Shown here: in pieces, positions 1-64,000 of the stretch | Position numbering within the stretch: the first letter of the stretch is position 1 | Layout of the letters: every line of letters begins with the position of its first letter | From: Candidatus Levyibacteriota bacterium | GTDB taxonomy: Bacteria; Patescibacteriota; Microgenomatia; Levybacterales; UBA12049 | Direction: 5' to 3' | Length of the DNA stretch: 64,000 nucleotides | Assembly: GCA_027334565.1 (NCBI GenBank) | Contig: DAHWUP010000004.1 | Span: forward strand, 15,138-79,137 | Translations under genes and position numbers: made by a program | Notes under the pieces: generated by a model | The model's input: only the letters and a program-made list of their open reading frames with translations | What the model was told of the DNA's origin: nothing | Database searches by the model: none

Positions 1-242
1 CGTATCGTTTGTGACCGTTCCTGTATTTTGTAAATCTTCGTTCATAAATTATATTTTAAGCAACCGATAATGAAGGAAAACAATTACTAGCTGTAATTAT
101 TCCAGCCGGTGGATCAGGGTACTTAGCTCCTCCACATTACCAGTTTATGCATATTTTGGCGATTAAGTCAATAAATGCAATCCAAATAATCAAAATGCAA
201 CCGGTTCAGGGCAGCGATATTAACTATTTTGTTAGGTGGAAG

Positions 243-329
243 CGGAGGAGGTGAGATTCGAACTCACGATTCCTTATACGGAATGGCGGTTTAGTAAACC
301 GCTGCACTAGGCCGCTATGCGACTCCTCC
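243..329 (-). tRNA. type II (long variable arm) tRNA, Ser-like identity (G73), anticodon reads ACU by hand-fold
   Basis: Reverse complement folds as GGAGGAG..GCAT/GTGC D-arm..GCGGT-TTACTAA-ACCGC anticodon arm..18-nt variable arm..GTGAG-TTCGAAT-CTCAC T-arm..CTCCTCC-G. Canonical T-loop and acceptor; anticodon assignment is unusual. Confidence 0.6.
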
Positions 330-960
330 TTAGCTTACTAGCTGATTCTCCAAACTGTTCATAAATCCCTATCAACTTAAGTTGAATTGTATAATCAGAG
401 TATCTTATAGTGCAGGTTCCCATATAATCTTTTCTACGTTTCTTGCCATTTGCAATTGTAACAGTCGGTTTCATAAATTGAGAAGCCGGTATATCCAATA
501 TATTACTCCAGTATGTTTTAAGCTTACTAAAGTTTTGCCCAGAATGTATTTGTAATTTGACCCTGAATTTTGATTCGTTTAAAGTAAAACCGGATCTTAG
601 CAGTTTAATGAATGTTTCAAGTAAAAGCGGGTCGGAATTTGTCAGGTCAAGTTTATTGGTCGATGGGTATTTTGATCCCTCGCACCAGTAAATAATTGAA
701 GCCAATATTTTGGCTGCATTCTTATTTAAATAATTAAAGTTTTTTAGCGACTTGATTTCCGATTGTTTTATACTGTTTCTTTTTCTAAAGTTCGTGTTTA
801 GCAGTGTGTCCCGTCTTGCTCCTATAAATTCATTTTTACACCAGTTCCTGATAGTACTTGCGGGTATTCCGGTAATTTTTTGAAGTTGGGCAAACGAATA
901 TTTATATCGGGTTCTTAGCGATAAAGCTTTTTCTATTTCTATGTCTTTATATCTCTTCAT
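307..960 (-). CDS. HTH-domain protein with LAGLIDADG-like motif (putative homing-endonuclease-like, paralog of 28590-29288)
   Basis: 217-aa ORF. N-terminal HTH-like segment (SFAQLQKITGIPASTIRNW). Motif ILASIIYWCEGSK resembles LAGLIDADG/LxxxxEGEG. Shares NSDP..L, YWS..IP..F blocks with the second copy. Start codon 2 nt after the tRNA-Ser 3' end; stop codon lies in the D-loop of the tRNA at 243-329. Confidence 0.4.
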   Translation of the reverse strand: MKRYKDIEIEKALSLRTRYKYSFAQLQKITGIPASTIRNWCKNEFIGARRDTLLNTNFRKRNSIKQSEIKSLKNFNYLNKNAAKILASIIYWCEGSKYPSTNKLDLTNSDPLLLETFIKLLRSGFTLNESKFRVKLQIHSGQNFSKLKTYWSNILDIPASQFMKPTVTIANGKKRRKDYMGTCTIRYSDYTIQLKLIGIYEQFGESASKLRRSRIAA

Positions 961-961
961 G

Positions 962-1046
962 CGGAGGGTACAGGATTCGAACCTGTGGACGGCTATTCAC
1001 CGTCACGGCTTAGCAAGCCGCTCTATTACCACTCTAGCAACCCTCC
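962..1046 (-). tRNA. tRNA-Ser (anticodon GCU)
   Basis: Hand-fold: acceptor GGAGGGT/ACCCTCC, 3-bp D stem, anticodon arm GCGGC-TTGCTAA-GCCGT, long variable arm, T-arm ACAGG-TTCGAAT-CCTGT, discriminator G. Confidence 0.75.
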
Positions 1047-1087
1047 TGGTTAAAAAATTATATCATAAAACCCCTCTGCCGGACTAA

Positions 1088-1648
1088 TTAAACTTCATAG
1101 GAGTAGATCTTGCCGGGGACATTTTCGTAAGAGCACATTTCTTCAATCGGAAGATGTTCGAAGTATCCCCGCATCGGCCTGATCGAATTGCCATGGGCGG
1201 ATATAAAAACGATATCGGTTGGTTTTAGTGTCGGCAGGACGTCTTCTAAAAAGGAAAGCACTCTTACTTCGACCATGGCGATGCTCTCGCCGTTCGGCGG
1301 TGGAACATCGTAGGAGCGGTGCCACAATTTATATTTATCCGGCATTTGCTTTTCAATTTCGTCCTTGTTTTTGCCGGTCAGATCGCCGTAATCCCGCTCC
1401 TTGATCCTTGGGTCGGTTACGATCTCCACTTCCGGATGGTACCTTTCTAGAACCAGCGAAAGGGTGTGTTGTGAACGGATCAGGTCTGATTGGTAAGCTT
1501 TGGTTACCGGCTCGTTTTTCAGTTGTTCTCCGACCCCGTTTGCCTCCTCGACCCCTGCTTTGGTCAAATCGGATTGGCGGAATCCTGAGAAAGTATGGGT
1601 TAGATTATCTTCGGTTTCGCCGTGTCTGAAAATAAAAATTTTTGCCAT
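1088..1648 (-). CDS. histidine phosphatase superfamily protein (phosphoglycerate mutase family)
   Basis: N-terminal RHGETEDN (RHG catalytic motif); 186 aa. Confidence 0.7.
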   Translation of the reverse strand: MAKIFIFRHGETEDNLTHTFSGFRQSDLTKAGVEEANGVGEQLKNEPVTKAYQSDLIRSQHTLSLVLERYHPEVEIVTDPRIKERDYGDLTGKNKDEIEKQMPDKYKLWHRSYDVPPPNGESIAMVEVRVLSFLEDVLPTLKPTDIVFISAHGNSIRPMRGYFEHLPIEEMCSYENVPGKIYSYEV

Positions 1649-1712
1649 TATTGCTTAGATGTTGGTTACTGGTACTAGATAAGTATAGAACAATAATTCC
1701 GAATCGTAAATC

Positions 1713-2405
1713 ATGAGTCTTTTGGATTTTGTTTTTCCCAAAGGCTGTGTAGTATGTAGGAAGCAAGGGAGTTACCTCTGCGATAGGTGTTTTACACTCT
1801 TTACCTTTGACACTAAAAATTTATGCCTTGTCTGCAATCGTCCGACTTACAATAACTTAACGCATCCGGTTTGTAAAAAAAGATATTCAATTAACGGTTG
1901 TTTTTCGGCCCTTTCCTACAACAAAACGGTGCAAAAATTAATTTTTAGTTTCAAATATAAACCTTACCTGACCGATATTAAAACCACGTTAGTTGATTTG
2001 TTTTATGAAAACCTGATTCAAAATGAATATTTCTCAAAATTAATAAGTCAAGATAAATGGGTTTTGGTGCCAATTCCATTTTCAAAAACCAAACTTCGAA
2101 AGCGCGGATATAACCAGGCGGAAATTCTGGCCGAAGAATTGGGAAAGCGACTTGACCTCAAAACACAGAATTTATTAAGAAGAATTAAAGATACAAAAAC
2201 CCAAGTCGGCAGATCGAGCGTGGATAGGAAGCTGAATATCAAGGGGGCGTTTGCCCTAAGAAACCAAAACTTCAAACTCAAAAATCAAAACATATTGCAT
2301 ATTGACGACGTGGTCACCACCGGTTCAACTTTAAATGAAGCGGCCAACGTTTTAAAAAGGGCTGGCGTCAAAAAGGTGGTCGGATTGACCCTGGCCAGAG
2401 ACTGA
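1713..2405 (+). CDS. ComF-family protein (phosphoribosyltransferase domain with N-terminal Cys-rich zinc ribbon)
   Basis: CxxC...CxxC N-terminus; C-terminal PRTase motif ILHIDDVVTTGSTL. Confidence 0.7.
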   Translation: MSLLDFVFPKGCVVCRKQGSYLCDRCFTLFTFDTKNLCLVCNRPTYNNLTHPVCKKRYSINGCFSALSYNKTVQKLIFSFKYKPYLTDIKTTLVDLFYENLIQNEYFSKLISQDKWVLVPIPFSKTKLRKRGYNQAEILAEELGKRLDLKTQNLLRRIKDTKTQVGRSSVDRKLNIKGAFALRNQNFKLKNQNILHIDDVVTTGSTLNEAANVLKRAGVKKVVGLTLARD

Positions 2406-2641
2406 TTAAATTTGGAAAACAAATACCGATGATTAGGAATAAGGATATAAAGAATATAAAACTTCAAAAATTTAAATCACAAACAGTCTTTTGTTCCAAG
2501 GGTGACTTGGAACCATCCCCGAGACGAACGCGGTGACACCGAGTAAAAATCTATCCGGATGTAACCTCTGACAATGTTAATGCCTCTGGGAGGCGATATG
2601 TTCTGTCAAAAGTAATCCGCCCGCGTCATACCATAAAAAAA

Positions 2642-2665
2642 CCCTGAACACTATGTCAGGGTTTT
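2642..2665. terminator. bidirectional intrinsic terminator (serves ssrA on the minus strand)
   Basis: Hairpin CCCTGA-ACACTATG-TCAGGG flanked by an A-run upstream and a T-run downstream. On the minus strand the hairpin is followed by U7 immediately after the tmRNA 3' end. Confidence 0.5.
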
Positions 2666-2668
2666 ATG

Positions 2669-3031
2669 TGGAGATGTCCGAGAATGACCCGGAGTCCAAG
2701 AATGCGTTTAAAAAAATCTACAAGCTTATTCTGCCTTTAAGAGTCGCCTTATTCTTTTCCGGTAGAAGGGAATAAATAAGACCAAGATTATAAATTCAAT
2801 AAGGACCCAATCAGATTCCTTATCAAGTTCCCGACTTTGTTTATGCTCAAAAAATCTCATCGGGAGAAGATTTGATGAACACCTCAAATTACTTAAGCGT
2901 ATGCGTAAGCAAATTGCGGGCTAAAACGTGAAGTTCTAGCATTTAATTTTTGATTCTTGTTTTACGGCTACTAATCAAAGCCGGCTTGCATTTTTTAAAG
3001 TGCTAAATCCTGTCGATGCAATTGCATCCCC
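2669..3031 (-). ncRNA. ssrA: tmRNA (SsrA)
   Basis: Minus-strand 5' end GGGGAUGCAAUUGCAUCGACAGGAUUU matches the tmRNA 5' consensus (GGGGcUG...GGAUUCGACGGGAUUU). 3' end is ..GGAC-UCCGG-GUCAUUC-UCGGA-CAUCUCC-A, giving a 7-bp acceptor with the G3-U70 Ala identity pair. Candidate tag ORF starts at resume codon GCU about 100 nt from the 5' end. The gene lies immediately downstream of smpB. Confidence 0.7.
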
Positions 3032-3113
3032 GTGGCTAGTATTATACCCCATTTAAATACCGAAAGTCAACTTTTCTAAGCCCTGTTTAAGATTTTTGTG
3101 AGACCACCTAAAT

Positions 3114-3545
3114 TTAATAGAGGCCGCGCTCAAGGTTTCTTTGGATATCCCGTTTTTTGATGGTTTCCCTCTTTTCGTATCTTTTTTTACCCTTTCCTAA
3201 AGCCAGCTCGAGCTTGACGAAGCCGTGTTTAAGGTATAGCGAAACGGGTACCAGCGAAAGACCGGCGCCTTCGGCCTTGGTCTTTAAGGCGATGATCTCC
3301 TTTTTGTGTAAGAGAAGTTTTCGGGTTCTTCTTTCGTCATAGCCTTTGATCTGACCGGGTTGGTAAGAAAAGATCTTGGCATTGACCAGATAGGCTTCGC
3401 TTCCGTTAATCCTGACAAAACTTCCCGAAAGATCCGCCTTGCCAAGCCTGACGGATTTTACCTCATAGCCATATAAATTGATACCGGCCTCATACCGGTC
3501 CAATAAGCGGTAATCGAAAAATGCCTTCTTATTGGTAATTTTCAT
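3114..3545 (-). CDS. smpB: SsrA-binding protein SmpB
   Basis: 143 aa; FFDYRLLDRYEAGINLYGYEVKS...LLLHKKEI is typical SmpB. Confidence 0.85.
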   Translation of the reverse strand: MKITNKKAFFDYRLLDRYEAGINLYGYEVKSVRLGKADLSGSFVRINGSEAYLVNAKIFSYQPGQIKGYDERRTRKLLLHKKEIIALKTKAEGAGLSLVPVSLYLKHGFVKLELALGKGKKRYEKRETIKKRDIQRNLERGLY

Positions 3546-3617
3546 GGTTTATATGCGGTGGTCGGGTTTTCAAGCTTTCTTTTCACAATGATACTTTAAT
3601 TAAAGGGAAATGGCAAT

Positions 3618-5438
3618 TTATTGTAAATCGATTTCGTAAACTTTGCCGCCGGAGAGTACAAAAGCTTTTTTGTTCACTTCGTCAACATCAAGGTCTTTCG
3701 CCGATCTTAATACGCCTGCCTGATACTGCGCTTTATAGTTACCGTTTTTATCCAGTACCACTATTCGGGAATTGCCGTTATCCAAAACATAAATGTAATT
3801 GTCGTCGGCCGTGGTCACGATCCTCGTAGGGTTTAAGAATTCTTTGTCCAAACCGGTTACGGTAAAGCTTTGCGAAGCTCCGCGGTTGAACTTAACGATG
3901 TTGCCGTTGGTAGAGAGAACGTACACCGAGCTGTCAATGGCCATTGATATTGCTTTGGAAAAGTCTACGCCCGAATTATCCGGGAAATAATTAGATTTTG
4001 AATAGGTAGAATCGGCGGCAACGAACTTTAGGATCTGGTTCTGTTTTTTGTCCAGGATATACAAATTACCGTAATAGTTGGCAAATCCGCCCGGCAAAGA
4101 CCAATCGTTATTGTTGGTGATGATGCTGTTTTTGACGCTTCCGTCAAGTTTGAACGAATAAACGGCCCCTAAGGTAAGCATATAAATATTATTGCTGTCG
4201 ATTGAGAAGTACAATCCTTGATTGTTAATCTCGGCGTTTAATAAGTTGCTGTCGGACGAACTAACCGCCTTGGCCGAAACCATGTTCGGCTGCGGCCCTT
4301 GAGTTAACGACTGGTTAACTTGGTCAAGCAAGGTTTTCAATTGCTTTTCCTGCGATGAATTTTTCGGAAGCTTACCGATGTTGTCCGTTAGCAACGTTTT
4401 TGCTTGATTAAAGCTGTCCTGGGCCAAACCCTCATTCAATCCCAAGAGACTTTTTCCTTCGTTATATTTTTGCAAAGCCTGTGGATAGACGTTGTTAAAT
4501 ATCGCCTGATTTTTGGCGGTCTGCTGTTTGTTGATGGCAAACAGCACGCTTGCGACAAACACCACCAGGAGGACGCCGACGATGGTTAAAATTACTTTTC
4601 GCGGATGACTTAGTCCTCCTCCTTGAGGCATTCTGAGCCCGGACAAAACACTTGAGAACAAAGAACCGAACCGTTGCGATTTACTCGTTTCTTCCTCAAC
4701 GCTCGGGGTATAAAACGGAGATAACGCCTCTTCATCCGGTTTCACTAACTCTTCCGTTTCTTGCGGTTGGACCTTTGCTTCACCAAGATAAGATTCGTCT
4801 TCACTTTGTACGGGTGATTTATAGTTAACGACGATCGCGGCTGCGGCAGACTCGTCCTTTTCGTGTACCAGGGGGGCTAAATGTTCGGCAATCTCCGAAG
4901 GCGTGCCGGTACTAAGAAGTTCGGATAACGTTTGGCTTGAAACCGTAGATGCAAACTGTTTGGTTTGTAATATGATGATGTCATTATCCTGCAGGTATCC
5001 CGAAGCGTCTTTTAAATTCTTGGGATCGTTATCAAGCGATTCGAGTAAAGTGCCCAACTTTTCACCTCTTTTTAAAGAAACTTTACCGCCCCCCAAAAGA
5101 TATAAGTATAAAACATTTTCAACATATGAAGCTATCACAAACGAGCATGAAATGTCGGTGGGTATTTTTTCGGAAGTGGTGTTTACGGCCTGTTTAATTG
5201 ATTCTAGGGTTTTGGTCTCCAGGATGAAGAATTCCTGTTCCAGGGTATCCAAAATTTCCTTGCCTAAAACGTTAAGGTAATCTTTTTCTTCCAAGTCTTG
5301 TGTGGTTTCAAGGGAAATTACGGCAAACAGTTTGCCGGCATTGTATGCTTGTGACCATGAATAGACGCTGGGGTTGGCCACAATTTTGGCAAATGTGATA
5401 TTCGTATCAGCCATTTTCTTTCCTCTATAGTATAGCAA
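3618..5438 (-). CDS. single-pass membrane protein with extracytoplasmic NHL/beta-propeller-like repeats
   Basis: 606 aa. Central TM segment (ILTIVGVLLVVFVASVLFAI). C-terminal repeated YxYVLDxxN..IV blocks. N-terminal cytoplasmic domain of unknown family. Confidence 0.4.
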   Translation of the reverse strand: MLYYRGKKMADTNITFAKIVANPSVYSWSQAYNAGKLFAVISLETTQDLEEKDYLNVLGKEILDTLEQEFFILETKTLESIKQAVNTTSEKIPTDISCSFVIASYVENVLYLYLLGGGKVSLKRGEKLGTLLESLDNDPKNLKDASGYLQDNDIIILQTKQFASTVSSQTLSELLSTGTPSEIAEHLAPLVHEKDESAAAAIVVNYKSPVQSEDESYLGEAKVQPQETEELVKPDEEALSPFYTPSVEEETSKSQRFGSLFSSVLSGLRMPQGGGLSHPRKVILTIVGVLLVVFVASVLFAINKQQTAKNQAIFNNVYPQALQKYNEGKSLLGLNEGLAQDSFNQAKTLLTDNIGKLPKNSSQEKQLKTLLDQVNQSLTQGPQPNMVSAKAVSSSDSNLLNAEINNQGLYFSIDSNNIYMLTLGAVYSFKLDGSVKNSIITNNNDWSLPGGFANYYGNLYILDKKQNQILKFVAADSTYSKSNYFPDNSGVDFSKAISMAIDSSVYVLSTNGNIVKFNRGASQSFTVTGLDKEFLNPTRIVTTADDNYIYVLDNGNSRIVVLDKNGNYKAQYQAGVLRSAKDLDVDEVNKKAFVLSGGKVYEIDLQ

Positions 5439-5682
5439 GTGAAATCAAGAAAAGCGATGCGGCGACAAACAAAAGTGCAAAAGCGAAGGTTTTGATGAAC
5501 ATGGAGTCGTTCGAGTCATGGATTATGTGATCCATCGCAAAAATTTGTCTTAACACTACCAATAAAAACATCAGGATGAAGAAATCGGCCAACAGAAACA
5601 AGGCTTTAAAAATCGGACCGAAATTTGAAATTGCGGCAACGTTTACTAAATTCAGGCCGTTCGCAAGATTAATTTTATACAT
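5425..5682 (-). CDS. small hydrophobic membrane protein (hypothetical)
   Basis: 85-aa ORF with two predicted TM helices; overlaps the start of the neighbouring gene by 14 nt. Confidence 0.3.
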   Translation of the reverse strand: MYKINLANGLNLVNVAAISNFGPIFKALFLLADFFILMFLLVVLRQIFAMDHIIHDSNDSMFIKTFAFALLFVAASLFLISLAIL

Positions 5683-5684
5683 AA

Positions 5685-6344
5685 TTACTTTCCGATTAAA
5701 TTCTCCACCACGTGCACGGCATCCTCGGGTTTGGGTACCGCATCAAAAGTAAAGTTATCGATCGTTCCGGCTGTTTGGACCAGCACGTCGCCATAATCAA
5801 AAATAGTTCTGATTAAACCGTTCTGGGCGTAGCTAACATCCTGTACCAGGCTTAATTTGGTGGCGGCCACATCTTTGTAGACGATTCCCGAAAATTCGAT
5901 ATCGATGATCCTCCTGTCGGTAACCAGATCAAGGTTGAAATACCAGATGATAAAATTGATATACATAAAAGTGGCAAGAGCCAGGTAATAAAAAATTGTA
6001 AGTATTAATAAATAGTTGGGTGGAAGGAAGCCAGCGGCAAAGTGTAGGTATGGCAAAAGCGGTATCGCCAATAATGGCACAAATAGTAGTATGATCCCTG
6101 TTACGACCCAAGGTATATTAGTGATAAAATCCTTGCGGATGAACAGAAGTACCTTTTCGTCCTCCTCTTGGTTTTGGAAGCTGATATCGTCAGGCTTTTC
6201 GCAATAGGATGTAAACAGGTGGACCGACCCGCTGCCGTTTTCTTCCACGTGTTGGATTTTGGCAGGGGGATTATTTTCGACGACCTCTGCTGTTTTTTCT
6301 TCGGGTTCCTGAATTTTTGTGTCTGAAACAAAAACGTCCGGCAT
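5685..6344 (-). CDS. membrane protein with bacterial PH (bPH_2/DUF304, YdbS/YdbT-like) domain
   Basis: Two TM helices followed by the DRRIIDIEFSGIVYKDV..LVQDVSY pattern typical of bPH_2. Confidence 0.4.
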   Translation of the reverse strand: MPDVFVSDTKIQEPEEKTAEVVENNPPAKIQHVEENGSGSVHLFTSYCEKPDDISFQNQEEDEKVLLFIRKDFITNIPWVVTGIILLFVPLLAIPLLPYLHFAAGFLPPNYLLILTIFYYLALATFMYINFIIWYFNLDLVTDRRIIDIEFSGIVYKDVAATKLSLVQDVSYAQNGLIRTIFDYGDVLVQTAGTIDNFTFDAVPKPEDAVHVVENLIGK

Positions 6345-8152
6345 TATCTTTCTACATTATACAACGGTCCGACAATTTGTATATTCGATGGTGCTCTTAG
6401 GTTAAAGTAATTCTTAAAATCGTTTCCCGAAAAACTCACCGTTCCTGCGTCTCCCGAAACCGTGACGCCGGTGGTGTTGCCGGAACCGAAGTCAGCCGAA
6501 ACGGAGACGTTACTGACACTGTTAAACGGTGTTATGCCCCTCGACTGTAATTCCTGCTTGACCTGATCGGCGCTCCAGGTATCGGTGCCGGCCGGATTTG
6601 GTTTGTCGGTTTGATATAAATGGTTAACGGTTGAGGAATCTTTTTGCGCCAAAAGCAGCACGTTAACTATATCGGCGACATCGTCGGAGGTTAGCCAGGC
6701 AGTCCCGTTATATTGGCTTCTTGAGCCCCAGTCGCAATAAAACCAGGGGGAACTTTTATCATATGCATTATTTTGAATATCCGAAAAGCTGCCGGCAGAA
6801 CCCGACGTGGTGTCAACCGCGTCTTTGGTCCAAGAAGTTTGAGCCCAGCCGATATCGGCTGAAGTGTGGACATATCCGCCGTGTGTAGAGGAAAACCAGG
6901 CTTTAATCGGGGCACCGCCCTGGACCATCACCTGGCCGGAGGTATCGTTAACCGCTTGATCCCAGTTCCCTCCCTTGGGATTGGTCTGGAAAACCTGGCA
7001 ATATTGTGTTGCGCAAATAGACTCGGCACCGTTATTGGTTGCCGCCAGTACATATGAACGAACGGCGATTGCCTGGGCTTTTAGCGCTTCCGCCGGCCAG
7101 TTATCCGGAACCTCGTAAATTCTTTTTACGTAGTCTTCAAGACTTCCGGTCCAGATGACATTGCCTGTGTTAATTCCGTTTCCGTCGTTGACGCTTATGG
7201 TAGCGTTGAGGTTTTGGTAACTGTCGAAATTATAATATGCATGAAGGATTGTATCCGAACTTTGACCTGCCAAAGCTCTTCCGTAAGCACCGTACTGGTT
7301 TAGTCCAACCCGGTTGGGAACGCCATAGGTGAAAAAACCGAATTTGGGCGAGAAACCGGGATCTTTGCCGATATCGCTTGAACACCCGCCCTGTGTGTTA
7401 TAGGCAAAAAGAGGGATGTTAAGTCCCGAGAGTTTTGCCGCCAAGATGCTTTGCTGGATGGAGTTAAGCGAAGCAAGTTGATTGGATAGTGTTGCCTGGT
7501 AGGCTCTTGCTCCCGAGACAATTTTATCAAGCTGTGAAGACTGGGAGTCCAGATTGCTCTTTAAAGCCGTCAGGTTCGCCTCCTGCGCTTGGAGTTGTTT
7601 TTGTTTGTTTTGAAGATCCAAAATAGTCGCGGCTATGTTGGTGATGATCGCCTTATCCCTGTCGGCATTGGCCTTTTGGAATCCCAATATTTGGGTGAAC
7701 TGCGCAATCGAACCCGAAGAAAGCAGTAGTAAGAGCGGAGAATTATAATAAGATTTAATGTAATAATCTCTGACGGTTGCATTTAGGATTTCTGTTTGTG
7801 TGGCCATTTGTGCATAACCGGTGTTGATATCCTGTTGTTCCTGCGCCAAATTATTTTCGATTCCGGCAATTGTATTTTTTATTCCCTGGATTTGCGAATT
7901 TAAACTGTCAAGCTTAGACTGCAAGGGCGCGGTGGCGTTAAGTGAGGATTGCAGAGCCTGGTTAATCGACGACTCGCATTTACTGATCAGATCCTGGCAT
8001 GCGGAACCGAAACCGTTAGTGCCGCTGCAGGCATTTTGTACGTTGGAAATATCACAACTGGTGTCTTGAGCGTTTGAGGAAGGCATTAATATGACACTTC
8101 CTGCCAACAGTAAGATGAAAAAAAGCAAAAAAAGGGTCTTTTTCATGGCCAA
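6344..8152 (-). CDS. secreted coiled-coil protein with SpoIID/LytB-like domain (peptidoglycan remodelling)
   Basis: Signal peptide; long Q/N/S-rich coiled coil; C-terminal domain with ALKAQAIAVRSYVLA..GYVHTSADIGW resembling SpoIID/LytB. Confidence 0.45.
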   Translation of the reverse strand: MAMKKTLFLLFFILLLAGSVILMPSSNAQDTSCDISNVQNACSGTNGFGSACQDLISKCESSINQALQSSLNATAPLQSKLDSLNSQIQGIKNTIAGIENNLAQEQQDINTGYAQMATQTEILNATVRDYYIKSYYNSPLLLLLSSGSIAQFTQILGFQKANADRDKAIITNIAATILDLQNKQKQLQAQEANLTALKSNLDSQSSQLDKIVSGARAYQATLSNQLASLNSIQQSILAAKLSGLNIPLFAYNTQGGCSSDIGKDPGFSPKFGFFTYGVPNRVGLNQYGAYGRALAGQSSDTILHAYYNFDSYQNLNATISVNDGNGINTGNVIWTGSLEDYVKRIYEVPDNWPAEALKAQAIAVRSYVLAATNNGAESICATQYCQVFQTNPKGGNWDQAVNDTSGQVMVQGGAPIKAWFSSTHGGYVHTSADIGWAQTSWTKDAVDTTSGSAGSFSDIQNNAYDKSSPWFYCDWGSRSQYNGTAWLTSDDVADIVNVLLLAQKDSSTVNHLYQTDKPNPAGTDTWSADQVKQELQSRGITPFNSVSNVSVSADFGSGNTTGVTVSGDAGTVSFSGNDFKNYFNLRAPSNIQIVGPLYNVER

Positions 8153-8207
8153 TCCATTATATCAGATGGCTTTGTTTTTATATTTGGTTTATGTTTTAAT
8201 TAAATTA

Positions 8208-8663
8208 ATGAAAGTTTATCTGGCGTCGGATCATGCCGGCTTTGAGTTAAAAAACGGTATAAAAAAATACCTCCAAAGCGAGGGGTATGATTTAGAAGAT
8301 TTAGGAAACTTGGCGTATAACCCGGAGGACGATTATCCCGAATTTATTTCCAAAGCAGCCGAAAAAATTTCCGTTTCCCCGGAAGAGCTTGCGATAGTAT
8401 TCGGTAAATCCGGCGCAGGGGAGGCGATGGTAGCCAATAAATTTAAAAATGTCAGGTGTGCGCAAGGATTTTCCCGGGAGAACGTAAGACTTGCCAGAGA
8501 GCATAACAACGCAAATGTCCTCTCGTTGGGGTCTTTGTTCATCGATTTGGAAACAGCAAAAGGGTTAGTGGACGAATTTTTAAAAACTGCCTTTTCCGGC
8601 GAATCAAGACACATTAGAAGATTAGAGGAAATTACCAAAATTGAACAAAAAAATTATGCATGA
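8208..8663 (+). CDS. rpiB: ribose-5-phosphate isomerase B
   Basis: MKVYLASDHAGFELKNGIKKYL... is an RpiB/LacAB signature. The true start is taken at the internal ATG at 8208, because the upstream part of the ORF is antisense to the neighbouring signal peptide. Confidence 0.8.
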   Translation: MKVYLASDHAGFELKNGIKKYLQSEGYDLEDLGNLAYNPEDDYPEFISKAAEKISVSPEELAIVFGKSGAGEAMVANKFKNVRCAQGFSRENVRLAREHNNANVLSLGSLFIDLETAKGLVDEFLKTAFSGESRHIRRLEEITKIEQKNYA

Positions 8664-9276
8664 TATTATCCCCGGAATTCTGGAAAAAGATCCGGCAGAA
8701 ATCGAAAAAAAATTAAAACTGATCAAACCTTTTTCAAACACAGTGCACATTGATGTAATCGACGGAAAATTTGCCGAAACGGCGACTTTTCAAGATCCGG
8801 ATTTTTTTAAAAAGTACACAAATGATTTTTTTATGGAGGTGCATTTGATGGTCGAAGATCCTGTTAATTATATTAAGCAATACGCTCAAGCGGGTTTTAA
8901 AAGATTTCTGGGACACATTGAAAAAATGAAGGACATAGACGAGTTTATTGCCGAAGGACAAATTTTAGGCGAGGTCGGAATTGCCATTGACAGTAAGACA
9001 GGTACATTGAATTTACCTTTGGACGACTTGGACGTGATTTTAATAATGGGTGTTAAGGCAGGGGGGTCGGGTCAAGAGTTCTTGCCGCAGGTGTTGGAAA
9101 AAATCGCCTCGGTAAGACAAAACCATCAAATTCCCATTGAAGTTGACGGCGGCATCAACGACAAAACCATTGTTGAAGCAAAAAAAGCCGGAGCCACCCG
9201 GTTTGTCACTACCAGTTATATTTTTGGTGCCAAGAACCCTGCCGAGGCTTTTCAAAATCTTACCTTGCTCGGCTAA
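8641..9276 (+). CDS. rpe: ribulose-phosphate 3-epimerase
   Basis: HIDVIDGKF, HLMV, VDGGIN motifs; 211 aa. Confidence 0.8.
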   Translation: MNKKIMHDIIPGILEKDPAEIEKKLKLIKPFSNTVHIDVIDGKFAETATFQDPDFFKKYTNDFFMEVHLMVEDPVNYIKQYAQAGFKRFLGHIEKMKDIDEFIAEGQILGEVGIAIDSKTGTLNLPLDDLDVILIMGVKAGGSGQEFLPQVLEKIASVRQNHQIPIEVDGGINDKTIVEAKKAGATRFVTTSYIFGAKNPAEAFQNLTLLG

Positions 9277-11573
9277 TGAGCCTTAGGGGTTATGCTTGCG
9301 CTTGGAGTGGCCACCATCGGACAACTTTCGTTTCCCTTAATAAAAAATTCCTGCTTTCCAAAACATTGTTTCCCGACGATATCGGATGGAATAGGTTCCG
9401 GCGTGTTCGGCTTAACGGTTAAAAGATTTGCCATTATTTGGTGCCATATCGGCGCTGCTCCCGTAATGCCCGAAGCAAGGCCGTTCATCGGGGTATTATC
9501 GTTGTTTCCTACCCAGATCGCCGTAAGTAAGTTGGGCGTATAGCCTATGGTCCAATTATCCCTGAAATTATTCGATGTCCCCGTTTTTACCGAAACCGTA
9601 TATCCGGGAATATTAAGCGGCGAATTAGGCCCGAACTCCATCGAGCGGGCATTGTTGTCCGCCAGTATATTAGATAGTATATACGCGACACCCGGGTCTA
9701 AAACCTGCACGGGAGGGTCCTGTTGTTTTTGGTAGATCAAGTCCCCGCTATAATCCGTAATTTTTAATATCGGATTTAGCTCAACCCTTTTGCCAAGATT
9801 GGCAAGTGTGCCGTAGACAACGGCCATATCCGTCATTTTGACATCGGCTGCACCGAGAGTAATTGCAAGCCCGTATTGACTCGGATCTCCCCAGGTAGTG
9901 ATCCCCATTTTTTTACCGAGGTTAACCATCGTCGAAACTCCGATTTTTGCCAGAGTTTTTACGGCCGGAATGTTTATCGAGTTAGCCAGCGCGGTTCTTA
10001 GGGTAACGTTTCCGTGAAATCTTCCGTCATAATTTACCGGAGAATACGGTAAAGCTCCCGGACTAAGGTACGTGACAGGCTCATCGTTTAGAATGCTTGC
10101 CGCAGTGAATCCGCTGGAAAGAGCCGCCGCGTAGGTTACTACTTTAATCGAGGATCCGGGCTGTCTGAGTGCGGTAGTAACGTTATAATTACCCCCGTCC
10201 GGGTTGTTGTAGTCCGCACTTCCGACCATTGCCAATATATCACCGTTTGAAGGATTTGTTACCAAGGCCGCTCCGTTCGAAAGACTATACCCGGCGTCCT
10301 GGTTTACTTCATTGGTTACTACCGTTTGCGCCATGTCCTGCGTTTTTAGGTCCAACGAGGTCACAACATTTAACCCGCCCTTCTCAACCAGAGGAAGACC
10401 ATACCTTTTTATGAGATAGTCTTTTACGTACATGACAAAGTGCGGTGCATATATGGGTGTTTGGGGAGGCAAAAAGGTCAAGTTTTCGTTTAGGGCGTTT
10501 TCTTCCTGCTGCTCGGTTATGTATTTTTGCTCGAGCATTTGCGTTAGAACTTCTTTTTGTCTTTGCTTCCAGGAGTTTGGATTTTCCCCGTAGGGCGAGT
10601 AATAGGTAGGCTCTTGGGGCAGACCGGCTAAGAAAGCGCACTGAGCCAAATCCAAGTCTTTGACGTTCTTGCCAAAGTAGGTCTCCGACGCGGCCTCAAT
10701 ACCCCAAGCCGTTCCTCCGTAGGGAACCTGATTAAAATACATTTCTAAAATTTGGTTTTTTGTATAAATTTTCTCCGCCCAAAAGGCCAGCACGATTTCT
10801 TTTATTTTTCGGGTGATGCTTACTTCGGGTGTCAGCAGAGTGGACTTAATTAACTGTTGGGTGATGGTCGACCCACCCTGGATCGGCTTGCCGGAAAGAT
10901 CTGCCGCTGCCGCCCTTATGATGGAGGCGATATCGAATCCCGGGTTTTGGTAAAAATCCTTATCTTCGATAGCAATGGTGGCATTGATCAGATTTTCCGG
11001 GACAGCCGACAAAGGAACAAGGGTCCTATTTTCATTGGCGTAAATTTGATACAAAAGTATGCCGTTCCGGTCATAGATTTTGGTGGTTTGCGGAATCTGA
11101 CGCTCGGATAAAAGCCTTGGATTAGGCAAACTGTCCAAAAATACATATAGGCCGAACGGAAGTAACAGTATCAACACGCAAACCAAAAAACCGAGAATGA
11201 AATATTTCATTTTCAGTTTTGTATGCCTCGGTTCCGGGAAAATAGTGACTTGAGCTTGTGGGGTTTTTGTTTTTGCATATTTCTTTTTGGTCCCAAGGTG
11301 AAGCTTTCTTTTGATTTGTTTGGAAACAAGAATAAATTTAAAGGCATCAAGATTCAGCCGGTATTTAAAATTTTTTAAGCTTGAGCGTAAGCCGGTTGAA
11401 AGATCACCGCCTTTTGACTTCAATAACTTTCGGGTATTTTGTAAAAATGAAAGAAGCGAATCAATAACTATGTAGATGATTTTTATGATAGCCCGGATGT
11501 AAAAAATCACAAAATCTCCGATCAGACTTAATGTCGACAATGCCAAGTTGATCAAAAGAATCAATAACTTCAT
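9273..11573 (-). CDS. class A penicillin-binding protein (PBP1A-type transglycosylase/transpeptidase), copy 1
   Basis: GT51 motifs (IAIEDKDFYQNPG, STITQQL); TPase motifs (SSIK, SxN, KTGT). Start is uncertain: an alternative ATG at 11210 (MKYFILGF...) would remove a 121-aa N-terminal extension. Confidence 0.8.
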   Translation of the reverse strand: MKLLILLINLALSTLSLIGDFVIFYIRAIIKIIYIVIDSLLSFLQNTRKLLKSKGGDLSTGLRSSLKNFKYRLNLDAFKFILVSKQIKRKLHLGTKKKYAKTKTPQAQVTIFPEPRHTKLKMKYFILGFLVCVLILLLPFGLYVFLDSLPNPRLLSERQIPQTTKIYDRNGILLYQIYANENRTLVPLSAVPENLINATIAIEDKDFYQNPGFDIASIIRAAAADLSGKPIQGGSTITQQLIKSTLLTPEVSITRKIKEIVLAFWAEKIYTKNQILEMYFNQVPYGGTAWGIEAASETYFGKNVKDLDLAQCAFLAGLPQEPTYYSPYGENPNSWKQRQKEVLTQMLEQKYITEQQEENALNENLTFLPPQTPIYAPHFVMYVKDYLIKRYGLPLVEKGGLNVVTSLDLKTQDMAQTVVTNEVNQDAGYSLSNGAALVTNPSNGDILAMVGSADYNNPDGGNYNVTTALRQPGSSIKVVTYAAALSSGFTAASILNDEPVTYLSPGALPYSPVNYDGRFHGNVTLRTALANSINIPAVKTLAKIGVSTMVNLGKKMGITTWGDPSQYGLAITLGAADVKMTDMAVVYGTLANLGKRVELNPILKITDYSGDLIYQKQQDPPVQVLDPGVAYILSNILADNNARSMEFGPNSPLNIPGYTVSVKTGTSNNFRDNWTIGYTPNLLTAIWVGNNDNTPMNGLASGITGAAPIWHQIMANLLTVKPNTPEPIPSDIVGKQCFGKQEFFIKGNESCPMVATPSASITPKAH

Positions 11574-11631
11574 GGTAGGAGATATTTGCCCAGCATTATA
11601 CTACTTATAGGCCTAGCTTAAAAGGGGTAAA

Positions 11632-13809
11632 TTAATGTCCGGGGATCGGTGTTGGAGTCGGAGTCGGGTGTGGGCAGGATAAGCAATATTCGTCACCGGT
11701 CGGGTCCGTGTAAACTGTCTCGCTTTTTAAACCGATATTATCGGTCTGTCCCTTCTTGGCTAAGTCTTGGGTGGCGTTATCGATCCAAACGTTGGTTGTT
11801 TCAACTTTTCCGTAATTTCTTTCGTCACCCTTGATGAAATATTCAAGTCTGGTCGGGCAATTATCCCCGGCTCCGGGTAGAAGTCCGGTATCCGAACAGA
11901 CCTTTTTTTGAACGATATCCGAAGGCCTGGTCAAGGGTTCGGGATCATTACCTTTTAACAGTCCCGACATGATGTCATTCCATATCGGCGCCGCACCGGT
12001 GATTCCTGAGGCAAGACCGCCCATCGGGGTATTGTCGTTGTTTCCTACCCACGCAGCAACCAGGAAGGAAGGCGTATATCCGATAGTCCAGTTGTCGCGG
12101 AAGTCGTTGGTGGTTCCGGTTTTCACCGATACTACCTGTCCGGGAATTTTAAGCTGCGAATTGTCCCCGAATTCCATCACCCGCGCGTTATTATCGGCCA
12201 AAATATCGGAGATTATAAAGGCTACTCCCTCAGGCAGGATTTTTGTCCCGAATATCGGGCTTGCCGGGGGGTCATATTTTTGCAAAACCCGTCCGTTCTT
12301 GTCGACCACTTTCAAAATCGGTTGGAGGTTAATCCGGTACCCTTCGTTGGCGAATATACCGTAAGCGGTGGCCATATCGGTCATTTTCACTTCGGCGCCT
12401 CCCAAGGTCAAAGAGAGCCCATATTCGTTGGGGTGTGTAAAAGTAGTGATCCCCATAGCCGATGCCGTCGCCACCATAGCGTCGACCCCGTTTAACTTAA
12501 GCATTTTCACCGCCGGTATGTTGACGGAGTTTCCCAAAGCGTAGCGCATTTGTACAATCCCGTGCCATTTCCCGTCGTAATTGACCGGACAATAATCTTT
12601 GCCTCCCTGGTTTGGAAAACAGATCGGCTCGTCGATAAAACCGGTTGAAGCGGAATATCCGTTCATCAGTCCGACCGCGTAATTGATCGGTTTGATTGAC
12701 GAACCGGGTTGCCTTAATGAGGTTGTGACGTTGACGTTTCCGTCGATTGCCGTATCGAAGTAGTCTTTACTTCCTACCATCGCCAGAATTTCTCCGGTAG
12801 CAGGGTCCGTCACCAATGCCGCCCCATTGGTAACGTGGTAATATTTCGGCAGCGCGTCGACTTCCTTGGTGACCGAATCCTGTGCCAGATTCTGGATATT
12901 CAAGTCAAGGGTGGTGGTTACTTTTAATCCTCCTTCTTCAACTTCTTTTTCTCCGTATTTGGAGATAAGCAGGTCCTTAACGTATAAAACGAAATGTGGG
13001 GCCAGGATCTGGTTGGCTAATCTTTTATATTTCAGTACTTCCTTTTCCGCCGCCTGTTCCTGGGATTTGGTAATATAATTCTGCTGGTACATCGCGTCAA
13101 GGACCTCAAGCTGCCTTTGTTTGGCAAGTTCCGGGTGGGCCCCGAAAGGCGAGTAAGCTGTCGGAGACTGGGGAAGACCGGCCAATAAAGCACTTTGTGC
13201 CAGATCCAAATCTTTGGCATGTATGCCGAAATACATCTCGGAAGCTGCCTCAACACCGTAGGCAGGACCGCCGTAGGGGGTTTGATTAAGGTACATATTT
13301 AGAATCTGGTTTTTCGAATAGATCATTTCCGTGGCAAACGCGAGAATTACCTCCTTGATTTTGCGGGTGATTGTTTGTTCCTGGTTTAGAAGACTGTTTT
13401 TTACCAGCTGCTGGGTGAGGGTCGAACCCCCTTCGAGCCTTTGGTGAAAAACGGTTGAGATAAAAGCCCTGATGATTCCCCTAATATCGATCGCACCGTG
13501 TTCATAAAAGTTTTTATCCTCAATCGCAATCGTTGACTCCTGCATGTATTTGGGGACTTGGGATAAGGGTATGAAAGTTTGGTTCTTTTTGTCATAAATA
13601 TTGTATAAAAGTTTTCCGTTACGGTCGTAAATAAGCGTAGACTGGGGAGCGGAGGTGCTGCTTAGCTTGGTCGGGAGGGGTAAATCTTTAAGGAAATATA
13701 CGCTGCCGGCAATAAATACTATTATTAATAATAAGAACAATTCCCGTTTTCGCCATTTTCTCGAGGTCAATTTCTTTAGAAGGTGTACCTTTTTCATGCC
13801 CAATATCAT
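11632..13809 (-). CDS. class A penicillin-binding protein (PBP1A-type), copy 2 (tandem paralog)
   Basis: Same GT51 and transpeptidase motif set (IAIEDKNFYEHGA, STLTQQL, SSIK, KTGTT); C-terminal PTPTPTP tail. Confidence 0.8.
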   Translation of the reverse strand: MILGMKKVHLLKKLTSRKWRKRELFLLLIIVFIAGSVYFLKDLPLPTKLSSTSAPQSTLIYDRNGKLLYNIYDKKNQTFIPLSQVPKYMQESTIAIEDKNFYEHGAIDIRGIIRAFISTVFHQRLEGGSTLTQQLVKNSLLNQEQTITRKIKEVILAFATEMIYSKNQILNMYLNQTPYGGPAYGVEAASEMYFGIHAKDLDLAQSALLAGLPQSPTAYSPFGAHPELAKQRQLEVLDAMYQQNYITKSQEQAAEKEVLKYKRLANQILAPHFVLYVKDLLISKYGEKEVEEGGLKVTTTLDLNIQNLAQDSVTKEVDALPKYYHVTNGAALVTDPATGEILAMVGSKDYFDTAIDGNVNVTTSLRQPGSSIKPINYAVGLMNGYSASTGFIDEPICFPNQGGKDYCPVNYDGKWHGIVQMRYALGNSVNIPAVKMLKLNGVDAMVATASAMGITTFTHPNEYGLSLTLGGAEVKMTDMATAYGIFANEGYRINLQPILKVVDKNGRVLQKYDPPASPIFGTKILPEGVAFIISDILADNNARVMEFGDNSQLKIPGQVVSVKTGTTNDFRDNWTIGYTPSFLVAAWVGNNDNTPMGGLASGITGAAPIWNDIMSGLLKGNDPEPLTRPSDIVQKKVCSDTGLLPGAGDNCPTRLEYFIKGDERNYGKVETTNVWIDNATQDLAKKGQTDNIGLKSETVYTDPTGDEYCLSCPHPTPTPTPIPGH

Positions 13810-13855
13810 AGCATTATTGAATCTGGCTTACAATGATTGATGGTATAATTAACAA

Positions 13856-14878
13856 ATGGATATCCCGACCTATATCACGACCCTGTCGGTGCCGTTTTTC
13901 GGATTCAACTGGATAGACATTTTGATTCTGATTATCCTGGTGTTTTATGCGGTGGAAGGGTATTCGCTCGGATTTTTATTGGCGACGATTGATTTTATTT
14001 CGTTTGCCTTATCTTTTATTCTTGGCATCACTTTTTACGGCCGGGTAGCCTCGGTTTTGATGTCGACCGTCAAGATGATGCAGGGGTTCGCCAACGCAAT
14101 CGGGTTTTTTGTTGCCGCCGCCTTTTTTGAGATAATTCTTAACCTCGTTTTGAAACTGCTTACCGCAGGAATTCCATTTCTCGCTAAGGGGCCGCAAACG
14201 GCGAAGATGCGCAGAACAAATCAGTTGCTCGGAATTATCCCCGGCATTCTTTCGGGACTGGTACTGACCTCGTTTATTTTAAGCTTGATTATCGCCCTGC
14301 CGTTCTCGGTGTTTTTAAAACACTCCGTCAGTAATTCAAAAATAGGCAATGTTTTGGTCGAAAATACCCAGGTATTTTCGAAAAACTGGAACGACATCTT
14401 CGGTGGCGCGGTCAACGATACCCTGTCCTTCTTTACCATCGAACCGCAAAGCAATCAAATGGTTGACCTCCATTTTACCGTTTCCGACCCTTCGGTAGAC
14501 ACTCAGGCCGAACAGGAGATGCTCACGATGGTCAACAACGAACGCACCTCAAGAGGAATAGATCCGCTTACGCCATCAAGCGCCTTAACGGCGGTTGCCA
14601 GGGCGCATTGTACCGATATGTTTAAACGCGGATATTTTTCCCATTATACGCCCGAAGGCACTTCGCCATTTGACAGAATGTTGGCGGCGGGCATAAGCTT
14701 TAATTATGCCGGAGAAAACCTGGCACTTGCGCCCAACGTCAGTTTGGCGATGAACGGGCTGATGCAGAGCCCGGGACACAGAGCCAATATCCTTTCGACC
14801 AATTTTAAAAAGGTCGGAATCGGGGTGCTCGACGGCGGAGTATACGGCCAGATGTATTGCCAGGAGTTCACGGACTAA
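13856..14878 (+). CDS. CvpA-family membrane domain fused to a CAP/SCP (PR-1-like) domain
   Basis: N-terminal 4-TM CvpA-like region. C-terminal GYFSHYTPEG..ENLA..SPGHRANIL..FKKVGIGV matches CAP/SCP domains. Confidence 0.6.
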   Translation: MDIPTYITTLSVPFFGFNWIDILILIILVFYAVEGYSLGFLLATIDFISFALSFILGITFYGRVASVLMSTVKMMQGFANAIGFFVAAAFFEIILNLVLKLLTAGIPFLAKGPQTAKMRRTNQLLGIIPGILSGLVLTSFILSLIIALPFSVFLKHSVSNSKIGNVLVENTQVFSKNWNDIFGGAVNDTLSFFTIEPQSNQMVDLHFTVSDPSVDTQAEQEMLTMVNNERTSRGIDPLTPSSALTAVARAHCTDMFKRGYFSHYTPEGTSPFDRMLAAGISFNYAGENLALAPNVSLAMNGLMQSPGHRANILSTNFKKVGIGVLDGGVYGQMYCQEFTD

Positions 14879-14883
14879 AGTTT

Positions 14884-15930
14884 ATGCTTTATAATCTGAA
14901 AAGCTTGAAAGAAGCACAAGTTTCGGGCAAAACCGTTCTCTTGCGCGCCGACCTCGACGTGCCGATTGAAAATTCTCAAATCCTGGACGACTCAAGGCTT
15001 AATTCGTGGTTCCCGACCTTAGAATATCTTCTTGGAAACGGGGCAAAAATAATCATCGTCGGACATCTTGGTCGGCCAAATGGAGCAGATAAAAACCTTA
15101 CTCTTTTACCGGTTGCCAATTGGATCGCCACAAAACTTAAAGCACAAATCGTTGAGGAAAAAATCGGCGATTTTGATGGCTGGAAAATCACAGACAGCGT
15201 TTCGCTTATTGAGAACATAAGATTTTATAAGGAGGAAGAGGAAAACGACCAGGAATTTGCCCGAAAACTCGCTCAGCTCGGAACAATTTTCGTCAACGAT
15301 GCGTTTGCAACCGCCCACCGGTCGCACGCCTCGACCGAAGGAATTGCTCATTTTATTCCTTCATATGCCGGTTTAAGGGTTTTGCAAGAAGTGGAAGTTC
15401 TTTCCAGGGTTTTGGAAAGTCCGGATAGACCGTTGGGGGTCGTGATCGGCGGCGCAAAAATTGAGACCAAGCTTCCGCTGGTTGAAAAAATGCATTCGCT
15501 TGCCGATTACGTCATGGTCGGGGGAGAAATCGCGGAAAATGATAAAGTACTGCTTAAGGTTCAACACGAGAAAGTGTCTGACAGGAAATCGGTTCTGCTG
15601 GTTGCCGATCTTAACCAGAGTCGGCAAGATATCACCGCAAAATCTGCCGAAAATTTTCTCCAACTTCTGGCAGATGCCAAAACGATCGTCTGGAACGGGC
15701 CGATGGGTAAAATAGAAGATCCCGATTTTCAAAACGGAACGTTAACGCTGGCCGAGGGAATAATTAACATTCGTGCTTATTCTATTTTGGGCGGCGGGGA
15801 TACAATCGGATTTCTTAGATCTAAAACTTTACTGGATAAATTCTCTTTTGTGTCCGTCGGAGGAGGGGCAATGCTTGAGTTTCTTTCGGGAGACCGCCTC
15901 CCCGGCTTAACGGTATTGGAACAAAAATAA
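14884..15930 (+). CDS. pgk: phosphoglycerate kinase
   Basis: LLRADLDVP, IIVGHLGRPNG, AHRSHAST motifs. Start taken at ATG 14884 (MLYNLKSL). Confidence 0.8.
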   Translation: MLYNLKSLKEAQVSGKTVLLRADLDVPIENSQILDDSRLNSWFPTLEYLLGNGAKIIIVGHLGRPNGADKNLTLLPVANWIATKLKAQIVEEKIGDFDGWKITDSVSLIENIRFYKEEEENDQEFARKLAQLGTIFVNDAFATAHRSHASTEGIAHFIPSYAGLRVLQEVEVLSRVLESPDRPLGVVIGGAKIETKLPLVEKMHSLADYVMVGGEIAENDKVLLKVQHEKVSDRKSVLLVADLNQSRQDITAKSAENFLQLLADAKTIVWNGPMGKIEDPDFQNGTLTLAEGIINIRAYSILGGGDTIGFLRSKTLLDKFSFVSVGGGAMLEFLSGDRLPGLTVLEQK

Positions 15931-15978
15931 TATGCATTTTTGATTGACTTTGTAGGCAGATCATGAAACCATATAGTT

Positions 15979-16602
15979 ATGGAAAATATAAGTAATCCGT
16001 CAACCGTACCCTCATCGCCCGACATGCCGGAAGAAAAACTCAAAGGAACGGAGTTGTCTGCCGCATGTAAGGATTTGTACGACAAGTTAAGATACATGCT
16101 GGACAACAGCGGGGTGATGCAAAAGGCGCTTGTTGACGATCCGCCCGATCCAGACTGGCCGACCAAAGACAAGAAAACCCATTTTACGCTCGGAGAGGGT
16201 GATCGGACGGTTATCTACCGCTTCTACGACCGTTCCCTAACCGACGATACGGGAACGGAGACCGGCCGCGAATTTTATTTAATGCGGAACGATTCGGCCA
16301 CCAAAGAGCGGGTATTGATCGTCAGGACCGGACAAGAACCGGGAGTAGAATTTAGAGATTTATATGAGTCCGAATTTCCCGTGTTTCATAATGAACCTGA
16401 CGGTACAAAAACCATCGGAAGGCGGGTATTGACTAAAAAACAGGTGTTTTCTCAAAAAGGAGCAGTGGCAAAAGCGATCAGGGAATCAAGCAGGGAAAGA
16501 GTTGACAGAAGATATTATGAGGATACCCAAACCGCACTTTTGGGGGCAAAAAGGGTATTTGCCACGGCAGTTGGTGAACTGGCCCCCTTCCGTTATTATT
16601 AA
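15979..16602 (+). CDS. hypothetical acidic protein inserted between pgk and gapA
   Basis: 207-aa ORF with no recognisable motif; coding-like codon usage; sits between two glycolytic genes. Confidence 0.4.
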   Translation: MENISNPSTVPSSPDMPEEKLKGTELSAACKDLYDKLRYMLDNSGVMQKALVDDPPDPDWPTKDKKTHFTLGEGDRTVIYRFYDRSLTDDTGTETGREFYLMRNDSATKERVLIVRTGQEPGVEFRDLYESEFPVFHNEPDGTKTIGRRVLTKKQVFSQKGAVAKAIRESSRERVDRRYYEDTQTALLGAKRVFATAVGELAPFRYY

Positions 16603-16656
16603 CCGATTTTCCTCTTGTTTCGTGTCTAAAAATTTTGTACACTGGTTTTACTGCCT

Positions 16657-17757
16657 ATGATAAAAGTTGCGATTAACGGATACGGAAGAATCGGCAGGGT
16701 CGCCCACAGGGTGATTCTGGAAAAATACCTTAACGAAATCGATGTCGTCGCGATCAACGCCGGTTCATCGACCGATATCAAGGGTTGGATGTACCTTCTA
16801 AAATACGATACTTCTTACGGTCCTATTTATTCTTTGGACGTTTCCTACCAGGAAAAAGAGGAAAACCCAAAACTTAAAGATCTGATCGGTTATCTTTTGA
16901 TAGACCAAGCAAAGATCCCCGTGATTTCGCAAAAAGATGCTTCGCTTTTGCCATGGCGAGATTTGGGTGTTGATGTGGTCATCGAGTCAACGGGGCATTT
17001 AACAACGGAAGAAAAACTGAAGGTACATTTGAGTTCGGGAGCAAAGTCGGCTGTTTTATCGGCACCCGTTAAGGAGGGCAATGTCCCTACCATTGTAATT
17101 CCTATCAACCAGGATAAGCTTTCCGGGCAGACACTCGTTAACAACGCTTCCTGCACGACCAACTGTATCACCCCCGTTGCCAAGGTTATGGTCGATACTT
17201 TCGGCGTCGAGAAGGCGATGATGACCACCATTCATAGTTATACTTCAGACCAAAGACTTCAAGACGGCGGACACAAAGATTACCGAAGGGCAAGAGCAGC
17301 CGGACAAAACATTGTTCCGACCTCAACCGGGGCAACCATTGCCGCTTCGCAGGTAGTTCCGGAGCTTTCCGGAGTGTTCGGCGGAATGTCCATCAGGGTT
17401 CCGGTGGCAGTGGGCTCACTTTCCGACTTCACTTTCGTTCTGAAAAGGGAGACCACCAAGCAGGAAGTTAATGACGCTTTAAGAAGGGCTTCGCAAACGC
17501 CGGCGTTACAGGGTATCATGGCGGTGACCGATGACCCAATAGTTTCAAGCGATATTATCGGTAGTCCTTACTCTTCGATCGTTGATTTATCCCTGACCCA
17601 GGTGATCGGCAATCTGGTTAAAGTGGTAGCTTGGTATGACAATGAATACGGTTACGCTAACCGGCTGGTCGAGGCGGTATTAATGTTGGGAAAATCACAA
17701 ACGCAAACACCGCCGTCACCACCCGCATCCGTTTTAACTCCCCAAACCGCATCATAA
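16657..17757 (+). CDS. gap: glyceraldehyde-3-phosphate dehydrogenase (type I)
   Basis: INGYGRIGR NAD-binding N-terminus; catalytic ASCTTNC; Pro/Thr-rich C-terminal extension. Confidence 0.85.
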   Translation: MIKVAINGYGRIGRVAHRVILEKYLNEIDVVAINAGSSTDIKGWMYLLKYDTSYGPIYSLDVSYQEKEENPKLKDLIGYLLIDQAKIPVISQKDASLLPWRDLGVDVVIESTGHLTTEEKLKVHLSSGAKSAVLSAPVKEGNVPTIVIPINQDKLSGQTLVNNASCTTNCITPVAKVMVDTFGVEKAMMTTIHSYTSDQRLQDGGHKDYRRARAAGQNIVPTSTGATIAASQVVPELSGVFGGMSIRVPVAVGSLSDFTFVLKRETTKQEVNDALRRASQTPALQGIMAVTDDPIVSSDIIGSPYSSIVDLSLTQVIGNLVKVVAWYDNEYGYANRLVEAVLMLGKSQTQTPPSPPASVLTPQTAS

Positions 17758-18353
17758 TGAGTAAGAAGACACAACCACCAGTAGAACTTGTAGGTATTAG
17801 AAACATAGCCATTTCAGGGCGAATAGGTACGGGTAAGAGTACCCTTGCTGAGCACCTGGCCGAAAATTTAAGGTGGGATTTGCTGGACGGGGGGAAAATT
17901 TTCCGCGAACTATCCAAGAATTTGGGGATCAGTATCATTGAGAAAACCAAAATCCCAGACGACCTTGACATTAAATTTGAAGAAAGGGTTAAACAAATTT
18001 TTATAAATGAAAGTCACCATGTGGTACAAAGCCATTTGGCGGGATATGTGGCGCAGGGGATAAGCGGGGTTTATAAGATTTTGGTGGTTTGCGAAAACGA
18101 TGAGGGCGAAGACAAACAATCGGTCCGAATCGACCGGCTGATGAACAGGGATCTATTATCCGCGGAGCAGGCAAAATACGAATTACATAAACGGGAAGAA
18201 GAACATTTGATAAAATTTAGAAAACTTTACGCCTCAAGCGATCCGGAGTGGATTTATTGGGACCGAAAATATTTCGACCTCGTGGTAAACACTTTCCGTT
18301 TGAACCAAAAAGAAGCGCTGGGATTCGTGTTAAGTCACCTTCCGGTCAAATAG
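17757..18353 (+). CDS. P-loop nucleoside monophosphate kinase, cytidylate-kinase-like
   Basis: IAISGRIGTGKSTLAEHLA..LLDGGKIFRE resembles Cmk (IAIDGPxGSGKST..YLDTGAMYR). Confidence 0.5.
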   Translation: MSKKTQPPVELVGIRNIAISGRIGTGKSTLAEHLAENLRWDLLDGGKIFRELSKNLGISIIEKTKIPDDLDIKFEERVKQIFINESHHVVQSHLAGYVAQGISGVYKILVVCENDEGEDKQSVRIDRLMNRDLLSAEQAKYELHKREEEHLIKFRKLYASSDPEWIYWDRKYFDLVVNTFRLNQKEALGFVLSHLPVK

Positions 18354-18388
18354 ATTAAACTATTGCCAACTAGTTGTATAATTAATTC

Positions 18389-18940
18389 ATGAAATTTTTG
18401 TCGGCGGCACTTTTAGCAGTCTTACTTACTTTGACATTTTCGTCGTCTTCTTTTGCACAAAGCGCCCCCTACGCTACCAATGAAGCAAAATTTATAAACG
18501 TGGACTATACTTTGCCTTACCCGGGTAGTATTTTGCCCGATAACCCTTTGTATCTTCTTAAAGCGATCAGAGACAACTTATATAATCTGTTTATTTTTGA
18601 TCCGGTAGCAAAAGCAAACTACGATTTGTTAATGGCAAATAAAAGATTGCAATACGCCGATAAGTTAATAGATAAAAAGGAATACCAGTTATCCCTTACG
18701 ACTTTGGGCAAATCGGGTAACTATTTTGACGAAGCAATCCAGCTTGCCGCAAACACGAAAAGTCAGGGAAAAGACGTAAGCGATCTGTTAAATAATCTAT
18801 ATCTGGCATCACAAAAACATCAGCAGGTTATTTATGAAATGTCGTTAAAGACTACAGGTGATATAAAATACCAACTGGAACTAGCTCAGGTAAGAGCCAA
18901 GAGTTTTCAAGACACTGTATCTGTGGTTAGGTCTAGATAA
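18389..18940 (+). CDS. secreted hypothetical protein
   Basis: Signal peptide MKFLSAALLAVLLTLTFSSSSFAQ; 183 aa; no known motif. Confidence 0.4.
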   Translation: MKFLSAALLAVLLTLTFSSSSFAQSAPYATNEAKFINVDYTLPYPGSILPDNPLYLLKAIRDNLYNLFIFDPVAKANYDLLMANKRLQYADKLIDKKEYQLSLTTLGKSGNYFDEAIQLAANTKSQGKDVSDLLNNLYLASQKHQQVIYEMSLKTTGDIKYQLELAQVRAKSFQDTVSVVRSR

Positions 18941-19002
18941 TAAGACGAACTGCCTCTTAAGACCATAATTTTTATTCCGGTTTTTCTCTGAAATCAGCCT
19001 GA

Positions 19003-19028
19003 GGAATATTTTTTATATTCCTTTTTTT
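19003..19028 (+). terminator. intrinsic terminator
   Basis: GGAATAT-TTTTT-ATATTCC hairpin followed by T7. Confidence 0.55.
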
Positions 19029-19099
19029 ACGAAAGACCAAAATAAAAAAAAATTGAAGCTAAAAAATTTAATGACCGCCTTTGATATAGATATTAATAG

Positions 19100-19151
19100 T
19101 TGACACCATATGTCTAGTGTCCTATGATTTTTTTGGCGCTATATCTAGTGA
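19100..19151 (+). promoter_or_regulatory. sigma70-like promoter (TTGACA-N17-TATGAT) overlapped by two NrdR-box-like repeats
   Basis: TTGACA at 19100-19105 and TATGAT at 19123-19128. Two copies of TAT(G/A)TCTAGTG (19109-19120 and 19140-19151) are 31 bp apart, each about 12/16 to the NrdR box consensus acaCtAtATaTaGtgt. They lie upstream of nrdR-nrdJ. Confidence 0.45.
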
Positions 19152-19173
19152 TTTAAGGTCAAAAAGGTTTGTT

Positions 19174-19623
19174 ATGAAGTGTCCATATTGCGGAAACAAA
19201 GACACGGAAGTAGTAGAAACCCGGGACAGCGAAGATTTAGAAACAATCAGAAGAAGGCGCGAGTGTTTAAAGTGCGGGAAAAGATTTACTACTTACGAGC
19301 GGATAGAGAACGTTAACTTAATAGTTATTAAAAAAGACGGAAGGCGTGAACAATTCAACAGAGATAAATTAAGAGCAGGAATCCTAAGGAGTTGCGAAAA
19401 GACCAAAGTATCTCTTGAAGACATAGAAAAGATCCTAACGGAAATCGAGCGGGAATTAAGGAACGCCGATTCGGTGGAGGTCGAAAGCAAAAAGATCGGA
19501 CAACTGGTTTCTGCGAGGCTAAAAACACTGGATAAAGTAGCTTATATCAGGTTCTCAAGCGTCTTCAAAAGGTTTGTGGACGTTGAGGACTTTGAAAAAG
19601 AAGTTAAAAGACTAATTAAATAG
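19174..19623 (+). CDS. nrdR: transcriptional repressor NrdR
   Basis: MKCPYCG...CLKCGKRFTTYERIE zinc ribbon plus ATP-cone. Start taken at 19174, downstream of the promoter and NrdR boxes. Confidence 0.85.
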   Translation: MKCPYCGNKDTEVVETRDSEDLETIRRRRECLKCGKRFTTYERIENVNLIVIKKDGRREQFNRDKLRAGILRSCEKTKVSLEDIEKILTEIERELRNADSVEVESKKIGQLVSARLKTLDKVAYIRFSSVFKRFVDVEDFEKEVKRLIK

Positions 19624-19624
19624 T

Positions 19625-22054
19625 ATGAAATTGGACGGAATAAGGCAAAAGGTTTTTTTAGACAGATACAGCTTAAAAGACTCAAAAGGAAATCCCATGG
19701 AAAAAACTGCGGGTGAGATGTGGAGAAGGGTTGCCAGAGGAATCGCCAGCGTAGAAAAGCCCAAAGATCGTAAAAACTGGGAAAAGAAATTCTACGATGT
19801 GATGGAAGATTTTAAATTCTTACCCGGCGGAAGGATACTGGCCGGCGCAGGAACCGGCTTCGACGTTACTTATTATAATTGCTTCGTAATCCCCAATCCC
19901 CCCGACTCCAGAGGTGGAATAATGAATAACCTGACCCAGATGATCGAGATCATGGCTCACGGCGGCGGAGTCGGACTTAACCTTTCTTCTTTAAGACCCA
20001 GGGGAGCCAGGGTTAAAAAGGTCAATGGTTTTTCTTCCGGTCCCCTAAATTGGGCAGAACTTTATTCTCTGGCGACCAAAGACATAGTCCAGCAGGGAGG
20101 TTCAAGAAGGGGCGCTTTGATGCTAATGCTCCACGACTGGCACCCCGATATAGAAGAATTTATTACGGTAAAACAGGACCTTAGCAAAATTAACGGGGCC
20201 AACCTTTCGGTTTGCGTTTCCGACACTTTTATGAATGCCGTAAAACGCGACGAAGACTGGGATTTGGTTTTCCCCGACCTCAATGACAAAAGGTACGACA
20301 AGAAATGGAACGGAGATATTGACGAGTGGAAAAAACTGGGGGGAAAAACCGAAGTTAAAAAAACCGTTAAAGCACGATACCTTTGGGATTTGATTTGCAC
20401 CGCCGCTTGGAAATCGGCAGAACCGGGACTCCATTTCCTAGAAAGAAGTAACAAACGTTCAAACACCTGGTATTTTGAAAAATTGATTGCCACCAACCCC
20501 TGCGGAGAGCAGCCATTATCAGGCTGGGCGGTTTGCAATCTTGGTGCCATGAATCTGTCGGCGTATGTCAAAAACAGGAAATTTGATTATGTAAACTTTG
20601 CCAAAGACGTTCAAGTGGCGGTCAGGTTCCTGGATAACGTCATTGACGACACCCATTATTTCTATAAGGAAAATGAAAAGGTAGCCAAGGATATCAGAAG
20701 ACAAGGGTTGGGAATTATGGGTCTGGCGGATGCTTTGATTAAAATGGAAATCAAATATGGAAGCGATGAGTCGCTTAAGGTAATCGAGAAAATATTCAAA
20801 ACCTTAAGGGATAATGCCTATATTTCCTCTTCGGATATCGCGGCGGAAAAAGGATCGTTCCCCAAGTACAGCCAAGAAAAATACCTTAACGGCTGGTTTA
20901 TTAAAAGATTGCCGGAAGAGGTGAGGAAAAAAATCGCCAAACAGGGAATCAGAAACGCCGTGATTCTAACGATCGCTCCGACCGGTACGACCGGGCTCTT
21001 GGCGGGAGCTTCCTCGGGAATAGAACCGGTTTATGAATTCGAGTTTATCAGGCGTGACAGGCTTGGCGAACACCAAATGTACCATCCGCTTTTTGATGAA
21101 TGGAAAAAAGCTCATCCGAACGAACAAAAGCCAGACTATTTCGTTTCGGCAAACGACTTAACCCCCGAAAATCACGTCAAGGTTCAGGCGATCGCCCAAG
21201 AATATATTGATTCATCCATCTCCAAAACCGTCAACGCTCCTAAAACCCATACGGTTGAGGATGTCAAAAGACTATATGAAATGGCCCATGACATGGGTCT
21301 GAAGGGCATTACCTATATGCGCGACGGTTCAAGGGAGGGAGTACTGTCAAGAAAGGAAGATAAAAAAGAAGAACAAACAGTTATACCGCAAACCACGCTT
21401 CCGGTAATGCCGAGACCGGTAATGGTTGAGGGGGTTACTTATCAATCCGAAACCCCGGTCGGAAAAACCTTCATTACAATCAACCATAACGAGAACAACG
21501 AACCGTTCGAGGTATTTATTACCGTCGGAAAGTCGGGATCGGATGTTACCGCCATGGCGGATGCATTGGGTCGCATGATTTCGTTAAACTTAAGGCTTAA
21601 TGGCTCGCTTTCACCCAGAGAAAGAGTGAGGCAAATTGTCGCACAACTGATCGGTATCGGTGGGGCAAGGGCGGTTGGTTTTGGAGCGAACAAAGTGTTA
21701 TCGCTCCCGGACGCAGTTGCCAAAGTTTTGTCCAAGCACTTTGAGTTCAGGGTAAACGGAGTGGTCGAGGATAGGCCGAGAATCGTTAACACCGGTGGTA
21801 ACGGACATTCAAACGGCGCAACCACCGGGACCGTGGCCATAACCCACGCCCCGGTTCCAGCCGACCTGGACGCTCCGAATGAAGAAATAGTTAAAATCCA
21901 ACAATTGACGCTTCAAACGCCCCAAGGGACACTGTCTGCTACTGAAGGTACGGCAACGGGACTTTATGACATCTGCCCCGACTGTGGCGCGGCAAGCCTT
22001 GCATACGAAGAAGGCTGCAAAAAATGCTACTCCTGCGGTTATTCCGAGTGCTGA
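19625..22054 (+). CDS. nrdJ: class II (adenosylcobalamin-dependent) ribonucleotide reductase
   Basis: 809 aa. NPCGEQPL active-site motif and ATP-cone-less class II architecture. C-terminal CxxC..CxxC..C zinc ribbon. Confidence 0.85.
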   Translation: MKLDGIRQKVFLDRYSLKDSKGNPMEKTAGEMWRRVARGIASVEKPKDRKNWEKKFYDVMEDFKFLPGGRILAGAGTGFDVTYYNCFVIPNPPDSRGGIMNNLTQMIEIMAHGGGVGLNLSSLRPRGARVKKVNGFSSGPLNWAELYSLATKDIVQQGGSRRGALMLMLHDWHPDIEEFITVKQDLSKINGANLSVCVSDTFMNAVKRDEDWDLVFPDLNDKRYDKKWNGDIDEWKKLGGKTEVKKTVKARYLWDLICTAAWKSAEPGLHFLERSNKRSNTWYFEKLIATNPCGEQPLSGWAVCNLGAMNLSAYVKNRKFDYVNFAKDVQVAVRFLDNVIDDTHYFYKENEKVAKDIRRQGLGIMGLADALIKMEIKYGSDESLKVIEKIFKTLRDNAYISSSDIAAEKGSFPKYSQEKYLNGWFIKRLPEEVRKKIAKQGIRNAVILTIAPTGTTGLLAGASSGIEPVYEFEFIRRDRLGEHQMYHPLFDEWKKAHPNEQKPDYFVSANDLTPENHVKVQAIAQEYIDSSISKTVNAPKTHTVEDVKRLYEMAHDMGLKGITYMRDGSREGVLSRKEDKKEEQTVIPQTTLPVMPRPVMVEGVTYQSETPVGKTFITINHNENNEPFEVFITVGKSGSDVTAMADALGRMISLNLRLNGSLSPRERVRQIVAQLIGIGGARAVGFGANKVLSLPDAVAKVLSKHFEFRVNGVVEDRPRIVNTGGNGHSNGATTGTVAITHAPVPADLDAPNEEIVKIQQLTLQTPQGTLSATEGTATGLYDICPDCGAASLAYEEGCKKCYSCGYSEC

Positions 22055-22101
22055 TTCATTAAAAAGGATAAAATAGGGACAATTCTTATTGTTAAAATAT
22101 T

Positions 22102-22647
22102 ATGTCCATTTATACGAAATTTGGCGATAAAGGAAAGACAAGTTTATTTGCAGGAAGGGTCGTTTCCAAATCAAGCGTAAGGGTTAACACCTATGGGTCG
22201 CTGGACGAACTCAATAGTTATCTGGGGGTCATCTTATCCAAGATAAAAAACAAAAAGATTAGGCAAGAGTTAACACTGGTCCAAAACGATTTGTTTGAAA
22301 TAGGCGCATATCTTGCCAACCTTTCTTATAGCAAAGGACAGGCGCTTGATAAATATTTAGAAAAAAGGGTTTCGCAGTTTGAAAAAGAGATTGACACGTT
22401 AACGAACACAATGCCACCTCTTAAAAATTTCATTTTACCGGGAGGTTCCGAGACCGGCGCTAATTTGCATTTTTCCAGGACCTTAACCAGGAGGGCGGAA
22501 AGGCGCGTCGTCGAACTTTCGGAAAAAGAAAAAGTAAGCCCGAAGGTACTGATATACATGAACAGACTTTCGGACCTGCTTTTTACTTTTGCTAGATTTA
22601 TAAATAAAGAAAATAAAGTTAAAGAAATTATTTGGTCGTCACGATAG
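22102..22647 (+). CDS. ATP:cob(I)alamin adenosyltransferase, PduO/MMAB type
   Basis: MSIYTKFGDKGKTSL N-terminus and overall PduO-type pattern; 181 aa. Confidence 0.75.
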   Translation: MSIYTKFGDKGKTSLFAGRVVSKSSVRVNTYGSLDELNSYLGVILSKIKNKKIRQELTLVQNDLFEIGAYLANLSYSKGQALDKYLEKRVSQFEKEIDTLTNTMPPLKNFILPGGSETGANLHFSRTLTRRAERRVVELSEKEKVSPKVLIYMNRLSDLLFTFARFINKENKVKEIIWSSR

Positions 22648-22654
22648 AATAATT

Positions 22655-22779
22655 TCTTCGGGTGAAAGCCGGTGTAATCCCGGCGCTGTGCCGCAACTGT
22701 AAAGCCAGAGCCCCGTAAAAAATCTTCCGAGCAGAAGTATGTTTTTAATATACAACTCCTCGGAATTTGAGGAGTTTTT
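22655..22779 (+). promoter_or_regulatory. cobalamin-riboswitch-like leader with terminator/SD-sequestering expression platform
   Basis: GGGUGAAAGCC-GGUGUAAUCC-CGGCGCUGU-GCCGCAACUGUAA-AGCCAGAG matches the core of the cobalamin aptamer consensus (GGGAAnccGGUGnnAAnUCC..CnGnnCCCGCCACUGUaa..AGCCAG B12-box start). Downstream hairpin ACUCCUC-GGAAUUU-GAGGAGU plus U5 contains the SD (GAGGAG) 5 nt before the ATG at 22780. Confidence 0.45.
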
Positions 22780-23934
22780 ATGTATTTGGAAACATCAAGG
22801 CATTATGATTTTCAACAACCCGGGCATGAAACGCAGGGCTTACCCCGTTCGCCTCTTGCCTACGATCCGACCCTAGACTTTTCATATTATCATGCGCTTT
22901 CGGAAGGAAAACTCAATATAGGTAAGGATGACCTTGATGCATACATCAAGCGGCAATTGGTAACCAATTTAAGCGAAAGGTTTGATATGCCCCTAAGCGT
23001 TACCAACTATAAAATAAGAGACGGACAAATTTACGGAGAAAATACCGATTTGCCGTTTACGGAAATGATTAAGCGGGGAATAGACCACCGACAAAAATAC
23101 GGAAATCCCTTAGATTTCTCAAGAGAAGAAGCAGAGCTTACGGGATTTTTAAAAGTCCAGGCGGTATTGACAGACCCTAAAACTCCTTTGGGCACCGTAA
23201 TGATATCGGTTTCACCAAGAGGACAAGAGGGATCATCCTATCAACATAATTTTGTGGACGGGATGGAAGTAAAAGAGGATGAAACAGGCTCCAGGTTTAT
23301 TGAGTCAACCAGATACGGTTCGTCATTAACCTTGAGCGAATTTTCGGACAGGTTGAATCAACTAGGTGAAATGAACGCGTACGATGGAGCAAACGATGCT
23401 TATTTTCTTTCACACCCGTTACGGGTAAATGGAATTTCGAAACAACAAGTGCGCTCGTTATTTGCGAACGAAGACGGAAAAGTCACGGATGATGAATTTG
23501 ATTTTATCCTGCAGCAGTCGGCGCCTGTTTGGGAGCATTATCGCAAAACCATGGCCGATTTGGATCTTGAAAATGCACTACTTAGTTTTAACGCCGGCCT
23601 GAATATAGCGGATGAGGCGCTGAAAACTTATCGGGGGGGGAAAGGGACTGGTCTTAGAAGCGGTAACCTTAACGAAATAATTGATGTCTATGGCAGGATC
23701 CCGGTTAGACAGGTAATGGTAGGGTGCGGTTCTTCTTCGGGATTTGATATTCCAAACGGTCCGGTAAATGCGTTAAGGCAAAATTCGCCCTTCAGCGTTT
23801 CGGAATTTGGTAAATTAACCGATCGATATGGGGAAAGGTCGTTTGATTGTCCGCATTGTGGTTGGAAAAATTCCCGCCCCGAAAACCAGCTGGTTGAAAA
23901 ATGTAGCCATTGCGGCGGAAGCGTCAGATGCTGA
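22780..23934 (+). CDS. hypothetical soluble protein with C-terminal CxxC..CxxC zinc ribbon (riboswitch-associated)
   Basis: 384 aa; no TM segment; CPHCGWKNSRPENQLVEKCSHCGG at the C-terminus; no recognisable catalytic motif. Confidence 0.45.
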   Translation: MYLETSRHYDFQQPGHETQGLPRSPLAYDPTLDFSYYHALSEGKLNIGKDDLDAYIKRQLVTNLSERFDMPLSVTNYKIRDGQIYGENTDLPFTEMIKRGIDHRQKYGNPLDFSREEAELTGFLKVQAVLTDPKTPLGTVMISVSPRGQEGSSYQHNFVDGMEVKEDETGSRFIESTRYGSSLTLSEFSDRLNQLGEMNAYDGANDAYFLSHPLRVNGISKQQVRSLFANEDGKVTDDEFDFILQQSAPVWEHYRKTMADLDLENALLSFNAGLNIADEALKTYRGGKGTGLRSGNLNEIIDVYGRIPVRQVMVGCGSSSGFDIPNGPVNALRQNSPFSVSEFGKLTDRYGERSFDCPHCGWKNSRPENQLVEKCSHCGGSVRC

Positions 23935-23991
23935 CCGGTGATGTTTTGAAGGTGAATTTTAATTGTCCTTTAAGTGTAATAATGGTATCAT

Positions 23992-24507
23992 ATGCGTATG
24001 GATAACACTGCCCAGACCAATCAATCGAATATTCAGGAAAGTTCTAATATTCAACCGAGCCAGTCTTCCAAGACCCAGCAGCCGGTGCCACAGCAACCGG
24101 CTACGCCTGTTGCATCTTCCAACAAAGAATTGGAAAAAAGCAGCGCATTTTCGGAAATAGTCAAACCTTCGGAGGAGGAAGTAAAGGTTGAGGAGGAATT
24201 GAAAAATGTCGGCGTTGTTGTTAATTCCGATAAACCGAAGCTGGATAAGGTTCATGAGCAAATCGGGGTTAAGGCCTCCGCCGAAAGCGTTTCGGTTAGC
24301 ACGTCTCCCCCGGCGAATATTACATTGCCTTTAAGCGAAGAGGAAGCGGACAGTGTCTTGAAAACCAAACAATCAAAATTCCATCTGCAGGAAAACGTGG
24401 GCGAGTTTGCGGGAGAATATACCGAGGACTCACTCCCTTTTTTGGCTGCGCTGGTTGTAAAAGTATTCAAGGAAATGCATAAGAAAATATTCAGAAGAAA
24501 AAAATAA
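23992..24507 (+). CDS. hypothetical low-complexity (Q/S/E-rich) protein with C-terminal amphipathic/basic segment
   Basis: 171 aa; ends 2 nt before the start of the downstream ATPase gene, suggesting translational coupling. Confidence 0.35.
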   Translation: MRMDNTAQTNQSNIQESSNIQPSQSSKTQQPVPQQPATPVASSNKELEKSSAFSEIVKPSEEEVKVEEELKNVGVVVNSDKPKLDKVHEQIGVKASAESVSVSTSPPANITLPLSEEEADSVLKTKQSKFHLQENVGEFAGEYTEDSLPFLAALVVKVFKEMHKKIFRRKK

Positions 24508-24508
24508 A

Positions 24509-26881
24509 ATGGGCAGTTCATATATTTATTCCAATATTAACAATCTATTGACGGCGCTGGTTTTAGCGGTGGTTATTCTTGCGGTTACGGCGGGATTGAT
24601 ACTGGGAGGATTATATCTTTTTCTCATCTGGTATAAAAACAGGGACAGGGAACAGCAGTCGTTGGATTCTACTTTGCTTCAAGTTTTGGTTCCGCGGGAC
24701 AACGAAGTAAAAATCGACGCAGCAGAACAATTATTTTCAAGCCTAACCGGAGTCAGAACTCACGGAATGTTCGCATTTTTAAAAAATCCCCCACATATTT
24801 CTTTTGAAATCGTCGGGATGCCCGAAGATATCAGGTTCTATATATATACTCCCAATAAATACCGTGATATTGTAGAAAAACAAATCAACGCTTCCTACCC
24901 CGATGCGGAAATAAGGGTGGTTGATGAGAAGCAGGCAAAGGAAGGGTTCATCATCGGAAACGAATATAATATTTTTAGTAAGGAGGGAAAAGTCGCTTTT
25001 GCTTCACTCAAGCTCAAGGATTCTAACTATAAACCGCTTAAGATGTACAAGGATTTTGCGGTCGATCCGATGGCTTCAATGACCTCGGTTCTGGCGAAAA
25101 TGAGTCAGGGGGAGGGCGCAGCGATTCAGATTTTGGTATCAGGAGCCGATTCTAAATGGAGCAAATCGGGAAGAAGCTATATTGCTACCACCAAGAAAAG
25201 CGAATCCAACCCCGAAACCGCCAAGTATTCATCCGATCCCAAAGAGCTTGAGGGAATTGAGAATAAGATTTCAAAACCGGGTTTTTATTCCGTGATAAGA
25301 ATCGTAGTTTCCTCAATGTCTCAGGAAGCGGCCAGTGCACACCTTGAAAATATATTAACGGCCTTTACCCAGTTTGACGGCACCAACTCTTTAACTAAAA
25401 ACAAACATTGGCTTAAAGGGGGATTCATCCAGGACTTTGTTTACAGGTATTTTCCTACCCGTGGCAACCTTTCGGTCTTAACCAGCGAAGAGTTGGCCGG
25501 CGTTTTCCATCTGCCTAACAAAAGCGTTACCACACCGCACATTGAGTGGATCAATGCCAAACGGGCGCCGGCCCCGGCACAAATTCCATCATCCGGGCTT
25601 TATCTTGGAATGAGCACCTTTAGGGGGATTGCCAAACCGGTGTATGTCCAGGAAGACGATAGAAGAAGACATATGTATATTATCGGTAAAACTGGTGTCG
25701 GAAAGTCGGAATTATTAAAACAAATGATCGTTCAGGATGTCAATGAAGGCAAGGGCATCGGTGTAATAGACCCGCACGGGGATCTGATCGAGGATATCTT
25801 AAAACTGATCCCGCCGCAGCGGGCCGAAGATGTAATTTTGTTCGACCCCTCGGATACCGAAAGACCGGCTGGTTTAAATATGCTCGAGGCGCAGACAGAA
25901 CAGGAGAAACATTATATCGTATCTTCGATCGTTGGATTAATGTACAAACTGTATGACCCCAATAAAACCGGGATTATCGGGCCGAGGTTTGAGCACGCGA
26001 TCAGAAATGCCATGCTTACCGTGATGTACGAACCGGGTAGCACTTTTATCGAGGTGGTCAGGGCTTTAACCGATGCATCCTTTGTCCAGGAACTTTTACC
26101 TAAAGTCACCGATCCGATCGTCAGACGCTACTGGACCGATCAGATTGCGCAAACCAGCGATTTTCATAAATCCGAAGTTTTAGATTATATTGTTTCGAAA
26201 TTCGGTCGTTTCGTCACGAATAAAATGATGCGAAACATCATCGGTCAGTCCAAATCCGCTTTTGACTTTAGAAAAGTAATGGATGAGGGAAAAATACTTT
26301 TGGTCAATCTCTCCAAAGGGAAAATCGGTGAGGAGAACTCAAGTTTTTTGGGTTTGGTGATGGTACCGAAAATTCTGGTTGCAGCCATGAGCAGACAGGA
26401 CGTTCCACAGGAACAAAGGAGGGATTTTTATCTATATGTCGACGAGTTCCAGAATTTTGCTACCCCCGATTTCGCGCAGATCCTTTCGGAAGCCAGGAAA
26501 TACCGTCTTAATCTGATTGTCGCCAACCAGTTCATCGGGCAAATGGAGGAGGAGGTCAAAAATGCCATCTTTGGGAATGTCGGGACGATCATGTCGTTTA
26601 GGGTGGGCGTCACCGATGCAAACTACCTTCAGCATGAGTTCCAGCCGACCTTTACCGAAGCGGATCTTATCAATGTCGATGTCTATAATGCTTTTGTCAA
26701 AACCATTGTCAACAACGAACCGGTCACCCCGTTTTCTATCGATACCACCAAAGATATGACCAAGGAAAAAGGGATGGAGAACCCAAGGGTAGCGGAACTG
26801 ATCAGGGAGCTTTCAAGGTTAAAATACGGAAAAGATGTCGTCAACCTCGAGGCGCAGATCGCACAAAGAGCAAGACTTTAA
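24509..26881 (+). CDS. membrane-anchored VirB4/TraC-like (AAA_10-type) P-loop ATPase
   Basis: N-terminal TM hairpin. Walker A YIIGKTGVGKSELL followed by GVIDPHGDL (the VirB4/TraC IDPKGEY-like motif). Walker B YVDEFQNF and LIVANQ motif. 790 aa. Confidence 0.45.
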   Translation: MGSSYIYSNINNLLTALVLAVVILAVTAGLILGGLYLFLIWYKNRDREQQSLDSTLLQVLVPRDNEVKIDAAEQLFSSLTGVRTHGMFAFLKNPPHISFEIVGMPEDIRFYIYTPNKYRDIVEKQINASYPDAEIRVVDEKQAKEGFIIGNEYNIFSKEGKVAFASLKLKDSNYKPLKMYKDFAVDPMASMTSVLAKMSQGEGAAIQILVSGADSKWSKSGRSYIATTKKSESNPETAKYSSDPKELEGIENKISKPGFYSVIRIVVSSMSQEAASAHLENILTAFTQFDGTNSLTKNKHWLKGGFIQDFVYRYFPTRGNLSVLTSEELAGVFHLPNKSVTTPHIEWINAKRAPAPAQIPSSGLYLGMSTFRGIAKPVYVQEDDRRRHMYIIGKTGVGKSELLKQMIVQDVNEGKGIGVIDPHGDLIEDILKLIPPQRAEDVILFDPSDTERPAGLNMLEAQTEQEKHYIVSSIVGLMYKLYDPNKTGIIGPRFEHAIRNAMLTVMYEPGSTFIEVVRALTDASFVQELLPKVTDPIVRRYWTDQIAQTSDFHKSEVLDYIVSKFGRFVTNKMMRNIIGQSKSAFDFRKVMDEGKILLVNLSKGKIGEENSSFLGLVMVPKILVAAMSRQDVPQEQRRDFYLYVDEFQNFATPDFAQILSEARKYRLNLIVANQFIGQMEEEVKNAIFGNVGTIMSFRVGVTDANYLQHEFQPTFTEADLINVDVYNAFVKTIVNNEPVTPFSIDTTKDMTKEKGMENPRVAELIRELSRLKYGKDVVNLEAQIAQRARL

Positions 26882-26908
26882 GTTTCCGCTTTGCTATAAT
26901 CATGGCAA

Positions 26909-26980
26909 GCGTCCATAGCTCAGCGGTAGAGCGCTACTCTTATAAAGTAGATGTCCTTGGTCCGAATCCAAGTGGACGCA
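26909..26980 (+). tRNA. tRNA-Ile (anticodon UAU)
   Basis: Hand-fold: GCGTCCA acceptor, GCTC/GAGC D stem, CTACT-CTTATAA-AGTAG anticodon arm, CTTGG-TCCGAAT-CCAAG T-arm, discriminator A. Confidence 0.7.
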
Positions 26981-27185
26981 CTTTCGGTTAATGTTATTAG
27001 ACAAAGCTATCGGTTTAAAAAAGACTTTTGCGCACCGGTCATTTTCCGGTTCGCGGATTTCATAAGATTATAACGTAAATTTCCTTCTAGGAAGAACATT
27101 TCAGTTCCTCCATGAAAATGGTCCCACAAAGCGAATCCTTCAGGATTTTTAAGTTTTATAACAGTTTTTTAACCGAGGAACGAAT

Positions 27186-28046
27186 TTACAATTCGGTCAG
27201 CGTGGAGGTTTCTTTGCCCCGGTCGGGAACATACTGAAGGTATCTTTCGGTGGTAGAAAGCCTTTTATGACCCAAAACCTTGGACAAAACTACCAAGGAG
27301 ACGCCGTGTTTTAAGTGGTGGGCAACAAAGGTGTGTCTTAAATCGTTAACTTTAGCGTCTTTGATTTCCGCCAGCCTAAAGTATCTTTCTACCGCGGTCC
27401 TGATGTTTCTTATCAAAAACGGTTTTCCGCTTTTTGTAACGAAGACGTGATCGTCCGAAACTTTTGGTCTTATTTCCAGATACCTGTCAAGTGCGCTCTG
27501 GGCACTTTTGTTTAACGGGACATTTCTTTCTTCATGTTTTTCAAAGGGGGAGATATGCAGAGAATCTTTTAATATATCCGAAAGCCTAAGATTTGCCAGT
27601 TCCCCGATCCTGATTCCGGTTTGAAGTAAAAGCTCGATTACCGCGAACATCCGCGAATCATTTCTGGCAGCATCCCTTAAAGCCCTGTATTCGGTAGGCG
27701 TCAAAATTCTGGGCGGTGCAAGTTGGTACTTAGGGTGCGCAACCAAAAGTGAAGGATCATCCGTGATATATTCGTTGACTTTTAAAAATCTGTAAAACGT
27801 TCTGGTCGAGTTGATTTTTCTGGAGACAGACTTTGGGGTATAACCTTCCTTGCCTAATTTGGCCAAAAAGGCTTGGATATCTTCGGTCGACACCTCATGG
27901 ATATTGTTTTTCTTTAATTCTTCCAAAAAAGTAATCAGCTGGTCGACATCCTTACCATAAGCAACCACCGTCGAAGCCGACTTTTGGTTTTGCTTTAAAA
28001 AATTCTTAAATTCCTCATGGGCATTTCTTAATGTCACCGGTTTCAT
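27186..28046 (-). CDS. tyrosine recombinase (XerC/XerD / phage-integrase family)
   Basis: C-terminal LRHTFVAHHL..GHKRLSTTERY (R..H..R..Y catalytic tetrad); N-terminal SAM-like core-binding domain; 286 aa. Confidence 0.8.
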   Translation of the reverse strand: MKPVTLRNAHEEFKNFLKQNQKSASTVVAYGKDVDQLITFLEELKKNNIHEVSTEDIQAFLAKLGKEGYTPKSVSRKINSTRTFYRFLKVNEYITDDPSLLVAHPKYQLAPPRILTPTEYRALRDAARNDSRMFAVIELLLQTGIRIGELANLRLSDILKDSLHISPFEKHEERNVPLNKSAQSALDRYLEIRPKVSDDHVFVTKSGKPFLIRNIRTAVERYFRLAEIKDAKVNDLRHTFVAHHLKHGVSLVVLSKVLGHKRLSTTERYLQYVPDRGKETSTLTEL

Positions 28047-28169
28047 AACTAAATAAGTTCAAAATATCCCTTACTTCAAAAGGCTATTTAATGTATCCTA
28101 TAATATCACCAATTTTCACAATAGTCAAGCACGAATACCTGCTTAATGTGTTATGATGATATTTGAATT

Positions 28170-28508
28170 ATGAAAAAGCTGGGATTTGTATTATTGGTTA
28201 TAGTACTTTTGCTGATCGTCAACGGTTTGGTTCATTCCATCTTCGATTTGTGGCAAAAACAAAGCCTATTGACTCAAGCGCAACAAGAGCTAAACGCACA
28301 AAAGCTTAAAAACACCAAGTTAAAAGCAGAACTTTCTTACGTACAAAGCCCTCAGTTTATTAACCAGACGGCCCGAAACGAACTTTTCCTGTCAAAGCCC
28401 GGAGAACAGCAAGTGATAATTGAGAATCAGACACCCAATTCAAGTAGGCCTGCGGCAACCGTGGATAATCGTCCGAATTGGCAAAAGTGGCTTCAGTTAT
28501 TTTTCTAA
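28170..28508 (+). CDS. FtsL/DivIC (septum formation initiator)-like small membrane protein
   Basis: N-terminal TM helix followed by coiled coil (QAQQELNAQKLKNTKLKAELSYVQ); 112 aa. Confidence 0.5.
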   Translation: MKKLGFVLLVIVLLLIVNGLVHSIFDLWQKQSLLTQAQQELNAQKLKNTKLKAELSYVQSPQFINQTARNELFLSKPGEQQVIIENQTPNSSRPAATVDNRPNWQKWLQLFF

Positions 28509-28538
28509 AGTACTAGGGGCGAGATTCAAATTGTTCAG

Positions 28539-28610
28539 TACCAACGGCTGGATTCGAACCAGCGACTTGACGCTTATGAAACGTCCGCTCTACCCCTGAG
28601 CTACGTTGGC
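28539..28610 (-). tRNA. tRNA-Met/Ile2-type (anticodon CAU), G1-U72 wobble
   Basis: Hand-fold: GCCAACG acceptor pairing CGTTGGT, GCTC/GAGC D stem, GACGT-TTCATAA-GCGTC anticodon arm, GCTGG-TTCGAAT-CCAGC T-arm, discriminator A. Confidence 0.75.
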
Positions 28611-29288
28611 GTAATCAATTTGGGATAATCCTTCTAATAACCCCATAATTTTACCATAAATCCTTGAAGGCTGCTGGACCCGGACTATAAGCGTACCATA
28701 ATACTCGTTATAATTGGCATATATTTTTTTATTCTGTGCTTTTCTGAATACAGTTTTATTAAAGCGATTTATTGGAATTCCGGTTAACTCCGACCAATAC
28801 CTTTTAATAATAGTATCCCGTTTCTTGTGGATGAGATTAATGCCGACATAACAATATATATCTTTATAATTAATATTTAGGCATTTCTGAAGCCACAAAA
28901 TGAAAAATTTTACTAATTTTGGATCAGAATTACACAGTTCTATTTTTCTTCCTTTTTTGCTTCCTTCTCCCCAATATAAAGCAATACCTGCTATTAACAT
29001 TTCTCTGTTTGTAAGCTTACCGATTTCTTTTATCCCCTGATTCTTATTTTTTTCAAAATTTTTTAACCATCTCTCCTTTTGTAATAATGCACTTTTTAAT
29101 CTGCCGCGCTCTGACCCTAATATGCTTGATTTTCTTAGGTGCTCTAATTGTTCAACCGTTAAAATAATATCCCTTACCCAAATACTTGCTGAGCTTTTAG
29201 ATACCCCGAGTTTTAAAGCAATTTCCTTTACGCTTTTGCCCCGTTTTCGCATCTGACGCGCCTTAATTCTCAATGAATATTTTGCCAT
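28590..29288 (-). CDS. HTH-domain protein with LAGLIDADG-like motif (putative homing endonuclease), paralog of 307-960
   Basis: 232 aa. HTH-like KEIALKLGVSKSSASIWVRD. LIAGIALYWGEGSKKG (LAGLIDADG-like). CNSDPKL and YWSELTGIP blocks shared with the 307-960 ORF. Stop codon lies 21 nt inside the 5' end of tRNA-Met. Adjacent to a group I intron-like RNA. Confidence 0.45.
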   Translation of the reverse strand: MAKYSLRIKARQMRKRGKSVKEIALKLGVSKSSASIWVRDIILTVEQLEHLRKSSILGSERGRLKSALLQKERWLKNFEKNKNQGIKEIGKLTNREMLIAGIALYWGEGSKKGRKIELCNSDPKLVKFFILWLQKCLNINYKDIYCYVGINLIHKKRDTIIKRYWSELTGIPINRFNKTVFRKAQNKKIYANYNEYYGTLIVRVQQPSRIYGKIMGLLEGLSQIDYANVAQG

Positions 29289-29469
29289 ATGAACGAACAG
29301 TAATATTAGTTAATATTTATATTATAACGTCGGTTTGTTTAATTTGTCAAAGCTGTTTTCATTGCTTATTGTTCTTAATTTTGTTAAAATATCAATACAC
29401 GCGGGGTAGTGTACAGTGCACATGAGGCTTAATAATGGGCCGTTTTAATAGTAATATTAGAATAGAATC

Positions 29470-29700
29470 TGGCTATATCGGTGAACCCCTAGCGTTTAGG
29501 GTAACACCGAGGGAAGTCGAAATCTAAAATTGAGATCCCGTAGAGACTACACGCCAGACATCCTGAGTTTATCTAAGGATGATGATATAGTCCGACACTC
29601 TAGGTAACTGGAGAAACAGGAGGCATAATCTCATAGGCTAGGCGCAACTCCTAGCCCCGCAACATCGAAAATTTAGCCTCAGATTTGACATTTTTCTTCG
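29470..29700 (+). ncRNA. group I intron-like ribozyme core (approximate boundaries)
   Basis: R element UAGAGACUACA (29541-29551) and S element GAUAUAGUCC (29584-29593), nearly identical to the group I consensus (..CAGAGACUACA / AAGAUAUAGUCC) and to Tetrahymena (GAUAUAGUCGGAC). P8-like hairpin CAUCCU..AGGAUG between them. GGGAAG / UCCCG P4-like pairing upstream. P9-like hairpin GGCUAGG-CGCAACU-CCUAGCC downstream. Confidence 0.5.
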
Positions 29701-29719
29701 GTTTTCAGATGATTAGTTT

Positions 29720-30379
29720 ATGCTTGAAGAATTTAAATTAAAACACCCAGTAAGATATAAATATCTTTTTACTGTAACTACATTTTCAAAATACCTCGCT
29801 TTATCAATGTTTATTATTTTTCCTATTATTGGATTTTATTTGGGTATGAAATATCAAGAGCAATTATCTTCAAACAAACTGGTTGAAGCTCAAAATTCCA
29901 CAATTTATAAAGTTACTCCTACTTTATCACCAAATTTAATAACTCAAGACTGGCAAGTCTATATAAATAAAAGTTATAATTACACGTTTAAAGTTCCCAA
30001 AGATTGGATAATTAAAGGAGAAAGTAGTGACAACGTTATTTTTGTTAACTCTTCCGATATTAAATATTTTAATGATACTCAACAATTACCACATCTTAGT
30101 AAAGGAAATCAACTAGAGGTGGTCATAACTGCGGACAATTCTTACACACGCGCAGAACCAGTTGAGAGTTATTTTGTAAACCCCGGAAAGGAGATCTTGT
30201 TAGATGGAGAAAAAGGAATGTTATGGACGACCGATAAGGCATATAATTATCAAGGACAAATGGGTTATGAATTAAGAGTTTTTCACAAAGGAAATGGTTA
30301 CTTTATATATATGCTTAGTGCTTCTCCACAAGATTTACTTTTTAATCAAATTCTATCAACTTTTAAGTTTACAAATTAG
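29720..30379 (+). CDS. hypothetical single-TM protein
   Basis: 219-aa ORF with one N-terminal TM helix; no recognisable motif. Confidence 0.4.
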   Translation: MLEEFKLKHPVRYKYLFTVTTFSKYLALSMFIIFPIIGFYLGMKYQEQLSSNKLVEAQNSTIYKVTPTLSPNLITQDWQVYINKSYNYTFKVPKDWIIKGESSDNVIFVNSSDIKYFNDTQQLPHLSKGNQLEVVITADNSYTRAEPVESYFVNPGKEILLDGEKGMLWTTDKAYNYQGQMGYELRVFHKGNGYFIYMLSASPQDLLFNQILSTFKFTN

Positions 30380-30452
30380 CATAAAAAGTTTTAACTTTGT
30401 CTATTATCTCCAGCCTTAAACCAGGTTATAATTTCTTCCAATCCCCGCAACA

Positions 30453-30492
30453 AATTAAAAAATAGGTAAGCGACCGCTTCCGGCAGCTTACC
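30453..30492 (-). terminator. intrinsic terminator (minus strand) downstream of small ORF 30516-30713
   Basis: GGTAAGC-14 nt loop-GCTTACC hairpin followed on the minus strand by UAUUUUUUAAUU. Confidence 0.45.
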
Positions 30493-30515
30493 ACAAAACG
30501 TTTCAGATTAAAGTT

Positions 30516-30713
30516 TTACGCTTTTTCCGCTTTCCTTTCTTCCCAAACAACAACTCCAGATACATCATGTCCCAGCTCTTCCAACACAAGTTTTATACGT
30601 GGATCTTTTGAACTTTTAATGTCAGGTATAAACCTTGTGATTTGACTCAAATCGTAATCTATTCTTGGGACACCTTGCTCTACAGTCATTTGTACGCCTT
30701 GTTCTGCTGTCAA
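30516..30713 (-). CDS. small protein (65 aa, TTG start; or 57 aa from the internal ATG)
   Basis: Strong SD GGGGGUGA 5 nt upstream of TTG. N-terminal tandem TAEQGVQ/TVEQGVP. Terminator-like hairpins on both sides on the minus strand. Confidence 0.3.
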   Translation of the reverse strand: MTAEQGVQMTVEQGVPRIDYDLSQITRFIPDIKSSKDPRIKLVLEELGHDVSGVVVWEERKAEKA

Positions 30714-30736
30714 TTAGCTCACCCCCTTTCCCATAT

Positions 30737-30756
30737 AAAAAAAAGCCTTACGGCTC
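30737..30756 (-). terminator. short GNRA-loop hairpin plus U8 (minus strand) immediately upstream of small ORF
   Basis: Minus strand reads AGCC-GUAA-GGCU followed by UUUUUUUU. Confidence 0.35.
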
Positions 30757-30907
30757 TTTATAATTAAAAGATAAATATTTTAAACGCCCTTTTCTAAAGA
30801 AAATCCAGGTTAACAACTTCATGCCCCCTGGAATCCCAGTTTACCGCCAAACAATTATAGTTGTCAATATTTGATTTGAAAACTCCGGTTAAGCACTCGA
30901 TTTAAGC

Positions 30908-30935
30908 TTGGTATACTCAAAAGCCGTAGTATAAT
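30908..30935 (+). promoter_or_regulatory. sigma70-like promoter TTGGTA-N16-TATAAT for murI, predicting a leaderless transcript
   Basis: The -10 ends 6 nt before the murI ATG at 30942, so the predicted TSS falls at or next to the start codon. Confidence 0.4.
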
Positions 30936-30941
30936 AGCCAC

Positions 30942-31717
30942 ATGGATCAACCGATAGGTATCATTGACTCGGGCGTGGGAGGGTTGACAATTTCCAATGC
31001 AATAATCAAAGAGTTACCCCACGAATCAATCATTTATCTTGCCGATTCAAAAAATTGTCCGTATGGGGGTAAGTCTTCCCGACAGATTTTCCGCTTGACA
31101 GAAAAAATGGTCGAGTTCTTGCTTGCCAAAGACATAAAATTATTGGTAGTGGCCTGCAATACTATAACGGTCACGTCCATTGACAAATTAAGGGAGGTTT
31201 ATCCGCAAATTCCGATTATCGGTATCGTACCGGTAATTAAAACCGCGGCAAAAAAATCCAAAAATAAGAAAATCGGCGTTTTCTCAACCAAGGCAACCGC
31301 AAAAAGTAACTATCAAAAAAATTTAATTGATAAATATTTACAAGGTTACGAAGTAATAAACATTGGTTCTTCGGCTCTTGTTCCCCTGATTGAGAAGTTG
31401 GATTTTGAAAACGCGGAAAAGGTGCTTAAAAAGGAACTGACGGTTTTTAGGATCGCTCGGGTCGACACCCTGGCTTTGGGTTGTTCGCATTTTCCGCTGA
31501 TCAAAAAATTGATTCAAAAAAACTTGAAAAAAGTTACGGTCTTGGATTCATCCAGGGCAGTTACCAGGCAGGTTAAAAGGGTCTTATCAAACAACAAGAT
31601 TCTTTCAAAGTCGCAAAATCCAAGCTATAATTTTTATACGACGGCTAGGCCGGAAACACTCAATTTTTTCGTCAATAAATTGACAAAGCAGGGAAAAACT
31701 GAGAGAATTTCGCTTCG

Positions 31718-31721
<4 letters not shown>
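30942..31721 (+). CDS. murI: glutamate racemase
   Basis: DSGVGGLT, VVACNT and LGCSHFP motifs. Confidence 0.85.
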
Positions 31722-34193
<2,472 letters not shown>

Positions 34194-34205
34194 TAAGATA
34201 AGTTT

Positions 34206-35207
34206 ATGAGTAAAGTTGTTTTTTCCGGAATTCAGCCCAGCGGAAATTTGCACATCGGAAATTATATCGGAGCAATTTCGCAATGGGTTAAATTGCAGGA
34301 TTTGACCGAGAGCATTTTTTGCATTGTCGATCTACATGCAATTACCGTGCCCCAAGACCCAAAAGTTTTAAGGGATAAAGTGCTGGAAGTGGCTGCTTTA
34401 TATCTTGCTTGCGGTATCGACCCTAAAAAATCTCATATCTTCATTCAGAGTGAAAATCCAAATCATTCGTATCTTGCGTGGGTTTTAAATACAATTGCGC
34501 CGTTTGGGCAATTGGAACGAATGACCCAATGGAAGGAAAAGTCTGTAAAACATGAAGAAAATGCGGGACTTTTTGACTATCCTGTTTTAATGGCCTCGGA
34601 CATTCTTTTGTACCAAACCGACGAGGTTCCGGTCGGAGAGGATCAGAAGCAGCATATCGAACTGACCAGGGACTTGGCTGAGAGATTCAACAAAAGGTTC
34701 GGAGAGACCTTTAAGCTTCCCGTTCCCGTCATTCAAAAAGAGACGGCAAGGATCATGAGTTTGCAAAATCCGGCGGCGAAGATGTCAAAATCGGACAACG
34801 ATCCTTTGGGAACCATTAATATTCTGGATACGGAAGAGCAAATAAGAGAAAAAGTCAAAAAAGCAGTAACTGACTCTGACCCCAGTGTTTTAAAAATGCA
34901 TGAACACATGAATTTTATGATGGAAGAGCATCAAGGAATAGGAAATCTACTAACTATTTACGCAGCCTTCAAAGGATATAATTTTCATGATGCATGGAAA
35001 GAAAATTCTGATAAATCTTACCAAGATTTCAAGGATGGCTTGGCAAATTTATTAATTTTTGAATTGGCAAAAATTCAAAAAAGATATAATGAAATAAGAA
35101 ATGGTGAAAAGGCTTTAAGAAAAATTTTGGATGAAGGAAGAAATTATGCATTGGAAAAATCTTCCGTTACTCTTCGAAAGGTTAAAGAAAAAGTCGGACT
35201 AATTTAA
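34206..35207 (+). CDS. trpS: tryptophanyl-tRNA synthetase
   Basis: HIGNYIGA (HIGH) and KMSKS motifs; 333 aa. Confidence 0.85.
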   Translation: MSKVVFSGIQPSGNLHIGNYIGAISQWVKLQDLTESIFCIVDLHAITVPQDPKVLRDKVLEVAALYLACGIDPKKSHIFIQSENPNHSYLAWVLNTIAPFGQLERMTQWKEKSVKHEENAGLFDYPVLMASDILLYQTDEVPVGEDQKQHIELTRDLAERFNKRFGETFKLPVPVIQKETARIMSLQNPAAKMSKSDNDPLGTINILDTEEQIREKVKKAVTDSDPSVLKMHEHMNFMMEEHQGIGNLLTIYAAFKGYNFHDAWKENSDKSYQDFKDGLANLLIFELAKIQKRYNEIRNGEKALRKILDEGRNYALEKSSVTLRKVKEKVGLI

Positions 35208-35234
35208 TTCTACAATCTTTTATTTAGCTTCAAA

Positions 35235-37118
35235 TTGTGTTATACTTTCCAAGTTATGCCGGCCATTAAGAAACCCAAAAAAATAAAACAGTTTAAAGTC
35301 AAGATGAATTTTTCTTGGAAGAATCTCTTGATCTATGCCTTCCTGATCATATTTACCGGGTTTGTTTTTTTCGGTATAAGTAGCCCAAATGCAATAAATG
35401 CTCCTACTGTCAAAACGGTTCCCCTGTCACAGCTTATACGTGACGTTAAGGACGGTAAAGTATCTACCCTGAACGTCTATTCGGACAAAATTGACGCGGT
35501 GGAAAAATCCGTCACGCTTGAAAGCACTAAAGAAACCAACGCCGACGTCTATCAATTGTTCAAAAACGCCGGCGTTTCGCTTGGTAAAACCAACGTGGTG
35601 ATCAAAGATGACACGACCTTAAATAATTGGATCAGTCTGCTGTTCTCCTCGATATTGCCGATCATTTTGATGGTCGCCTTTTTCTGGTTTATCTTCAGGC
35701 AGGCAAGAGGCGCACAAGATAGCATTTTTTCTTTCGGCAAATCGTCGGCAAGGGTTTTCAACAAAGATAATCCCCAGGTCACGTTTACGGATGTCGCCGG
35801 GGTCGATGAAGCGAAGCAGGAACTGACCGAGGTGGTAGATTTCTTGAAAAACCCGGGAAAATACAAAGCTATGGGTGCAAGAACCCCCAAAGGGGTTTTA
35901 ATGGTAGGCCCTTCCGGTACGGGCAAAACACTTCTGGCAAGGGCGACTGCCGGGGAAGCCGGAGTGCCCTTTTTTTCCATGGCGGGAAGCGAATTCATGG
36001 AGATGCTGGTCGGCGTAGGTGCGTCGAGGGTCAGGGATTTGTTCCAAACGGCGAAAAAAGCTCAACCGGCAATAATTTTTATCGACGAAGTTGATGCCAT
36101 CGGAAGACAGCGCGGTGTAGGTTTTATGGGCGGGCACGACGAAAGAGAGCAAACCTTAAATCAGATCCTGGTGGAGATGGACGGTTTTTCTCCGACTGAA
36201 CAATTAGTTGTGATCGCGGCAACCAATCGTCCCGATGTATTGGACCCGGCGCTAATTAGGCCCGGAAGATTTGACAGGCGGGTAGTTTTGGAGCTTCCAG
36301 ATGTAAACGGTAGAAAAAATATTTTGGCGATCCATGCACGGGGTAAGCCTTTTGCCCAAAACGTAGACTGGGAAAAAGTTGCAAAGAGAACGGTCGGTTT
36401 CTCGGGAGCGGATTTGGAAAACATGTTGAACGAGGCTGCAATTTTAGCCGCGCGCTTGGGTAAAAAATCTATCGACATGTCCGATTTGGAAGAGGCGGCC
36501 ACTAAGGTAAAACTGGGCCCGGAGAAAAAACGTCTACAGTCCGAGGAAGACAGAAGAATGACCGCCTATCATGAAGCCGGACACGCACTGGTTTCCTGGT
36601 TTATGCCTCACATGGACCCGGTTCACCGCATCTCAATCGTTTCAAGAGGAATGTCTCTGGGACATACGATGATGGAGCCGATGGATAGGCTGCATGAGAC
36701 CAAGACTCATCTTCTTGAGCAGATTTCGGTGATGCTTGGAGGAAGAGCGGCGGAAAGTCTGATATTTAAAGAAATGACCACCGGAGCGTCGGATGATATC
36801 GCCAAAGCAACCGAAGTTGCCAGAACAATGGTAGTAGAGTATGGGATGAGCGATCTGGGACCGATAAACTTTGATACCCAATCACATATGCCTTATGAGC
36901 AGGTTACGATTTCTCCGGATATGGCCGCCAAGGTGGACGAACAGGTAAAAAAGATCACAGACGAGGCTTATAAAAATGCGATCGAGGTACTTAGAAAACT
37001 TAAGGAAAAACTCGATCTTTTGGCGGAAGAGTTATTGAAAAAAGAGACCATCGAGTCGGAGGAGTTCGAAAGAATAGTCGGCCCCAAAAAACCGGCACTT
37101 GCAACCGTAAGTGTATAA
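35235..37118 (+). CDS. ftsH: ATP-dependent zinc metalloprotease FtsH
   Basis: GPSGTGKT Walker A, AAA SRH, HEAGHAL zinc motif, two N-terminal TM helices. Confidence 0.9.
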
Positions 37119-37133
37119 GATTATCATTAGCTT

Positions 37134-37772
37134 ATGGAGCCAAGAAAAAGCTTGACTTTTTCCAAGAAAGAGGCGATCAATTTCGGCTTCTACACGGTAA
37201 AAAATAATTTATTTTATTTTATCTCCCTTTTCGTAGTCGTATTGCTTGTCTATGCCGCGATGGGAATTCTTCAGGCTGTTTTTACGTTCGGACACAATTT
37301 TTTATTGCTTATAATTGTAGTCATTTTAAGGATAGCAGTTAGTCTTATCATTTCAATGGGATTGATAAAAATAACATTAGAATTCGTAGATAAGAAGAAA
37401 CCCCAATTGTCGGACCTTTTTTATACAAAATCACTGTTGAACTTCTTCCTGGTGAACCTTATTAAAGGTTTTATTGTTTTTATCGGTTTAATTTTGTTGG
37501 TTATCCCCGGAATAATCTTTTCGATAAAATTGCAGTTTGCGGAGTATCTGGTAATAGATAAAAATAAAAGCGTTGTTGACGCTTTAAACGGTTCATGGGA
37601 GATGACAAAAGGCGTTAAGTGGAACCTGTTTTTGTTCGGAATATTATTATTTTTGATAAATGTTTTGGGGTTTGTCCTTCTTTTGGTCGGTTTGCTTTTT
37701 ACGGTTCCTCTTACAATGGTTGCCGAAGCCTTTGTCTTCAGAAAGCTTCTTAGCCAATCAAGCCTCAAATAA
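37134..37772 (+). CDS. polytopic membrane protein (hypothetical; DUF975/GPDPase-membrane-like)
   Basis: 212 aa with 5-6 predicted TM helices. Confidence 0.35.
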   Translation: MEPRKSLTFSKKEAINFGFYTVKNNLFYFISLFVVVLLVYAAMGILQAVFTFGHNFLLLIIVVILRIAVSLIISMGLIKITLEFVDKKKPQLSDLFYTKSLLNFFLVNLIKGFIVFIGLILLVIPGIIFSIKLQFAEYLVIDKNKSVVDALNGSWEMTKGVKWNLFLFGILLFLINVLGFVLLLVGLLFTVPLTMVAEAFVFRKLLSQSSLK

Positions 37773-37786
37773 GCTATAATCAGCAT

Positions 37787-38713
37787 ATGAAGAAATTGGT
37801 TTTAATCGACGGAAATGCCATCATTCACCGTGCTTATCATGCGCTGCCGCCATTAAACGACAGAAAGGGTCAACCTACCAACGCTGTTTATGGATTTTTC
37901 TCGATGCTTTTTAAGATCATTCAGGATCTTCGCCCCGAGAATCTGATCGTCTGTTTTGATAAAAAGGCACCGACTTTTAGAAAACAAATGTATGTCGGAT
38001 ACCAGGCAAAAAGACCGAAAATGTCGGACGATCTGGTTCCTCAGATCGAGGTGGTACACCGGGTTTTGGATGCCGCCAAAATTGTCCATTTCGGGATTGA
38101 CGGCTACGAAGCGGACGATTTGATCGGAACCTTATCCAAACAAGGGGTTGAAGCTGGCATGGAAGTAATCATTGTCTCCGGCGACAGAGACTTGTTGCAA
38201 TTGGTTAACTCTCATGTTCTGATACTCGCTCCCGTTACCGGAATAACCAATATGACATTGTTTGACGAGAATAAAATTAAAGAAAAATACTCACTCACCC
38301 CTAAACAAATCATCGATTATAAAGCACTTGCCGGTGATTCTTCGGATAACTACCCGGGCGTTTCCGGAATCGGACCGAAAACCGCCTCCGATCTGTTGAA
38401 TGAATATCATGATCTTGAAAATTTATATGCCCATCTTTCAAAACTTCCAAACAATCTATCGGAAAAACTGGCAGAGGACGCCGAAGCCGCGGCATTGGCA
38501 AAGAAACTGGCGACTATTATCACGGATGCACCTTTATCGTTTAACGAAGAAGACTGTATGGTATCGAGGATCGACAGCACCGGTTTAAAGAAAGAATTTG
38601 AAAAGTTAAATTTTAACAGTCTTTTAAAAAGGCTTCCCCAACTTGAGCCGAAAACGGTTGTTGATAATAAATCGAAGGACAAAAAAAGCGATAACCAGAT
38701 GAGCTTGTTATGA
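37787..38713 (+). CDS. 5'-3' exonuclease (Pol I N-terminal/FEN-like, stand-alone)
   Basis: LVLIDGNAIIHRAYHALPPL, GYEADDLIGT, H3TH region GDSSDNYPGVSGIGPKTA. Confidence 0.8.
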   Translation: MKKLVLIDGNAIIHRAYHALPPLNDRKGQPTNAVYGFFSMLFKIIQDLRPENLIVCFDKKAPTFRKQMYVGYQAKRPKMSDDLVPQIEVVHRVLDAAKIVHFGIDGYEADDLIGTLSKQGVEAGMEVIIVSGDRDLLQLVNSHVLILAPVTGITNMTLFDENKIKEKYSLTPKQIIDYKALAGDSSDNYPGVSGIGPKTASDLLNEYHDLENLYAHLSKLPNNLSEKLAEDAEAAALAKKLATIITDAPLSFNEEDCMVSRIDSTGLKKEFEKLNFNSLLKRLPQLEPKTVVDNKSKDKKSDNQMSLL

Positions 38714-39858
38714 CAAATGGCAAAGACGCGAGCCTGAAAATAGCCTTGGTACACGACTATATCAAAGAATTCGGAGGAGCGGAACGAGTTCTTAAAGCAC
38801 TAAGCGAGATATATCCCGATGCGCCGATTTATACCGCTTTTTGCGACAAGCGGTCGAGCGCCTACGAACAGTTTAAAAATAGGGAAATCATAACCTCCTG
38901 GTTTCAGTATTTGCCTTTTTACGCAAAACTTGCCAGTCCTTTAAGGTTTTTAACGCCTTTGATTTGGGGAAGCTTTGATTTTTCGAAATACGATATGGTT
39001 ATATCCTCGGCCAGTTGGTACATCACTAAAGGATTCGGTCGGAAGAATTCCGGGAGGAACAATCCGCTTGAAATTTGTTATTGTCATACTCCTCCCCGCT
39101 GGCTTTACGGATATCAAACGTCGGTCAATTTTAAAAAGCATTGGCCGGTCAGGATATATGCTTTAATTGTCGGACATTTCCTAAGATTGTATGATTTCCA
39201 AAGGGCACAAAAAGTGGATTATTTTATTGCCAACTCAAATGAAGTTTTACAAAGGATTAAGAAATTTTACCGAAGGGACGCAATTGTAATTTACCCACCG
39301 GTAAACGATATTTTTAAACCCCAAGATTCAAAAGTTAAACTTTCCAAAGATTACTATTTTATCGTCTCAAGGATCGTTGGAGCCAAAGGATTAGAGCTCG
39401 CGGTTGAAGCGGCCATAAAGCGTGGGTTCATACTAAAGATAGCCGGATCATCAGCGGGATACTATTCCATGCAGCAAAGCTTAGTTAAAAACGCACGGGG
39501 AAAAGTCGAGTTTTTGGGACAAGTCGGCGATAGGGAACTCGTAAAGTTATACCAAGGCGCAAAAGCTTTCCTCGCTTTGGCAAAAGAAGAGGATTTCGGC
39601 ATCACGCCTTTGGAGGCGCAAGCCTGCGGCACTCCTGTTATCGCTTTTAACGGTGGCGGATATAAAGAAAGTGTTGTTTCCAAAAAGACAGGGGTTCTTT
39701 TTGACGACTATTCGGTTTACGGATTGATAGAAGCGATTGAAAAATTTGAAAATTTAAAAATTAACAGCAGTGATTGTATTGAGCAAGCGAAAAAATTTTC
39801 AAAAATTAGGTTTAAAAAGGAAATAAAAGAATTTGTCGCGTCAAAGTCTAAGAATTAA
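38710..39858 (+). CDS. glycosyltransferase family 4 (GT-B)
   Basis: EDFGITPLEAQACGTPVIA motif; 382 aa. Confidence 0.75.
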   Translation: MTNGKDASLKIALVHDYIKEFGGAERVLKALSEIYPDAPIYTAFCDKRSSAYEQFKNREIITSWFQYLPFYAKLASPLRFLTPLIWGSFDFSKYDMVISSASWYITKGFGRKNSGRNNPLEICYCHTPPRWLYGYQTSVNFKKHWPVRIYALIVGHFLRLYDFQRAQKVDYFIANSNEVLQRIKKFYRRDAIVIYPPVNDIFKPQDSKVKLSKDYYFIVSRIVGAKGLELAVEAAIKRGFILKIAGSSAGYYSMQQSLVKNARGKVEFLGQVGDRELVKLYQGAKAFLALAKEEDFGITPLEAQACGTPVIAFNGGGYKESVVSKKTGVLFDDYSVYGLIEAIEKFENLKINSSDCIEQAKKFSKIRFKKEIKEFVASKSKN

Positions 39859-40659
39859 GAATGCCACAGAAAGTCCAGCCAAGACTATTGCGATAACAAT
39901 CGCCACATTGAAAATGATCCCTAATTGAATGATTTTTCCCGCCGCCGGATTTCTCCCCAACGCCTCGACCCCTTTGGCAGCGGTTCGGCCGAAGCTGAGG
40001 AAACCAAAGATAATCGATGCCAATACCACACCGGCTGCTACTATGTATTTAAAAATCGGAGATGGCCCCTGCTTGGTGGGAAGAATGGCAAACTTGAAGA
40101 TATCGGTCAACGACCCGGCCAGCGTCGGTTTGGCATTAAAATAATGAAGCTCAAGGTTTAAAGCAATTTTTCCGATATGGCTAGGATTAGGGTCGGTATA
40201 GTCATCCAGAGCCACACCCAAAACATAACCGTCCTTGGTAGCCTTGACACCTACACCGGGAATTGTCGAGGTGGTGATTTCGTCCCCTTTTTTGATTATT
40301 CCGTTTTGGGTTGAAACCAGAAGATAAACCCTGCCGACAGGAATAACCGGTACCCCGTTTTTGACGTCATTGGTGCTGAATATTATAGCCGCGTCTCTTG
40401 CGACCACCCCCAAGACTTGCGGGTCGTAGGGAATCGTGGATAAGACCACTCCTTGGGTGGAAGAAGAAACGATGCTACCGTCCTTAACATTGGGCTGGGC
40501 CAATTCTACCATTTGCGCTACTCCAAGGCTCGCGGCACCTTCGGTTGTGATTGAAAAGTTATTAAGGTTAGACTGTGCGAAACTGACCCCGGATTTTATT
40601 GAAAATAACCAGGCTAAAATTATTACCAGTGAAAATATGGTTTTTTTATTCAAAAACAT
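39841..40659 (-). CDS. exported protein with C-terminal two-helix membrane hairpin
   Basis: Signal peptide, soluble domain of about 170 aa, then ..FGRTAAKGVEALGRNPAAGKIIQLGIIFNVAIVIAIVLAGL.. hairpin. Confidence 0.4.
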   Translation of the reverse strand: MFLNKKTIFSLVIILAWLFSIKSGVSFAQSNLNNFSITTEGAASLGVAQMVELAQPNVKDGSIVSSSTQGVVLSTIPYDPQVLGVVARDAAIIFSTNDVKNGVPVIPVGRVYLLVSTQNGIIKKGDEITTSTIPGVGVKATKDGYVLGVALDDYTDPNPSHIGKIALNLELHYFNAKPTLAGSLTDIFKFAILPTKQGPSPIFKYIVAAGVVLASIIFGFLSFGRTAAKGVEALGRNPAAGKIIQLGIIFNVAIVIAIVLAGLSVAFLILRL

Positions 40660-40702
40660 AGGTTCATCTGTAATTATAGAGGTTAGTAAGAGGGTTTCTC
40701 AA

Positions 40703-42667
40703 CTAAAGTTTATTTTTTAAAAGGATGTCTTCGACCAGGATTTTTAACGACATGGTCGCAACCCCCGTGACCGTATCCGCGCCGCCATAATAAATAAACA
40801 ATGTATCGTTTACAACCGCCGCCCCGCAGGGAAAGACCACATTGGGCACTCTTCCACTTAGCTCATAAGGCTTTTTCGGTTCTAATATCGGTTCGTCCGT
40901 TCGTGCAATGATGTTTTTCGGTTCGTTGTAATCCAAAAGCATCGCCCCGACCTTATAAATGAATCCGGGTTCCGATACCCCGTGATATAAAAGCAGCCAT
41001 CCGTGTTCGGTCTCGATCGGTGGGGCGGCGATACCAACCTTAACGTTATCCCATTTGTCTTTTCTTGCCTGAGCAATAATTCCTCCCGATAGATATTTTT
41101 TATCAGGGAAGTCCAAGTCCCTTAAGTGGTCCATCCAAATGACATCACCGAGGCGGTGGAAAGCAAGATAACCGTTGGTATTGACCTTTCTGATTATACA
41201 GGCGTCTTTATCATCCACCCCCGGAGGCGAAATAAGTTTAGGTTTATCGAAACTCCAGTTTTTATTTAGGAAATCGGAAACAGAAATCGTGGTAAGGGCA
41301 ACCCTGGGTGGATTATGCCCGTCATAAGCGGTATAGGTTATATATAACCGGTCGTTAATTCTGGTAATTCGAGGATCCTCGCAACCCGAGTTTCCCGTTT
41401 TATTTTTATCGGGATTAAGTTTCTTCTCAAAATTTTCTCTAGGCGTGTATATCGGATAGTCCAACACCTCATCGAGGTGCAAACCGTCTTTGCTGGATGC
41501 ATAACCCAATACGGATACGCCGTCGTTTGCCTGTGCCCGATAAATAATATGCACTTTCCCTTCCAAGTAAATTGCTGCAGGATTAAAAGCTCCGGCTTTC
41601 TTCCATTCGAGTTCAGGGACCGGATAGAGAATGGGATTTTCATCAAAGCGGGTGAACCTTCTGGGATTAACTTCTTCATGAGGCTTTTCTTCCGCCAGTA
41701 GATCGTTTAATAAAGCGTTCAAATCACAAGTCGCCAAAGCACAAACCGTATCCGCGGCGCCGTAATAAACGGATAGTTTTCCATCCTTAACGACCGCGCC
41801 GGAGGGAAATATCACATTCTTTACATTACCGTCCATTTCGTATTTTTCCTTCGGGTTTAGAAGGGAGGATTTGGAACGACCTAAAATTTTGCGGGGATTA
41901 TTAAGGTCTAACAAAACCGCTTCGATATTAAAGATTTTGTTGTTTGATGTGTAATTTTTAATATAGGAATAAATTACCAACCATCCCCTTTCGGTCTTTA
42001 TGGGAGGAGCACCCAGTTCAACCTGGTCATGGATATCCCTTAATAAATAGACGATATGGCTGTTTGCCGTTGTCTGCCATTTGTCCCAATATTCGGGAGA
42101 ATAAATATCCTCCTCCTTGTCAAATTCGGCGATGGTCAATTTTGCCGGCGGCTGGTCCGTATCTTTGGTCAAAATTGCGGTCAGCTTACCGTTAATTTTT
42201 TCCGGGAAAAGTGCCATCGCCTTGGAGTTGAATGTTGTTACGGGATGTTTTTCGAAATTTTTAAAGTCCTTGGTGATAGCAACCCCCAATTTAATTCCGA
42301 AAGCCGAAAACGGATATGCCGATAGGGCGGTATAAAAAATATAAAATTTTTCATTGATATAGATGATCCTCGGGTCCTCACAACCGTAAATATCCCAGTT
42401 CTCCGATGGAGAAATTATCATTCTTCGGTCGGTAAAATTTATCCCATCCTGGCTTTGTGCATATCCAACAGACGAAACTTGCATATTATTAATACCGTTT
42501 TGCTTTTTGGGTGAAGATAATGCACGGTATACCATGTGATATACACCTTGCGCATAAACGACACATCCGTTAAACGCGCCGTCGTGTTCCCAGTCGGTTT
42601 CGGGATTAGGGATTATAATTGGATTTTCTGATGCTCGGATCAGGGCAGTCATAAAAAGTTTAGGCAA
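40703..42667 (-). CDS. tandem GH130/DUF377-like beta-propeller glycosidase/phosphorylase domains
   Basis: Two internal repeats of about 320 aa, each with ENPI..P...WE..GAFN...Y.G.YHM.YRA and GCEDPRI..I motifs. Confidence 0.5.
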   Translation of the reverse strand: MPKLFMTALIRASENPIIIPNPETDWEHDGAFNGCVVYAQGVYHMVYRALSSPKKQNGINNMQVSSVGYAQSQDGINFTDRRMIISPSENWDIYGCEDPRIIYINEKFYIFYTALSAYPFSAFGIKLGVAITKDFKNFEKHPVTTFNSKAMALFPEKINGKLTAILTKDTDQPPAKLTIAEFDKEEDIYSPEYWDKWQTTANSHIVYLLRDIHDQVELGAPPIKTERGWLVIYSYIKNYTSNNKIFNIEAVLLDLNNPRKILGRSKSSLLNPKEKYEMDGNVKNVIFPSGAVVKDGKLSVYYGAADTVCALATCDLNALLNDLLAEEKPHEEVNPRRFTRFDENPILYPVPELEWKKAGAFNPAAIYLEGKVHIIYRAQANDGVSVLGYASSKDGLHLDEVLDYPIYTPRENFEKKLNPDKNKTGNSGCEDPRITRINDRLYITYTAYDGHNPPRVALTTISVSDFLNKNWSFDKPKLISPPGVDDKDACIIRKVNTNGYLAFHRLGDVIWMDHLRDLDFPDKKYLSGGIIAQARKDKWDNVKVGIAAPPIETEHGWLLLYHGVSEPGFIYKVGAMLLDYNEPKNIIARTDEPILEPKKPYELSGRVPNVVFPCGAAVVNDTLFIYYGGADTVTGVATMSLKILVEDILLKNKL

Positions 42668-42773
42668 ATAGTCTCTTACTTAAGTCAATAGTATTTACCG
42701 GGTAATGTCAAGGGTAACATTTCTCCAAAAAATTTGCAAAAATAATGAAAAATAAGTCATAATTAACCTGAAC

Positions 42774-43193
42774 ATGACAAAAAAGGTCGACGTATGGAAA
42801 ATTCTGATGGCTCTTTCAATAATCGGAATTCTTTTGGCCGTTTATCTTTTTTATAATTATCTTGCTAAGCCGCGTTTCGAATCATGTTATGTAAATAGCA
42901 TCATTAACTGTGATGCCACCACCAAAGGCAGTCTGTCAACATTATTCGGTATTCCGGTAGCTTTGGTCGGACTGGTCGGGTACGTAGTTATACTTTTTTC
43001 ATCAATTTTTAGAAGAAAGAAGTTGGTTTTGGGGATGTCTATCTTTGGGATGATTTTTTGTCTTTATATAACCGTTCAGGAAGTATTTTTCTTGCATGTT
43101 CTATGTCCGGTTTGCCTTGTCTGCCAACTGGTGATGTTCACGATTTTTGTAATTGCGCTTTATCTTGAATTTAAAAAAAATAAGAAAGTTTAA
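42774..43193 (+). CDS. vitamin K epoxide reductase (VKOR)-family thiol oxidoreductase
   Basis: 4 TM helices, loop Cys pair, CPVCLVCQ CxxC active site. Confidence 0.6.
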   Translation: MTKKVDVWKILMALSIIGILLAVYLFYNYLAKPRFESCYVNSIINCDATTKGSLSTLFGIPVALVGLVGYVVILFSSIFRRKKLVLGMSIFGMIFCLYITVQEVFFLHVLCPVCLVCQLVMFTIFVIALYLEFKKNKKV

Positions 43194-44424
43194 GCTTCTT
43201 TGTTATAATGAATTAGTGGAATTAAAGTCATTGTTAAAAGTAAAAATACCCCCGTTAAAACCGTTCTTAAAAAATCATTTGATCGAACTTCTGATCATAG
43301 TTTTTCTGTCCATCGCGGTTATTGCTTTAAGCGGTTTATTTATTTATAACTTAAATCAGTCTAAGCTTGTAAAAGCGGCTTTATCCGAAAGGCTGACTGC
43401 AGCAAACAGGCAGTACTCCGATTTAAAGAACCAAAATCAGTACAAGATTAACCAGGCGCTTAAAAAGAACATCGGCGACATACAATCTTCTTATAAAACT
43501 GTTGTTGATCTATACCAAAAAATTCAGGACCTAAAGGCACAAAAACAAGATACAAGTACGCTCGAAGTGGAATTCACCCAAAGTTTAAGTTACGTTTCCC
43601 AGCTTAATTATGCTTCGGCCTCGTCCCGGCTGGCAGTTTTGGCGGCGGATATAAAGAAAATGCAGGACGCCTTGGCTTTGGCTCAGGCGCAAAATGCAGC
43701 GGCCCAAAACGTTACGCAGAGCAATACTCCTCCCGCAAACGGATTTTCGGTGCAATCCGTCTCCACCCCAAACGGTAACTTTACGGTTTATATCATCGCC
43801 GCCGATTTAAATACCACCAGAGTGGTCGTCGATACGGCCTCCGGCGGGGACTGTTCAAATAACTGTCCGGTCCTGCCATTATCGGATTATATTGCAAGAA
43901 GCGGCGCGTTCGCAGGTATCAACGGAACGTATTTTTGCCCTGCCGAATATCCCAGCTGTGCGGGAAAAACCGGTTCGTTCGACCTTTTGGTGATGAACAA
44001 AAACAAGGTATATTTCAATTCCGCAAACAATGTCTACAGCACGAATCCGGCTGTGATATTTTACGGCAATACGGTAAGGTTTGTTTCCCAGGCCTTGCAG
44101 TGGGGCAGAGATACCGGCGTAGATGCGGTAATCTCGAATTATCCGCTGTTGGTTTACAACGGAAACGTCGTTTATTCGGGCGGTGGGGACCCGAAATTTG
44201 CGCCAAAATCCGTCAGAACATTTATTGCCAATAAAGGCAGTATGGTTTACATCGGAATTGTGTTCAATGCCTCGATGCAGGATAGCGCGAATGTGCTAAA
44301 GGCTCTGGGAATGGACAATGCCATGAATTTGGATCAGGGCGGTTCAACCGCGCTTTGGTACGGGGGTTACAAGGCGGGCCCCGGCAGGAACATACCTAAC
44401 GCCCTTCTGTTTGTCAGGAAATAG
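43153..44424 (+). CDS. phosphodiester glycosidase (NAGPA/DUF2233)-like protein with N-terminal TM and coiled coil
   Basis: C-terminal GINGTYF..NLDQGGSTALWYGG pattern. Confidence 0.45.
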   Translation: MRFILNLKKIRKFKLLCYNELVELKSLLKVKIPPLKPFLKNHLIELLIIVFLSIAVIALSGLFIYNLNQSKLVKAALSERLTAANRQYSDLKNQNQYKINQALKKNIGDIQSSYKTVVDLYQKIQDLKAQKQDTSTLEVEFTQSLSYVSQLNYASASSRLAVLAADIKKMQDALALAQAQNAAAQNVTQSNTPPANGFSVQSVSTPNGNFTVYIIAADLNTTRVVVDTASGGDCSNNCPVLPLSDYIARSGAFAGINGTYFCPAEYPSCAGKTGSFDLLVMNKNKVYFNSANNVYSTNPAVIFYGNTVRFVSQALQWGRDTGVDAVISNYPLLVYNGNVVYSGGGDPKFAPKSVRTFIANKGSMVYIGIVFNASMQDSANVLKALGMDNAMNLDQGGSTALWYGGYKAGPGRNIPNALLFVRK

Positions 44425-44974
44425 CATCTTTTTGGTATTCGCTCTTGATAATCTTCGAGTATTTCTTAATTAGCTTTTGGATTTTGGGGTTAATTACAAA
44501 AGTACAATAGGGATATTCTTTGTTTTTGTCGTAATAATTCTTATGATAGCTCTCGGCCTCATAGAAATTATTAAAGGGAAGAATTTGAGTGACTATTTTA
44601 TTCTTATAGACTCTTTCCTTTTCAAGCCTCTTCCTTGATGCCAAAGCTTCGTTTTTTTGTTCATCGGTATGGTAGAAAATAGCCGAGCGGTATTGCGTTC
44701 CGACATCATTACCCTGCCGATTTAAAGTGGTTGGGTCGTGCGTGTGCCAAAACACATCAAGCAATACGGTGTAGGGAATTTGTTCCGGATCAAACTCTAT
44801 TCGGATGCTTTCGGCGTGTTGGGTTTGTCCGGATGAGACCTCTTCATAGGTCGGATTTTCTTTTACACCACCGCTGTATCCCGGGCTGACATCATAAACC
44901 CCTTTTAATCTTTTAAATATTGCCTCAAAACACCAGAAACATCCTCCCGCGAAGGTAGCGCTTTCGTTTCCCAT
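44414..44974 (-). CDS. msrA: peptide methionine sulfoxide reductase MsrA
   Basis: GCFWCFEAIF active-site motif. Confidence 0.8.
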   Translation of the reverse strand: MGNESATFAGGCFWCFEAIFKRLKGVYDVSPGYSGGVKENPTYEEVSSGQTQHAESIRIEFDPEQIPYTVLLDVFWHTHDPTTLNRQGNDVGTQYRSAIFYHTDEQKNEALASRKRLEKERVYKNKIVTQILPFNNFYEAESYHKNYYDKNKEYPYCTFVINPKIQKLIKKYSKIIKSEYQKDAIS

Positions 44975-45054
44975 GTCAAAATTTTAACAGAATTACCAAT
45001 AAAAAGATGTATACTGATTTCACTTATTTTGATTAATCTGTATAATATAGGTAA

Positions 45055-45393
45055 ATGAAGATTTTGATCAATTGGGTTGTCTCGGCGATGGTCATTTTTA
45101 TTTTGGCAACCGTCGTGCCCGGCGTCCATGTCGCAAGTTTCGTGACCGCTTTAGCGGTTGCTCTTGTTTTGGGAATAATCAATGCATTTTTAAAACCGAT
45201 ACTGATAATTCTTACTCTTCCCATAAACATTTTAACACTGGGTTTATTCACCTTCGTTTTGAACGCATTACTGATCCTTTTGGCAAGCAAAATCGTTTCT
45301 GGTTTTGTGGTCGAGGGATTTTTAGCAGCATTGGTTTTTGGCATCGTACTATCTATCTCCAATACATTTTTGGGGCTTTGGGGAAAAGCTTAA
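45055..45393 (+). CDS. small 4-TM membrane protein (DUF360/holin-4-like)
   Basis: 112 aa, entirely hydrophobic helices. Confidence 0.45.
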   Translation: MKILINWVVSAMVIFILATVVPGVHVASFVTALAVALVLGIINAFLKPILIILTLPINILTLGLFTFVLNALLILLASKIVSGFVVEGFLAALVFGIVLSISNTFLGLWGKA

Positions 45394-45436
45394 CCTGCCC
45401 CTTTTATAATCCTTTGATTTTTAGTATCATTCCTCT

Positions 45437-46009
45437 ATGTCAAAAAACATAGTTCCTTTTGTGATAGTGTTATTGGTAATTTTCGTCGGCATCGGAGGAA
45501 TTTTCTTTTTATCGAATCAAGGAACATCTGTTCCCTCGCAAAACCCCTCAGACTTAATTCCGACCCTATTCCCGGCGCAAAATTCTACTCCAACGCCGGT
45601 TACCCAAATACCTGCTATAATAAGTCAATCGCCGGTTTTGGGAGCGGCAACAGCAGGGGCTAATATGGATAATTATGTTACGACAGCGGACGGTTTGAAA
45701 TATCTTGATGAAGTGGTCGGTACGGGCCAGATTGTTAAAAGCGGGGATACGGTAACCGTAAATTACGTGGGTACTCTGGAAAACGGGACCAAATTCGACA
45801 GCTCTTATGATCGAAATGAGCCCTTTACCACTCAAATCGGGGTCGGGCAGGTCATCAAAGGCTGGGATGAAGGAATAGTCGGTATGAAGGTAGGGGGCAA
45901 AAGAAAGCTGGTAGTTCCCCCTGGTCTTGGTTATGGTGCGCAAAATGTAGGCTCAATACCCCCAAACTCCACGCTTATCTTTGAGGTGGAGGTTTTGTCG
46001 GTCAAATAA
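45437..46009 (+). CDS. FKBP-type peptidyl-prolyl cis-trans isomerase, membrane-anchored
   Basis: N-terminal TM; C-terminal GDTVTVNYVGTLENGTKFDSS..GWDEGIVGMKVGGKRKL..P..GYG. Confidence 0.75.
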   Translation: MSKNIVPFVIVLLVIFVGIGGIFFLSNQGTSVPSQNPSDLIPTLFPAQNSTPTPVTQIPAIISQSPVLGAATAGANMDNYVTTADGLKYLDEVVGTGQIVKSGDTVTVNYVGTLENGTKFDSSYDRNEPFTTQIGVGQVIKGWDEGIVGMKVGGKRKLVVPPGLGYGAQNVGSIPPNSTLIFEVEVLSVK

Positions 46010-46021
46010 ATTTCTGCATTA

Positions 46022-47023
46022 TTAAATTTCGTGGGGTAAAAATCCGGACATCGATTTTCTTATTTCAATCATTTTTTCTTTATGTAGTAATCCGTTCTCC
46101 GCTCCAACTTCCCGGATGACACTTGATGAATTTATAGTTCCCCAGACCATTGCTTCTTCAATTGACAGATCTTTTAAAACCGCGGAAAGAAAACCCGCGG
46201 TATAAGCATCGCCGGCGCCGGTCTTTTCTATCGCCTCAACTTTATTGCACGCAAGATGAAACATCTTATTATTCTGGTTTTGAACATACGAACCGTTCAC
46301 AGAATCGGTAATGATAACATTTTTGGCACCCAGGCTTCTTAGTCCGAATAATAGTTTCTTGATCAAATTTTTATTGTTTTCTAGTTTTAGTCCCAGCTCT
46401 TTTCCGTATAGAATTTCCTCCGCCTCCTGTTTATTGACAAACAAATAATCGGTCACTTCGATCGCATCCATCACAAATCTGTTTTTATATTCCAACTGTA
46501 AAGATCCCGGATTAAAGGCCAATAAAGTATCGGATTGTTTTACGTGTTCATAGACCTTTTCGTAAATATGTTCCCAGACATGGCCGATACTGGTTAAATA
46601 AATCAGTCTGGTATCGGCATTTTCGAATTTGAGGTTATGTTTTCGCTGGACGTGTTCGGTAAAAAGGGTCCGTTCGCCGTTATAGCTTAAGGCAACCGTG
46701 ATAGACGTCTGTTTATCGTTGTCCCGGATCACAAAGTCGGTATTGACGTCTTCATCTCCTAAAGTAGAGAGTATTTTTTGTGAAAATTCGTCGTTTCCGA
46801 TCTCGGCGCAAAGTCCTGAGTTTAATCCGAGTCTTGCTGTGCCCACCGCCGTATTGGTCGCGTTCCCGCCGATACCGACGATATATTTTTCAACGCTGAT
46901 TTTTTCACCCAGACTTATCTCGAGCCTGTTGTTTTCTCTATCATGTTTAAACTTCGGATCGGTCGACGGGATTTTTAGGAAAATGTCGATCACCGAATCC
47001 CCGATACATAAAATATCCAGCAT
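46022..47023 (-). CDS. PfkB-family carbohydrate kinase
   Basis: N-terminal ILCIGDSVIDIF and C-terminal TGAGDAYTAGFL motifs. Confidence 0.75.
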   Translation of the reverse strand: MLDILCIGDSVIDIFLKIPSTDPKFKHDRENNRLEISLGEKISVEKYIVGIGGNATNTAVGTARLGLNSGLCAEIGNDEFSQKILSTLGDEDVNTDFVIRDNDKQTSITVALSYNGERTLFTEHVQRKHNLKFENADTRLIYLTSIGHVWEHIYEKVYEHVKQSDTLLAFNPGSLQLEYKNRFVMDAIEVTDYLFVNKQEAEEILYGKELGLKLENNKNLIKKLLFGLRSLGAKNVIITDSVNGSYVQNQNNKMFHLACNKVEAIEKTGAGDAYTAGFLSAVLKDLSIEEAMVWGTINSSSVIREVGAENGLLHKEKMIEIRKSMSGFLPHEI

Positions 47024-47032
47024 AAGTCAATT

Positions 47033-47638
47033 ATGCAGCAAATAAAAGGTCGGTTCAACAGATTGTGTTATAATCCGTCTATGAACGGTGAAGGTAAGGA
47101 TGGTCCGGTATTCGGTGAGCCTCCGGCAAAAAGAGGCGGTAGGGAATTAAGAAGAATCAGCGAAGGTCAACTTCCTGTCTTGCCTGAAAGTAAATTGCCG
47201 CCCAGGGAACCGAGCGCACCAACCATCGAAGAAGCCAGGCGAAAATTACTCATTGCCGCCAGAAAACAAGAGAAGGCAAAAACAAATTGGGAGGAACTTG
47301 TTGTTCCGGCAGACCCCGAAGGAGATATCAGAATGCAAGGAAGGTATTATCAACTTAGGGAAGGGGTCGAACCGTTAGGTTTATTCAGTGTTCCGCCGGG
47401 AGTGGGGAATGCCAGCCGTTTTTATGAACTGCGGTCAGGCGATTGGATATTTGTCCGTAAAGGCTCATGGGAATCCGACAATTCCAGAAGAAACGGTTGG
47501 GGAGAAGTTTACGTTTTGGCAGAAGACCATAAACCCGGTCATAATCCGAGAACCCGGTTGTTCGACGACCATGGATTTAGAAGATATTCGGGTTACGCGA
47601 AATTCCAGGGGATAGTTGACAGACAGACAATTAGCTAA
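47033..47638 (+). CDS. hypothetical protein
   Basis: 201-aa ORF; possible real start at the internal Met (MNGEGKDG) because a TATAAT-like box lies inside the first codons; no motif. Confidence 0.35.
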   Translation: MQQIKGRFNRLCYNPSMNGEGKDGPVFGEPPAKRGGRELRRISEGQLPVLPESKLPPREPSAPTIEEARRKLLIAARKQEKAKTNWEELVVPADPEGDIRMQGRYYQLREGVEPLGLFSVPPGVGNASRFYELRSGDWIFVRKGSWESDNSRRNGWGEVYVLAEDHKPGHNPRTRLFDDHGFRRYSGYAKFQGIVDRQTIS

Positions 47639-48090
47639 TTGTTCCGTTCTTCCAGTTTCTCTATTTTTTTCAAGATTTCAAGCATTAAATTCTGTTGCGT
47701 TTGTAAATGCTTTAAGATTGTTTCTATTTCCTTTTCCGCCTTCTTGTCCGTCTCGAAATCGTGTTCGGCCCGAAGTTCGGCATGCTTGCCCTGAATATTC
47801 TGCCCGATTAGAAGAAGCGGCATCAGGTGTAGTTGGATCAGGTTGGAAATGAAAAGCCAAAGTACAAAAGCCGGATATGGATCAAAACGTAAATTTTTCG
47901 GGGCAAATATGTTCCAGGATAACCAGATGATTGTCCAGGCTGCAATGATAAAAAAGAAGCCCATCGTGCCGATTTTTTCGGTTATCAAAAGAGCAAGCTT
48001 TTCCATCGACGATAATCCCTGGCGGTGAATCTTGTTGACGTTTTTGACCGGATATTCTTTTTGAATCTTTGCAAAAGTTGTTTTTTCCAC
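47635..48090 (-). CDS. DUF1003-like membrane protein
   Basis: Two TM helices then a coiled-coil C-terminus; 151 aa. Confidence 0.45.
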   Translation of the reverse strand: MEKTTFAKIQKEYPVKNVNKIHRQGLSSMEKLALLITEKIGTMGFFFIIAAWTIIWLSWNIFAPKNLRFDPYPAFVLWLFISNLIQLHLMPLLLIGQNIQGKHAELRAEHDFETDKKAEKEIETILKHLQTQQNLMLEILKKIEKLEERNN

Positions 48091-48160
48091 GCCTTAAGCT
48101 TAGCACAATGTATATATTTTTCAAATAATTATGATTTTTTAAGTTATTTTTCAGTTTATT

Positions 48161-48718
48161 ATGTCATTAATACACTTAATGAAGATTATCGGCATCGGCG
48201 GAACCTTAAGAAAAGGTTCCTTTAGTAAAGCATTGCTTTTTGCTGCACAAAAATTGACCCCCAAGGGTGTTGTAATAGAAATTACAGAGATAGGAGACTT
48301 CCCTTTATATAATCCCGATATACCCGTTCCGAAAAACGTTCAGGAATTTAAAAACAAAATCAGGTCGGCAGACGCGATCCTTTTCTCAACCGCGGAATAC
48401 AATTATTCGGTTCCCGGCGTCTTGAAAAATGCGATCGACTGGGCTTCGAGGCCGTACGGAGATAATTCGTTTGACCAAAAACCGGCGGCGATTATGAGCG
48501 AGTCCACCGGATTAATCAGCGGGTCGAGGGCAGCGTACCATTTAAGGCAGATTATGGTAATGTTGAACTCGCCGGTTTTAACTCAACCGGAATTGATGGT
48601 ACCGCAAGCCAGTGACAAGTTCGATAAAGAGGGAAACTTGACAGATGAGCACACAAAAGAGAAAATAAAAGCATTATTGGAAGCTCTGTCAAAATGGGCC
48701 GAAAGGTTAAAACAATGA
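48161..48718 (+). CDS. NAD(P)H-dependent FMN reductase (flavodoxin-like)
   Basis: IIGIGGTLRKGSFS...AILFSTAEYNYSVPGVLKNAIDW pattern. Confidence 0.7.
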   Translation: MSLIHLMKIIGIGGTLRKGSFSKALLFAAQKLTPKGVVIEITEIGDFPLYNPDIPVPKNVQEFKNKIRSADAILFSTAEYNYSVPGVLKNAIDWASRPYGDNSFDQKPAAIMSESTGLISGSRAAYHLRQIMVMLNSPVLTQPELMVPQASDKFDKEGNLTDEHTKEKIKALLEALSKWAERLKQ

Positions 48719-49191
48719 TTTTAAAAACTTTAACCAGTTTATTATCTGTAAGAACGGCATATGCGCATTGCGATATCCCATGCGGCATATATGATCCTCA
48801 TATGGCGCAGGTTGCCGCACATACGGTTGTCAGGATGACACAACTTATTTTGGATACCAAGGGCACGGATTCGAAATCGATACATAATGTCTCAAGAATG
48901 ACTCACGTAAAAGAAGAGCACGCTGGAAGGATTGAGGAGGAACTGGAAACATTGCGCAACGATTATTTCAAGGACGAGCATTTTAAAGAATATCCGGATC
49001 TTGAGGAATTGATCAAGGATACAATCGATTTTGCCAGCAAGGCAAGGCAAAACATCGATATGGATGTTGCGCTTAAGGCATTAGCGGGAACGCAGGCGAT
49101 CGCGGAAATTTTTTATAAGACCAAAGGCGTGACACCCGTTAGGGTCAAATCCGTATATCCGACACTGGGAGAAATAGTAACCTATAAATAA
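48694..49191 (+). CDS. sodN: nickel superoxide dismutase precursor
   Basis: Leader peptide ending AYA followed by HCDIPCGIYDP (Ni-hook His-Cys-x-x-Pro-Cys-G-x-Y). Confidence 0.7.
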   Translation: MGRKVKTMILKTLTSLLSVRTAYAHCDIPCGIYDPHMAQVAAHTVVRMTQLILDTKGTDSKSIHNVSRMTHVKEEHAGRIEEELETLRNDYFKDEHFKEYPDLEELIKDTIDFASKARQNIDMDVALKALAGTQAIAEIFYKTKGVTPVRVKSVYPTLGEIVTYK

Positions 49192-49481
49192 TGCTTCTTT
49201 TGGCAAGGTTTAAAATCTACGGCCACAGCATGGAGCCACAGATTGGGGACGGGGAAGAAGTGTTGGTAAGCGAAGTTCCGTTTTGGTTCAAAAAGCCTCA
49301 AATAAATGATATAGTTGCATTTGTAAGCAAAGACAATAAAGTTTTAATTAAAAGGGTATCAGGGGTGGTACGAGGCGGGTATTATGTTCAGGGAGATAAC
49401 CGGGAAGACAGCCTTGATAGCCGACGGTTCGGTAAGGTTTTGCCAAAGCAAATCATGGGGAAATTTATTTTTAAATTATAA
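49191..49481 (+). CDS. signal-peptidase-like S26 protease (Ni-SOD maturation, SodX-like)
   Basis: GHSMEP (S26 SM.P motif) and ..KRV..GGD; 96 aa; immediately downstream of sodN. Confidence 0.6.
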   Translation: MLLLARFKIYGHSMEPQIGDGEEVLVSEVPFWFKKPQINDIVAFVSKDNKVLIKRVSGVVRGGYYVQGDNREDSLDSRRFGKVLPKQIMGKFIFKL

Positions 49482-49994
49482 ATGCTTTTAGAGGTATTCA
49501 TCCTACTCGCAGTTATATTTTTGTTGATAATGCTATCGGCGGTTTGGCCTCCAGACAGTCCATGGGCTCCATGGTGGAGGACCAATAAGAATGTCGCCAA
49601 CGCGCTATGTAAATTGGCGGACATCTCAAATAAAGATACTGTTTATGATCTTGGTTGCGGAGACGGAGAGGCGTTGATCCAATCTGCAAAACTTGGCGCA
49701 AAAGGAGTCGGGATAGAAATTGATCCGATAAGGGCATGGATCGCACGGCAAAGAATCTCAAGAAACGGTCTTAAAGAGAAAGTGCTTATCAGAAGGAAAA
49801 ATTTCTTTAACGAAAACTTATCCGAGGCCTCGATAGTAATAGTATATCTTGTACCGGCAACGCTTGATAAATTGATCCCCAAATTTAAAAAAGAATTGAA
49901 AAAAGGGACGAAAATAGTCAGTTTTAGGTACGAGATGAAATTAAAGCTTAAAGATAAAGATACAGATAATAAACTTTTTCTTTATACTATTTAA
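49482..49994 (+). CDS. class I SAM-dependent methyltransferase
   Basis: VYDLGCGDGEALIQSA..GVGIEID motif I and post-I. Confidence 0.6.
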   Translation: MLLEVFILLAVIFLLIMLSAVWPPDSPWAPWWRTNKNVANALCKLADISNKDTVYDLGCGDGEALIQSAKLGAKGVGIEIDPIRAWIARQRISRNGLKEKVLIRRKNFFNENLSEASIVIVYLVPATLDKLIPKFKKELKKGTKIVSFRYEMKLKLKDKDTDNKLFLYTI

Positions 49995-50928
49995 CTCTCA
50001 ATAAAAACCATCTTATTCTATCTGCAATCTTGAAAACGGCATAGAGTTTCTCATTGATCACGAGGTCGTAACTTCCTACATATTCCACGTGTCTTGGCCC
50101 GTATCCTTGTTTAAACCGATGGAAACCAAAATAGATATCATCCGGTTTAGGATCGGCTACGTTGGCGGCACCCCACATATCAAACTTTTTTAACCCCATT
50201 TTTTTGCCGAATCTGATCACTTCCCACATCATTAGGTTTGAGGCCATCACCTCGCGGTTTTCGCTGGTAGAAGCCCCATAAGGGTAATATAGAGTGTCGT
50301 CCAAAACAAAAAGTAGCCATGCAGTCAGTACTTTGCCTTGGTAAGTTGCCAAGAAAAGGTGAGGAGAAAAATTATCAGCACCTTTATTTTGCGTGTTCTT
50401 AAATGTTTCCCACATTAGCCGATGGTATGAAGGGGTATGTGCGTAGAACCTCTGGCGCCTGGTAGTTTCTTCGGTCAATTTCAGATACTCGTTAAACCCA
50501 TCATCACTATTATCTTCAGTTACCTTAACTCCTTTTTTTTGTGCAAGGCGGATGTTATACCTTGTTTTAGGCTGCATATTCTTAAGCAGTTCATCTTCCG
50601 ACTGCGTCAGATCCAAAATGAAATTATATCTGGTAAAAAGAGGATGAGCAGAGGTTTTAAGATTTTTGAAATTATATTTTGTTTTCCCCTTTTCGACATT
50701 CGGTTCCAGCTGTATAAAAATACAATTTTCCTTTTTACCGATTTCCCAAAGTTTGTCGAGCATTTTTTTATTGATATTGGGACCTTTGGGGAGGTAACCA
50801 ATGGTATAGGAGGTATGCAAAACGGGATGGATGGTCAAGATCAATCCGCCGGCGTTTATTACCCGAAGGCCTGTGTTGGCCCGAAATTCTCCCCACAGTC
50901 TGGTTTGAAGCGGATGTTGGCTTGTCAT
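49987..50928 (-). CDS. FemAB-family peptidoglycan peptidyltransferase (aminoacyl-tRNA dependent)
   Basis: 313 aa with overall FemA/MurM-like pattern (LW..F....G....AGGL..; ..YYP.GAS..). Confidence 0.55.
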   Translation of the reverse strand: MTSQHPLQTRLWGEFRANTGLRVINAGGLILTIHPVLHTSYTIGYLPKGPNINKKMLDKLWEIGKKENCIFIQLEPNVEKGKTKYNFKNLKTSAHPLFTRYNFILDLTQSEDELLKNMQPKTRYNIRLAQKKGVKVTEDNSDDGFNEYLKLTEETTRRQRFYAHTPSYHRLMWETFKNTQNKGADNFSPHLFLATYQGKVLTAWLLFVLDDTLYYPYGASTSENREVMASNLMMWEVIRFGKKMGLKKFDMWGAANVADPKPDDIYFGFHRFKQGYGPRHVEYVGSYDLVINEKLYAVFKIADRIRWFLLRVK

Positions 50929-52802
50929 AAATAATCGGGAATATCTGTCTGCATATTATTCAGACTTTTTTCTAAAGTTTGTTCCGGTAATTCAAGTATA
51001 AACCTTGAGACGACGTTTGTCGTTTTTTGGCCGAAAAACAAACGTTTCCTCGAATAAGTAAGGAACAATCTCTCTTTCGCCCTGGTCATTCCGACATAGC
51101 AAAGTCTTCTTTCCTCTTCAAGTTCGTTTTTATCCATCATGCTCCGGCTGTGGGGAAACAGACCCTCCTCCATGCCGACCATGAAAACGACCGGGAATTC
51201 CAACCCCTTGGCCGCATGAAGGGTCATTAAATTGACCGTATCCTTTTTACCGGTTTCATCCTTGGCATGATCGGGCATATACTCCTGTTCGACCAACGAA
51301 ACGTTTTCTAAAAATAAATTCAAGGCGGGAAAAGTGAGCGCAACGGACCTTAGTTCTTTTATGTTCTCAAGTCTTGCCAAATCTTCCTCGTCATGCTCAT
51401 CGTATAACGACAGATACTCGGTTTTTTTCAGAACCCCGTCTAAAATATCAATCGTTTTCTCTCCGTAGATATTTTTGCTCTCTAATTCCTTTTTAACTTC
51501 CAAAAACTTCTCAAGTCTTGTCTTGCCGATCTTTTCGATTCTTTTTAATGAAACTTTGTCTTTAGGGTTCGCCAATACTTTTAAGTACGCAAGAACATCC
51601 TTGATTTCCTTCCTTTCGTAAAACCTGGTTCCGCCGATCAAAATGTAGGGAATGGAGTTATGGATAAACACCTCTTCGATGGTTCTTGACTGTGCGTTGG
51701 TCCTATAAAGTACGGCAAAGTCGGAATAGCTTAAGCGCGGGTTCTGGTACTTGATCTCGTTGATCATTTCAAAAATATATTCAGCCTCTTTCTGTTCGTT
51801 CAAGGATTCGTGGATGAAGACGTCTTCGCCTTTTTTATTTTCCGTCCAAAGCTTCAGGACGGGATGAGAATTATTCCTGGAAATCACCGCCGACGCGGCG
51901 TCTAAAATCCTTTGGGTGGATCGGTAGTTCTGAGACAGGGAGAAAGTCTTAACATTGCTAAAATCCTCTTTAAATTTTGAAAGGTTTAAAAAATCTGCTC
52001 CGCGGAAACTGTAAATGCTTTGAGAAAAATCTCCGACGACACAAATATTATTCCATCGTTTGGAAAGCATTTTGGTCAACAGGTACTGGGCATGATTGGT
52101 ATCCTGGTATTCGTCCACCAGAATATATTTGAATTTATTCTGGTATTTCTCTAAAATTCCGGGATTTTTCCTTAATAATTCCACCACTTTTAAGATCAGG
52201 TCGTCGAAATCCAAAGCTGCATTTTCTTTTAATATTTTTTGGTAAATAAGATATACCCTCGAAACTACTTCCTGAAATTGCCCTCTGGCGTATTGTGGGT
52301 ATTCCAGCTCATTGATCAGTTCGTTTTTGGCTTGTGAGATATTTGCCAAGACCGAGTTGGGTTTGTATTCCTTGGCCGACACATTAAGCAAATTGAAAGC
52401 CTCTTTAACCGCGTCTTTTTGATCCTGTTCATCGTAGATTAAATAATTGCCCGGGATACCGATATGCTCACCGTCGATTCTTAATATCTTGGCGCATAAA
52501 GCATGAAAAGTAGAAATGGTAGGAAGTTCGGAAATCTTTTTATCTTCTTTCTTGAAGAACTTAATCATTCTTTCCTTCATCTCGTTGGCCGCCTTATTTG
52601 TGAAAGTTACCATCAGTATGTTAGAAGGGTCCACACCCTGTTCTATAAGATAGATCACCTTATAGGTCAATACTCTGGTTTTACCGCTTCCGGCACCTGC
52701 CAAAATGATCATCGGGCCGTTCATTTGTTTTACCGCTTCAAGCTGTTCTTTATTTAAGTCCTTGAGAAAATCGGCGTTCATACCGTATAATGATAGCATC
52801 AC
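50925..52802 (-). CDS. UvrD/PcrA-family ATP-dependent DNA helicase
   Basis: LNKEQLEAV..GPMIILAGAGSGKTRVLT, VDEYQDTN, QNYRST motifs. Confidence 0.85.
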   Translation of the reverse strand: MMLSLYGMNADFLKDLNKEQLEAVKQMNGPMIILAGAGSGKTRVLTYKVIYLIEQGVDPSNILMVTFTNKAANEMKERMIKFFKKEDKKISELPTISTFHALCAKILRIDGEHIGIPGNYLIYDEQDQKDAVKEAFNLLNVSAKEYKPNSVLANISQAKNELINELEYPQYARGQFQEVVSRVYLIYQKILKENAALDFDDLILKVVELLRKNPGILEKYQNKFKYILVDEYQDTNHAQYLLTKMLSKRWNNICVVGDFSQSIYSFRGADFLNLSKFKEDFSNVKTFSLSQNYRSTQRILDAASAVISRNNSHPVLKLWTENKKGEDVFIHESLNEQKEAEYIFEMINEIKYQNPRLSYSDFAVLYRTNAQSRTIEEVFIHNSIPYILIGGTRFYERKEIKDVLAYLKVLANPKDKVSLKRIEKIGKTRLEKFLEVKKELESKNIYGEKTIDILDGVLKKTEYLSLYDEHDEEDLARLENIKELRSVALTFPALNLFLENVSLVEQEYMPDHAKDETGKKDTVNLMTLHAAKGLEFPVVFMVGMEEGLFPHSRSMMDKNELEEERRLCYVGMTRAKERLFLTYSRKRLFFGQKTTNVVSRFILELPEQTLEKSLNNMQTDIPDYL

Positions 52803-52809
52803 CTAAGGC

Positions 52810-53490
52810 GTGACTCAACCCATGAAAAAGCTTTCCATCGTCGCCAATATCAAGTCATACAAAAATGAGGTTGAGGCTAAAGAATGGTTGGAAAACTTTA
52901 AAAAAATCAAGGACCTAAATTTAAACCCGTCGGATAAGGAGGTAATCGTTTGCCCCTCTTTTACCCAACTTTTCAGCTTCCACTCATTTTTCTCTTCCAA
53001 TATTATTACGGCTTATATTGGTGCCCAGAACGTATCTCCTTTTGAGGAAGGGGCGTATACGGGTGAGGTAAACGCCAAACAGATTAAGGATTTCGCAAAA
53101 TATGTCCTGATAGGACACTCGGAGAGAAGAAAGAATTTCGGCGAAACCGGGGACATGCTGGTAAATAAGGTTGAGGTTTCATTAAAATATGAACTTGTCC
53201 CGATTTTTCTGGTTCAGGGTAAAGACACTCCAATCCCCGATGGCGTAAAACTGATTGCCTATGAACCGGTTTTTGCAATCGGTACCGGTAATCCGGATAC
53301 ACCCCCAAACGCCAACTTTGTGTCTAAGGCCATAAAGTCCGTCCGGCCCGACACTCGGGTCCTATACGGAGGAAGCGTAACTTCTGTAAACGTTCGAAGT
53401 TTCACCGAACAACCGGATATTGACGGAGTTTTGGTAGGAGGATCAAGCCTCGATGCAGAGGAATTTATAGGGATTGTAAAAAATGCGTAG
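52810..53490 (+). CDS. tpiA: triosephosphate isomerase
   Basis: IGHSERR, YEPVFAIGTG, YGGSV motifs. Confidence 0.75.
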   Translation: MTQPMKKLSIVANIKSYKNEVEAKEWLENFKKIKDLNLNPSDKEVIVCPSFTQLFSFHSFFSSNIITAYIGAQNVSPFEEGAYTGEVNAKQIKDFAKYVLIGHSERRKNFGETGDMLVNKVEVSLKYELVPIFLVQGKDTPIPDGVKLIAYEPVFAIGTGNPDTPPNANFVSKAIKSVRPDTRVLYGGSVTSVNVRSFTEQPDIDGVLVGGSSLDAEEFIGIVKNA

Positions 53491-54595
53491 ACCCAAGAAA
53501 AGATTTTTATATTTGGTCGGTACAATATTTGCGATTTTGGTAATTTTTTTCGTGGTTAAAACAGCTAGTATATACCCCGTATTGTTTCAACTGGTTACAA
53601 ATACGGGCATAAACGTTAAGGAAAGCAATGGAAGGATTAACATACTGCTTTTGGGAATAGGAGGCGGAACTCACGACGGACCGGATTTGACGGATACGAT
53701 AATGCTTGCAAGTCTTGATCAAAAAGACAACAGAATTACCCTTATTTCCATTCCGAGAGATCTTTGGTATCCGCCTATTAACCAGAAAATCAACGATGCT
53801 TATGCTAACGGGGTGATAAACGGACAGGGAGGATTAAATGAAGCCGAGTCGGCCGTCTCTAAAATCACCGGGCAGCAAATCGACTACGGAGTAAGAATTG
53901 ATTTTTCTGGATTTGTTCAGGCAGTGAATATTGTGGGAGGTTTGGATATAAACGTCGACAACACCTTTGACGACTATCAATATCCGATAGACGGAATGGA
54001 AAACGCAACCTGCGGGCATACGCCGGCCGAGCTTGAGGCAATGGCAAATGATACCCAGGACCAGCTTGTAAAAGATTTCCCCTGTAGGTATATGCACGTG
54101 CATTTTAATAAGGGGTTACAGCATATGGACGGACAAACGGCTCTTGAGTACGTAAGGTCAAGACATGCGGTTCAAGAGATAGAGGCAAGCGATTTTGCCA
54201 GAAGCAAGAGACAGGAGAAAGTGATAAAAGCATTTAAGGATAAGGTATTATCCGTACAAACTCTCCTAAATCCGGAGAAAATCATCAGTTTATATAGTAC
54301 GCTTAGATCCAGTATCGATATGAACATACCCCAAGACCAATTCGATGACTTCATAAGACTTGCCGAGAAGATGAAAAATGCAAAAATCCATACCGCTGTG
54401 ATCGATACGGGAGACCCCTCAACCAATAGGGCGGGTCTTTTGACAAACCCCCCGACCTCAAGTGCCTTCCAGTATGAATGGGTGCTTACTCCAAGAGCCG
54501 GAAATGGGAACTTTTCGGAGATACAAAATTATATTTCCTGCGAAATAGAAACCGGCAGTTGTCCGGTAACCCCTTCGCCCACGCCTAAACCTTAA
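53483..54595 (+). CDS. LytR-CpsA-Psr (LCP) family protein
   Basis: N-terminal TM, NILLLGIGGG..DTIMLASLD...ISIPRDLW. Confidence 0.7.
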   Translation: MRRPKKRFLYLVGTIFAILVIFFVVKTASIYPVLFQLVTNTGINVKESNGRINILLLGIGGGTHDGPDLTDTIMLASLDQKDNRITLISIPRDLWYPPINQKINDAYANGVINGQGGLNEAESAVSKITGQQIDYGVRIDFSGFVQAVNIVGGLDINVDNTFDDYQYPIDGMENATCGHTPAELEAMANDTQDQLVKDFPCRYMHVHFNKGLQHMDGQTALEYVRSRHAVQEIEASDFARSKRQEKVIKAFKDKVLSVQTLLNPEKIISLYSTLRSSIDMNIPQDQFDDFIRLAEKMKNAKIHTAVIDTGDPSTNRAGLLTNPPTSSAFQYEWVLTPRAGNGNFSEIQNYISCEIETGSCPVTPSPTPKP

Positions 54596-56712
54596 GGATT
54601 TATTTTATAAAGAGTTGCCCTATTATTATTGTAAACCACTTTCCCTAAAACATTGAATTTATTTTGATCAAGATTGGGATATTTTTGATATTCAAGGCTT
54701 GAAACAACTACATAAGCAATGTTGTATTCTTTGATCAAATTTTTTGCCACGGCGAGGTTATTTGTTGTGTATAAGGTTTGGACGTCGGCTATTCTGGGAG
54801 CGACGATGTCATAGGTTCCCCGCCAAAGCCATTCGTGAACAGGCCAGCCGATAACTGTGGGCAGGCCGGTGTTGGCTGAAATCCGTGCGTACTGGGTATA
54901 CGAATCTCCGTTCGCTTCAAGCACAACCGGCTGGCCCTTTATATTGGCGTTCATCCAGTTGATCAAACTATAGTCCTCGGGGTAAGTTTGTCTAAGGTAA
55001 GAAAGCCCGTCCAATGATTTGTAAGTTTTTAAGTTATTGTAATATGAATTTATTGCAAAAAACGGGTAGATAAAAATAAAGAATGAAAGAAACAACGTAC
55101 CGGCAAAAAAGATCGCTTTTACTATTTTACTTTTAAGCGTAATCATCAGTTTTACAATTATGTAAGCGGAGGACAGAGAAAGCATCATAAAGGCTTGGTA
55201 AACCAGCTTAAACATCGTATTTGCACGGTAATACGTAGGATAAATGTCTTTTACATAAATAAATTCGGGGACGACTATCAAAATTGTAGATAGGCTTAGC
55301 AAGGTTAAAATAAAAATATCGGAGGGAGTAGGTTTATACCTTTTCTTAATCAGTAAGAAAACTATAAAACAAATAGCAAGAAAATAAAAAAACCCATAAA
55401 GTAAGCTCAATTGCCAAAGCGGAGATTTTTGACAATGATTCGCTTCAAAAAGAAAAGGACCGATCTTGCCTATTCTTGTCAGGAAACCGGGAGCACACAG
55501 TATGCCGATCCCCGATACAAAAGGTTTAAAGTTTAAGCTGAAAGGTAGGGAAAAAACCAGTAATCCGACGAAAACGGCCGCAATTTTTTTGATGAAGTCA
55601 GATAATGAAACGGTAGAGAAGATGCTTTTCCATCCGCCTTTTAAATGATTGAGGGAAAAAATGACCGCCCCGCTTAATAGCAGATAAATTAAACCGTCCC
55701 AGGCATTGGTCATGTACATTACCGCCAGTAAGAATGAAATAATAAATATATGCCAAGTTCGAATCCGTTTCTCAAAAATGATCGACAGCGCCATAGCGAT
55801 CATCAATAGTACGAATGGAATGTCTAAAACATGGCCGTGCAGGTCGGAGACGACAAAAGAATAGATCGGAAACTCGTGAATCGTAAAAGGGATAAATCTG
55901 GTTGCGTTCGGATACCAGTAATTATTGGGGAAATCAAACGGCTTAAAAGGCAGTGTCCAAAATGGAACGGGACTGTCTTGTGGTATATAAGCCTTGAAAA
56001 AGGCATAAACAGTCGTAAGGTTTCCTCCGAAGGTTAGCAGAGCCGCAGTTAAAAAGCCTGCTGCGATTTGGATCAGTTTGGATTTAATTTCCGGAAACAG
56101 GTTCATACCGATCGAGAAGGCAGAGGAAAAACTCAGTGCAAAAATGGTTGCGAGCATCAAATTAAAACTGATATAAGAGGGGATTTGGGTAAGTTTGGTA
56201 ACAACAGCCGTGACAAGATGTCCGAAATAATAATAATTAATCGGAAGAGGGGTATACCACATATCTTTAGGCGGAAAGTAAGTACTCCTGAGGATAGAAT
56301 TAAGAAATCCGAAATCCATAAATTTTTCCAGGCCAAAAATGTCCGGATTATTCGCTCTCACAAAAGACCAGAAAAAAAGCGTAATCAAAAATAAAAGCTC
56401 TTCAAATATAAAGATTTTCCAATTGTTTCTGATCGTTTGTATGATATTTTTGTTTCTAGACAAGTAATAATTCAATAAAGCCAATATCATAAGTGAACCG
56501 ACAATCGTCGGGAACGAGAAGGGAAGCACCTTTAAAAGCCCGAGAACGAATACGACGTAGGATAATATAGCCATGCCGAGTATCTTTGAAAAAACATAAC
56601 CTTTATCTTTAAAACTGCTGAATAATGAAAAGGTTGTAGGCAGGAAAGCGCTACCGATCAGAAGCAATGCAAAAAACCATATTAAAACACTTAGAATATC
56701 GTGAACATTCAT
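54592..56712 (-). CDS. large polytopic membrane protein (putative GT-C-fold glycosyltransferase / DUF2298-like)
   Basis: 706 aa, more than 12 TM helices, loop region with NPDIFGLEKFMDFGF. Confidence 0.4.
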   Translation of the reverse strand: MNVHDILSVLIWFFALLLIGSAFLPTTFSLFSSFKDKGYVFSKILGMAILSYVVFVLGLLKVLPFSFPTIVGSLMILALLNYYLSRNKNIIQTIRNNWKIFIFEELLFLITLFFWSFVRANNPDIFGLEKFMDFGFLNSILRSTYFPPKDMWYTPLPINYYYFGHLVTAVVTKLTQIPSYISFNLMLATIFALSFSSAFSIGMNLFPEIKSKLIQIAAGFLTAALLTFGGNLTTVYAFFKAYIPQDSPVPFWTLPFKPFDFPNNYWYPNATRFIPFTIHEFPIYSFVVSDLHGHVLDIPFVLLMIAMALSIIFEKRIRTWHIFIISFLLAVMYMTNAWDGLIYLLLSGAVIFSLNHLKGGWKSIFSTVSLSDFIKKIAAVFVGLLVFSLPFSLNFKPFVSGIGILCAPGFLTRIGKIGPFLFEANHCQKSPLWQLSLLYGFFYFLAICFIVFLLIKKRYKPTPSDIFILTLLSLSTILIVVPEFIYVKDIYPTYYRANTMFKLVYQAFMMLSLSSAYIIVKLMITLKSKIVKAIFFAGTLFLSFFIFIYPFFAINSYYNNLKTYKSLDGLSYLRQTYPEDYSLINWMNANIKGQPVVLEANGDSYTQYARISANTGLPTVIGWPVHEWLWRGTYDIVAPRIADVQTLYTTNNLAVAKNLIKEYNIAYVVVSSLEYQKYPNLDQNKFNVLGKVVYNNNRATLYKINP

Positions 56713-58232
56713 AAATTATTCCAATAATTATACGAACATGGAAAAGCGAAATCTATATTATACAATTTAAAAGCATTAATCATTTTGAAGTCATTGTTTG
56801 GGTCGGGAAACATCCAATCGCATTGGCCCGATAAAATATACCCTTTTGCGGATTTAATCTTTCCCGATCTGTATCTGGCCGCCAGAAGGTATTCCATATT
56901 GTATGCAATTCCTTCGTTTCCGGCAAGATGTTTGTCAAGCGCATAGAAAGTAAGATTGAAAACTTTGGTCTGTCCCCATAATTTGATCGAGATCGGATCC
57001 AATGAATAAAATAACCGTACCACCAGGATGGTCGCAAAGAAGATAAAGAATAAAGTTTTTCCCGTGATGCCAAATCTCCCGGTGATCTTATCGATAGCCC
57101 ATGCAGTTCCGATTAACAGAGGTATAATAACGGGTAATGCGTAACGAGGCACCGTGAACGTCTGAAAACTTAAGACCATTACCACATACAATACGGAAAA
57201 GATAATAAAAGTCAGCAATGCTTTGGTGTTTTGTTCTCCGAGGTAGATTTTTTTAATTGCGTATCCCAAATTTCGATACAAATAGAGAATCAAACCCACG
57301 ATGAACAGCCCCCAAAATATCCAGATGAAGTTTAAGAAAAATAGTTGCGTCCAACTTTGAAAGGCATAGTCGTTCAAGAATTTAAAAGTTATCAGGTTGT
57401 TCAGGATGGTATAAAAACTACCCTCACGCGCTGTGGAAGAAAAGTTCCAGTCGTTCCAAGCTTTTTGCCCGCTCATCGCCAGGGATAACCCCCACAAGGA
57501 GTAGATAATTAGCGGTAAAATCAGATACAAGCCTTTAATTATCGACAAGGTCGCATTTCCGGTTTTTTTAACGATTGTTCTTAGGTAAGAGAAACCCTCT
57601 ATAATCATTACGGAAAAAGGAAGAAGAAGTGCGGTTTCTTTTGTCAAGACGGTTACACTCGCGAAAAGACCGTAAAGAACATAATCTCCTCTTGAGTAAT
57701 AATAAATCGAAATAACTATTAATACGGTCATCAGGTAATCCGTAAGGGAAAATACCCCTGCCGATAAAAACATCGGAGACACCGATAGGAGCAATGATGC
57801 AAAGAAAGCGGTTTTTTTATTTAATATGCTTTTACTTAATTTAAAGAGATAGATTATGCCCAAAAGCCCGAAGATATAACCGAGTATGTTGTAGGTCGCT
57901 GGGTTAACCCCGAACATCCGGAAGAAAATCGAGTCGGCAATGAACTTAAAAGGCGGATGGACCGATTTCCATTGCATGAAATAATTGCCGATCCCGCCCG
58001 CATAAACATCGTAGGACATGTTAAACTGGATATTTCCGTCAAGATAGGGAAGCGTGCTTACAAACGGCAGATAGAGAATTGAAAAAATAATTAGCGGGAG
58101 TAAAATAAGAATACTTATTCCGAACATCGGTTTATTGGCAAGCGTATTTGGCATTTTAGCCTCCGGAGCACGTTTTCCCCGTGCTATATAGTATTGTATT
58201 TCCGTTTGCGTAAACCTTTTTAAAGTTGTCAT
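56709..58232 (-). CDS. GT-C glycosyltransferase, ArnT/PMT (GT39/GT83) family
   Basis: 507 aa polytopic. N-terminal loop with ..DG....FNMSYDV..G and the general PMT_2-like organisation. Confidence 0.55.
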   Translation of the reverse strand: MTTLKRFTQTEIQYYIARGKRAPEAKMPNTLANKPMFGISILILLPLIIFSILYLPFVSTLPYLDGNIQFNMSYDVYAGGIGNYFMQWKSVHPPFKFIADSIFFRMFGVNPATYNILGYIFGLLGIIYLFKLSKSILNKKTAFFASLLLSVSPMFLSAGVFSLTDYLMTVLIVISIYYYSRGDYVLYGLFASVTVLTKETALLLPFSVMIIEGFSYLRTIVKKTGNATLSIIKGLYLILPLIIYSLWGLSLAMSGQKAWNDWNFSSTAREGSFYTILNNLITFKFLNDYAFQSWTQLFFLNFIWIFWGLFIVGLILYLYRNLGYAIKKIYLGEQNTKALLTFIIFSVLYVVMVLSFQTFTVPRYALPVIIPLLIGTAWAIDKITGRFGITGKTLFFIFFATILVVRLFYSLDPISIKLWGQTKVFNLTFYALDKHLAGNEGIAYNMEYLLAARYRSGKIKSAKGYILSGQCDWMFPDPNNDFKMINAFKLYNIDFAFPCSYNYWNNL

Positions 58233-59790
58233 CGAAAATTTGTTTATTTACGGTAGCATCCGATGACAGCGGATTAATTTCTATATAGTTAATTTTGTTG
58301 ACAACAAGATTATGACAAAGGAAATCTAAATTATTTGAGTCCAGCATGGCTTTTCTTAGATCGTCGCGTGAAGTGGTATCGTAACCCTGTGACCAGGCAA
58401 AATAAGGCCAGCCCAAAAATATTTTTCGGCCTGCCAAAGATGCCTCGTCGTAAAGATAATTGGTGTTTAGAAAAACGGAATTTGGGGGAGTATTGCGCAT
58501 GATCCAGGACACATTTTTGCTTACGGGATAGTCTGCCAGAGGAATAAAATGGTCGTTGAAAATAGGAAAAAAATCTATCATTCCCGATAATATCATGAAA
58601 ATTACCAGATAGAAGGATAGGGTCTTTAAATAAATATTCTTCCCCCAAAGCTTAACTATTAATAAAGCGGATAACATATTACCAACCAGAATGAAGTAAT
58701 TAAAAAATTTATGATTTGCCGCAACTTCCGGTGAAAACTGGAACAGGTTACCCACTAAAAAAAGACTTAAGAAAGTTAGGAATACTTTCTTCTCAAACCT
58801 GGTTGCCATAATAAACCCGACCGGTATAAGAATTAGGCTTAAACCTAGGTTTTGCCACCAGTAGTATATGAAGCTGCCTAAATTAAGATTTGTTACCAAA
58901 TATCCCAAATGGATTATTGGTTTAAATTCCGAAGCCCCCGATTGTATGTAAAGATATTGTGGTAATCCGACCAATCCGGCGACCGAAATGATAATAAATG
59001 ATATTAATCTTTTATTATGGAATAATATGAATATACAAATAAGGATAATTATTGTCATCAAGTATACCGCGATATTTAAAAAGAATGACAGCCCAAGAGC
59101 AATCCCCAATATCAGAGAATACTTTATGCCGGATTGTAAATTTTTCTCTTTCGTCTTCAAAACCAGATAAATTAAAAGCAGGGAAAATGCATAGGACAAC
59201 GCTAAATGCCTTTGGTTGGTATATATGTTTAAATTCCAAAACGCGGAAATGACCTTTCCGTCATAAGGTCCGAAAGACGGGAAAGCGGTGTTGGATATGA
59301 TGTCTTTGAAGGTGTTGACAGACAACGGATGGCTTATCAAGAAATTAATAAAATCCAGACTACTGTTAAAAAGGAAAAACAAGATGCTTAATATTCCTAT
59401 CGCCCTTGATTTAAAAACCTCTTTTGCAAAAATATAAATCATTAAAATTAAAAACATGAATCCCAGGGCTGAAGGAACATTAAAAGCATAGTCGATCCTT
59501 ATCCCGGATTTTTCCAAGAGCCCCACCAACGCATAAAACAGGAAATGGTATTTTATCGCAGGTCCGGAAAAAAGTGGATATTGTGGAGGGAAGTTGTTGC
59601 CGAAAGCAAACGACCTTATTAAAGGAATATGGCTGGCAAAATCGCTCCAAGCTTTGGTAGAAATAAGCAGGTAACCGTTGCCATAGGAAAATGTAGAGAA
59701 CATTAGCCACCAGGAAAAAATTAAAGAAAATAGAACAATCCCCAATTCCCAACGGTATTTGGCAGTGATCTTTTTTAGCTTATTCGTCAT
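58156..59790 (-). CDS. large polytopic membrane protein (putative GT-C-like)
   Basis: 544 aa, more than 10 TM helices; the 5' end overlaps the neighbouring gene by 77 nt, so the start may be further downstream. Confidence 0.4.
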   Translation of the reverse strand: MTNKLKKITAKYRWELGIVLFSLIFSWWLMFSTFSYGNGYLLISTKAWSDFASHIPLIRSFAFGNNFPPQYPLFSGPAIKYHFLFYALVGLLEKSGIRIDYAFNVPSALGFMFLILMIYIFAKEVFKSRAIGILSILFFLFNSSLDFINFLISHPLSVNTFKDIISNTAFPSFGPYDGKVISAFWNLNIYTNQRHLALSYAFSLLLIYLVLKTKEKNLQSGIKYSLILGIALGLSFFLNIAVYLMTIIILICIFILFHNKRLISFIIISVAGLVGLPQYLYIQSGASEFKPIIHLGYLVTNLNLGSFIYYWWQNLGLSLILIPVGFIMATRFEKKVFLTFLSLFLVGNLFQFSPEVAANHKFFNYFILVGNMLSALLIVKLWGKNIYLKTLSFYLVIFMILSGMIDFFPIFNDHFIPLADYPVSKNVSWIMRNTPPNSVFLNTNYLYDEASLAGRKIFLGWPYFAWSQGYDTTSRDDLRKAMLDSNNLDFLCHNLVVNKINYIEINPLSSDATVNKQIFDDNFKKVYANGNTILYSTGKTCSGG

Positions 59791-59792
59791 TG

Positions 59793-61067
59793 TTACAGCA
59801 ATCTTGCCACTTTTTCTCCTAATTCTACAGCATAATTAGTCCCTCTGTCCCAGGGATATACTTGTTCAATATTTGCAAGGAACACATTTCTTAGTGGGGT
59901 CGTAAAAGGAGGCATTAGTTTGGAGTAATTCGTTGGAATTATCGGTTGGGCAAAGGGATCTTTAAAAAACTCGATGCCGATGATATTCTTCGCGTAACCT
60001 GGATTTAATCTTTTCAAATACGGATCGAATAATTTTAAAAGCTCGTCCTTTGTCATCGCAAAATACTTATCGTCACTTTGCTTGTAATTGCCCAGATAAA
60101 TCAAGCTTTCACCGGCATAGTGTTGTTTGTCCATAAAATTGGTATGTTCAACTATGGCCATTATCGGGGAATTTCTATCACAAACATTCAACCAGTATGT
60201 GCCGTCTTTAAAAAACGGATACTTGAGTCTTAATATCAGGCTCGTTGCGCCCAAGTGTTTCAGTTGCTGTAATTTTTCGCGGTATTCGTGAGGTAACTGA
60301 GGCGAAATTTTTAAAAAAATAAATGAGGGGACGGTAACAATCACTTTATCAAATGTTTCGCTGTTTGTCTTAGAATGTTTATTCTTAAAACGTATTTGTG
60401 GTTTACCGCTTGAGGAAAGTTCAAGTACTTCGGTATCAAAATAAAATTTTCCTCCTGCCTCCTCAATTTTACTTGTCCAGGTTTTGGCGAACTCCAAAAA
60501 TCCGCCGGTGGGGTAGGATAACGAAGAGGTTCTTTTTACTACCCTTGCCCAGAACCAGGCAAGTGATATGTTATCGGCAAACTTGCCGAATTTATTCAAT
60601 AACAATGCTTCCCAAACCATTTTATATGCTCTTTTACCCATCAGTCTGGGAAGTATTGAGGTAGCATTGTATTTCTCCAGCGGTTTCCACAAGGGGTTGT
60701 ATCTTAAAAAAGCGAGCGATAAACCCATTCTCAATCTTTCCGGAAAAGTTAAAAGAGGAAATTGTAATACACTCAGCGGTGAGTCTAACTGATAAATCCG
60801 GTTTTTAACAAAGATTGAAGTCTTGGGCCTTTTGGTAATAACCTTATGGTTCAATTCTTTAGCCAGGTTAAGAACGGTTTTATCGTTTGTGAACCAATGA
60901 TGATAATGTTTTTCCATGGACCAAGTCCAATTAGGTTCCTTGTAGCCTAAAGCAAGTCCTCCCGGATTTTCATCTTTTTCGAATACGGTAACTTCATTGG
61001 ATTTTTTTGCCAACTCGTGGGCTGCGGATAAGCCCGTGAATCCGGCACCGATTATTGCAATTTTCAT
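59793..61067 (-). CDS. FAD/NAD(P)-binding oxidoreductase (amine-oxidase/desaturase-like)
   Basis: MKIAIIGAGFTGLSAAHELAKK..VTVFEKDENPGG Rossmann dinucleotide motif. Confidence 0.6.
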   Translation of the reverse strand: MKIAIIGAGFTGLSAAHELAKKSNEVTVFEKDENPGGLALGYKEPNWTWSMEKHYHHWFTNDKTVLNLAKELNHKVITKRPKTSIFVKNRIYQLDSPLSVLQFPLLTFPERLRMGLSLAFLRYNPLWKPLEKYNATSILPRLMGKRAYKMVWEALLLNKFGKFADNISLAWFWARVVKRTSSLSYPTGGFLEFAKTWTSKIEEAGGKFYFDTEVLELSSSGKPQIRFKNKHSKTNSETFDKVIVTVPSFIFLKISPQLPHEYREKLQQLKHLGATSLILRLKYPFFKDGTYWLNVCDRNSPIMAIVEHTNFMDKQHYAGESLIYLGNYKQSDDKYFAMTKDELLKLFDPYLKRLNPGYAKNIIGIEFFKDPFAQPIIPTNYSKLMPPFTTPLRNVFLANIEQVYPWDRGTNYAVELGEKVARLL

Positions 61068-61068
61068 A

Positions 61069-62346
61069 TTATAGTCCCTTGCGGGTCAGAAGGAAAATAA
61101 GGCCGCCGACAACGGTGATCAATAGGCCTATGATTATGGCAGTGATTACCGATCCGTTCATGTTTTTAATTGAAAAAGGATTTGTTGAAGTCGGCGTTAA
61201 CAGGTTGCCGGGTTTTTCTCCCGTAGTAACAGCGACCGCTTTGGTTGGCGAGGCTTGAGGTGGAGTGATCGTAAAATTTTGAGTGACCGTTTTTGTTGTT
61301 CCCGCTGCATCTTTGGCAGTTACGATGATAGTATGGTTTCCTGTGGTCAGCGGGACCGTAGGCTGATAACTCCAATTTCCATTTTGATCCGATATGACTG
61401 TGGTTTCAATTTGTTGCGTGGAGTGAATAATTATATGCACGCTGGTGTTAGGAGCCGCCTTTCCATAAATTATCGGTTCTTGACTTGAAAATGTCTGGCC
61501 CGTGCCCAGGTTTAACAATTGTCCTCCTGTTGTTTGCGGTGTAGATACGTTATTTAAAACGGGAAAGCTTTCCGAAGCTTCCGGAAAACCGGTGGTTTTA
61601 GCGGAACTTTCTCTAAAATCATAGTTGTTGGATAAGGTAATCACCGGTATCTTCATCCCCGGCGAAAAGCTAAATCTAACTTCCGAACTTAAAGAATTTC
61701 CAAGTATTAACATTTGCATTTCGGGTTTGTTTGATAAATCGGCCAGTTTGGACAAATTTGCGGATAATAAATGATTTAAATTAAGTTGGTAAATTCCGTT
61801 ATTTGGCACAAGGAAAGATAGGGTTTGTGAATTATTGGATGTAAGATAAATAATCGCTTCGCTTGGTGGATTGGCGTTTGGGAGTATTACTTTACCGGAT
61901 ATCTCATTAATGGTGGGAGAGAACGGTACCGAAGGTGCGGTCGTAACCTCGAAATTTCGACTGTCGTTAAGATAGATGTTGGAATCGCTGACTATCCGAA
62001 AGTAGTACTTGGTTGAAGGACTAAGGTTTTTTAACGTGAAACTGTGGTCTAAATGATTTTGTAGTTTCTGAGAGACATCTCTTTCATCAAATTCGCTTTG
62101 CCCTAAATCACCCGTCGATCCGTATTCGATATATCCGCTGGCCGGTATATAGGTGATATATGAGATCGTGAAAGAATCCTCCGATATATTTGTGATCCTA
62201 ACTTCCTGCGGTTGCGCCGTTTCGTTTGCCCCGACCCTAAAAAGCGTTTGTTTATCGGTTAAAAAAGTGGTGACACTCAAACCAATAATTATAATTACAA
62301 CACCCAGCAGTGAAGGTATTTTTTTATCCCAAAGTTTTTGTCGCAT
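61069..62346 (-). CDS. exported protein with C-terminal TM anchor (pilus-locus associated)
   Basis: N-terminal TM/signal, Ig/FN3-like beta-rich middle, C-terminal hydrophobic helix plus RKGL. Confidence 0.4.
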   Translation of the reverse strand: MRQKLWDKKIPSLLGVVIIIIGLSVTTFLTDKQTLFRVGANETAQPQEVRITNISEDSFTISYITYIPASGYIEYGSTGDLGQSEFDERDVSQKLQNHLDHSFTLKNLSPSTKYYFRIVSDSNIYLNDSRNFEVTTAPSVPFSPTINEISGKVILPNANPPSEAIIYLTSNNSQTLSFLVPNNGIYQLNLNHLLSANLSKLADLSNKPEMQMLILGNSLSSEVRFSFSPGMKIPVITLSNNYDFRESSAKTTGFPEASESFPVLNNVSTPQTTGGQLLNLGTGQTFSSQEPIIYGKAAPNTSVHIIIHSTQQIETTVISDQNGNWSYQPTVPLTTGNHTIIVTAKDAAGTTKTVTQNFTITPPQASPTKAVAVTTGEKPGNLLTPTSTNPFSIKNMNGSVITAIIIGLLITVVGGLIFLLTRKGL

Positions 62347-62657
62347 TATTTGACATTTCCTCCTGTCGTAGCTTGGTTTGATAGCCCCGGATTAAGATTT
62401 AAACTTTGCGCGCCCGGAATTGGAGCGGGTGAAGGATTAACGGGCCCCACGTTGATAAAAACGGGCTTAACGTTAACTCGTTGTTTCAACAAAGAAATAG
62501 TTTTCGTGTCAAAATTCGGATCGATCGGTGTGATTTTATTTAATTGTTGCTCGGTTATGGTGGGCGTTACCGCGCTATGGTAAATGTTAAAGCCTATCCA
62601 TGCGAAAACGAAGATAAGGGTCGGGATCAGGATAACTAAAATATCTTGTTTTTTCAT
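62346..62657 (-). CDS. small single-TM protein (possible PilP-like pilus assembly component)
   Basis: 103 aa; N-terminal TM; Pro-rich tail; sits between pilO and the exported protein. Confidence 0.3.
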   Translation of the reverse strand: MKKQDILVILIPTLIFVFAWIGFNIYHSAVTPTITEQQLNKITPIDPNFDTKTISLLKQRVNVKPVFINVGPVNPSPAPIPGAQSLNLNPGLSNQATTGGNVK

Positions 62658-62660
62658 AAT

Positions 62661-63329
62661 TTATGGTTGATAATATGCGTTTCCGCTTACATTGCATTGT
62701 AGTATTTCGTTGTTGGTATTTGAAGCAGAATATGCAGATCCGATGTTCAATTTCACCTTGACGAAGGAGATTGAGTTAACGGTAAGAATCCGTTGGAAAT
62801 TCAAAATTTCATTTATAACATTTAACATGGTTTGATAATCGCCCTCCATGGAAACGTCATATTCAAATGCGGAATATTTTTTACCTGCTAATAAATCTTT
62901 TGAGAGGTCCACGTTGACCGTCTGTAAATTGGTCAGCTTGACCGCACTTTCGGAGGCTACGATGGTTTGAAGAGTGGCGGTAAGGGTCGCAACCTGTGGT
63001 GTTCTGGGAACGGCATCGTATACGAACGGCAAGTCGTTTTGCATATTTTTATATTCCTGTTCCAGGGCGGAAAGATCAGTAATCTTTTGCTGGAGTTGGG
63101 CTTCATAGTTTTTATCATCATCCAGCTGTTTCTGCAAGCCCGCGATGGTAGTGAGTGTCGGATTTATCGCAAATATCCCTAAAATAATTGACGCTACGAT
63201 GGTAAGGACCGAGGTTAATAATTTGGAACTCTTCTCGGACTTAAAATCGGGCAACAGCTCTTTATATTTCTCGTATCTGTCCTGCTTTACGCTTTTGAGT
63301 ATGATATCCTCGATTCCTTGAAATTTCAT
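62661..63329 (-). CDS. type IV pilus assembly protein PilO-like
   Basis: N-terminal TM then coiled coil (LQKQLDDDKNYEAQLQQKITDL) and C-terminal ferredoxin-like domain; directly follows the pilN-like gene. Confidence 0.55.
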   Translation of the reverse strand: MKFQGIEDIILKSVKQDRYEKYKELLPDFKSEKSSKLLTSVLTIVASIILGIFAINPTLTTIAGLQKQLDDDKNYEAQLQQKITDLSALEQEYKNMQNDLPFVYDAVPRTPQVATLTATLQTIVASESAVKLTNLQTVNVDLSKDLLAGKKYSAFEYDVSMEGDYQTMLNVINEILNFQRILTVNSISFVKVKLNIGSAYSASNTNNEILQCNVSGNAYYQP

Positions 63330-63877
63330 AATTGTCCACCTCCGTTTTTTAAGTTCACCGTAAGATCGACTTCTATGGTTGCGGTATCCGGATGATTATT
63401 GATAAGGTCTATGCTTATCGAATCCGTGAGAGGATATGATTTCAATGAATTTATAAAAACGCTAAGGGGAAATACGGACGTGGTATTTAGCTGGATTATG
63501 AATTGTTGCTTGGAATAAGTAAAATTGATAAAGCTGATGCCGGGAGTAGCTAAAGCGATAACGTCTTTGACCATTTTGGCTTTTGCTTTCCCCTGGTTTA
63601 CTGTCGAAGTTTCCAATGTCAGCCTGTTTTGTAAATTTCTGAAGGTCGCTTCCTGTTTTTGCTGGGTATTAAGATAGGCCTGTTCGGCGATAATTTTAGA
63701 ATTTAAGTCTCTTAATTGGTTGTCCAGGATAAATCTATAGATAAACGCCGACAGTGCGACCAGCTCGACGACGATGATCAGTAACCTTCCGATGGTAAGT
63801 GCCCAGTTAATGACCTGATTCGCCAATTCGTTGCTATTGGTTTTAATCAAATTAATGGATGCGGGGCCTTTTGCCAT
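63326..63877 (-). CDS. type IV pilus assembly protein PilN-like
   Basis: Short cytoplasmic N-terminus (INLI motif), one TM, periplasmic coiled coil. Confidence 0.55.
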   Translation of the reverse strand: MAKGPASINLIKTNSNELANQVINWALTIGRLLIIVVELVALSAFIYRFILDNQLRDLNSKIIAEQAYLNTQQKQEATFRNLQNRLTLETSTVNQGKAKAKMVKDVIALATPGISFINFTYSKQQFIIQLNTTSVFPLSVFINSLKSYPLTDSISIDLINNHPDTATIEVDLTVNLKNGGGQL

Positions 63878-63952
63878 AGTAAGTCTAGTCTAAGGTTTTT
63901 TAGCCTCTTTGTCAAAGCCAAAATAGGTCAAATACGAAGCAATAATACCCGA

Positions 63953-64000
63953 TTATTTATGTAAGGATTTCTTTTTTGCGACGGGTCCCTTTGCGCCGAT
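63953..64000 (-). CDS. 3' end of upstream gene running off the window (possibly pilM)
   Basis: Open frame ending ..IGAKGPVAKKKSLHK* with stop at 63953; identity cannot be assigned from 16 residues. Confidence 0.2.
   Translation of the reverse strand: MGAKGPVAKKKSLHK

Follow-up and report, generated by a model that had tools for sequence, protein, structure and literature searches.

A large unnamed family of putative LAGLIDADG-like proteins encoded at the 5' ends of tRNA genes in Patescibacteria

Why would a protein-coding gene run into the 5' end of a tRNA gene, and do so twice in one genome? In the window, by which we mean the whole 64-kb stretch of DNA analysed here, ORF-A lies between two tRNA-Ser genes and ORF-B between an elongator-type tRNA-Met and an intron-bearing initiator tRNA (Table 1). 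The 217-aa frame at 307-960 that an earlier note had placed between tRNAs was recovered with the same coordinates and length; its ATG (960-958) does adjoin tRNA-Ser(GCU), at 0-1 nt from the tRNA 3' end and not at the 2 nt given there. At its other end ORF-A covers the first 23 nt of the next tRNA-Ser and stops with TAG (309-307) in the D-loop sequence CCTAG, as had been described, and the claim that the frame at 28590-29288 repeats this overlap also holds: ORF-B covers the first 21 nt of tRNA-Met(CAU), with its TAG stop in the D-loop (GGGGTAGAGC). The tRNA-Ser downstream of ORF-A has the anticodon ACU (loop UUACUAA; ARAGORN), a point absent from the earlier note, and takes the place that tRNA-Ser(UGA) occupies in relatives, as its positional ortholog. 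ORF-A is located outside any intron or intein, and ORF-B outside the group I intron.

Table 1. Features of the two loci, in window coordinates
Feature	Position	Strand	Basis or remark
tRNA-Ser, anticodon ACU	242/243-329	-	ARAGORN + Rfam, 50.6 bits
ORF-A, 217 aa, Ser-associated clade	307-960	-	ORF 960->307
ORF-A layout			N-terminal HTH, linker helix, LAGLIDADG-like domain
LAGLIDADG-like domain of ORF-A, ~residues 80-204	349-723	-	aligned to ORF-B domain
Candidate catalytic Glu94 codon of ORF-A	679-681	-	
tRNA-Ser(GCU)	961/962-1046	-	ARAGORN + Rfam RF00005, 56 bits
tRNA-Met(CAU), elongator-type	28538-28610	-	ARAGORN + Rfam, 67.6 bits
ORF-B, 232 aa, Met-associated clade B1	28590-29288	-	ORF 29288->28590
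ORF-B layout			HTH residues 2-38; long helix 45-89; LAGLIDADG-like domain 94-223
LAGLIDADG-like domain of ORF-B	28620-29009	-	
Candidate catalytic Glu108 codon of ORF-B	28965-28967	-	
Consensus sigma-70-type promoter, TTGACA-18 nt-TATAAT	29321-29350	-	pattern scan, 12/12 match
5' exon, initiator-type tRNA-Met (C1:A72 mismatch)	29400-29429	+	
ORF-less group I intron, initiator tRNA	29430-29623	+	Rfam RF00028, 95.4 bits, full-length model
3' exon, initiator-type tRNA-Met	29624-29663	+	

The putative promoter that matches the consensus precedes the ORF-B ATG by 32 nt, and the initiator tRNA is transcribed divergently from ORF-B across an intergenic region of 111 nt. The intron, which the earlier note had not reported, begins 142 nt from the ORF-B start and is inserted between U33 and C34, and the two exons joined in silico give a 70-nt tRNA-Met(CAU) (ARAGORN). 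A tyrosine-recombinase-like ORF is found 500 nt from tRNA-Met. The absence of a Shine-Dalgarno sequence before either ORF had been read as a hint of co-transcription with the tRNA; the absence stands, but the reading was dropped because such motifs are rare throughout this genome (5 of the 42 long ORFs of the window), which makes a missing one uninformative on this point. Both ORFs fall about two standard deviations below the host in GC and GC3 (ORF-A, 34.7% GC against 42.2±4.2% for the long ORFs of the window), and no terminal repeats or target duplications were found around either unit.

ORF-A and ORF-B are paralogs by sequence comparison, as had been suggested, with 27% identity over 173 aa (BLASTP, E=1e-12) and the common motifs YW(C/G)EGSK, NSDP and YWS..IP; no third copy was detected in the window. 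Homology searches place both in a large unnamed protein family of the ultra-small Patescibacteria that also occurs in large IMG/VR contigs, comprises about 4,000 clusters at 50% identity (E<=1e-10) and has no Pfam model. ORF-A has 150 homologs in Patescibacteria, and identity declines with taxonomic distance, from 50-65% in Microgenomates to 32-45% in genomes labelled Parcubacteria and Saccharibacteria. Family-specific alignments were used, a joint alignment of the families being too diverse for the locus search. At nearly all chromosomal loci the ORFs are intact and strongly conserved, which answers the concern of the earlier note that they might not be conserved.

Profile searches reveal little beyond the N-terminal domain. 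Scans of both proteins against Pfam, NCBIfam, PHROGs and PADLOC returned the N-terminal HTH and no nuclease or defence family, the Pfam LAGLIDADG models PF00961, PF03161 and PF14528 had no match at E<=10, and the Pfam models of WhiA did not match either. The HTH weakly resembles the N-termini of IS3/IS630/Tc1-type transposases. Searches of PDB sequences with phmmer and the family profiles yielded HTH proteins only and no link to LAGLIDADG (a match to HindIII at E=0.2 was discarded as noise), and tblastn against GenBank phages gave no match. In the literature searched we found no published description of the family.

In the predicted structure, the C-terminal domain is modelled as an alpha-beta-beta-alpha-beta-beta-alpha core with a four-stranded sheet, the arrangement of the LAGLIDADG fold, apart from an additional helix inserted after the first strand and before the second. 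Y91, C93, E94 and G95 (ORF-A numbering) are invariant in 44 family members; the pair E94-G95 (E108-G109 in ORF-B) is invariant in the alignments A1, A3 and A5, and sits at the C-terminus of helix 1 (residues 94-108 of ORF-B) in three subfamilies that are just 25-35% identical. We infer that this glutamate is a candidate catalytic residue. Tandem relatives, in which one chain contains two complete repeats and two YWCEG motifs, also exist, and the single-domain and tandem forms would, by analogy, mirror the split of LAGLIDADG enzymes into homodimers and monomers. The idea of a diverged LAGLIDADG protein, raised from the motifs alone, thus gains from the predicted fold and the acidic residue but found no backing in the profile searches of Pfam and the PDB or in a Foldseek search, which gave no significant structural match and did not recover the LAGLIDADG fold; the single best structural match is WhiA. 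On balance we consider it rather probable that the family is a highly diverged LAGLIDADG-like superfamily, previously undescribed as far as the literature searched extends.

The association with tRNA genes extends far beyond the window. Among ORF-B relatives, 60/80 loci have a tRNA-Met whose start is at most 50 nt from the end of the ORF, and the stop codon falls inside it in 47/80. Of 80 ORF-A relatives, 68 end against or within a tRNA-Ser (30 of them within it), and in 19/80 the 3' end of a tRNA-Ser(GCU) precedes the ATG by 0-4 nt. Clade C shows the order rpmG-ORF-tRNA-Trp with a tRNA overlap of 10-15 nt in 6/6 loci, these six having been returned by three protein look-ups and representing three distinct gene contexts, and further clades adjoin tRNA-Ile(UAU), tRNA-Arg(GCG) and tRNA-Ser(GGA). 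Sequence clusters are pure for the identity of the adjoining tRNA, and the ORF-tRNA pair is constant while the flanking genes vary between loci. Twelve distinct large IMG/VR contigs carry family members inside tRNA arrays, the longest with 19 tRNAs, next to tRNA-His, Val, Thr, Pro and Met, and several of these contigs show the same geometry, with abutting genes or a -10 overlap; in some ORFs the -10 box of the tRNA is kept within the 3' end. The overlap geometry is not a matter of chance, since a tRNA-Met lies near 60/80 ORF-B relatives and a tRNA-Ser at 68/80 ORF-A relatives, and the linkage first noticed at two genes proves to be a regular, clade-specific trait of several hundred homologous loci.

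Occupancy of the tRNA sites is patchy. The site between a conserved 790-aa gene and tRNA-Ile(UAU) holds an ORF in one genome (L039) and is empty in the same synteny in the window and in L045, L002 and L018, a presence/absence case that concerns the Ile sister clade and neither the ORF-A nor the ORF-B site. Few sites were occupied in incidental counts (Trp 0/3, Ile 2/7, Arg(GCG) 2/27, Ser(GGA) 1/6), and split or truncated copies were seen at L040, L052, L120, L172, L173, L177 and L184. Together with the AT-richness of the ORFs and the copies in IMG/VR arrays, the empty syntenic site, the patchiness and the decayed copies bear out the proposal of a selfish element travelling with tRNA genes. The near-universal intactness and the distance-dependent identity would also fit long vertical maintenance under purifying selection. 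The 790-aa neighbour was tried as a calibrator of vertical versus horizontal descent and dropped, its identity being too uniform (59-75%).

We favour, as reasonably probable, the reading that ORF-A and ORF-B are putative free-standing homing-endonuclease genes that home to the 5' flanks of tRNA genes. The protein would dimerise through its single LAGLIDADG-like domain, with the two N-terminal HTH domains of the dimer supplying flanking DNA contacts, and would thereby recognise a long site made up of the conserved 5' part of one tRNA gene and the sequence just upstream. In genomes without the homing gene, the invariant glutamate at the end of the first helix would serve in cutting at the tRNA site, and recombinational repair from the occupied allele would copy the gene in, flush with the tRNA. 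Insertion would destroy the recognition site and so protect the carrier; the adjacent, intact tRNA gene would, hypothetically, escape cutting. Each clade would have its own target, tRNA-Ser for A, tRNA-Met for B, tRNA-Trp, tRNA-Ile(UAU) or tRNA-Arg(GCG) for others, and tRNA-His, Val, Thr or Pro genes for the array clades of the large IMG/VR contigs, and we propose that there is one tRNA identity per clade because recognition co-evolves with the target. Expression of the ORFs would be parasitic on tRNA transcription: the ORF-A mRNA would be near-leaderless after trimming of the upstream tRNA, and in both ORFs the stop codon would be lost when RNase P cuts the downstream tRNA, which could keep the protein level low.

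The main rival is a domesticated, WhiA-like DNA-binding protein devoid of nuclease activity, each paralog acting as regulator or autoregulator of its adjoining tRNA gene and, in the case of ORF-B, also of the divergent initiator tRNA. The divergent layout of ORF-B and the initiator tRNA around a 111-nt promoter region resembles regulator-target pairs, and the intact, strongly conserved ORFs, the decay of identity with taxonomic distance, the tRNA -10 boxes retained in the 3' ends of some ORFs and the rank of WhiA as best structural match all suit a host regulator. However, the family shows an invariant acidic residue where helix 1 ends, whereas the catalytic acids have reportedly been lost in WhiA, and the patchy occupancy with empty syntenic sites, the copies within IMG/VR tRNA arrays, the decayed copies and the AT-richness relative to the host are at odds with domestication. 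WhiA (DUF199) itself is a conserved single-copy host gene whose product has its HTH at the C-terminus, after two degenerate LAGLIDADG domains. The family has the opposite order, an N-terminal HTH and one domain with the invariant Glu, in multiple paralogs that are patchily distributed and tRNA-linked, so that neither Pfam models nor HTH position, domain count or Glu place ORF-A or ORF-B in WhiA. We regard such a regulator as unlikely. A related possibility, to which we assign a still smaller chance, is that the family consists of tRNA-dedicated factors derived from a LAGLIDADG ancestor, one paralog per tRNA, each binding its own tRNA gene or precursor and thus coupling its own synthesis to tRNA maturation; with the stop codon inside the tRNA, RNase P would make a non-stop message, and protein output would report the speed of tRNA processing. 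If so, individual tRNAs of genome-reduced bacteria and of phage tRNA arrays would possess a built-in feedback.

Two further explanations touch on RNA and on integration. LAGLIDADG maturases exist, and the domain could bind a tRNA precursor or intron and aid folding, splicing or end maturation as a maturase-like or tRNA-processing cofactor; the physical overlap of mRNA and tRNA and the initiator-tRNA group I intron adjoining about half of the B-family loci, nearly all B2 loci among them, are in keeping with this. Yet the partner tRNAs of A, C, Ile, Arg and the IMG/VR-contig clades are intron-less, as is the initiator tRNA at about 12 B loci, and the transposase-type HTH points to DNA binding, which leaves this a very improbable account. 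The genes might also have been left behind by, or be accessory to, a transposon or an integrative element using tRNA attachment sites, the HTH being a transposase or excisionase module, for which the weak HTH match to IS3/IS630/Tc1-type transposase N-termini and the recombinase-like ORF near tRNA-Met could be cited. The protein, however, has neither a DDE nor a recombinase domain, the unit is one gene of about 0.7 kb positioned at the 5' boundary of the tRNA, whereas integrases target the 3' end, and the ORF-tRNA pair stays constant while the flanking genes differ. The missing terminal inverted repeats, target duplications and catalytic domain led us to reject this candidate, to which we give next to no probability.

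The closest likeness to the homing reading is found in phage T4, where SegB, encoded in a tRNA cluster, recognises a tRNA T-arm motif and drives preferential inheritance of itself and the neighbouring tRNA genes (PMC2330249). Both are free-standing genes among tRNA genes, with ORF-A/ORF-B relatives inside the IMG/VR tRNA arrays. SegB, however, is a GIY-YIG phage enzyme, whereas the proteins described here are LAGLIDADG-like, begin with an HTH and are encoded mostly on Patescibacteria chromosomes. They fall into clades, each of which adjoins a single tRNA identity on its 5' side, often with overlap. Unlike the single-motif homodimeric LAGLIDADG enzymes I-CreI, I-CeuI and I-MsoI, the family members have no match to Pfam LAGLIDADG_1/2/3, carry the motif YW(C/G/A)EG in place of LAGLIDADG, an added HTH, a 45-residue helix and an extra helix between strands 1 and 2, and are not intron- or intein-encoded. 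If the homing reading is right, the family would constitute a very large unannotated LAGLIDADG branch with a new architecture (HTH, long helix, single domain), and would provide new scaffolds for the recognition of long DNA sites whose natural targets, tRNA genes, are known beforehand. Within the literature searched, these would be the first free-standing homing endonucleases systematically located at the 5' edge of bacterial chromosomal tRNA genes, with each clade specific to its tRNA, and Patescibacteria chromosomes would share one mobile gene with the tRNA arrays found in large IMG/VR contigs. The gene-tRNA overlaps would further predict tRNA-punctuated, leaderless and non-stop mRNAs in Patescibacteria.

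The intron beside ORF-B opens a second comparison. ORF-B and about 37/80 of its relatives lie 100-340 nt from an ORF-less initiator-tRNA intron, and homologous introns at the same 33/34 site are found directly upstream in these ~37/80 loci. The arrangement fits collaborative homing (reviewed in PMC3984707), with ORF-B possibly acting alongside the neighbouring ORF-less intron, which would shield the site. F-CphI with the psbA intron in cyanophages and MobE with the nrdB intron in T4 are such pairs, and ORF-B likewise adjoins an ORF-less intron; the known pairs, however, come from phages, interrupt protein genes and employ HNH or other nucleases, whereas here the setting is a bacterial chromosome and the interrupted gene a tRNA. 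In Cyanobacteriota, introns in tRNA-fMet at position 33/34 encode an endonuclease (PMC13011429): tRNA and insertion site are the same, but the cyanobacterial enzyme is of the PD-(D/E)XK type and intron-encoded, whereas in Patescibacteria the intron contains no ORF and has the LAGLIDADG-like gene outside its borders. A 2026 survey of Patescibacteria tRNA introns, which sought endonuclease genes inside introns only, reported that most lack internal ones and inferred limited mobility (PMC13011429); an external partner gene, found next to this initiator-tRNA intron in dozens of genomes, would, if the collaboration is real, answer the mobility question that the survey raised. The intron insertion site is nevertheless doubtful as the target of clade B1, because about 12 loci (L004, L009, L026, L031, L044 and others) keep an intron-less initiator tRNA beside a B-type ORF. 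Nearly every B2 copy is oriented divergently to the intron, and both B1 and B2 are present in L021, L034 and L051.

The link between this protein family and tRNA genes is systematic and clade-specific. All of the features described in the earlier note were located on the minus strand, where two paralogous ORFs (27% identity, E=1e-12) each run into the 5' end of a tRNA gene: ORF-A enters a second tRNA-Ser by 23 nt and ORF-B enters tRNA-Met(CAU) by 21 nt, both with a D-loop TAG as stop codon. No third family copy was found within the 64-kb window. The adjacency of the ORF-A start to the preceding tRNA-Ser(GCU) also held, but the gap is 0-1 nt rather than the 2 nt first given. The anticodon of the downstream tRNA-Ser, ACU according to ARAGORN, had gone unmentioned; this tRNA occupies the place of the relatives' tRNA-Ser(UGA) (loop CUUGAAA), with the remaining tRNA nearly unchanged, and is also present in loci from other genomes or contigs (L081, 3634-3721; L083, 2522-2607; L139, 374-461; L136, 2849-2937).

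Features of the window discussed in the text
Feature	Position	Strand	Basis or remark
tRNA-Ser, anticodon ACU, loop UUACUAA	242-329	-	ARAGORN
ORF-A, 217 aa	960 to 307	-	ORF translation
tRNA-Ser(GCU)	961/962-1046	-	ARAGORN, Rfam
tmRNA	2666-3031	-	Rfam, 100 bits
AdoCbl-II riboswitch aptamer	22646-22721	+	38.6 bits
Conserved 790-aa gene	24509-26881		synteny across loci
tRNA-Ile(UAU)	26909-26981	+	5' site empty of family ORF
Tyrosine-recombinase-like (XerC/D-type) ORF, 286 aa, putative	27186-28046	-	translation read by eye
tRNA-Met(CAU)	28538-28610	-
ORF-B, 232 aa	29288 to 28590	-	ORF translation
Initiator-type tRNA-Met, C1:A72	29400-29663	+	spliced sequence 70 nt
Group I intron, 194 nt, ORF-less, between U33 and C34	29430-29623	+	Rfam 95 bits

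For the ORF-B family, 80 species-level genomes were kept from 324 found; an elongator-type tRNA-Met starts at most 50 nt from the ORF end in 60/80 loci, and the ORF stop codon lies inside it in 47/80, usually as U8-A9-G10 (10-nt overlap, 27 loci), the D-loop TAG (21/23 nt) or U36-A37-A38 (38/39 nt). Among 80 metagenome contigs carrying the ORF-A family, 68 have a tRNA-Ser touching or overlapping the ORF end (overlap in 30), and in 19 a tRNA-Ser(GCU) 3' end precedes the ATG by 0-4 nt, as in the window. A third subfamily, C (2,918 90%-identity clusters), shows the order rpmG-ORF-tRNA-Trp with a 10-15 nt overlap in 6/6 loci, which stem from three protein look-ups and represent three distinct gene contexts. 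A family-profile scan of all fetched loci revealed additional clades ahead of tRNA-Ile(UAU), tRNA-Arg(GCG) and tRNA-Ser(GGA), and sequence clustering of 173 ORFs gave groups each pure for downstream tRNA identity. Twelve distinct large IMG/VR contigs (69-548 kb) also carry family members of full length (E values of 1e-36 to 1e-41; motif YW[AGS]EG) inside arrays of up to 19 tRNAs, where these ORFs either adjoin or share 10 nt with tRNA-His, Val, Met, Thr or Pro. In IMG/VR loci L169-L184 (69-548 kb, catalogued as viral), members including decayed fragments lie amid 7-19 tRNAs per 4.5 kb.

Both proteins match Pfam, NCBIfam, PHROGs and PADLOC only at an N-terminal helix-turn-helix (HTH) of transposase/resolvase type, and PDB-sequence profile searches likewise returned HTH matches only. 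This agrees with the HTH noticed earlier; the suspected LAGLIDADG relationship appears in the predicted fold and not as a Pfam match. Close homologs of each ORF number in the hundreds, and nearly all are unnamed proteins from Patescibacteria (Levybacteria, Microgenomates, Parcubacteria, others). Out of 1.84 billion representatives of 50%-identity clusters, a two-family profile matched 7,044 at E≤1e-3, of which 4,022 reach E≤1e-10. The AlphaFold model of ORF-B is confident (pLDDT 90.5): an HTH built from three short helices leads into a helix of 45 residues, which is followed by an alpha/beta domain. A model of that domain alone has pLDDT 86.5 and pTM 0.80. PI-PfuI, I-Vdi141I, I-CvuI, I-MsoI and I-CreI are structural matches at lower Z. 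The Glu-Gly of the YW-x-E-G motif ends the first helix of this domain and is invariant across three aligned subfamilies with a mutual identity of only 25-35%. Some single-chain relatives have two full repeats and two YWCEG motifs, which echoes the homodimer/monomer dichotomy of LAGLIDADG enzymes; the helix-1 Glu-Gly and the two-repeat relatives both fit a LAGLIDADG-type active site. These single-chain proteins (P0250, P0252-P0254, P0256, P0258, P0263 and P0276; 396-576 aa) carry the family module twice, with YWCEG in each copy, and from their Ala-, Arg- and Gly-rich composition they seem to come from high-GC organisms beyond the typical Patescibacteria.

Several signs of mobility were evident. 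In the window, L045, L002 and L018, tRNA-Ile(UAU) comes directly after the conserved 790-aa gene, an empty syntenic site; in L039 a 705-nt family ORF lies between the two. Incidental occupancy in the fetched loci is patchy (Trp 0/3, Ile(UAU) 2/7, Arg(GCG) 2/27, Ser(GGA) 1/6, and 0 at Thr, Leu and Arg(CCG)), and family copies are split or truncated in L040, L052, L120 and several IMG/VR loci. ORF-A and ORF-B have a GC content of 34-35% (GC3 32-34%), compared with 42.2±4.2% (GC3 45±6%) for 42 long window ORFs. Together, these observations favor the earlier suggestion of a selfish element riding with tRNA genes. That the ORFs belong to a transposon or integrative element is very improbable, since ends and a catalytic domain are missing; terminal repeats and target duplications were looked for around the ORFs and none were found. 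In L020, L039 and L010, tRNA-Ile(UAU) has a member of a further family clade in front of it. Given that the window contains a tRNA-Ile(UAU) gene, AUA is probably read by a UAU tRNA and not by a lysidine-modified CAU tRNA. The putative recombinase ORF lies between tRNA-Ile(UAU) and tRNA-Met.

ORF-B has a further neighbor. An initiator-type tRNA-Met interrupted by a group I intron, absent from the earlier note and missed by ARAGORN alone on the unspliced sequence, lies 111 nt upstream on the opposite strand. About 37/80 ORF-B-family loci have an intron homolog immediately upstream of the ORF, nearly always in divergent orientation and with 100-340 nt separating it from the ORF start. The Met family has two halves: B1, including ORF-B, has the elongator tRNA-Met downstream, and B2 lacks a downstream tRNA, its partner in nearly every case being the intron-containing initiator tRNA; L021, L034 and L051 have both. 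A family gene beside an ORF-less intron is the same arrangement as that named collaborative homing in phages (PMC3984707, PMC2790892). Because about 12 B loci have an intron-less initiator tRNA, the intron site is an unlikely target for B1. A 2026 survey of Patescibacteria tRNA introns sought endonuclease genes only inside introns and concluded that mobility is limited (PMC13011429).

On balance, we favor homing endonucleases as the reading of ORF-A and ORF-B, given what was observed or computed: the architecture, the predicted fold with its invariant Glu, the specificity of each clade for one tRNA, junctions that are flush or overlap, patchy occupancy and empty sites. We suggest that a dimeric endonuclease could recognize the conserved 5' portion of its particular tRNA gene plus the upstream flank; cutting of an empty allele would lead to repair from the occupied one, which would leave the gene abutting the tRNA and the site destroyed. 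The intron might take over the shielding for B2 and perhaps also for ORF-B. A maturase or tRNA-processing role is improbable, as it leaves the many intron-less partner tRNAs unexplained. Homing endonuclease genes as such are already known. Nearest in lifestyle is T4 SegB, a GIY-YIG endonuclease within a tRNA cluster that recognizes a tRNA T-arm motif (PMC2330249); nearest in predicted fold are single-domain LAGLIDADG enzymes and WhiA. By sequence the family falls outside the LAGLIDADG Pfam families, it departs from WhiA in every diagnostic feature, and no description of it was found in the literature searched. What is new is the lineage, the combination of an HTH with a single domain, and a colonization of tRNA-gene 5' edges, on bacterial chromosomes and in the tRNA arrays of large IMG/VR contigs, that is both systematic and clade-specific.

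With respect to expression, ORF-B has a putative promoter (12/12 consensus match); ORF-A has no room for one and would yield a near-leaderless mRNA after 3' trimming of tRNA-Ser(GCU). A Shine-Dalgarno-like motif precedes only 5/42 long window ORFs, and a TATAAT box stands 6-10 nt ahead of several ATGs (e.g., starts 13856, 30942, 37787), suggesting that this organism commonly uses leaderless mRNAs; the missing Shine-Dalgarno sequence, from which co-transcription with the tRNA had been argued, is therefore uninformative. Because the stop codons lie inside tRNAs, RNase P cleavage is predicted to generate non-stop mRNAs, which would hold a potentially toxic nuclease at low levels; a tmRNA gene is present in the window. 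Some relatives keep the tRNA's own -10 box within the last codons of the family ORF, so co-transcription is not obligatory, and the sequences suggest a tRNA promoter embedded in coding sequence, a form of dual coding. Extended -10-like boxes (TGGTATAAT, TGGTAAAAT) occur in the last codons, 10-40 nt upstream of the tRNA, in L020 (5840-5880), L010 (180-225) and the window (28611-28660). The riboswitch aptamer listed in the table scores just above threshold.

Follow-up and report, generated by a model that had tools for sequence, protein, structure and literature searches.

A predicted class-II cobalamin riboswitch downstream of pduO in a Patescibacteria genome and the uncharacterised protein family that it would control

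Positions 22646-22779 of the window, i.e. the whole 64,000-nucleotide stretch of DNA analysed here, are predicted to form a functional class-II cobalamin riboswitch that represses the adjoining gene for a 384-aa protein (22780-23934) when cobalamin is plentiful, a reading to which we assign a probability of roughly 80%. The aptamer of this element is a structured and selected RNA and no chance match, and the uncharacterised protein family encoded behind it is a strong candidate for acquiring or processing B12. Few clues to what an unknown gene does are as reliable as linkage to a riboswitch. A family with at least 684 clusters at 50% identity, tied to cobalamin aptamers in about 94% of the sampled loci and to pduO in about three quarters, is a strong candidate for a missing B12-salvage step, and it concerns ultra-small, host-dependent bacteria whose DNA synthesis seems to require an AdoCbl-dependent reductase. 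This work also documents class-II cobalamin switches, as predicted from sequence, in Patescibacteria; no literature on cobalamin riboswitches in CPR/Patescibacteria was found in the searchable library.

The riboswitch lies in a neighbourhood that the initial annotation had called B12-centric, on account of a class II ribonucleotide reductase and a cobalamin adenosyltransferase. Both assignments hold, as NrdJ (TIGR02504) and the PduO-type adenosyltransferase (TIGR00636) score above the curated cutoffs. The genes concerned are:

19117-19623: nrdR, encoding NrdR (TIGR00244, above the curated cutoff)
19625-22054, forward strand: nrdJ, encoding an adenosylcobalamin-dependent class II ribonucleotide reductase (TIGR02504 NrdJ_Z, 587.9 bits, cutoff 400)
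22102-22647, forward strand: pduO, encoding a PduO-type cob(I)alamin adenosyltransferase (TIGR00636, 195.6 bits, cutoff 108)
22780-23934, forward strand: the regulated gene, encoding a 384-aa protein of an unannotated family (translation, alignment and AlphaFold model)

The nrdJ product, which is the B12 consumer at this locus, additionally matches Pfam Ribonuc_red_lgC, lgN and TSCPD, and the pduO product matches Pfam Cob_adeno_trans (E = 3e-57). The pduO stop codon (22645-47) overlaps the start of the aptamer (22646). In related loci, the proximal aptamers start about 5-40 nt from the pduO stop codon.

Rfam 15 identified RF01689 (AdoCbl-II) at 22646-22721 on the forward strand with 38.6 bits (gathering score 36.5), the sole match to the cobalamin clan when the window was scanned at gathering thresholds. 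This match spans the full length of the model (positions 1-81 of 81), with E-values of 1.3e-5 over all 64 kb and 7.9e-8 locally. Its margin over the threshold is small (about 2 bits), and the four outermost pairs of the outer P1 stem of the window copy are non-canonical in the RF01689 alignment. A covariance model of the clade, R1, matches the window at 22640-22729 with 73.1 bits. The cobalamin aptamer recognised in the initial annotation, for which a covariance check with RF01689 had been proposed, was borne out by this match above threshold. The aptamer stretch quoted there is present at 22660-22708, and the element that was described as shorter than canonical is a short aptamer of the class-II type. 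The coordinates given at the time (22655-22779) located a real element, the start of which lies about 9 nt earlier (22646), overlapping the pduO stop codon. On its covariance-model match, the aptamer is assigned to RF01689, class II cobalamin; the RNA class is already known and the member is new, and the logic of its platform is likewise of a known type. It comprises the following parts:

22646-22721, forward strand: class-II cobalamin (AdoCbl-II) aptamer (RF01689, R1 and covariation)
22659-62 with 22712-15, forward strand: P3
22668-72 with 22680-84, forward strand: P4
22673-79, forward strand: L4, T-loop-like UGUAAUC
22687-89 with 22693-95, forward strand: P5
22689-93, forward strand: L5, UGCCG
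22697-99 with 22706-08, forward strand: P6

Class-I features are missing from the window aptamer: it has no P2 arm and no P7-P11, and its P6 is a 3-bp stem with a 6-nt loop. In some Curtissbacteria-type relatives P6 is enlarged by about 80 inserted nt, and class-I models score these better.

For the covariation analysis, 16 non-identical aptamers from related loci were aligned. RNAalifold recovered four helices (P3-P6) from these 16 sequences, each of which co-varies, with compensatory double changes at 16 of the 21 pairs. In this alignment 89.9% of the cells were paired (slid controls, 36-46%), and the count of compensatory cells was 88, compared with 29.8±3.8 in shuffles (none of the 500 shuffles reached the observed value). 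Within the conserved core GCCGCAACUG and the B12-box-like strand, the core columns are invariant in the 16 sequences. Many of the related loci themselves match RF01689 at the gathering score, with 38-57 bits. It is the compensatory changes, together with the slid and shuffled controls, that rule out a chance match.

The expression platform is ordered as P1, a linker of about 7 nt, P13, a variable spacer hairpin, the SD hairpin, a U-run and AUG. This layout is common to the window and to every proximal and distal clade aptamer examined, with identical logic in more than 25 aptamers. The sequestration of the SD by a hairpin with a U-run, which had been pointed out before, is confirmed in that GAGGAG (22769-74) lies within the hairpin at 22755-75, consistent with an OFF switch. 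Two further elements, P13/L13 and a co-varying anti-sequestor helix, were missing from the earlier platform description. The platform features are:

22724-22737, forward strand: P13 hairpin CUUC-CGAGCA-GAAG, 7 nt after P1, position and loop conserved in the clade
22728-33, forward strand: L13, CGAGCA, presumed kissing partner of L5
22725-22731, forward strand: 5' arm of the anti-sequestor, UUCCGAG, made up of the P13 5' strand and part of L13, pairing with 22759-65
22755-22775, forward strand: SD-sequestering, terminator-like hairpin ACUCCUC-GGAAUUU-GAGGAGU
22759-65, forward strand: 3' arm of the anti-sequestor, CUCGGAA (end of the anti-SD strand plus loop)
22769-74, forward strand: SD, GAGGAG, 5 nt before the ATG
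22775-79, forward strand: U-run
22780-82, forward strand: ATG start codon of the 384-aa gene

The terminator-like site at 22754-22776 reads AACTCCTCGGAATTTGAGGAGTT and is followed by TTTATG; in the relatives, the SD hairpin is likewise followed by a run of U5-U8 and then directly by AUG. The 3' hairpin of Rfam RF01482 aligns to the same UCGAG loop motif as P13 of the relatives. In class-II switches, P13 follows P1 after about 7 nt (J1/13) and L13 kisses L5 with an obligatory unpaired purine (PMC5028336).

Across 27 distinct platforms, the anti-sequestor helix has 88.9% of its cells paired versus at most 53% in slid controls and shows 13 compensatory cells (e.g. UUUUCGAG/CUCGAAAA and UCCCGAG/CUCGGGA), a value reached by none of 500 shuffles, with the proviso that the 3' arm was chosen by best pairing and the statistic is therefore somewhat inflated. 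Folding of the leader as far as the AUG gives the anti-sequestor ON fold as the minimum free energy structure, at -15.4 kcal/mol versus -11.9 for P13 plus the hairpin. When 15 nt of coding sequence are included, the OFF fold reaches -21.8 versus -19.5 for the best ON fold. According to these folding calculations, the two platform states are close in energy. L5 (UGCCG) and L13 (CG(A)GCA) could pair over 5 bp around a single bulged A, at -4.3 kcal/mol, and this complementarity does not exceed chance, as equal or greater stability was reached by 1226 of 2000 shuffled loops. In the clade the two loops hardly vary, with a single possible compensatory change (locus L016). We infer the L5-L13 kissing loop from the published analogy and from this conservation; the alternative, anti-sequestor pairing is the better supported of the two.

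The switch would then operate as follows. Without B12, UUCCGAG (22725-31) would pair with CUCGGAA (22759-65), which would leave the SD free and block the terminator-like hairpin, and the gene would be ON. With B12 bound, the L5-L13 kissing loop would lock P13 closed, and closure of P13 would release the anti-SD strand to pair with the SD. Transcription would stop at the U-run and/or translation initiation would be blocked, and the gene would be OFF.

The ligand is probably AdoCbl, recognised in a Cbl-IIb-like manner, because the P1/P3 stem resembles that of Cbl-IIb and because AdoCbl is both the product of PduO and the cofactor of NrdJ. In the HyCbl/MeCbl-selective Cbl-IIa switches, a bulged J1/3 T-loop between P1 and P3 contacts the binding pocket, while in the AdoCbl-binding Cbl-IIb switches J1/3 is short and either paired or mismatched, and P6 is a small hairpin or loop; the selectivity of Cbl-IIb follows no known rule of structure or sequence (PMC7367189). 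The clade consensus displays a continuous P1/P3 stem of about 10 bp and lacks the bulged 5-nt J1/3 T-loop of Cbl-IIa. The P1/P3 of the window contains two mismatches and no 5-nt bulge, and the 7-nt J1/3 in the Rfam alignment is forced by leaving the 4 outer pairs non-canonical. A switch that senses hydroxo- or methylcobalamin instead, with Cbl-IIa behaviour, might be expected from the fact that RF01689 was built around the env8-type, HyCbl-selective class and that P6 of the window is only a short loop, as in Cbl-IIa. We consider this less likely, since the stem of the clade without a bulged J1/3 T-loop matches the published description of Cbl-IIb, which the short P6 hairpin of several relatives also fits (PMC7367189). 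Moreover, the only B12 enzyme seen here, NrdJ, uses AdoCbl.

In its general build, the predicted AdoCbl switch resembles the known class-II switches (RF01689, env8HyCbl). RF01689 AdoCbl-II was formerly named AdoCbl-variant, and the env8HyCbl structure is PDB 4FRN. Shared features are the short four-way-junction aptamer without P7-P11, the conserved GCCGCAACUG core and the linker of about 7 nt to a P13 with a loop placed to kiss L5, and both would be OFF switches acting on ribosome access. In env8, however, the RBS lies inside L13, whereas L13/P13 of the window would function as an anti-anti-SD, competing with the SD for the anti-SD strand of a second, terminator-like hairpin. The window element further differs from env8 in its paired or mismatched (IIb-like) J1/3, which is not a bulged T-loop, in its intercistronic position and in its host, a Patescibacteria (CPR) genome. 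With the terminator-type switches of Firmicutes (RF01482/RF00174, e.g. the B. subtilis btuF and yvrC leaders) it shares a P13/L13 with a UCGAG-type loop and mutually exclusive antiterminator/terminator helices after P13. Unlike these class I or hybrid switches, which have P2 and/or long P6 extensions, it consists of a minimal class-II core.

Related loci were collected from exact-protein look-ups (12) and, by means of a tight 8-sequence alignment, from GTDB species genomes (30) and metagenomes (50). An exhaustive profile search returned at least 684 representatives of the family at 50% identity, all of similar length, of which 329 had E < 1e-30. In named genomes, the family members occur in Patescibacteria MAGs (Levybacteria, Curtissbacteria, Patescibacteria group). 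Some TPA MAGs with a family member bear the title Gammaproteobacteria, probably through mislabelling. In the ten longest proteins of the family, a check for domain fusions revealed no additional Pfam domain; the extra N-terminal residues probably arise where the ORF call runs on through the leader, as in the member P0016. A mobile-element origin was searched for with tblastn, which gave no match in PLSDB plasmids or INPHARED phages.

The association with aptamers was tallied using the clade covariance model R1 and tblastn gene maps for about 76 unique loci, 68 of which have usable upstream sequence. A cobalamin aptamer is present on the same strand in 64 of these 68 loci (about 94%). It is located directly upstream of the ORF only in 28 loci, upstream of a pduO-ORF or DUF4430-DUF6580-pduO-ORF operon only in 26, and at both positions in 10. 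R1 detects no aptamer in the remaining 4 loci, two of which have sub-threshold Rfam cobalamin matches directly upstream and two of which are limited by contig ends. In 56 of 76 loci the ORF directly follows pduO. The most divergent branches, at about 24% identity, have a called ORF start that overlaps the pduO stop codon and an aptamer between nrdJ and pduO. The pduO-less loci, of the Curtissbacteria type, have cobalamin-clan candidates directly upstream, with 53.6 bits in L040, 36.1 in L035, 33.1 in L024, 29.9 in L030 and 29.8 in L033.

In some genomes, the riboswitch-controlled operon begins with a DUF4430 gene and a DUF6580 gene, before pduO and the ORF. DUF4430 is the C-terminal domain type of transcobalamins (PMC4350170), and the longer operons therefore look like a series of a binder, a membrane protein, an adenosyltransferase and the ORF. 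Sequence searches found no PDB relatives of the co-operonic DUF6580 and DUF4430 proteins, and no literature on DUF6580 was found.

The description of the regulated product as a 384-aa cytosolic Zn-ribbon protein of no known family stands: inspection by eye predicted neither a signal peptide nor a membrane segment, and searches of Pfam, NCBIfam and PDB sequences gave no match apart from a generic Zn ribbon. The profile and structure searches that had been proposed for the 22780-23934 protein returned no family or fold match. More specifically, no sequence or fold homology was detected to PduS, the CobA/PduO/EutT transferases, MMACHC/MMADHC, BtuM/CbrT or the B12-binding Rossmann domain. The protein carries the motifs E66-R67, R115-E116-x-A-E119, S145-P-x-G148 and Y154-x-x-N157-F-x-D160, followed by TGC316-G-SSGG, SPFSVSEFG (337-345) and a C-terminal Cys4 ribbon (357-378). 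Invariant in the family are E66, R67, R115, E116, A118, E119, G122, S145, G148, Y154, F158, L210, P213, G305, C316 and G317.

A confident AlphaFold model based on 19 homologs (pLDDT 81.8, pTM 0.72) comprises a PAS-like alpha/beta domain at about residues 50-180, a helical domain at about 185-305, and a beta-hairpin that carries the invariant C316 in TGCGSSGG, followed by the Cys4 ribbon. The SPFSVSEFG linker is modelled with low confidence, yet it is highly conserved. Most invariant residues fall within the PAS-like segment when mapped on the secondary structure of the model, which suggests a ligand or active site there, in a pocket lined with invariant polar residues.

The association with an aptamer in about 94% of the sampled loci greatly strengthens the idea of an unrecognised B12-related function, which the initial annotation had raised. 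The predicted repression by B12, the near-universal riboswitch linkage and the tight pairing with PduO together point to a role in obtaining cobalamin or preparing it for adenosylation. That the 384-aa protein supplies usable cobalamin to PduO and NrdJ is, as judged from its genomic context, a proposal to which we give an even chance. Candidate roles would be the removal of the upper ligand, the reduction of cobalt in imported cobalamin, or escort to PduO. The features behind these candidate roles are the PAS-like pocket with invariant polar residues, the invariant Cys and the Cys4 knuckle. In genomes of the window type, pduO is free of the switch and the ORF is not, and in ten genomes the ORF follows two switches in series, which suggests that demand for the protein arises only with the acquisition of new cobalamin and not with routine re-adenosylation.

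More tentatively, and with somewhat less confidence than an even chance would express, the 384-aa protein may found an unrecognised family for cobalamin processing or escort, a non-homologous counterpart of CblC/CblD or PduS that would hand prepared cobalamin to PduO for the only RNR of the cell and would be ON only at low AdoCbl, sometimes by means of two serial riboswitches. The likeness to MMACHC/CblC, MMADHC/CblD and PduS would lie only in the position in the pathway, with co-transcription and co-regulation with a PduO-type transferase. In some genomes, the family is also co-regulated with a binder with a transcobalamin domain and a membrane protein, and the protein has an invariant Cys and a Cys4 metal knuckle. 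Unlike MMACHC, MMADHC and PduS, to which it has no sequence or fold similarity, the 384-aa protein enters this analogy by way of functional speculation.

The same riboswitch could also serve a response to B12 starvation or a bypass, e.g. the import of host DNA or deoxynucleotides by a T4SS/VirD4-like system when NrdJ fails. Control that is OFF with B12 suits a bypass as well as acquisition, a VirD4-like ATPase is encoded downstream in 27 of 76 loci, and in pduO-less loci the gene has T4SS-like neighbours (a VirB2/TrbC pilin in L040, a TraG-like gene in L009). In the window, no terminator was detected between ORF384 and ORF171. We nevertheless regard this function as rather improbable. The constant partners of the family are the riboswitch and pduO, not VirD4, which is absent in L016, L018, L026, L032 and L043 and is separated from the ORF by an opposite-strand gene in L005. 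The absence of the family from annotated plasmids and phages also argues against it, and in distant branches the ORF start codon overlaps the pduO stop codon, which points to a function shared with PduO. In addition, a promoter-like motif (TTGTCC/G, 17 nt, TG-n-TATCAT/TATTAT) is conserved in the gap between ORF384 and ORF171 (window positions 23963-23991). Judging from this motif, ORF171 and the VirD4-like gene probably have a promoter of their own, and ORF384 is left as the main target of the switch.

The initial annotation had placed a leader directly after nrdJ-pduO; the position holds, and the element is most simply read as an intercistronic attenuator acting on nrdR-nrdJ-pduO read-through transcripts and not as a classical 5' leader. 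This reading follows from the aptamer abutting the pduO stop codon and from the lack of a conserved promoter-like motif 5' of the proximal aptamers, for which the window and its relatives were searched. A riboswitch promoter of its own within the 3' end of pduO was considered and rejected, the sigma-70-like matches being weak and non-conserved. Such an attenuator would uncouple the 384-aa gene from the constitutively needed reductase and adenosyltransferase. That the aptamer is a decayed relic, and its hairpin and U-run a plain intrinsic terminator of the nrdR-nrdJ-pduO operon, is very improbable: the marginal Rfam score and weak outer P1 of the window copy would allow it, as would the fit of the hairpin to a generic terminator pattern (with a frequency in the region not above chance), but loci with proteins only 30-40% identical share the conserved aptamer core and show compensatory changes in it, the P13 and anti-sequestor logic is conserved as well, and the U-run leads straight into the start codon of a conserved gene, with the SD of that gene within the hairpin.

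Tandem TPP or glycine elements and the intergenic AdoCbl element of the Enterococcus faecalis eut locus are precedents for tandem or intercistronic riboswitches. Similarly, ten related loci have two complete cobalamin riboswitches, the first preceding the operon and the second preceding the last gene in it. They differ from the known tandem cases in that both copies have the same ligand class and the same platform and in that the internal copy abuts the preceding stop codon; we infer that this copy serves as a graded, gene-specific attenuator. With the switch located before the uptake-pduO-ORF operon, before the last gene, or at both positions, the clade provides natural variants of operon wiring for studying graded attenuation. 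Of the tandem layout, the window keeps only the internal riboswitch.

Two complete cobalamin riboswitches occur in one gene string at ten of the related loci that carry homologs of ORF384, the riboswitch-regulated gene of the window (22780-23934, + strand), namely L018, L021, L025, L032, L034, L055, L072, L087, L088 and L090. The first riboswitch precedes either pduO, which encodes a PduO-type adenosyltransferase, or a DUF4430-DUF6580-pduO series, and the second is located between the pduO stop codon and the ORF384 homolog. In each of these loci, both riboswitches have the same platform, consisting of the P13 hairpin and the hairpin that sequesters the Shine-Dalgarno (SD) sequence. Additional B12-related genes were identified in two related loci, with no tblastn match to any of them in the window:

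L005 7146-8120, - strand: gene for a CobA/BtuR-type adenosyltransferase of 324 aa, extended by ~125 aa at the N terminus; the gene converges on the ORF384 homolog
L005 4604-5158 and L007 4374-5457: DUF4430 (transcobalamin-domain) and DUF6580 genes, within the riboswitch-controlled operon

Public gene calls of some family members (P0016 of L007/L008, 463 aa, and P0063-P0145) begin 5 nt past pduO and span the would-be leader, resulting in N-terminal extensions of 80-130 aa in which no Pfam domain was found. These long starts are probably mis-called. In L007, a proximal aptamer, directly upstream of the ORF384 homolog, was not detected in the stretch covered by the long P0016 call. In L012 (5957-5992) and likewise in L013, the AUG after the riboswitch platform opens an ORF of only 11 codons (MVQHSNRKNNN) and the ORF384 homolog starts 44 nt beyond it, with a weak SD sequence of its own. 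This short ORF represents either a uORF-type arrangement or the remnant of a start-site shift.

Downstream of ORF384, the window contains a promoter-like motif and two genes:

23963-23991, + strand: sigma-70-like promoter motif (TTGTCC, 17 nt, TG-n-TATCAT), directly before the ORF171 ATG
23992-24507, + strand: ORF171, whose 171-aa product is of low complexity and has a hydrophobic segment at its C terminus
24509-26881, + strand: VirD4/TraD-like coupling ATPase (in relatives, Pfam DUF8128)

The sequence and position of the motif are kept in L001, L003 and L012. Because its -10 element reaches up to the ORF171 start codon, the transcript of ORF171 and the VirD4-like gene may be leaderless or begin at the second ATG (23998). 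Across Levybacteria-type loci the gene order is syntenic: after ORF171 and the VirD4/TraD-like ATPase come tRNA-Ile(UAU) and a XerC-like recombinase in convergent orientation.

The window also encodes a tmRNA, with two tRNA-Ser genes nearby:

2666-3031, - strand: tmRNA gene (100.5 bits)
242-329 and 961-1046: tRNA-Ser genes

In L016, L018, L026 and L032, unlike in the window, the tmRNA is placed just downstream of the ORF384 homolog.

Ten TPA MAG records (L016, L018, L020, L021, L025, L026, L035, L037, L038 and L042) are titled ‘uncultured Gammaproteobacteria bacterium’ and carry the ORF384 gene string, which is typical of Patescibacteria; the title is probably a taxonomy-label error.

Finally, one tRNA of the window is interrupted by a group I intron, which was matched at 29420-29614 with 95 bits in the Rfam scan:

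29400-29669, + strand: intron-containing tRNA region, with the intron at 29430-29623

The interrupted tRNA was not called by ARAGORN in the raw sequence, and a clean tRNA with anticodon CAU was obtained once 29430-29623 (last base G) was taken out. A group I intron is also present at the equivalent place in L001 (12258-12450).

Follow-up and report, generated by a model that had tools for sequence, protein, structure and literature searches.

Within the window, the whole 64,000-nucleotide stretch of DNA that was analysed, three adjacent plus-strand genes lie downstream of genes for a B12-dependent ribonucleotide reductase and a cobalamin adenosyltransferase. Their open reading frames, of 384, 171 and 790 aa, span 22780-23934, 23992-24507 and 24509-26881, and all three are real and conserved across Levyibacteria (Patescibacteria). 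The first two genes are called p1 and p2 here, and the third encodes an ATPase. The start of p2 is most likely ATG 23998 ('MDNTAQ'), which is kept in 74 of 82 loci. The features of the locus are these:

19117-19623: NrdR, just 5' of NrdJ
19625..22054, plus strand: NrdJ, class II (B12-dependent) ribonucleotide reductase with a Cys-rich C-terminal tail (Pfam)
22102..22647, plus strand: PduO-type ATP:cob(I)alamin adenosyltransferase (Pfam Cob_adeno_trans, 3e-57)
22644..22725, plus strand: cobalamin riboswitch aptamer, AdoCbl-II or class II type, with B12 box CTGTGCCGCAAC
22723..22738, plus strand: conserved element TCTTCCGAGCAGAAGT, with complementarity to the 5' arm of the next hairpin
22754..22779, plus strand: hairpin AACTCCTC-GGAATTT-GAGGAGTT followed by a T-run abutting the p1 ATG (terminator scan)
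22780..23934, plus strand: p1, cytoplasmic, 384 aa, its family unannotated
23963..23991, plus strand: predicted promoter of the p2-ATPase operon, with -35-like TTGTCC, 17-nt spacer and extended -10 TGGTATCAT (promoter scan)
23998..24507, plus strand: p2, 169 aa (171 aa if the start were 23992)
24509..26881, plus strand: membrane-anchored P-loop ATPase, 790 aa (Pfam, NCBIfam and PDB matches)
26892-26900, plus strand: extended -10 TGCTATAAT (from the sequence)
26909-26981, plus strand: tRNA-Ile(UAU) (ARAGORN and Rfam)
27186..28046, minus strand: XerC/XerD-like tyrosine recombinase (Pfam Phage_integrase and SAM-like N domain)
28170-28508, plus strand: DivIC (Pfam)

These features belong to a block, NrdR-NrdJ-(DUF4430-DUF6580)-PduO-p1-p2-ATPase-tRNA-Xer-like recombinase-DivIC, that recurs in about 80 species-level genomes, all from one order-level clade, with GAPDH, PGK, cytidylate kinase and Mur ligases as flanks. 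NrdJ (Ribonuc_red_lgC, 1e-122, with Ribonuc_red_lgN and TSCPD) occupies the equivalent position in 57 related loci, PduO is present in 72, and the tRNA likewise holds its place. The Xer-like recombinase, syntenic in 60 loci with a median identity of 77%, ranks with the best-conserved genes there.

The trio had been proposed to form one unit. It is instead two transcription units, p1 apart from p2-ATPase: a conserved promoter sits between the first and second genes, the two parts are also found separately, and in one locus (L005) a minus-strand gene intervenes between p1 and p2, so that the single-unit reading is not supported. An independent promoter or terminator between the first and second genes had been named beforehand among the things that would refute that reading. 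In three loci (L034, L041, L052) p2 and the ATPase are present without p1 or B12 genes, and p1 is present without p2-ATPase in L115 and throughout a second contig set (L096-L114). No terminator was found 3' of p1, and transcription may run on from p1 into p2-ATPase.

The leader upstream of p1, earlier called riboswitch-like, is a genuine AdoCbl-II riboswitch, matching Rfam RF01689 at 22646-22721 with 38.6 bits, above the gathering score of 36.5. A covariance model of our own gave 83 matches across 85 sources. In the covariation analysis 91.9% of cells were paired and 328 were double-change cells, of which shuffles gave 102 and slid partners no more than 90. As in other class II cobalamin riboswitches (RF01689 AdoCbl-II; env8-type), the aptamer is about 80 nt long, carries a B12 box without a long peripheral extension, and is of a kind located 5' of B12 uptake and salvage genes, and the ribosome-binding site takes part in the expression platform; here, however, the controlled protein belongs to a family of no assigned function. 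No co-varying loop-loop complementarity was found in the riboswitch copies, which leaves a kissing-loop mechanism without support in this case.

The sequence 3' of the aptamer suggests how such control could be exerted. The element TCTTCCGAGCAGAAGT is kept across loci of two contig sets, pairs with CUCCUCGGA in the full-length minimum-energy fold, and is a candidate anti-terminator or anti-sequestor. The Shine-Dalgarno sequence GAGGAG (22769-22774) forms the 3' arm of the following hairpin (-15.6 kcal/mol), which looks like a terminator and ribosome-binding-site sequestor combined; the same layout of hairpin, Shine-Dalgarno sequence and T-run stands 3' of 35 of the 38 p1-proximal riboswitches. 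Two mutually exclusive structures could form, an anti-terminator pairing of UUCCGAGCAGAAG with CUCCUCGGAA, or the Shine-Dalgarno hairpin and U-run. Almost all cobalamin riboswitches are OFF switches, and from their behaviour we infer the same direction for p1. Binding of a corrinoid would allow the hairpin to form, stopping transcription, hiding the ribosome-binding site, or both, and p1 would be produced only under B12 scarcity.

Association of p1 with this switch extends across the clade. Among 63 Levyibacteria loci with p1, the riboswitch lies within 200 nt upstream in 37 and at the head of a same-strand operon in 20; in the other 6 the contig ends too soon, so that the riboswitch is found in all 57 loci keeping upstream DNA. 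In 14 loci a second riboswitch is dedicated to p1. In several loci (e.g. L011, L022, L024, L040, L042, L044, L063 and L115) the start of p1 and the stop of PduO overlap, and translational coupling of the two genes is frequent. Loci without the NrdJ/PduO cluster (L027, L034, L035, L041, L052) have no p1 either; it is also missing in about 13 loci that retain NrdJ and PduO.

The p1 family is fast-evolving, with six conserved cysteines. A core at residues ~70-180, whose order of strands and helices resembles a PAS domain, is accompanied by a helical region, a loop (TGCGSSGG) bearing the invariant Cys316, and a disordered linker with the conserved motif SPFSVSEFG. The Zn-ribbon-like C-terminus recognized earlier is borne out, as the protein ends in CPHCG...CSHCG...C, a 4-Cys ribbon and then a conserved terminal Cys. 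Homologues number 19 in a single-sequence search and 684 representative clusters in a profile search, yet p1 matched nothing in Pfam, NCBIfam, PADLOC or PHROG, no PDB relative was found, and its AF2 model (pLDDT 81.8) gave no fold match in PDB or BFVD. It contains no hydrophobic segment and is a soluble protein with a conserved polar pocket.

The second unit has a promoter of its own. The extended -10 TGGTATCAT ends 6 nt before ATG 23998, and in 74 of 82 loci TGNTANNNT, a motif with a background frequency of 1.44 per kb, stands 6-9 nt 5' of the p2 ATG. Because the extended -10 is only this far from the ATG, the p2-ATPase mRNA is probably leaderless or nearly so, a start that, like the promoter itself, is predicted by comparison among loci. 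The same promoter type stands 5' of about ten other window genes and of tRNA-Ile. In the proposed scheme, the promoter in the p1-p2 spacer would give a leaderless p2-ATPase transcript, on which the two genes would be translationally coupled across 1 nt (TAA-A-ATG; the gap had been counted as 2 nt). p2 is immediately 5' of the ATPase in about 70 loci and is fused to it in frame in one (L014). Its description as a disordered Q/S/E-rich protein is borne out in the N-terminal half, which is of low complexity, Q/S/P/E-rich and variable among species; the C-terminal half is conserved and finishes in an amphipathic basic helix, and median identity is 31%.

The ATPase had been assigned to the VirB4/TraC (AAA_10) motors. 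The motifs cited are in place (GKTGVGKS at 393, IDPHGDL at 420, YLYVDE/DEFQNF at 641-650, ANQ at 672), but this set is common to the whole VirB4/VirD4/FtsK/HerA clade, and profile matches go to coupling proteins instead: TrwB_AAD_bind (1.8e-9), T4SS-DNA_transf (5e-7) and TraG-D_C (5e-6). VirB4/TraC/TrbE ATPases (AAA_10, CagE_TrbE_VirB, TraC_F_IV, P-loop_TraG) resemble it in length, in the pairing of an N-terminal domain with a P-loop domain, and in Walker motifs, but the ATPase has no match to the Pfam VirB4 families at E up to 0.1, whereas a comparable search with a real Patescibacteria VirB4 (L094) gave P-loop_TraG at 1e-28 and AAA_10 at 1e-11. By BLAST, the ATPase and this VirB4 are similar in the Walker A region only. 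In place of the supposed N-terminal hairpin there is a single hydrophobic stretch of ~29 residues (~13-41), which better fits one membrane helix. It is followed by a ~310-aa domain, Pfam DUF8128 (PF26449) according to precomputed annotations of homologues, and by a TrwB/VirD4-like nucleotide-binding domain that contains an all-alpha insert.

With the type IV coupling proteins (TrwB of R388, VirD4, TraD/TraG, DotL) the protein shares a membrane-anchored P-loop ATPase, the series of Walker A then (I/V)DP(H/N)GD, Walker B hhhhDE(F/L) and a Q-containing sensor, and a match to TrwB_AAD_bind above the family cut-off at residues 383-698; its best solved relatives are TrwB (1e9r, 1gl6) and DotL. It differs in falling far under every NCBIfam coupling-protein equivalog cut-off (51.9 bits vs 366), in having one hydrophobic N-terminal segment where two are usual, in the extra cytoplasmic DUF8128 domain before the ATPase domain, and in its setting, a single-copy core gene in conserved synteny without nearby relaxase or T4SS genes. 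Full-length similarity, N-terminal domain included, extends to Bacillus phage proteins of PHROG 5156 (phage G gp156, 0305phi8-36 ORF201, SPO1-like phages; phrog_5156 2e-88) at 20-24% identity over 73-91% of the protein. These are phage-encoded, without assigned function, and neighbour a 'VirB-like' protein or membrane proteins and a peptidoglycan peptidase, with no p2-like gene noted.

More than 7,000 database matches to the ATPase were obtained, the top 120 at 77-100% identity, and it occurs in at least 533 species at 68-89% identity, always with the same housekeeping neighbours. Its median identity in the block is 72%. It is a core gene rather than a mobile-element remnant, and the earlier suggestion of a stand-alone membrane ATPase stands, in the form of a chromosomal protein of the coupling-protein type. 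It would act as an NTP-driven, membrane-anchored translocase of the TrwB/VirD4 type, probably hexameric, with an added N-terminal cytoplasmic domain. In a survey of Patescibacteria, 2,918 genomes yielded 5,713 VirD4-type T4CP homologues, and just 148 of these homologues lie close to virB4 (Quinonero-Coronel et al. 2025, PMC12102498). The ATPase is probably one of these 'orphan' homologues, chromosomal and encoded away from virB4. The survey gives no account of the DUF8128 domain, p2 partner or leaderless operon of this subfamily, nor of its position beside a B12 cluster and a Xer-like recombinase.

The explanation of the whole that is modestly favoured combines a B12-switched p1 acting in corrinoid salvage with a separate core operon of p2 and a coupling-protein-type ATPase. 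The analysis shows the gene structures, the riboswitch with its expression platform, the promoter, the synteny and the family assignments, while the OFF logic, the biochemical role of p1 and the substrate of the ATPase are matters that we infer. Most likely p1 acts in salvage during B12 shortage, as part of a route that would serve the B12-dependent reductase NrdJ, and it would most likely handle incoming corrinoid together with PduO, by binding, reduction or dealkylation through its cysteines. CblC/MMACHC and PduS are corrinoid-processing partners of adenosyltransferases, and p1 is like them only in this proposed role, being cytoplasmic, sharing a locus with a PduO-type adenosyltransferase and sharing its regulation with B12 uptake genes; it has no detected sequence or fold similarity to them, so that the relation is one of analogy, not homology. 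Sequence and fold comparisons found no biochemical or structural homology for any specific activity, and no flavin, nitroreductase-like or Fe-S motif was recognized. For a core salvage enzyme p1 would be unusual, since it evolves much faster (median identity 30%) than PduO (54%) or NrdJ (68%) and is dispensed with in some loci that keep both.

Other explanations read the neighbours differently. B12 riboswitches elsewhere repress metE or nrdDG/nrdEF, and by this established logic of B12 regulons p1 could be a B12-independent back-up for deoxynucleotide supply, for instance by salvage of host DNA or deoxynucleosides, switched on when NrdJ is without cofactor. OFF-type control beside NrdJ, the sole visible B12-dependent enzyme, would suit such a role, as would the zinc ribbon, a common nucleic-acid-binding element, and the DNA-translocase-type neighbours in both contexts. 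Yet p1 is frequently co-transcribed and translationally coupled with a B12-utilisation gene, it has no P-loop, and it showed no motif or fold of a kinase, nuclease or phosphorylase, which leaves this reading quite improbable. Slighter still is the prospect that the ATPase and p2 are a housekeeping DNA translocase, an FtsK analogue that would segregate chromosomes or resolve dimers together with DivIC and the Xer-like recombinase. The ATPase is membrane-anchored and of the FtsK/HerA/T4CP superfamily, it and the recombinase are both highly conserved, and the two adjoin the tRNA and DivIC in about 60 species, including ones without the B12 cluster; but the evidence of synteny is drawn from the one clade, the two genes are convergent and so not co-transcribed, the FtsK_SpoIIIE profile covers the P-loop only and below cut-off (17.5 bits vs 24), no gamma-domain-like region was detected, and the literature on the saccharibacterium TM7x appears to name FtsK itself. 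The trio had first been read as the remnant of a conjugative element, and such a decayed conjugative or integrative element, sitting at tRNA-Ile with its integrase alongside, would suit a T4SS-family ATPase that adjoins a tRNA gene and a tyrosine recombinase. This is hardly credible, being already contradicted by the identical gene order and housekeeping flanks in about 80 species, by a GC content of 0.42-0.45 like that of the remaining window, and by the absence of relaxase, VirB4, VirB6 and pilin from the window; the ATPase and recombinase are, moreover, among the block's most conserved genes. The lack of T4SS genes nearby, observed earlier, was upheld by Pfam searches of the ten largest or unassigned window ORFs and by tblastn of the window, for which nine proteins from a genuine T4SS locus of Patescibacteria served as queries; neither search found any.

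The second contig set places p1 in a different context. In L096-L114 the riboswitch and p1 lie within a VirB2/VirB4 type IV secretion locus, next to a pilin array, a polytopic membrane protein whose topology is VirB6-like, a TraC-like protein and VirB4, and with no B12 gene within 10 kb of p1. The B12 box is present in 16 of 19 of these loci, with Rfam gathering-level matches in 6 of 11 and matches to our own model in 14 of 18. It is unlikely, though less so than the readings above, that all three genes form a single B12-responsive type IV secretion module, in which p1, produced during B12 starvation, would be a substrate, effector or adaptor, with p2 as its adaptor or chaperone, and the ATPase would feed p1 to a T4SS encoded elsewhere or receive cargo from that system, so that the episymbiont takes host corrinoid. 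Consistent with it are the two arrangements in which p1 adjoins T4SS-family genes, the frequent placement of T4CP genes in conjugative systems next to the gene of their substrate, the relaxase (PMC12102498), the fact that p1 and p2 evolve fastest in the block, as host-interaction proteins often do, the conserved motif within the disordered C-terminal linker of p1, and the finding that the Patescibacteria T4SS is essential for epibiotic growth with cargo not known (PMC12857230). Against it, p2-ATPase has a separate promoter and persists unaltered in loci that lack p1 and every B12 gene, p1 is kept beside PduO without the ATPase, the gene 3' of p1 in L096-L114 seems to carry its own promoter-like element, and the T4SS contexts amount to only two independent associations.

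Under the favoured explanation of B12-switched salvage beside a separate ATPase operon, a functional tie between p1 and T4SS machinery may nevertheless exist, because p1 sits among T4SS genes in one set of contigs and beside a T4SS-type ATPase in Levyibacteria. This association of p1 with type IV secretion genes is the interesting part of the finding, and the earlier guess of cofactor uptake in an episymbiont gains some backing from the B12-riboswitch control of p1 and from its location within T4SS loci in the second set.

The three plus-strand genes p1, p2 and the ATPase all exist as the sequence-only reading described them, but the single trio that it proposed is firmly resolved into two units, the first comprising a cobalamin riboswitch, a hairpin platform and p1, and the second comprising p2 and the ATPase. 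The features concerned are as follows.

19117-19623: NrdR, upstream of the trio
19625-22054: NrdJ, the class II B12-dependent ribonucleotide reductase, upstream of the trio
22102-22647: PduO-type cobalamin adenosyltransferase, upstream of the trio
22646-22721: AdoCbl-II cobalamin riboswitch RF01689 (Rfam, 38.6 bits; gathering score 36.5)
22754-22776: hairpin, its 3' arm being the Shine-Dalgarno sequence GAGGAG; the T-run after it ends at the p1 ATG
22780-23934, plus strand: p1, 384 aa
23963-23991: p2-ATPase promoter, TTGTCC-17-TGGTATCAT
23992-24507, plus strand: p2, 171 aa, its start moved to 23998 on promoter evidence
24509-26881, plus strand: ATPase, 790 aa
Downstream of the trio: tRNA-Ile(UAU), then an XerC/D-like tyrosine recombinase (minus strand), then DivIC

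The GC content of the trio, 0.42-0.45, is the same as that of the remaining window. Elsewhere in the window are a tmRNA gene (2666-3031, minus strand; RF00023, 100.5 bits) and a group I intron (29420-29614, plus strand; RF00028, 95.4 bits) beside a 232-aa helix-turn-helix protein (28590-29288, minus strand) and in the same area as a tRNA-Met (28538-28610, minus strand); L001 and L009, two related loci, have a group I intron match in the same region, downstream of DivIC.

The second unit has a promoter of its own. An extended -10 element, TGNTANNNT, with a background frequency of 1.44 per kb, is found 6-9 nt before the conserved p2 start ("MDD/MDN...") in 74 of 82 loci and is often paired with a -35-like TTAATTGTC; it is the window copy of this promoter that shifts the p2 start. 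The spacing between the -10 element and the ATG implies that the p2-ATPase mRNA would be leaderless or nearly so. Because TGNTANNNT recurs 4-9 nt before the ATG of about ten other window genes, including 6344-8146 (minus), 11632-13797 (minus), 13856-14878 (plus), 35256-37118 (plus), 44414-44974 (minus) and 50925-52781 (minus), and 8 nt before tRNA-Ile (26892-26900), the arrangement appears to be the normal promoter form of the organism, and leaderless or near-leaderless transcripts seem, judging from these spacings, to be common in this genome. The distance from the p2 stop to the ATPase ATG is 1 nt instead of the 2 nt first given, and p2 is immediately upstream of the ATPase in every case in the locus census. 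Co-occurrence with p1 is broken in L034, L041 and L052, where the order p2-ATPase-recombinase-DivIC is kept behind unrelated upstream genes (ComM-like, P-type ATPase, RuvAB) and NrdJ, PduO, p1 and the riboswitch are all missing. In L005, a second adenosyltransferase-type gene of the CobA/CobO/BtuR family (9146-10120, minus strand, 324 aa) interrupts the series between p1 and p2. In L014 (6389-9340), a single 983-aa frame covers both p2 and the ATPase, either a natural fusion supporting joint function or an assembly error. The trio as one unit thereby fails the refutation test that the sequence-only reading had set for it.

The first unit is headed by an element of an already known riboswitch class. 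What had been read as a riboswitch-like leader matches RF01689 above the gathering score and is located exactly between PduO and p1, and the same family is matched at 40.5-55.2 bits in L003, L007, L009, L010, L011, L099 and L105. A covariance model made from six aptamers recovers 83 copies in 85 sources. Base-paired combinations fill 91.9% of cells, with 328 double-change cells compared with 102 in shuffled controls and at most 90 with slid partners, and 13 of 16 pairs show changes on both sides; the covariation score, from an alignment fitted to the model, is 0.566, as against 0.135 for shuffles and at most 0.129 for slid partners. Of 38 p1-proximal riboswitches, 35 lead into a shared platform composed of a conserved UUCCGAGCAGAAG element, a hairpin (ACUCCUCGGA...GAGGAGU), five to eight U residues and the ATG. 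The UUCCGAGCAGAAG element is complementary to the 5' arm of the hairpin, and thermodynamic folds show both alternatives. On the basis of the riboswitch family and the terminator/Shine-Dalgarno hairpin, the element is predicted to bind a corrinoid and to repress p1, as an OFF switch that would act via both termination and ribosome access. The env8-type class II riboswitches use kissing-loop control; such a mechanism was rejected here, as no co-variation connects the L5 loop with the platform loops. The literature searched holds no relevant report of cobalamin riboswitches in CPR/Patescibacteria.

Linkage between this riboswitch and p1 is retained across genomes. Among 63 Levyibacteria loci with p1, as identified by an iterated profile, the riboswitch is at most 200 nt upstream of p1 in 37 and heads a same-strand operon (riboswitch-[DUF4430-DUF6580]-PduO-p1) in 20; each of the other six is cut by a contig end. 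The riboswitch is thereby upstream of p1 in 57 of 57 evaluable Levyibacteria loci, as it is in L115 and L116. Fourteen loci (L028, L029, L033, L050, L054, L060, L064, L068, L073, L076, L077, L080, L083 and L089) have two cobalamin riboswitches, and in nearly all of them the second immediately precedes p1 or a divergent p1-like gene. The copy ahead of DUF4430/DUF6580/PduO is usually about 80 nt long and the one ahead of p1 92-101 nt, with an additional hairpin after the B12 box; the two may differ in corrinoid selectivity.

Three genomic settings identify the riboswitch-p1 cassette as the constant unit. Setting A, that of most Levyibacteria and of the window, has NrdJ-PduO, riboswitch-p1 and p2-ATPase. 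Setting B consists of 19 metagenome loci found via P0017/P0018 and 35-50% identical to the query P0017. Here, a VirB2-like pilin array, a 251-aa protein and a surface protein (1,513 aa in L094) precede riboswitch-p1, which is followed by a polytopic membrane protein of 529 aa that resembles VirB6 in topology only. Further on come a 1,100-aa protein encoded on the opposite strand, then a TraC-like protein and VirB4, with PrgI next in L094. No NrdJ, PduO or DUF8128 ATPase occurs within 10 kb. Sixteen of the 19 loci have the B12 box, cobalamin riboswitches reach the Rfam gathering level in 6 of 11 scanned, and our own model matches 14 of 18, with all riboswitch matches just upstream of p1. The platform is the same, and the next gene has a promoter-like element of its own. 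In setting C (L115), riboswitch-PduO-p1 is followed by unrelated genes, with p2 and the ATPase absent after p1. [quoted passage not shown]

No annotated family holds a relative of the p1 protein. A single-sequence search returned only 19 homologues; searching 1.84 billion representative proteins with a profile yielded 684, of which 329 have E < 1e-30, and a third database search with a 30-sequence profile added only two. No match was obtained in Pfam, NCBIfam, PADLOC or PHROG, similarity at the C-terminus being limited to a weak resemblance to zinc ribbons; very divergent proteins occupying the same slot in other loci also end in a CxxC...CxxC ribbon. In 30 diverse members the conserved cysteines are C316 (in the loop TGCGSSGG), C357, C360, C375, C378 and the terminal C384, together with E66, R115, A118, S145, Y154, F158, P213, G305 and G317. 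The AF2 model is confident (pLDDT 81.8, pTM 0.72) and places the conserved SPFSVSEFG motif in a disordered linker, and it has no significant fold match in PDB or BFVD. In the model, the strand-strand-helices-strand-strand-strand order of residues 70-180 offers only a suggestion of a PAS-like ligand-binding domain. No hydrophobic segment was found in p1. Two assignments were rejected: relaxase, for want of an HUH-type histidine cluster (the single His, in "HNF", is not conserved), and canonical B12-binding domain, as the DxHxxG...SxL...GG motif is absent. Likewise, beyond the weak zinc ribbon, Pfam, NCBIfam and PDB place p1 in no corrinoid-binding or -processing family. By eye only, a Cys-ribbon with a terminal cysteine ends both NrdJ (21970-22054; ICPDCG...GCKKCYSCGYSEC) and p1 (23840-23934; CPHCG...CSHCGGSVRC). 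The Cys tails of class II reductases shuttle reducing equivalents, and the p1 cysteines and NrdJ-like tail are compatible with thiol or electron-transfer chemistry.

Patescibacteria are not known to make B12, and many depend on a B12-dependent ribonucleotide reductase. Given the universal B12 control of p1, its frequent translational coupling with PduO and its absence where the NrdJ/PduO cluster is absent, p1 is predicted to serve in corrinoid salvage or processing under B12 shortage. Counting against such a role are its unusually fast evolution, the approximately 13 loci that do without it and its T4SS-locus position in setting B. These same properties keep alive a second reading, which we consider unlikely, that a T4SS-based acquisition route has the riboswitch-p1 cassette as its B12-sensing input. 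On B12 starvation, the episymbiont would make p1, a Cys-rich protein of new fold, which would dock to, or be moved by, T4SS machinery, which in Levyibacteria would be the coupling-protein-like ATPase and in the second contig set (L096-L114) the VirB4/VirB6-like complex; the gain might be host-cell corrinoid, or deoxynucleotides or DNA as a B12-sparing substitute. The main interpretation of the sequence-only reading, a conjugative remnant with a VirB4-like ATPase, is wrong; its passing remark on cofactor uptake may come closer to the truth.

Between NrdJ and PduO, riboswitch-controlled DUF4430 and the membrane protein DUF6580 occur in L007 (6374-7457), L010 (4705-5941) and about 30 other loci, and probably serve these genomes as the pair for corrinoid uptake; the window has neither. 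The DUF4430 domain is reportedly named in a paper on vertebrate B12-binding proteins. All eight loci that keep B12 genes and lack p1 have the pair. That p1 is simply an alternative to it was rejected, as both are present together in about 25 loci.

The ATPase is coupling-protein-like and distinct from the VirB4 type. It has a nucleotide-binding domain with an all-alpha insert and matches type IV coupling protein (T4CP) profiles in Pfam: TrwB_AAD_bind (37.4 bits, cut-off 20.5, 1.8e-9, residues 383-698), T4SS-DNA_transf (29.3 bits, cut-off 20.1) and TraG-D_C (27.0 bits, cut-off 22). Its closest solved relatives in a PDB search are TrwB and DotL. None of the VirB4 families AAA_10, CagE_TrbE_VirB, TraC_F_IV and P-loop_TraG is detected in Pfam at E up to 0.1, no VirB4 chain is among the PDB matches at E up to 1, and the P-loop is the only part matched by NCBIfam VirB4_plasma, at 18.9 bits where the cut-off is 590. 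As a positive control, the true Patescibacteria VirB4 of L094 scores 1e-28 for P-loop_TraG and 1e-11 for AAA_10, and its likeness to the window ATPase is confined to the surroundings of Walker A. The VirB4/TraC (AAA_10) identity first assigned thus gives way to TrwB/T4CP; the motifs on which it was founded are present but common to the whole superfamily and so do not mark VirB4, and the supposed N-terminal transmembrane hairpin is one hydrophobic segment some 29 residues long (approximately 13-41). The ATPase also falls below all curated T4CP equivalogs of NCBIfam (SXT_TraD, 51.9 bits versus 366; CD1115 family, 42 versus 250; TOL TraD, 35.8 versus 648) and has, between anchor and nucleotide-binding domain, an extra region of about 310 residues, which precomputed annotations of homologues identify as PF26449 (DUF8128). 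An AF2 model from a low-diversity alignment of 13 sequences (pLDDT 47) is unusable.

Other motor families are matched only in part. DUF87 (PF01935) scores 28.7 bits (cut-off 23.2), yet over residues 378-436 only, and NCBIfam HerA 17.2 bits against 970. Membership in a defense system was rejected, the PADLOC matches (HerA models at about 2e-5, mad8 at 2e-15) being only partial and defense neighbors absent. Homologues are also encoded by large Bacillus phages: phage G (L092, 90859-93336) and YungSlug (L093, 127312-129882) carry full-length homologues with DUF8128 and the coupling-protein-like domain (phrog_5156, 2e-88), the neighboring gp155 of phage G being annotated as VirB-like, and membrane proteins and a peptidoglycan metallopeptidase standing before the YungSlug gene. 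Since the group has been noted in the literature and already has a Pfam DUF, the ATPase family is not new. A Patescibacteria genome carries about two T4CP homologues of the VirD4 type, and these are nearly all distant from virB4 and possibly exapted (PMC12102498); in Microgenomatia, virB4 loci are described as close to dnaA.

In its distribution, the ATPase is a very highly conserved core gene and no part of a mobile element. A database search gave more than 7,000 matches, the best 120 at 77-100% identity, and with each species represented by one genome, at least 533 relatives were confirmed. In the 80 loci kept for the census (68-89% identity, nearly all labelled Levyibacteria or Patescibacteria), the order NrdJ ... 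PduO - (p1) - p2 - ATPase ... Xer-like recombinase - DivIC is near-universal, and housekeeping genes border the same block in the gene-call tables of loci fetched earlier. Median identity to the window proteins is 77% for the recombinase, 72% for the ATPase, 68% for NrdJ, 54% for PduO, 45% for DivIC, 31% for p2 and 30% for p1. In L018 (427-4005), L019 (449-3907) and L036 (409-3822), the NrdJ frame has a length of about 1,140-1,190 aa rather than some 810 aa, which suggests an intein or other insertion. T4SS genes (VirB3, VirB6, VirB8, pilin) are lacking in the 64-kb window, and they are lacking in the approximately 80 syntenic loci as well. With synteny fixed in about 80 species, the Xer-like recombinase conserved, and relaxase and T4SS genes absent, the locus does not have the properties of an integrative or conjugative element, and its interpretation as the remnant of one is abandoned. 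An FtsK-like action of the ATPase beside the Xer-like recombinase is at best a weak alternative: the two genes are neighbors in a conserved order, but PF01580 (FtsK_SpoIIIE) stays under its cut-off, with 17.5 bits against 24, over residues 373-408 only.

For annotation, a false lead is removed, the ATPase being no conjugation remnant, and a core coupling-protein-like ATPase gains a small partner of its own and an operon with a predicted leaderless transcript. Found in none of the annotation libraries or literature searched are the p1 family, its invariable B12 control and its T4SS-locus setting. New transporters and enzymes have repeatedly been discovered by way of riboswitch-controlled genes lacking a known function. 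Such a gene is p1, whose very clean regulatory link holds at all evaluable loci and in two genomic contexts, often through a riboswitch dedicated to p1. Epibiotic Patescibacteria need a type IV secretion system for growth, and the repeated position of p1 beside genes of the type IV secretion family suggests a testable link between cofactor starvation and secretion; the T4SS-based acquisition route, if true, would provide the first cargo and function for the essential T4SS of Patescibacteria.

Follow-up and report, generated by a model that had tools for sequence, protein, structure and literature searches.

The locus described here lies within a 64-kb stretch of DNA that was analyzed as a whole (hereafter the window) and comprises two divergently oriented tRNA(CAU) genes with an open reading frame (ORF) of 232 aa between them (Table 1). 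The plus-strand tRNA gene is split by a small group I intron. The ORF lies on the minus strand and runs at its 3' end into an elongator-type tRNA-Met gene on the same strand, such that the first 21 nt of the tRNA-Met gene are also the last seven codons of the ORF with the stop (…ANVAQG*). A putative sigma-70 promoter is located in the 111-nt divergent spacer common to the ORF and the split tRNA.

Table 1. Positions of the split tRNA gene, its intron helices, the neighboring genes and other RNA features in the window
Feature	Positions	Strand	Remarks
tmRNA	2666-3031	-	clear match, 100.5 bits
AdoCbl-II riboswitch	22646-22721	+	borderline match, 38.6 bits vs gathering score 36.5
tRNA-Ile(UAU)	26909-26981	+	
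Elongator-type tRNA-Met(CAU)	28538-28610	-	G1-C72 pair; 790 nt from split tRNA
ORF/tRNA-Met overlap	28590-28610	-	21 nt
232-aa ORF	28590-29288	-	divergent from split tRNA; start 111 nt from tRNA 5' end
Sigma-70 consensus TTGACA-18-TATAAT	29321-29350	-	12/12 matches, consensus match only; about 32 nt upstream of ORF ATG
Split tRNA(CAU) gene	29400-29663	+	ARAGORN with introns allowed; 70-nt tRNA, 194-nt intron
5' exon	29400-29429	+	CGCGGGG acceptor strand, short D arm, anticodon-stem 5' strand, C32, U33
D loop ACAGT	29413-29417	+	
RF00028 match	29420-29614	+	
Group I intron	29430-29623	+	194 nt; RF00028 match, MFE fold, covariation counts
P1	29426-29431/29436-29441	+	U29429.G29438 is the splice-site wobble
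P2	29442-29450/29455-29463	+	GUAA loop
P3	29468-29473/29553-29558	+	
P4	29478-29483/29505-29510	+	
P5	29487-29491/29497-29501	+	
P6	29511-29514/29536-29539	+	
R element	29541-29551	+	
P7	29545-29549/29588-29592	+	pseudoknot from R and S elements
P8	29559-29564/29575-29580	+	hairpin between R and S
S element	29584-29593	+	
P9	29598-29603/29608-29613	+	GUAA loop
Omega-G	G29623	+	last nucleotide of intron
P10 (possible)	29624-29626 with 29435-29437	+	3 bp, anticodon CAU with AUG
3' exon	29624 to about 29662	+	anticodon CAU (29624-29626), anticodon-stem 3' strand, T arm, acceptor, A73
T loop CGCAACT	29643-29649	+	

An Rfam scan of the whole window returned a match to Intron_gpI (RF00028) of 95.4 bits (E = 2.6e-23) that covers all model positions, 1-253, at a score far over the gathering score of 50. 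The ribozyme core is real and far beyond chance. It had been proposed in the original prediction from near-consensus R (TAGAGACTACA) and S (GATATAGTCC) elements on the plus strand, a P8-like hairpin between them and P4-like and P9-like pairings around them; each of these is present, and the minimum free energy (MFE) fold of the last eight exon bases with the intron recovers P1, P2, P3, P4, P5, P6/P6a, P8 and P9. The covariance-model search and the search for P1, P10 and omega-G that had been suggested along with it were both positive, and membership in group I is borne out by the P3-P9 core, the U.G wobble at the 5' splice site and the terminal omega-G, all of which were found. The intron is small, has a P2, and lacks P5abc and P7.1/7.2. 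Its placement in the size class of small bacterial tRNA introns was right, and the length of about 230 nt first given for it is replaced by 194 nt.

By eye, the ribozyme is flanked by CGCGGGG... upstream and ...CCCCGCAA downstream. With introns allowed, ARAGORN reports in the genomic sequence a tRNA-Met(cat) whose intron lies between nucleotides 33 and 34 ('aggct-Intron-cataa'), and the joined product is a cloverleaf with a CUCAUAA anticodon loop. The original prediction had found no tRNA halves on either flank and had called the intron an orphan, a status that no longer holds: the two halves abut the intron and give a cloverleaf when joined at 29429/29624. The last bases of the 5' exon, GGCU, form P1 with the guide sequence of the intron, and the 3' exon supplies a T stem CTAGG/CCTAG with the loop CGCAACT and an acceptor 3' strand CCCCGCA, without an encoded CCA. 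The position of the splice sites was examined in a trial of six 5' and seven 3' candidate sites, and three of the 42 joined combinations yielded a tRNA. Only the pair 29429/29624 gives a CAU tRNA together with an intron ending in omega-G; the other two solutions, both tRNA-Ile(tat), were discarded, as neither intron would have a terminal G.

In the genomic sequence, neither default ARAGORN nor the Rfam tRNA model reports a tRNA at 29400-29663. The D stem of the split tRNA has 3-4 bp, its D loop (ACAGU) contains no GG and its T loop reads CGCAACU, and it is because of this unusual D arm and T loop that default finders miss it. A set of 77 distinct sequences of such tRNAs shows perfect covariation between the dinucleotide that occupies the G18G19 position of the D loop and the first bases of the T loop: GG occurs with T[T/C]C in 51 sequences, AG with [C/T]GC in 25, the window tRNA being of this second type, and CG with TGC in one. 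This looks like a re-coded G18:55 elbow contact, as judged from the covariation pattern. Intronless tRNAs of the AG/CGC type (in loci L017, L033 and L051) are found by ARAGORN and fall below the RF00005 gathering score.

Structural support was assessed in an alignment of 25 orthologous Microgenomates-type pre-tRNAs. Within the intron structure, 87.7% of cells are paired, compared with 78.3% in shuffled alignments, and none of 500 shuffles reaches the observed value; controls in which helix partners were slid gave 34-49%. Double-change cells in intron helices number 158 against an expectation of 58.5, and overall covariation is 0.336 against 0.160 in shuffles, a value again reached by 0/500. 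Compensatory changes were recorded in all nine pairs of P2, in four of six in P3 and in four of six in P9. Pairing reaches 99% in P3, P4 and P9, which show compensatory changes, and 100% in the invariant P7. The U.G pair at the 5' splice site is present in 25/25 sequences and omega-G (G224, window 29623) is invariant. The tRNA stems are 97.3% paired with seven compensatory pairs. Because pairing is maintained through compensatory changes in the orthologs, the ribozyme and the tRNA are under structural selection and do not constitute a decayed remnant.

We interpret 29400-29662 as one gene, an initiator-type tRNA(CAU) split between U33 and C34 by a self-splicing group I intron, and assign this reading a probability of about 90%. 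In the precursor, the exon-end GGCU would pair with the internal guide GGGCC to form P1, placing a U33.G wobble at the 5' splice site. In the folded P3-P9 core, the R and S elements make up the guanosine site in P7; a free guanosine would bind there and attack after U33. The freed 3' OH of U33 would then attack after omega-G, an event that the short P10 between the CAU anticodon and the AUG of the guide region may assist. Ligation of the exons would give the 70-nt tRNA with its CUCAUAA anticodon loop and a predicted junction in which ...GAGGCU is joined to CAUAAUCUC.... The ribozyme and tRNA folds, the geometry of the splice sites, their conservation and covariation, and polymorphism for the intron are observed; that the pre-tRNA is spliced we infer.

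Introns in tRNA genes have been surveyed in 95 complete Patescibacteria genomes (Nakagawa et al. 2026, mSystems, PMC13011429). This survey treats 33/34 in tRNA-fMet as a well-characterised insertion site, and its list includes 'Met (CAT) 33/34' introns in two Microgenomatia genomes, GCA_001029755.1 and GCA_013426185.1. The two published pre-tRNAs are 76% and 67% identical to that of the window and agree with it in host tRNA type (exons TGCGGGGTAGTGTACGG...), insertion site, guide sequence and core, whereas the window differs from them in species and sequence and in its tRNA sub-type, which has AG in the D loop and CGC in the T loop. In its available part, the survey makes no mention of an adjacent ORF and labels the tRNA as Met, not as initiator. 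With an HMM of the window intron family, a published Patescibacteria Met 33/34 intron scores 148 bits, other Patescibacteria tRNA introns (Asn, Asp, Tyr, Phe) score 22-59 bits, and introns from other phyla that bear an IC3 label in the published supplement score 3-22 bits. The low scores of the IC3 introns agree with the survey, which places none of the Patescibacteria tRNA introns in IC (PMC13011429). Other Patescibacteria tRNA introns (Asn, Asp and Tyr at 35/36; Phe at 33/34) are of a related lineage, small, and have GNRA-capped P2 and P9; they differ in being hosted by other tRNAs, mostly at 35/36, and some contain internal HNH endonuclease genes (PMC13011429). A group I intron is also located at 33/34 of cyanobacterial tRNA-fMet, some copies encoding the PD-(D/E)XK enzyme I-Ssp6803I (Bonocora and Shub 2001, cited in PMC3984707), and PF11645 cases are included in PMC13011429. 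The cyanobacterial intron belongs to another sequence lineage and carries its endonuclease internally; in contrast, the window intron has no ORF and the candidate endonuclease gene lies outside it. The window intron is a further instance of the published Patescibacteria family, and its ribozyme is known and ordinary. The insertion of the ORF and its enrichment at intron-containing alleles may be the one new point.

The spread of intron-containing and intronless alleles was examined in two samples. The first was anchored on the ORF and consists of 80 loci out of 272 genomes matched among species-representative genomes. These loci were classed by Rfam, ARAGORN, nhmmer and a rule-based exon search; the strict rule-based finder left 29 of the 80 without a class, and most of these were then classed by the other three tools. 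A split tRNA adjoins the ORF in 45 loci and an intronless initiator-type tRNA(CAU) in 18, an intron lies elsewhere in the locus in one, no initiator-type tRNA was found within 1.5 kb in 12, and the flank was too short to tell in four. By the exon search, the 5' exon of the window also occurs in 36 intron-containing and about 16 intronless loci, and the same splice junction recurs in 36 further loci. The second sample was not anchored on the ORF: metagenome contigs were scanned for the tRNA 5' exon, which gave at least 80 loci, and co-occurrence was counted where the upstream flank of the locus was 850 nt or longer. Among the metagenome matches listed, 20 intron-containing alleles comprise seven with an adjacent divergent ORF, three with a homolog elsewhere in the locus and 10 with no ORF, and 33 intronless alleles comprise none with an adjacent ORF, none with a homolog elsewhere and 33 with no ORF. 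Three tRNA haplotypes among these listed matches occur both with and without the intron on identical exons.

The product of the ORF has an N-terminal helix-turn-helix (HTH) and a C-terminal domain with a LAGLIDADG-like motif, 'LYWGEGSKK'. It had been described earlier as a LAGLIDADG-like ORF on the opposite strand, outside the ribozyme; strand and position stand, and the LAGLIDADG assignment is weakly supported. Searches of Pfam, NCBIfam and PHROGs returned the N-terminal HTH and no LAGLIDADG family match, and a sequence-profile search of the PDB likewise gave HTH matches, I-DmoI being reached by a profile of the ORF only at E of about 0.9. In that alignment, which is not statistically significant, 'LYWGEGSK' falls on the second motif of I-DmoI, 'LYVAEGDK', and E108, which falls on the catalytic E117, shows no variation across 22 sequences. 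AlphaFold models are of reasonable confidence, with a pLDDT of 81 for the full protein, and 85 with a pTM of 0.80 for the domain alone. We found 239 homologs, all in Patescibacteria. The contexts of four homologs repeat the three-part module: the ORF, a tRNA-Met that overlaps its end and, upstream on the other strand, a group I intron. The wider family is very large, with 5453 cluster representatives (50% identity, E <= 1e-3), and in some of its proteins, 440-576 aa long, the module is present two or three times (P0217, P0223, P0224, P0229, P0260 and P0262).

Overlap or abutment of the ORF and tRNA-Met is found in most of the 80 ORF-anchored loci, and if the two were co-transcribed, processing by RNase P would sever the mRNA ahead of its stop codon. 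The distance between the divergent elongator tRNA-Met and initiator-type tRNA is 51-147 nt without the ORF versus 760-836 nt with it, and the ORF therefore represents a clean insertion or deletion of about 700 bp between two tRNA(CAU) genes. The block of initiator-type tRNA, ORF and tRNA-Met lies between DivIC and MurI both in the window and in loci L002 and L003, in opposite orientation; the block has either been inverted or been inserted in both orientations. Small ORFs with a GIY-YIG domain (81-89 aa) occur near the split tRNA in L004 (1861-2106), immediately past the tRNA 3' end, and in L002 (498-767).

One tentative and rather unlikely reading of this arrangement is that the ORF is a free-standing gene of the homing-endonuclease type whose spread by gene conversion carries the ORF-less intron along. 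The ORF, as an endonuclease or a recent derivative of one, would insert in Patescibacteria into the spacer of the divergent tRNA(CAU) pair, initiator and elongator, and repair of the double-strand break would carry the intron, 110-140 bp away, by co-conversion or collaborative homing. If true, this would explain the intron polymorphism on identical exon backgrounds even though these introns are described as lacking endonucleases and as having limited mobility. Collaborative (trans) homing pairs a free-standing endonuclease with an ORF-less intron, as in the psbA intron and F-CphI of cyanophage S-PM2 and the nrdB intron and mobE of T4 (PMC3984707, PMC2790892, PMC6083498). The intron and the ORF, as a candidate endonuclease, resemble the cases reviewed in PMC3984707; unlike them, the ORF is also found beside intronless alleles, and the pair resides in a bacterial chromosome at a tRNA gene instead of in a protein-coding gene of a phage. 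Two more specific roles were considered for the ORF. An intronless anticodon arm as its target is weakened by the 18 loci in which the ORF stands beside an intronless allele with an unchanged anticodon arm. An obligate maturase is unlikely, with half of the 20 intron-containing alleles among the metagenome matches listed having no ORF in the locus.

We lean towards a different account, in which the ORF encodes a resident DNA-binding protein unrelated to intron mobility and would occur together with the intron owing to the shared ancestry of certain Microgenomatia and Paceibacteria lineages. An example of such a protein is WhiA, with its HTH and degenerate LAGLIDADG scaffold. The same 18 intronless neighbors with unchanged anticodon arms speak against mobility, as do the conservation of the ORF in the manner of a resident gene and the identity of its most constant partner, which is the downstream tRNA-Met. 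The clean presence or absence of the ORF between tRNA genes is nevertheless typical of mobile free-standing endonuclease genes, and among the metagenome matches listed it adjoins 7/20 intron-containing versus 0/33 intronless alleles (Fisher exact p = 5e-4, no phylogenetic correction). Shared ancestry also has to accommodate the seven different tRNA haplotypes carried by ORF-bearing loci among those matches, the invariance of the glutamate aligned to I-DmoI E117, and a family that is very large and includes multi-copy fusions.

The intron-bearing gene itself could conceivably be an elongator tRNA-Met or a lysidine-modified tRNA-Ile2(CAU), in which case the intron would be the same and translation initiation would not be gated by splicing. 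The three consecutive G-C pairs of canonical initiators (29-31/39-41) are absent from the anticodon stem of the window tRNA, which has A29-U41, G30-C40 and G31.U39. Position 1:72 is C.A in 14 of the 25 orthologs and, in favor of such a host, a U-A pair in the other 11, and the published survey table labels the gene 'Met', not 'fMet' (PMC13011429). We nevertheless consider an elongator or Ile2 host improbable, because a separate elongator-type tRNA-Met with a G1-C72 pair lies only 790 nt away and AUA codons are covered by tRNA-Ile(UAU), the presence of which suggests that they are read without a lysidine-modified tRNA-Ile2(CAU). The tRNA-Ile(UAU) gene thereby bears on the assignment of both CAU tRNAs. 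The window tRNA has C1xA72 together with A73, the 1:72 mismatch by which initiator membership was judged, and its acceptor stem CGCGGGG/CCCCGCA with A73 is that of E. coli tRNA-fMet. At locus L066 the syntenic tRNA is intronless and 92% identical to the E. coli initiator genes metZWV, three tRNA genes in tandem that are located between mltA and amiC; this canonical-looking ortholog also carries A29. As judged within the 64-kb window, the split tRNA is thus very probably of the initiator type. We infer that it serves as the initiator of the cell, which would make splicing essential for translation initiation.

The notion of an orphan or decayed intron, put forward originally as a free-standing or degenerate copy, an intron in an unrecognised ncRNA or the 5' UTR of the 29720 gene, or a new ribozyme arrangement, is refuted in all these forms despite the silence of default tRNA finders at this position, since the intron is bordered precisely by the two tRNA halves, conservation with compensatory changes extends over exons and intron alike, alleles of this tRNA that lack the intron occupy the same genomic position, and the catalytic core is invariant across orthologs.

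Recognition of the split initiator-type tRNA removes the anomaly of a ribozyme without a host, which arose from a tRNA gene overlooked by standard annotation. Where tRNA searches do not allow for introns, genomes of this clade will seem to be without this tRNA(CAU). If the split tRNA is the only initiator, translation initiation in this organism depends on RNA self-splicing. Should the neighboring ORF prove to encode an active endonuclease, tRNA introns that have no endonuclease gene of their own would have a means of spreading.
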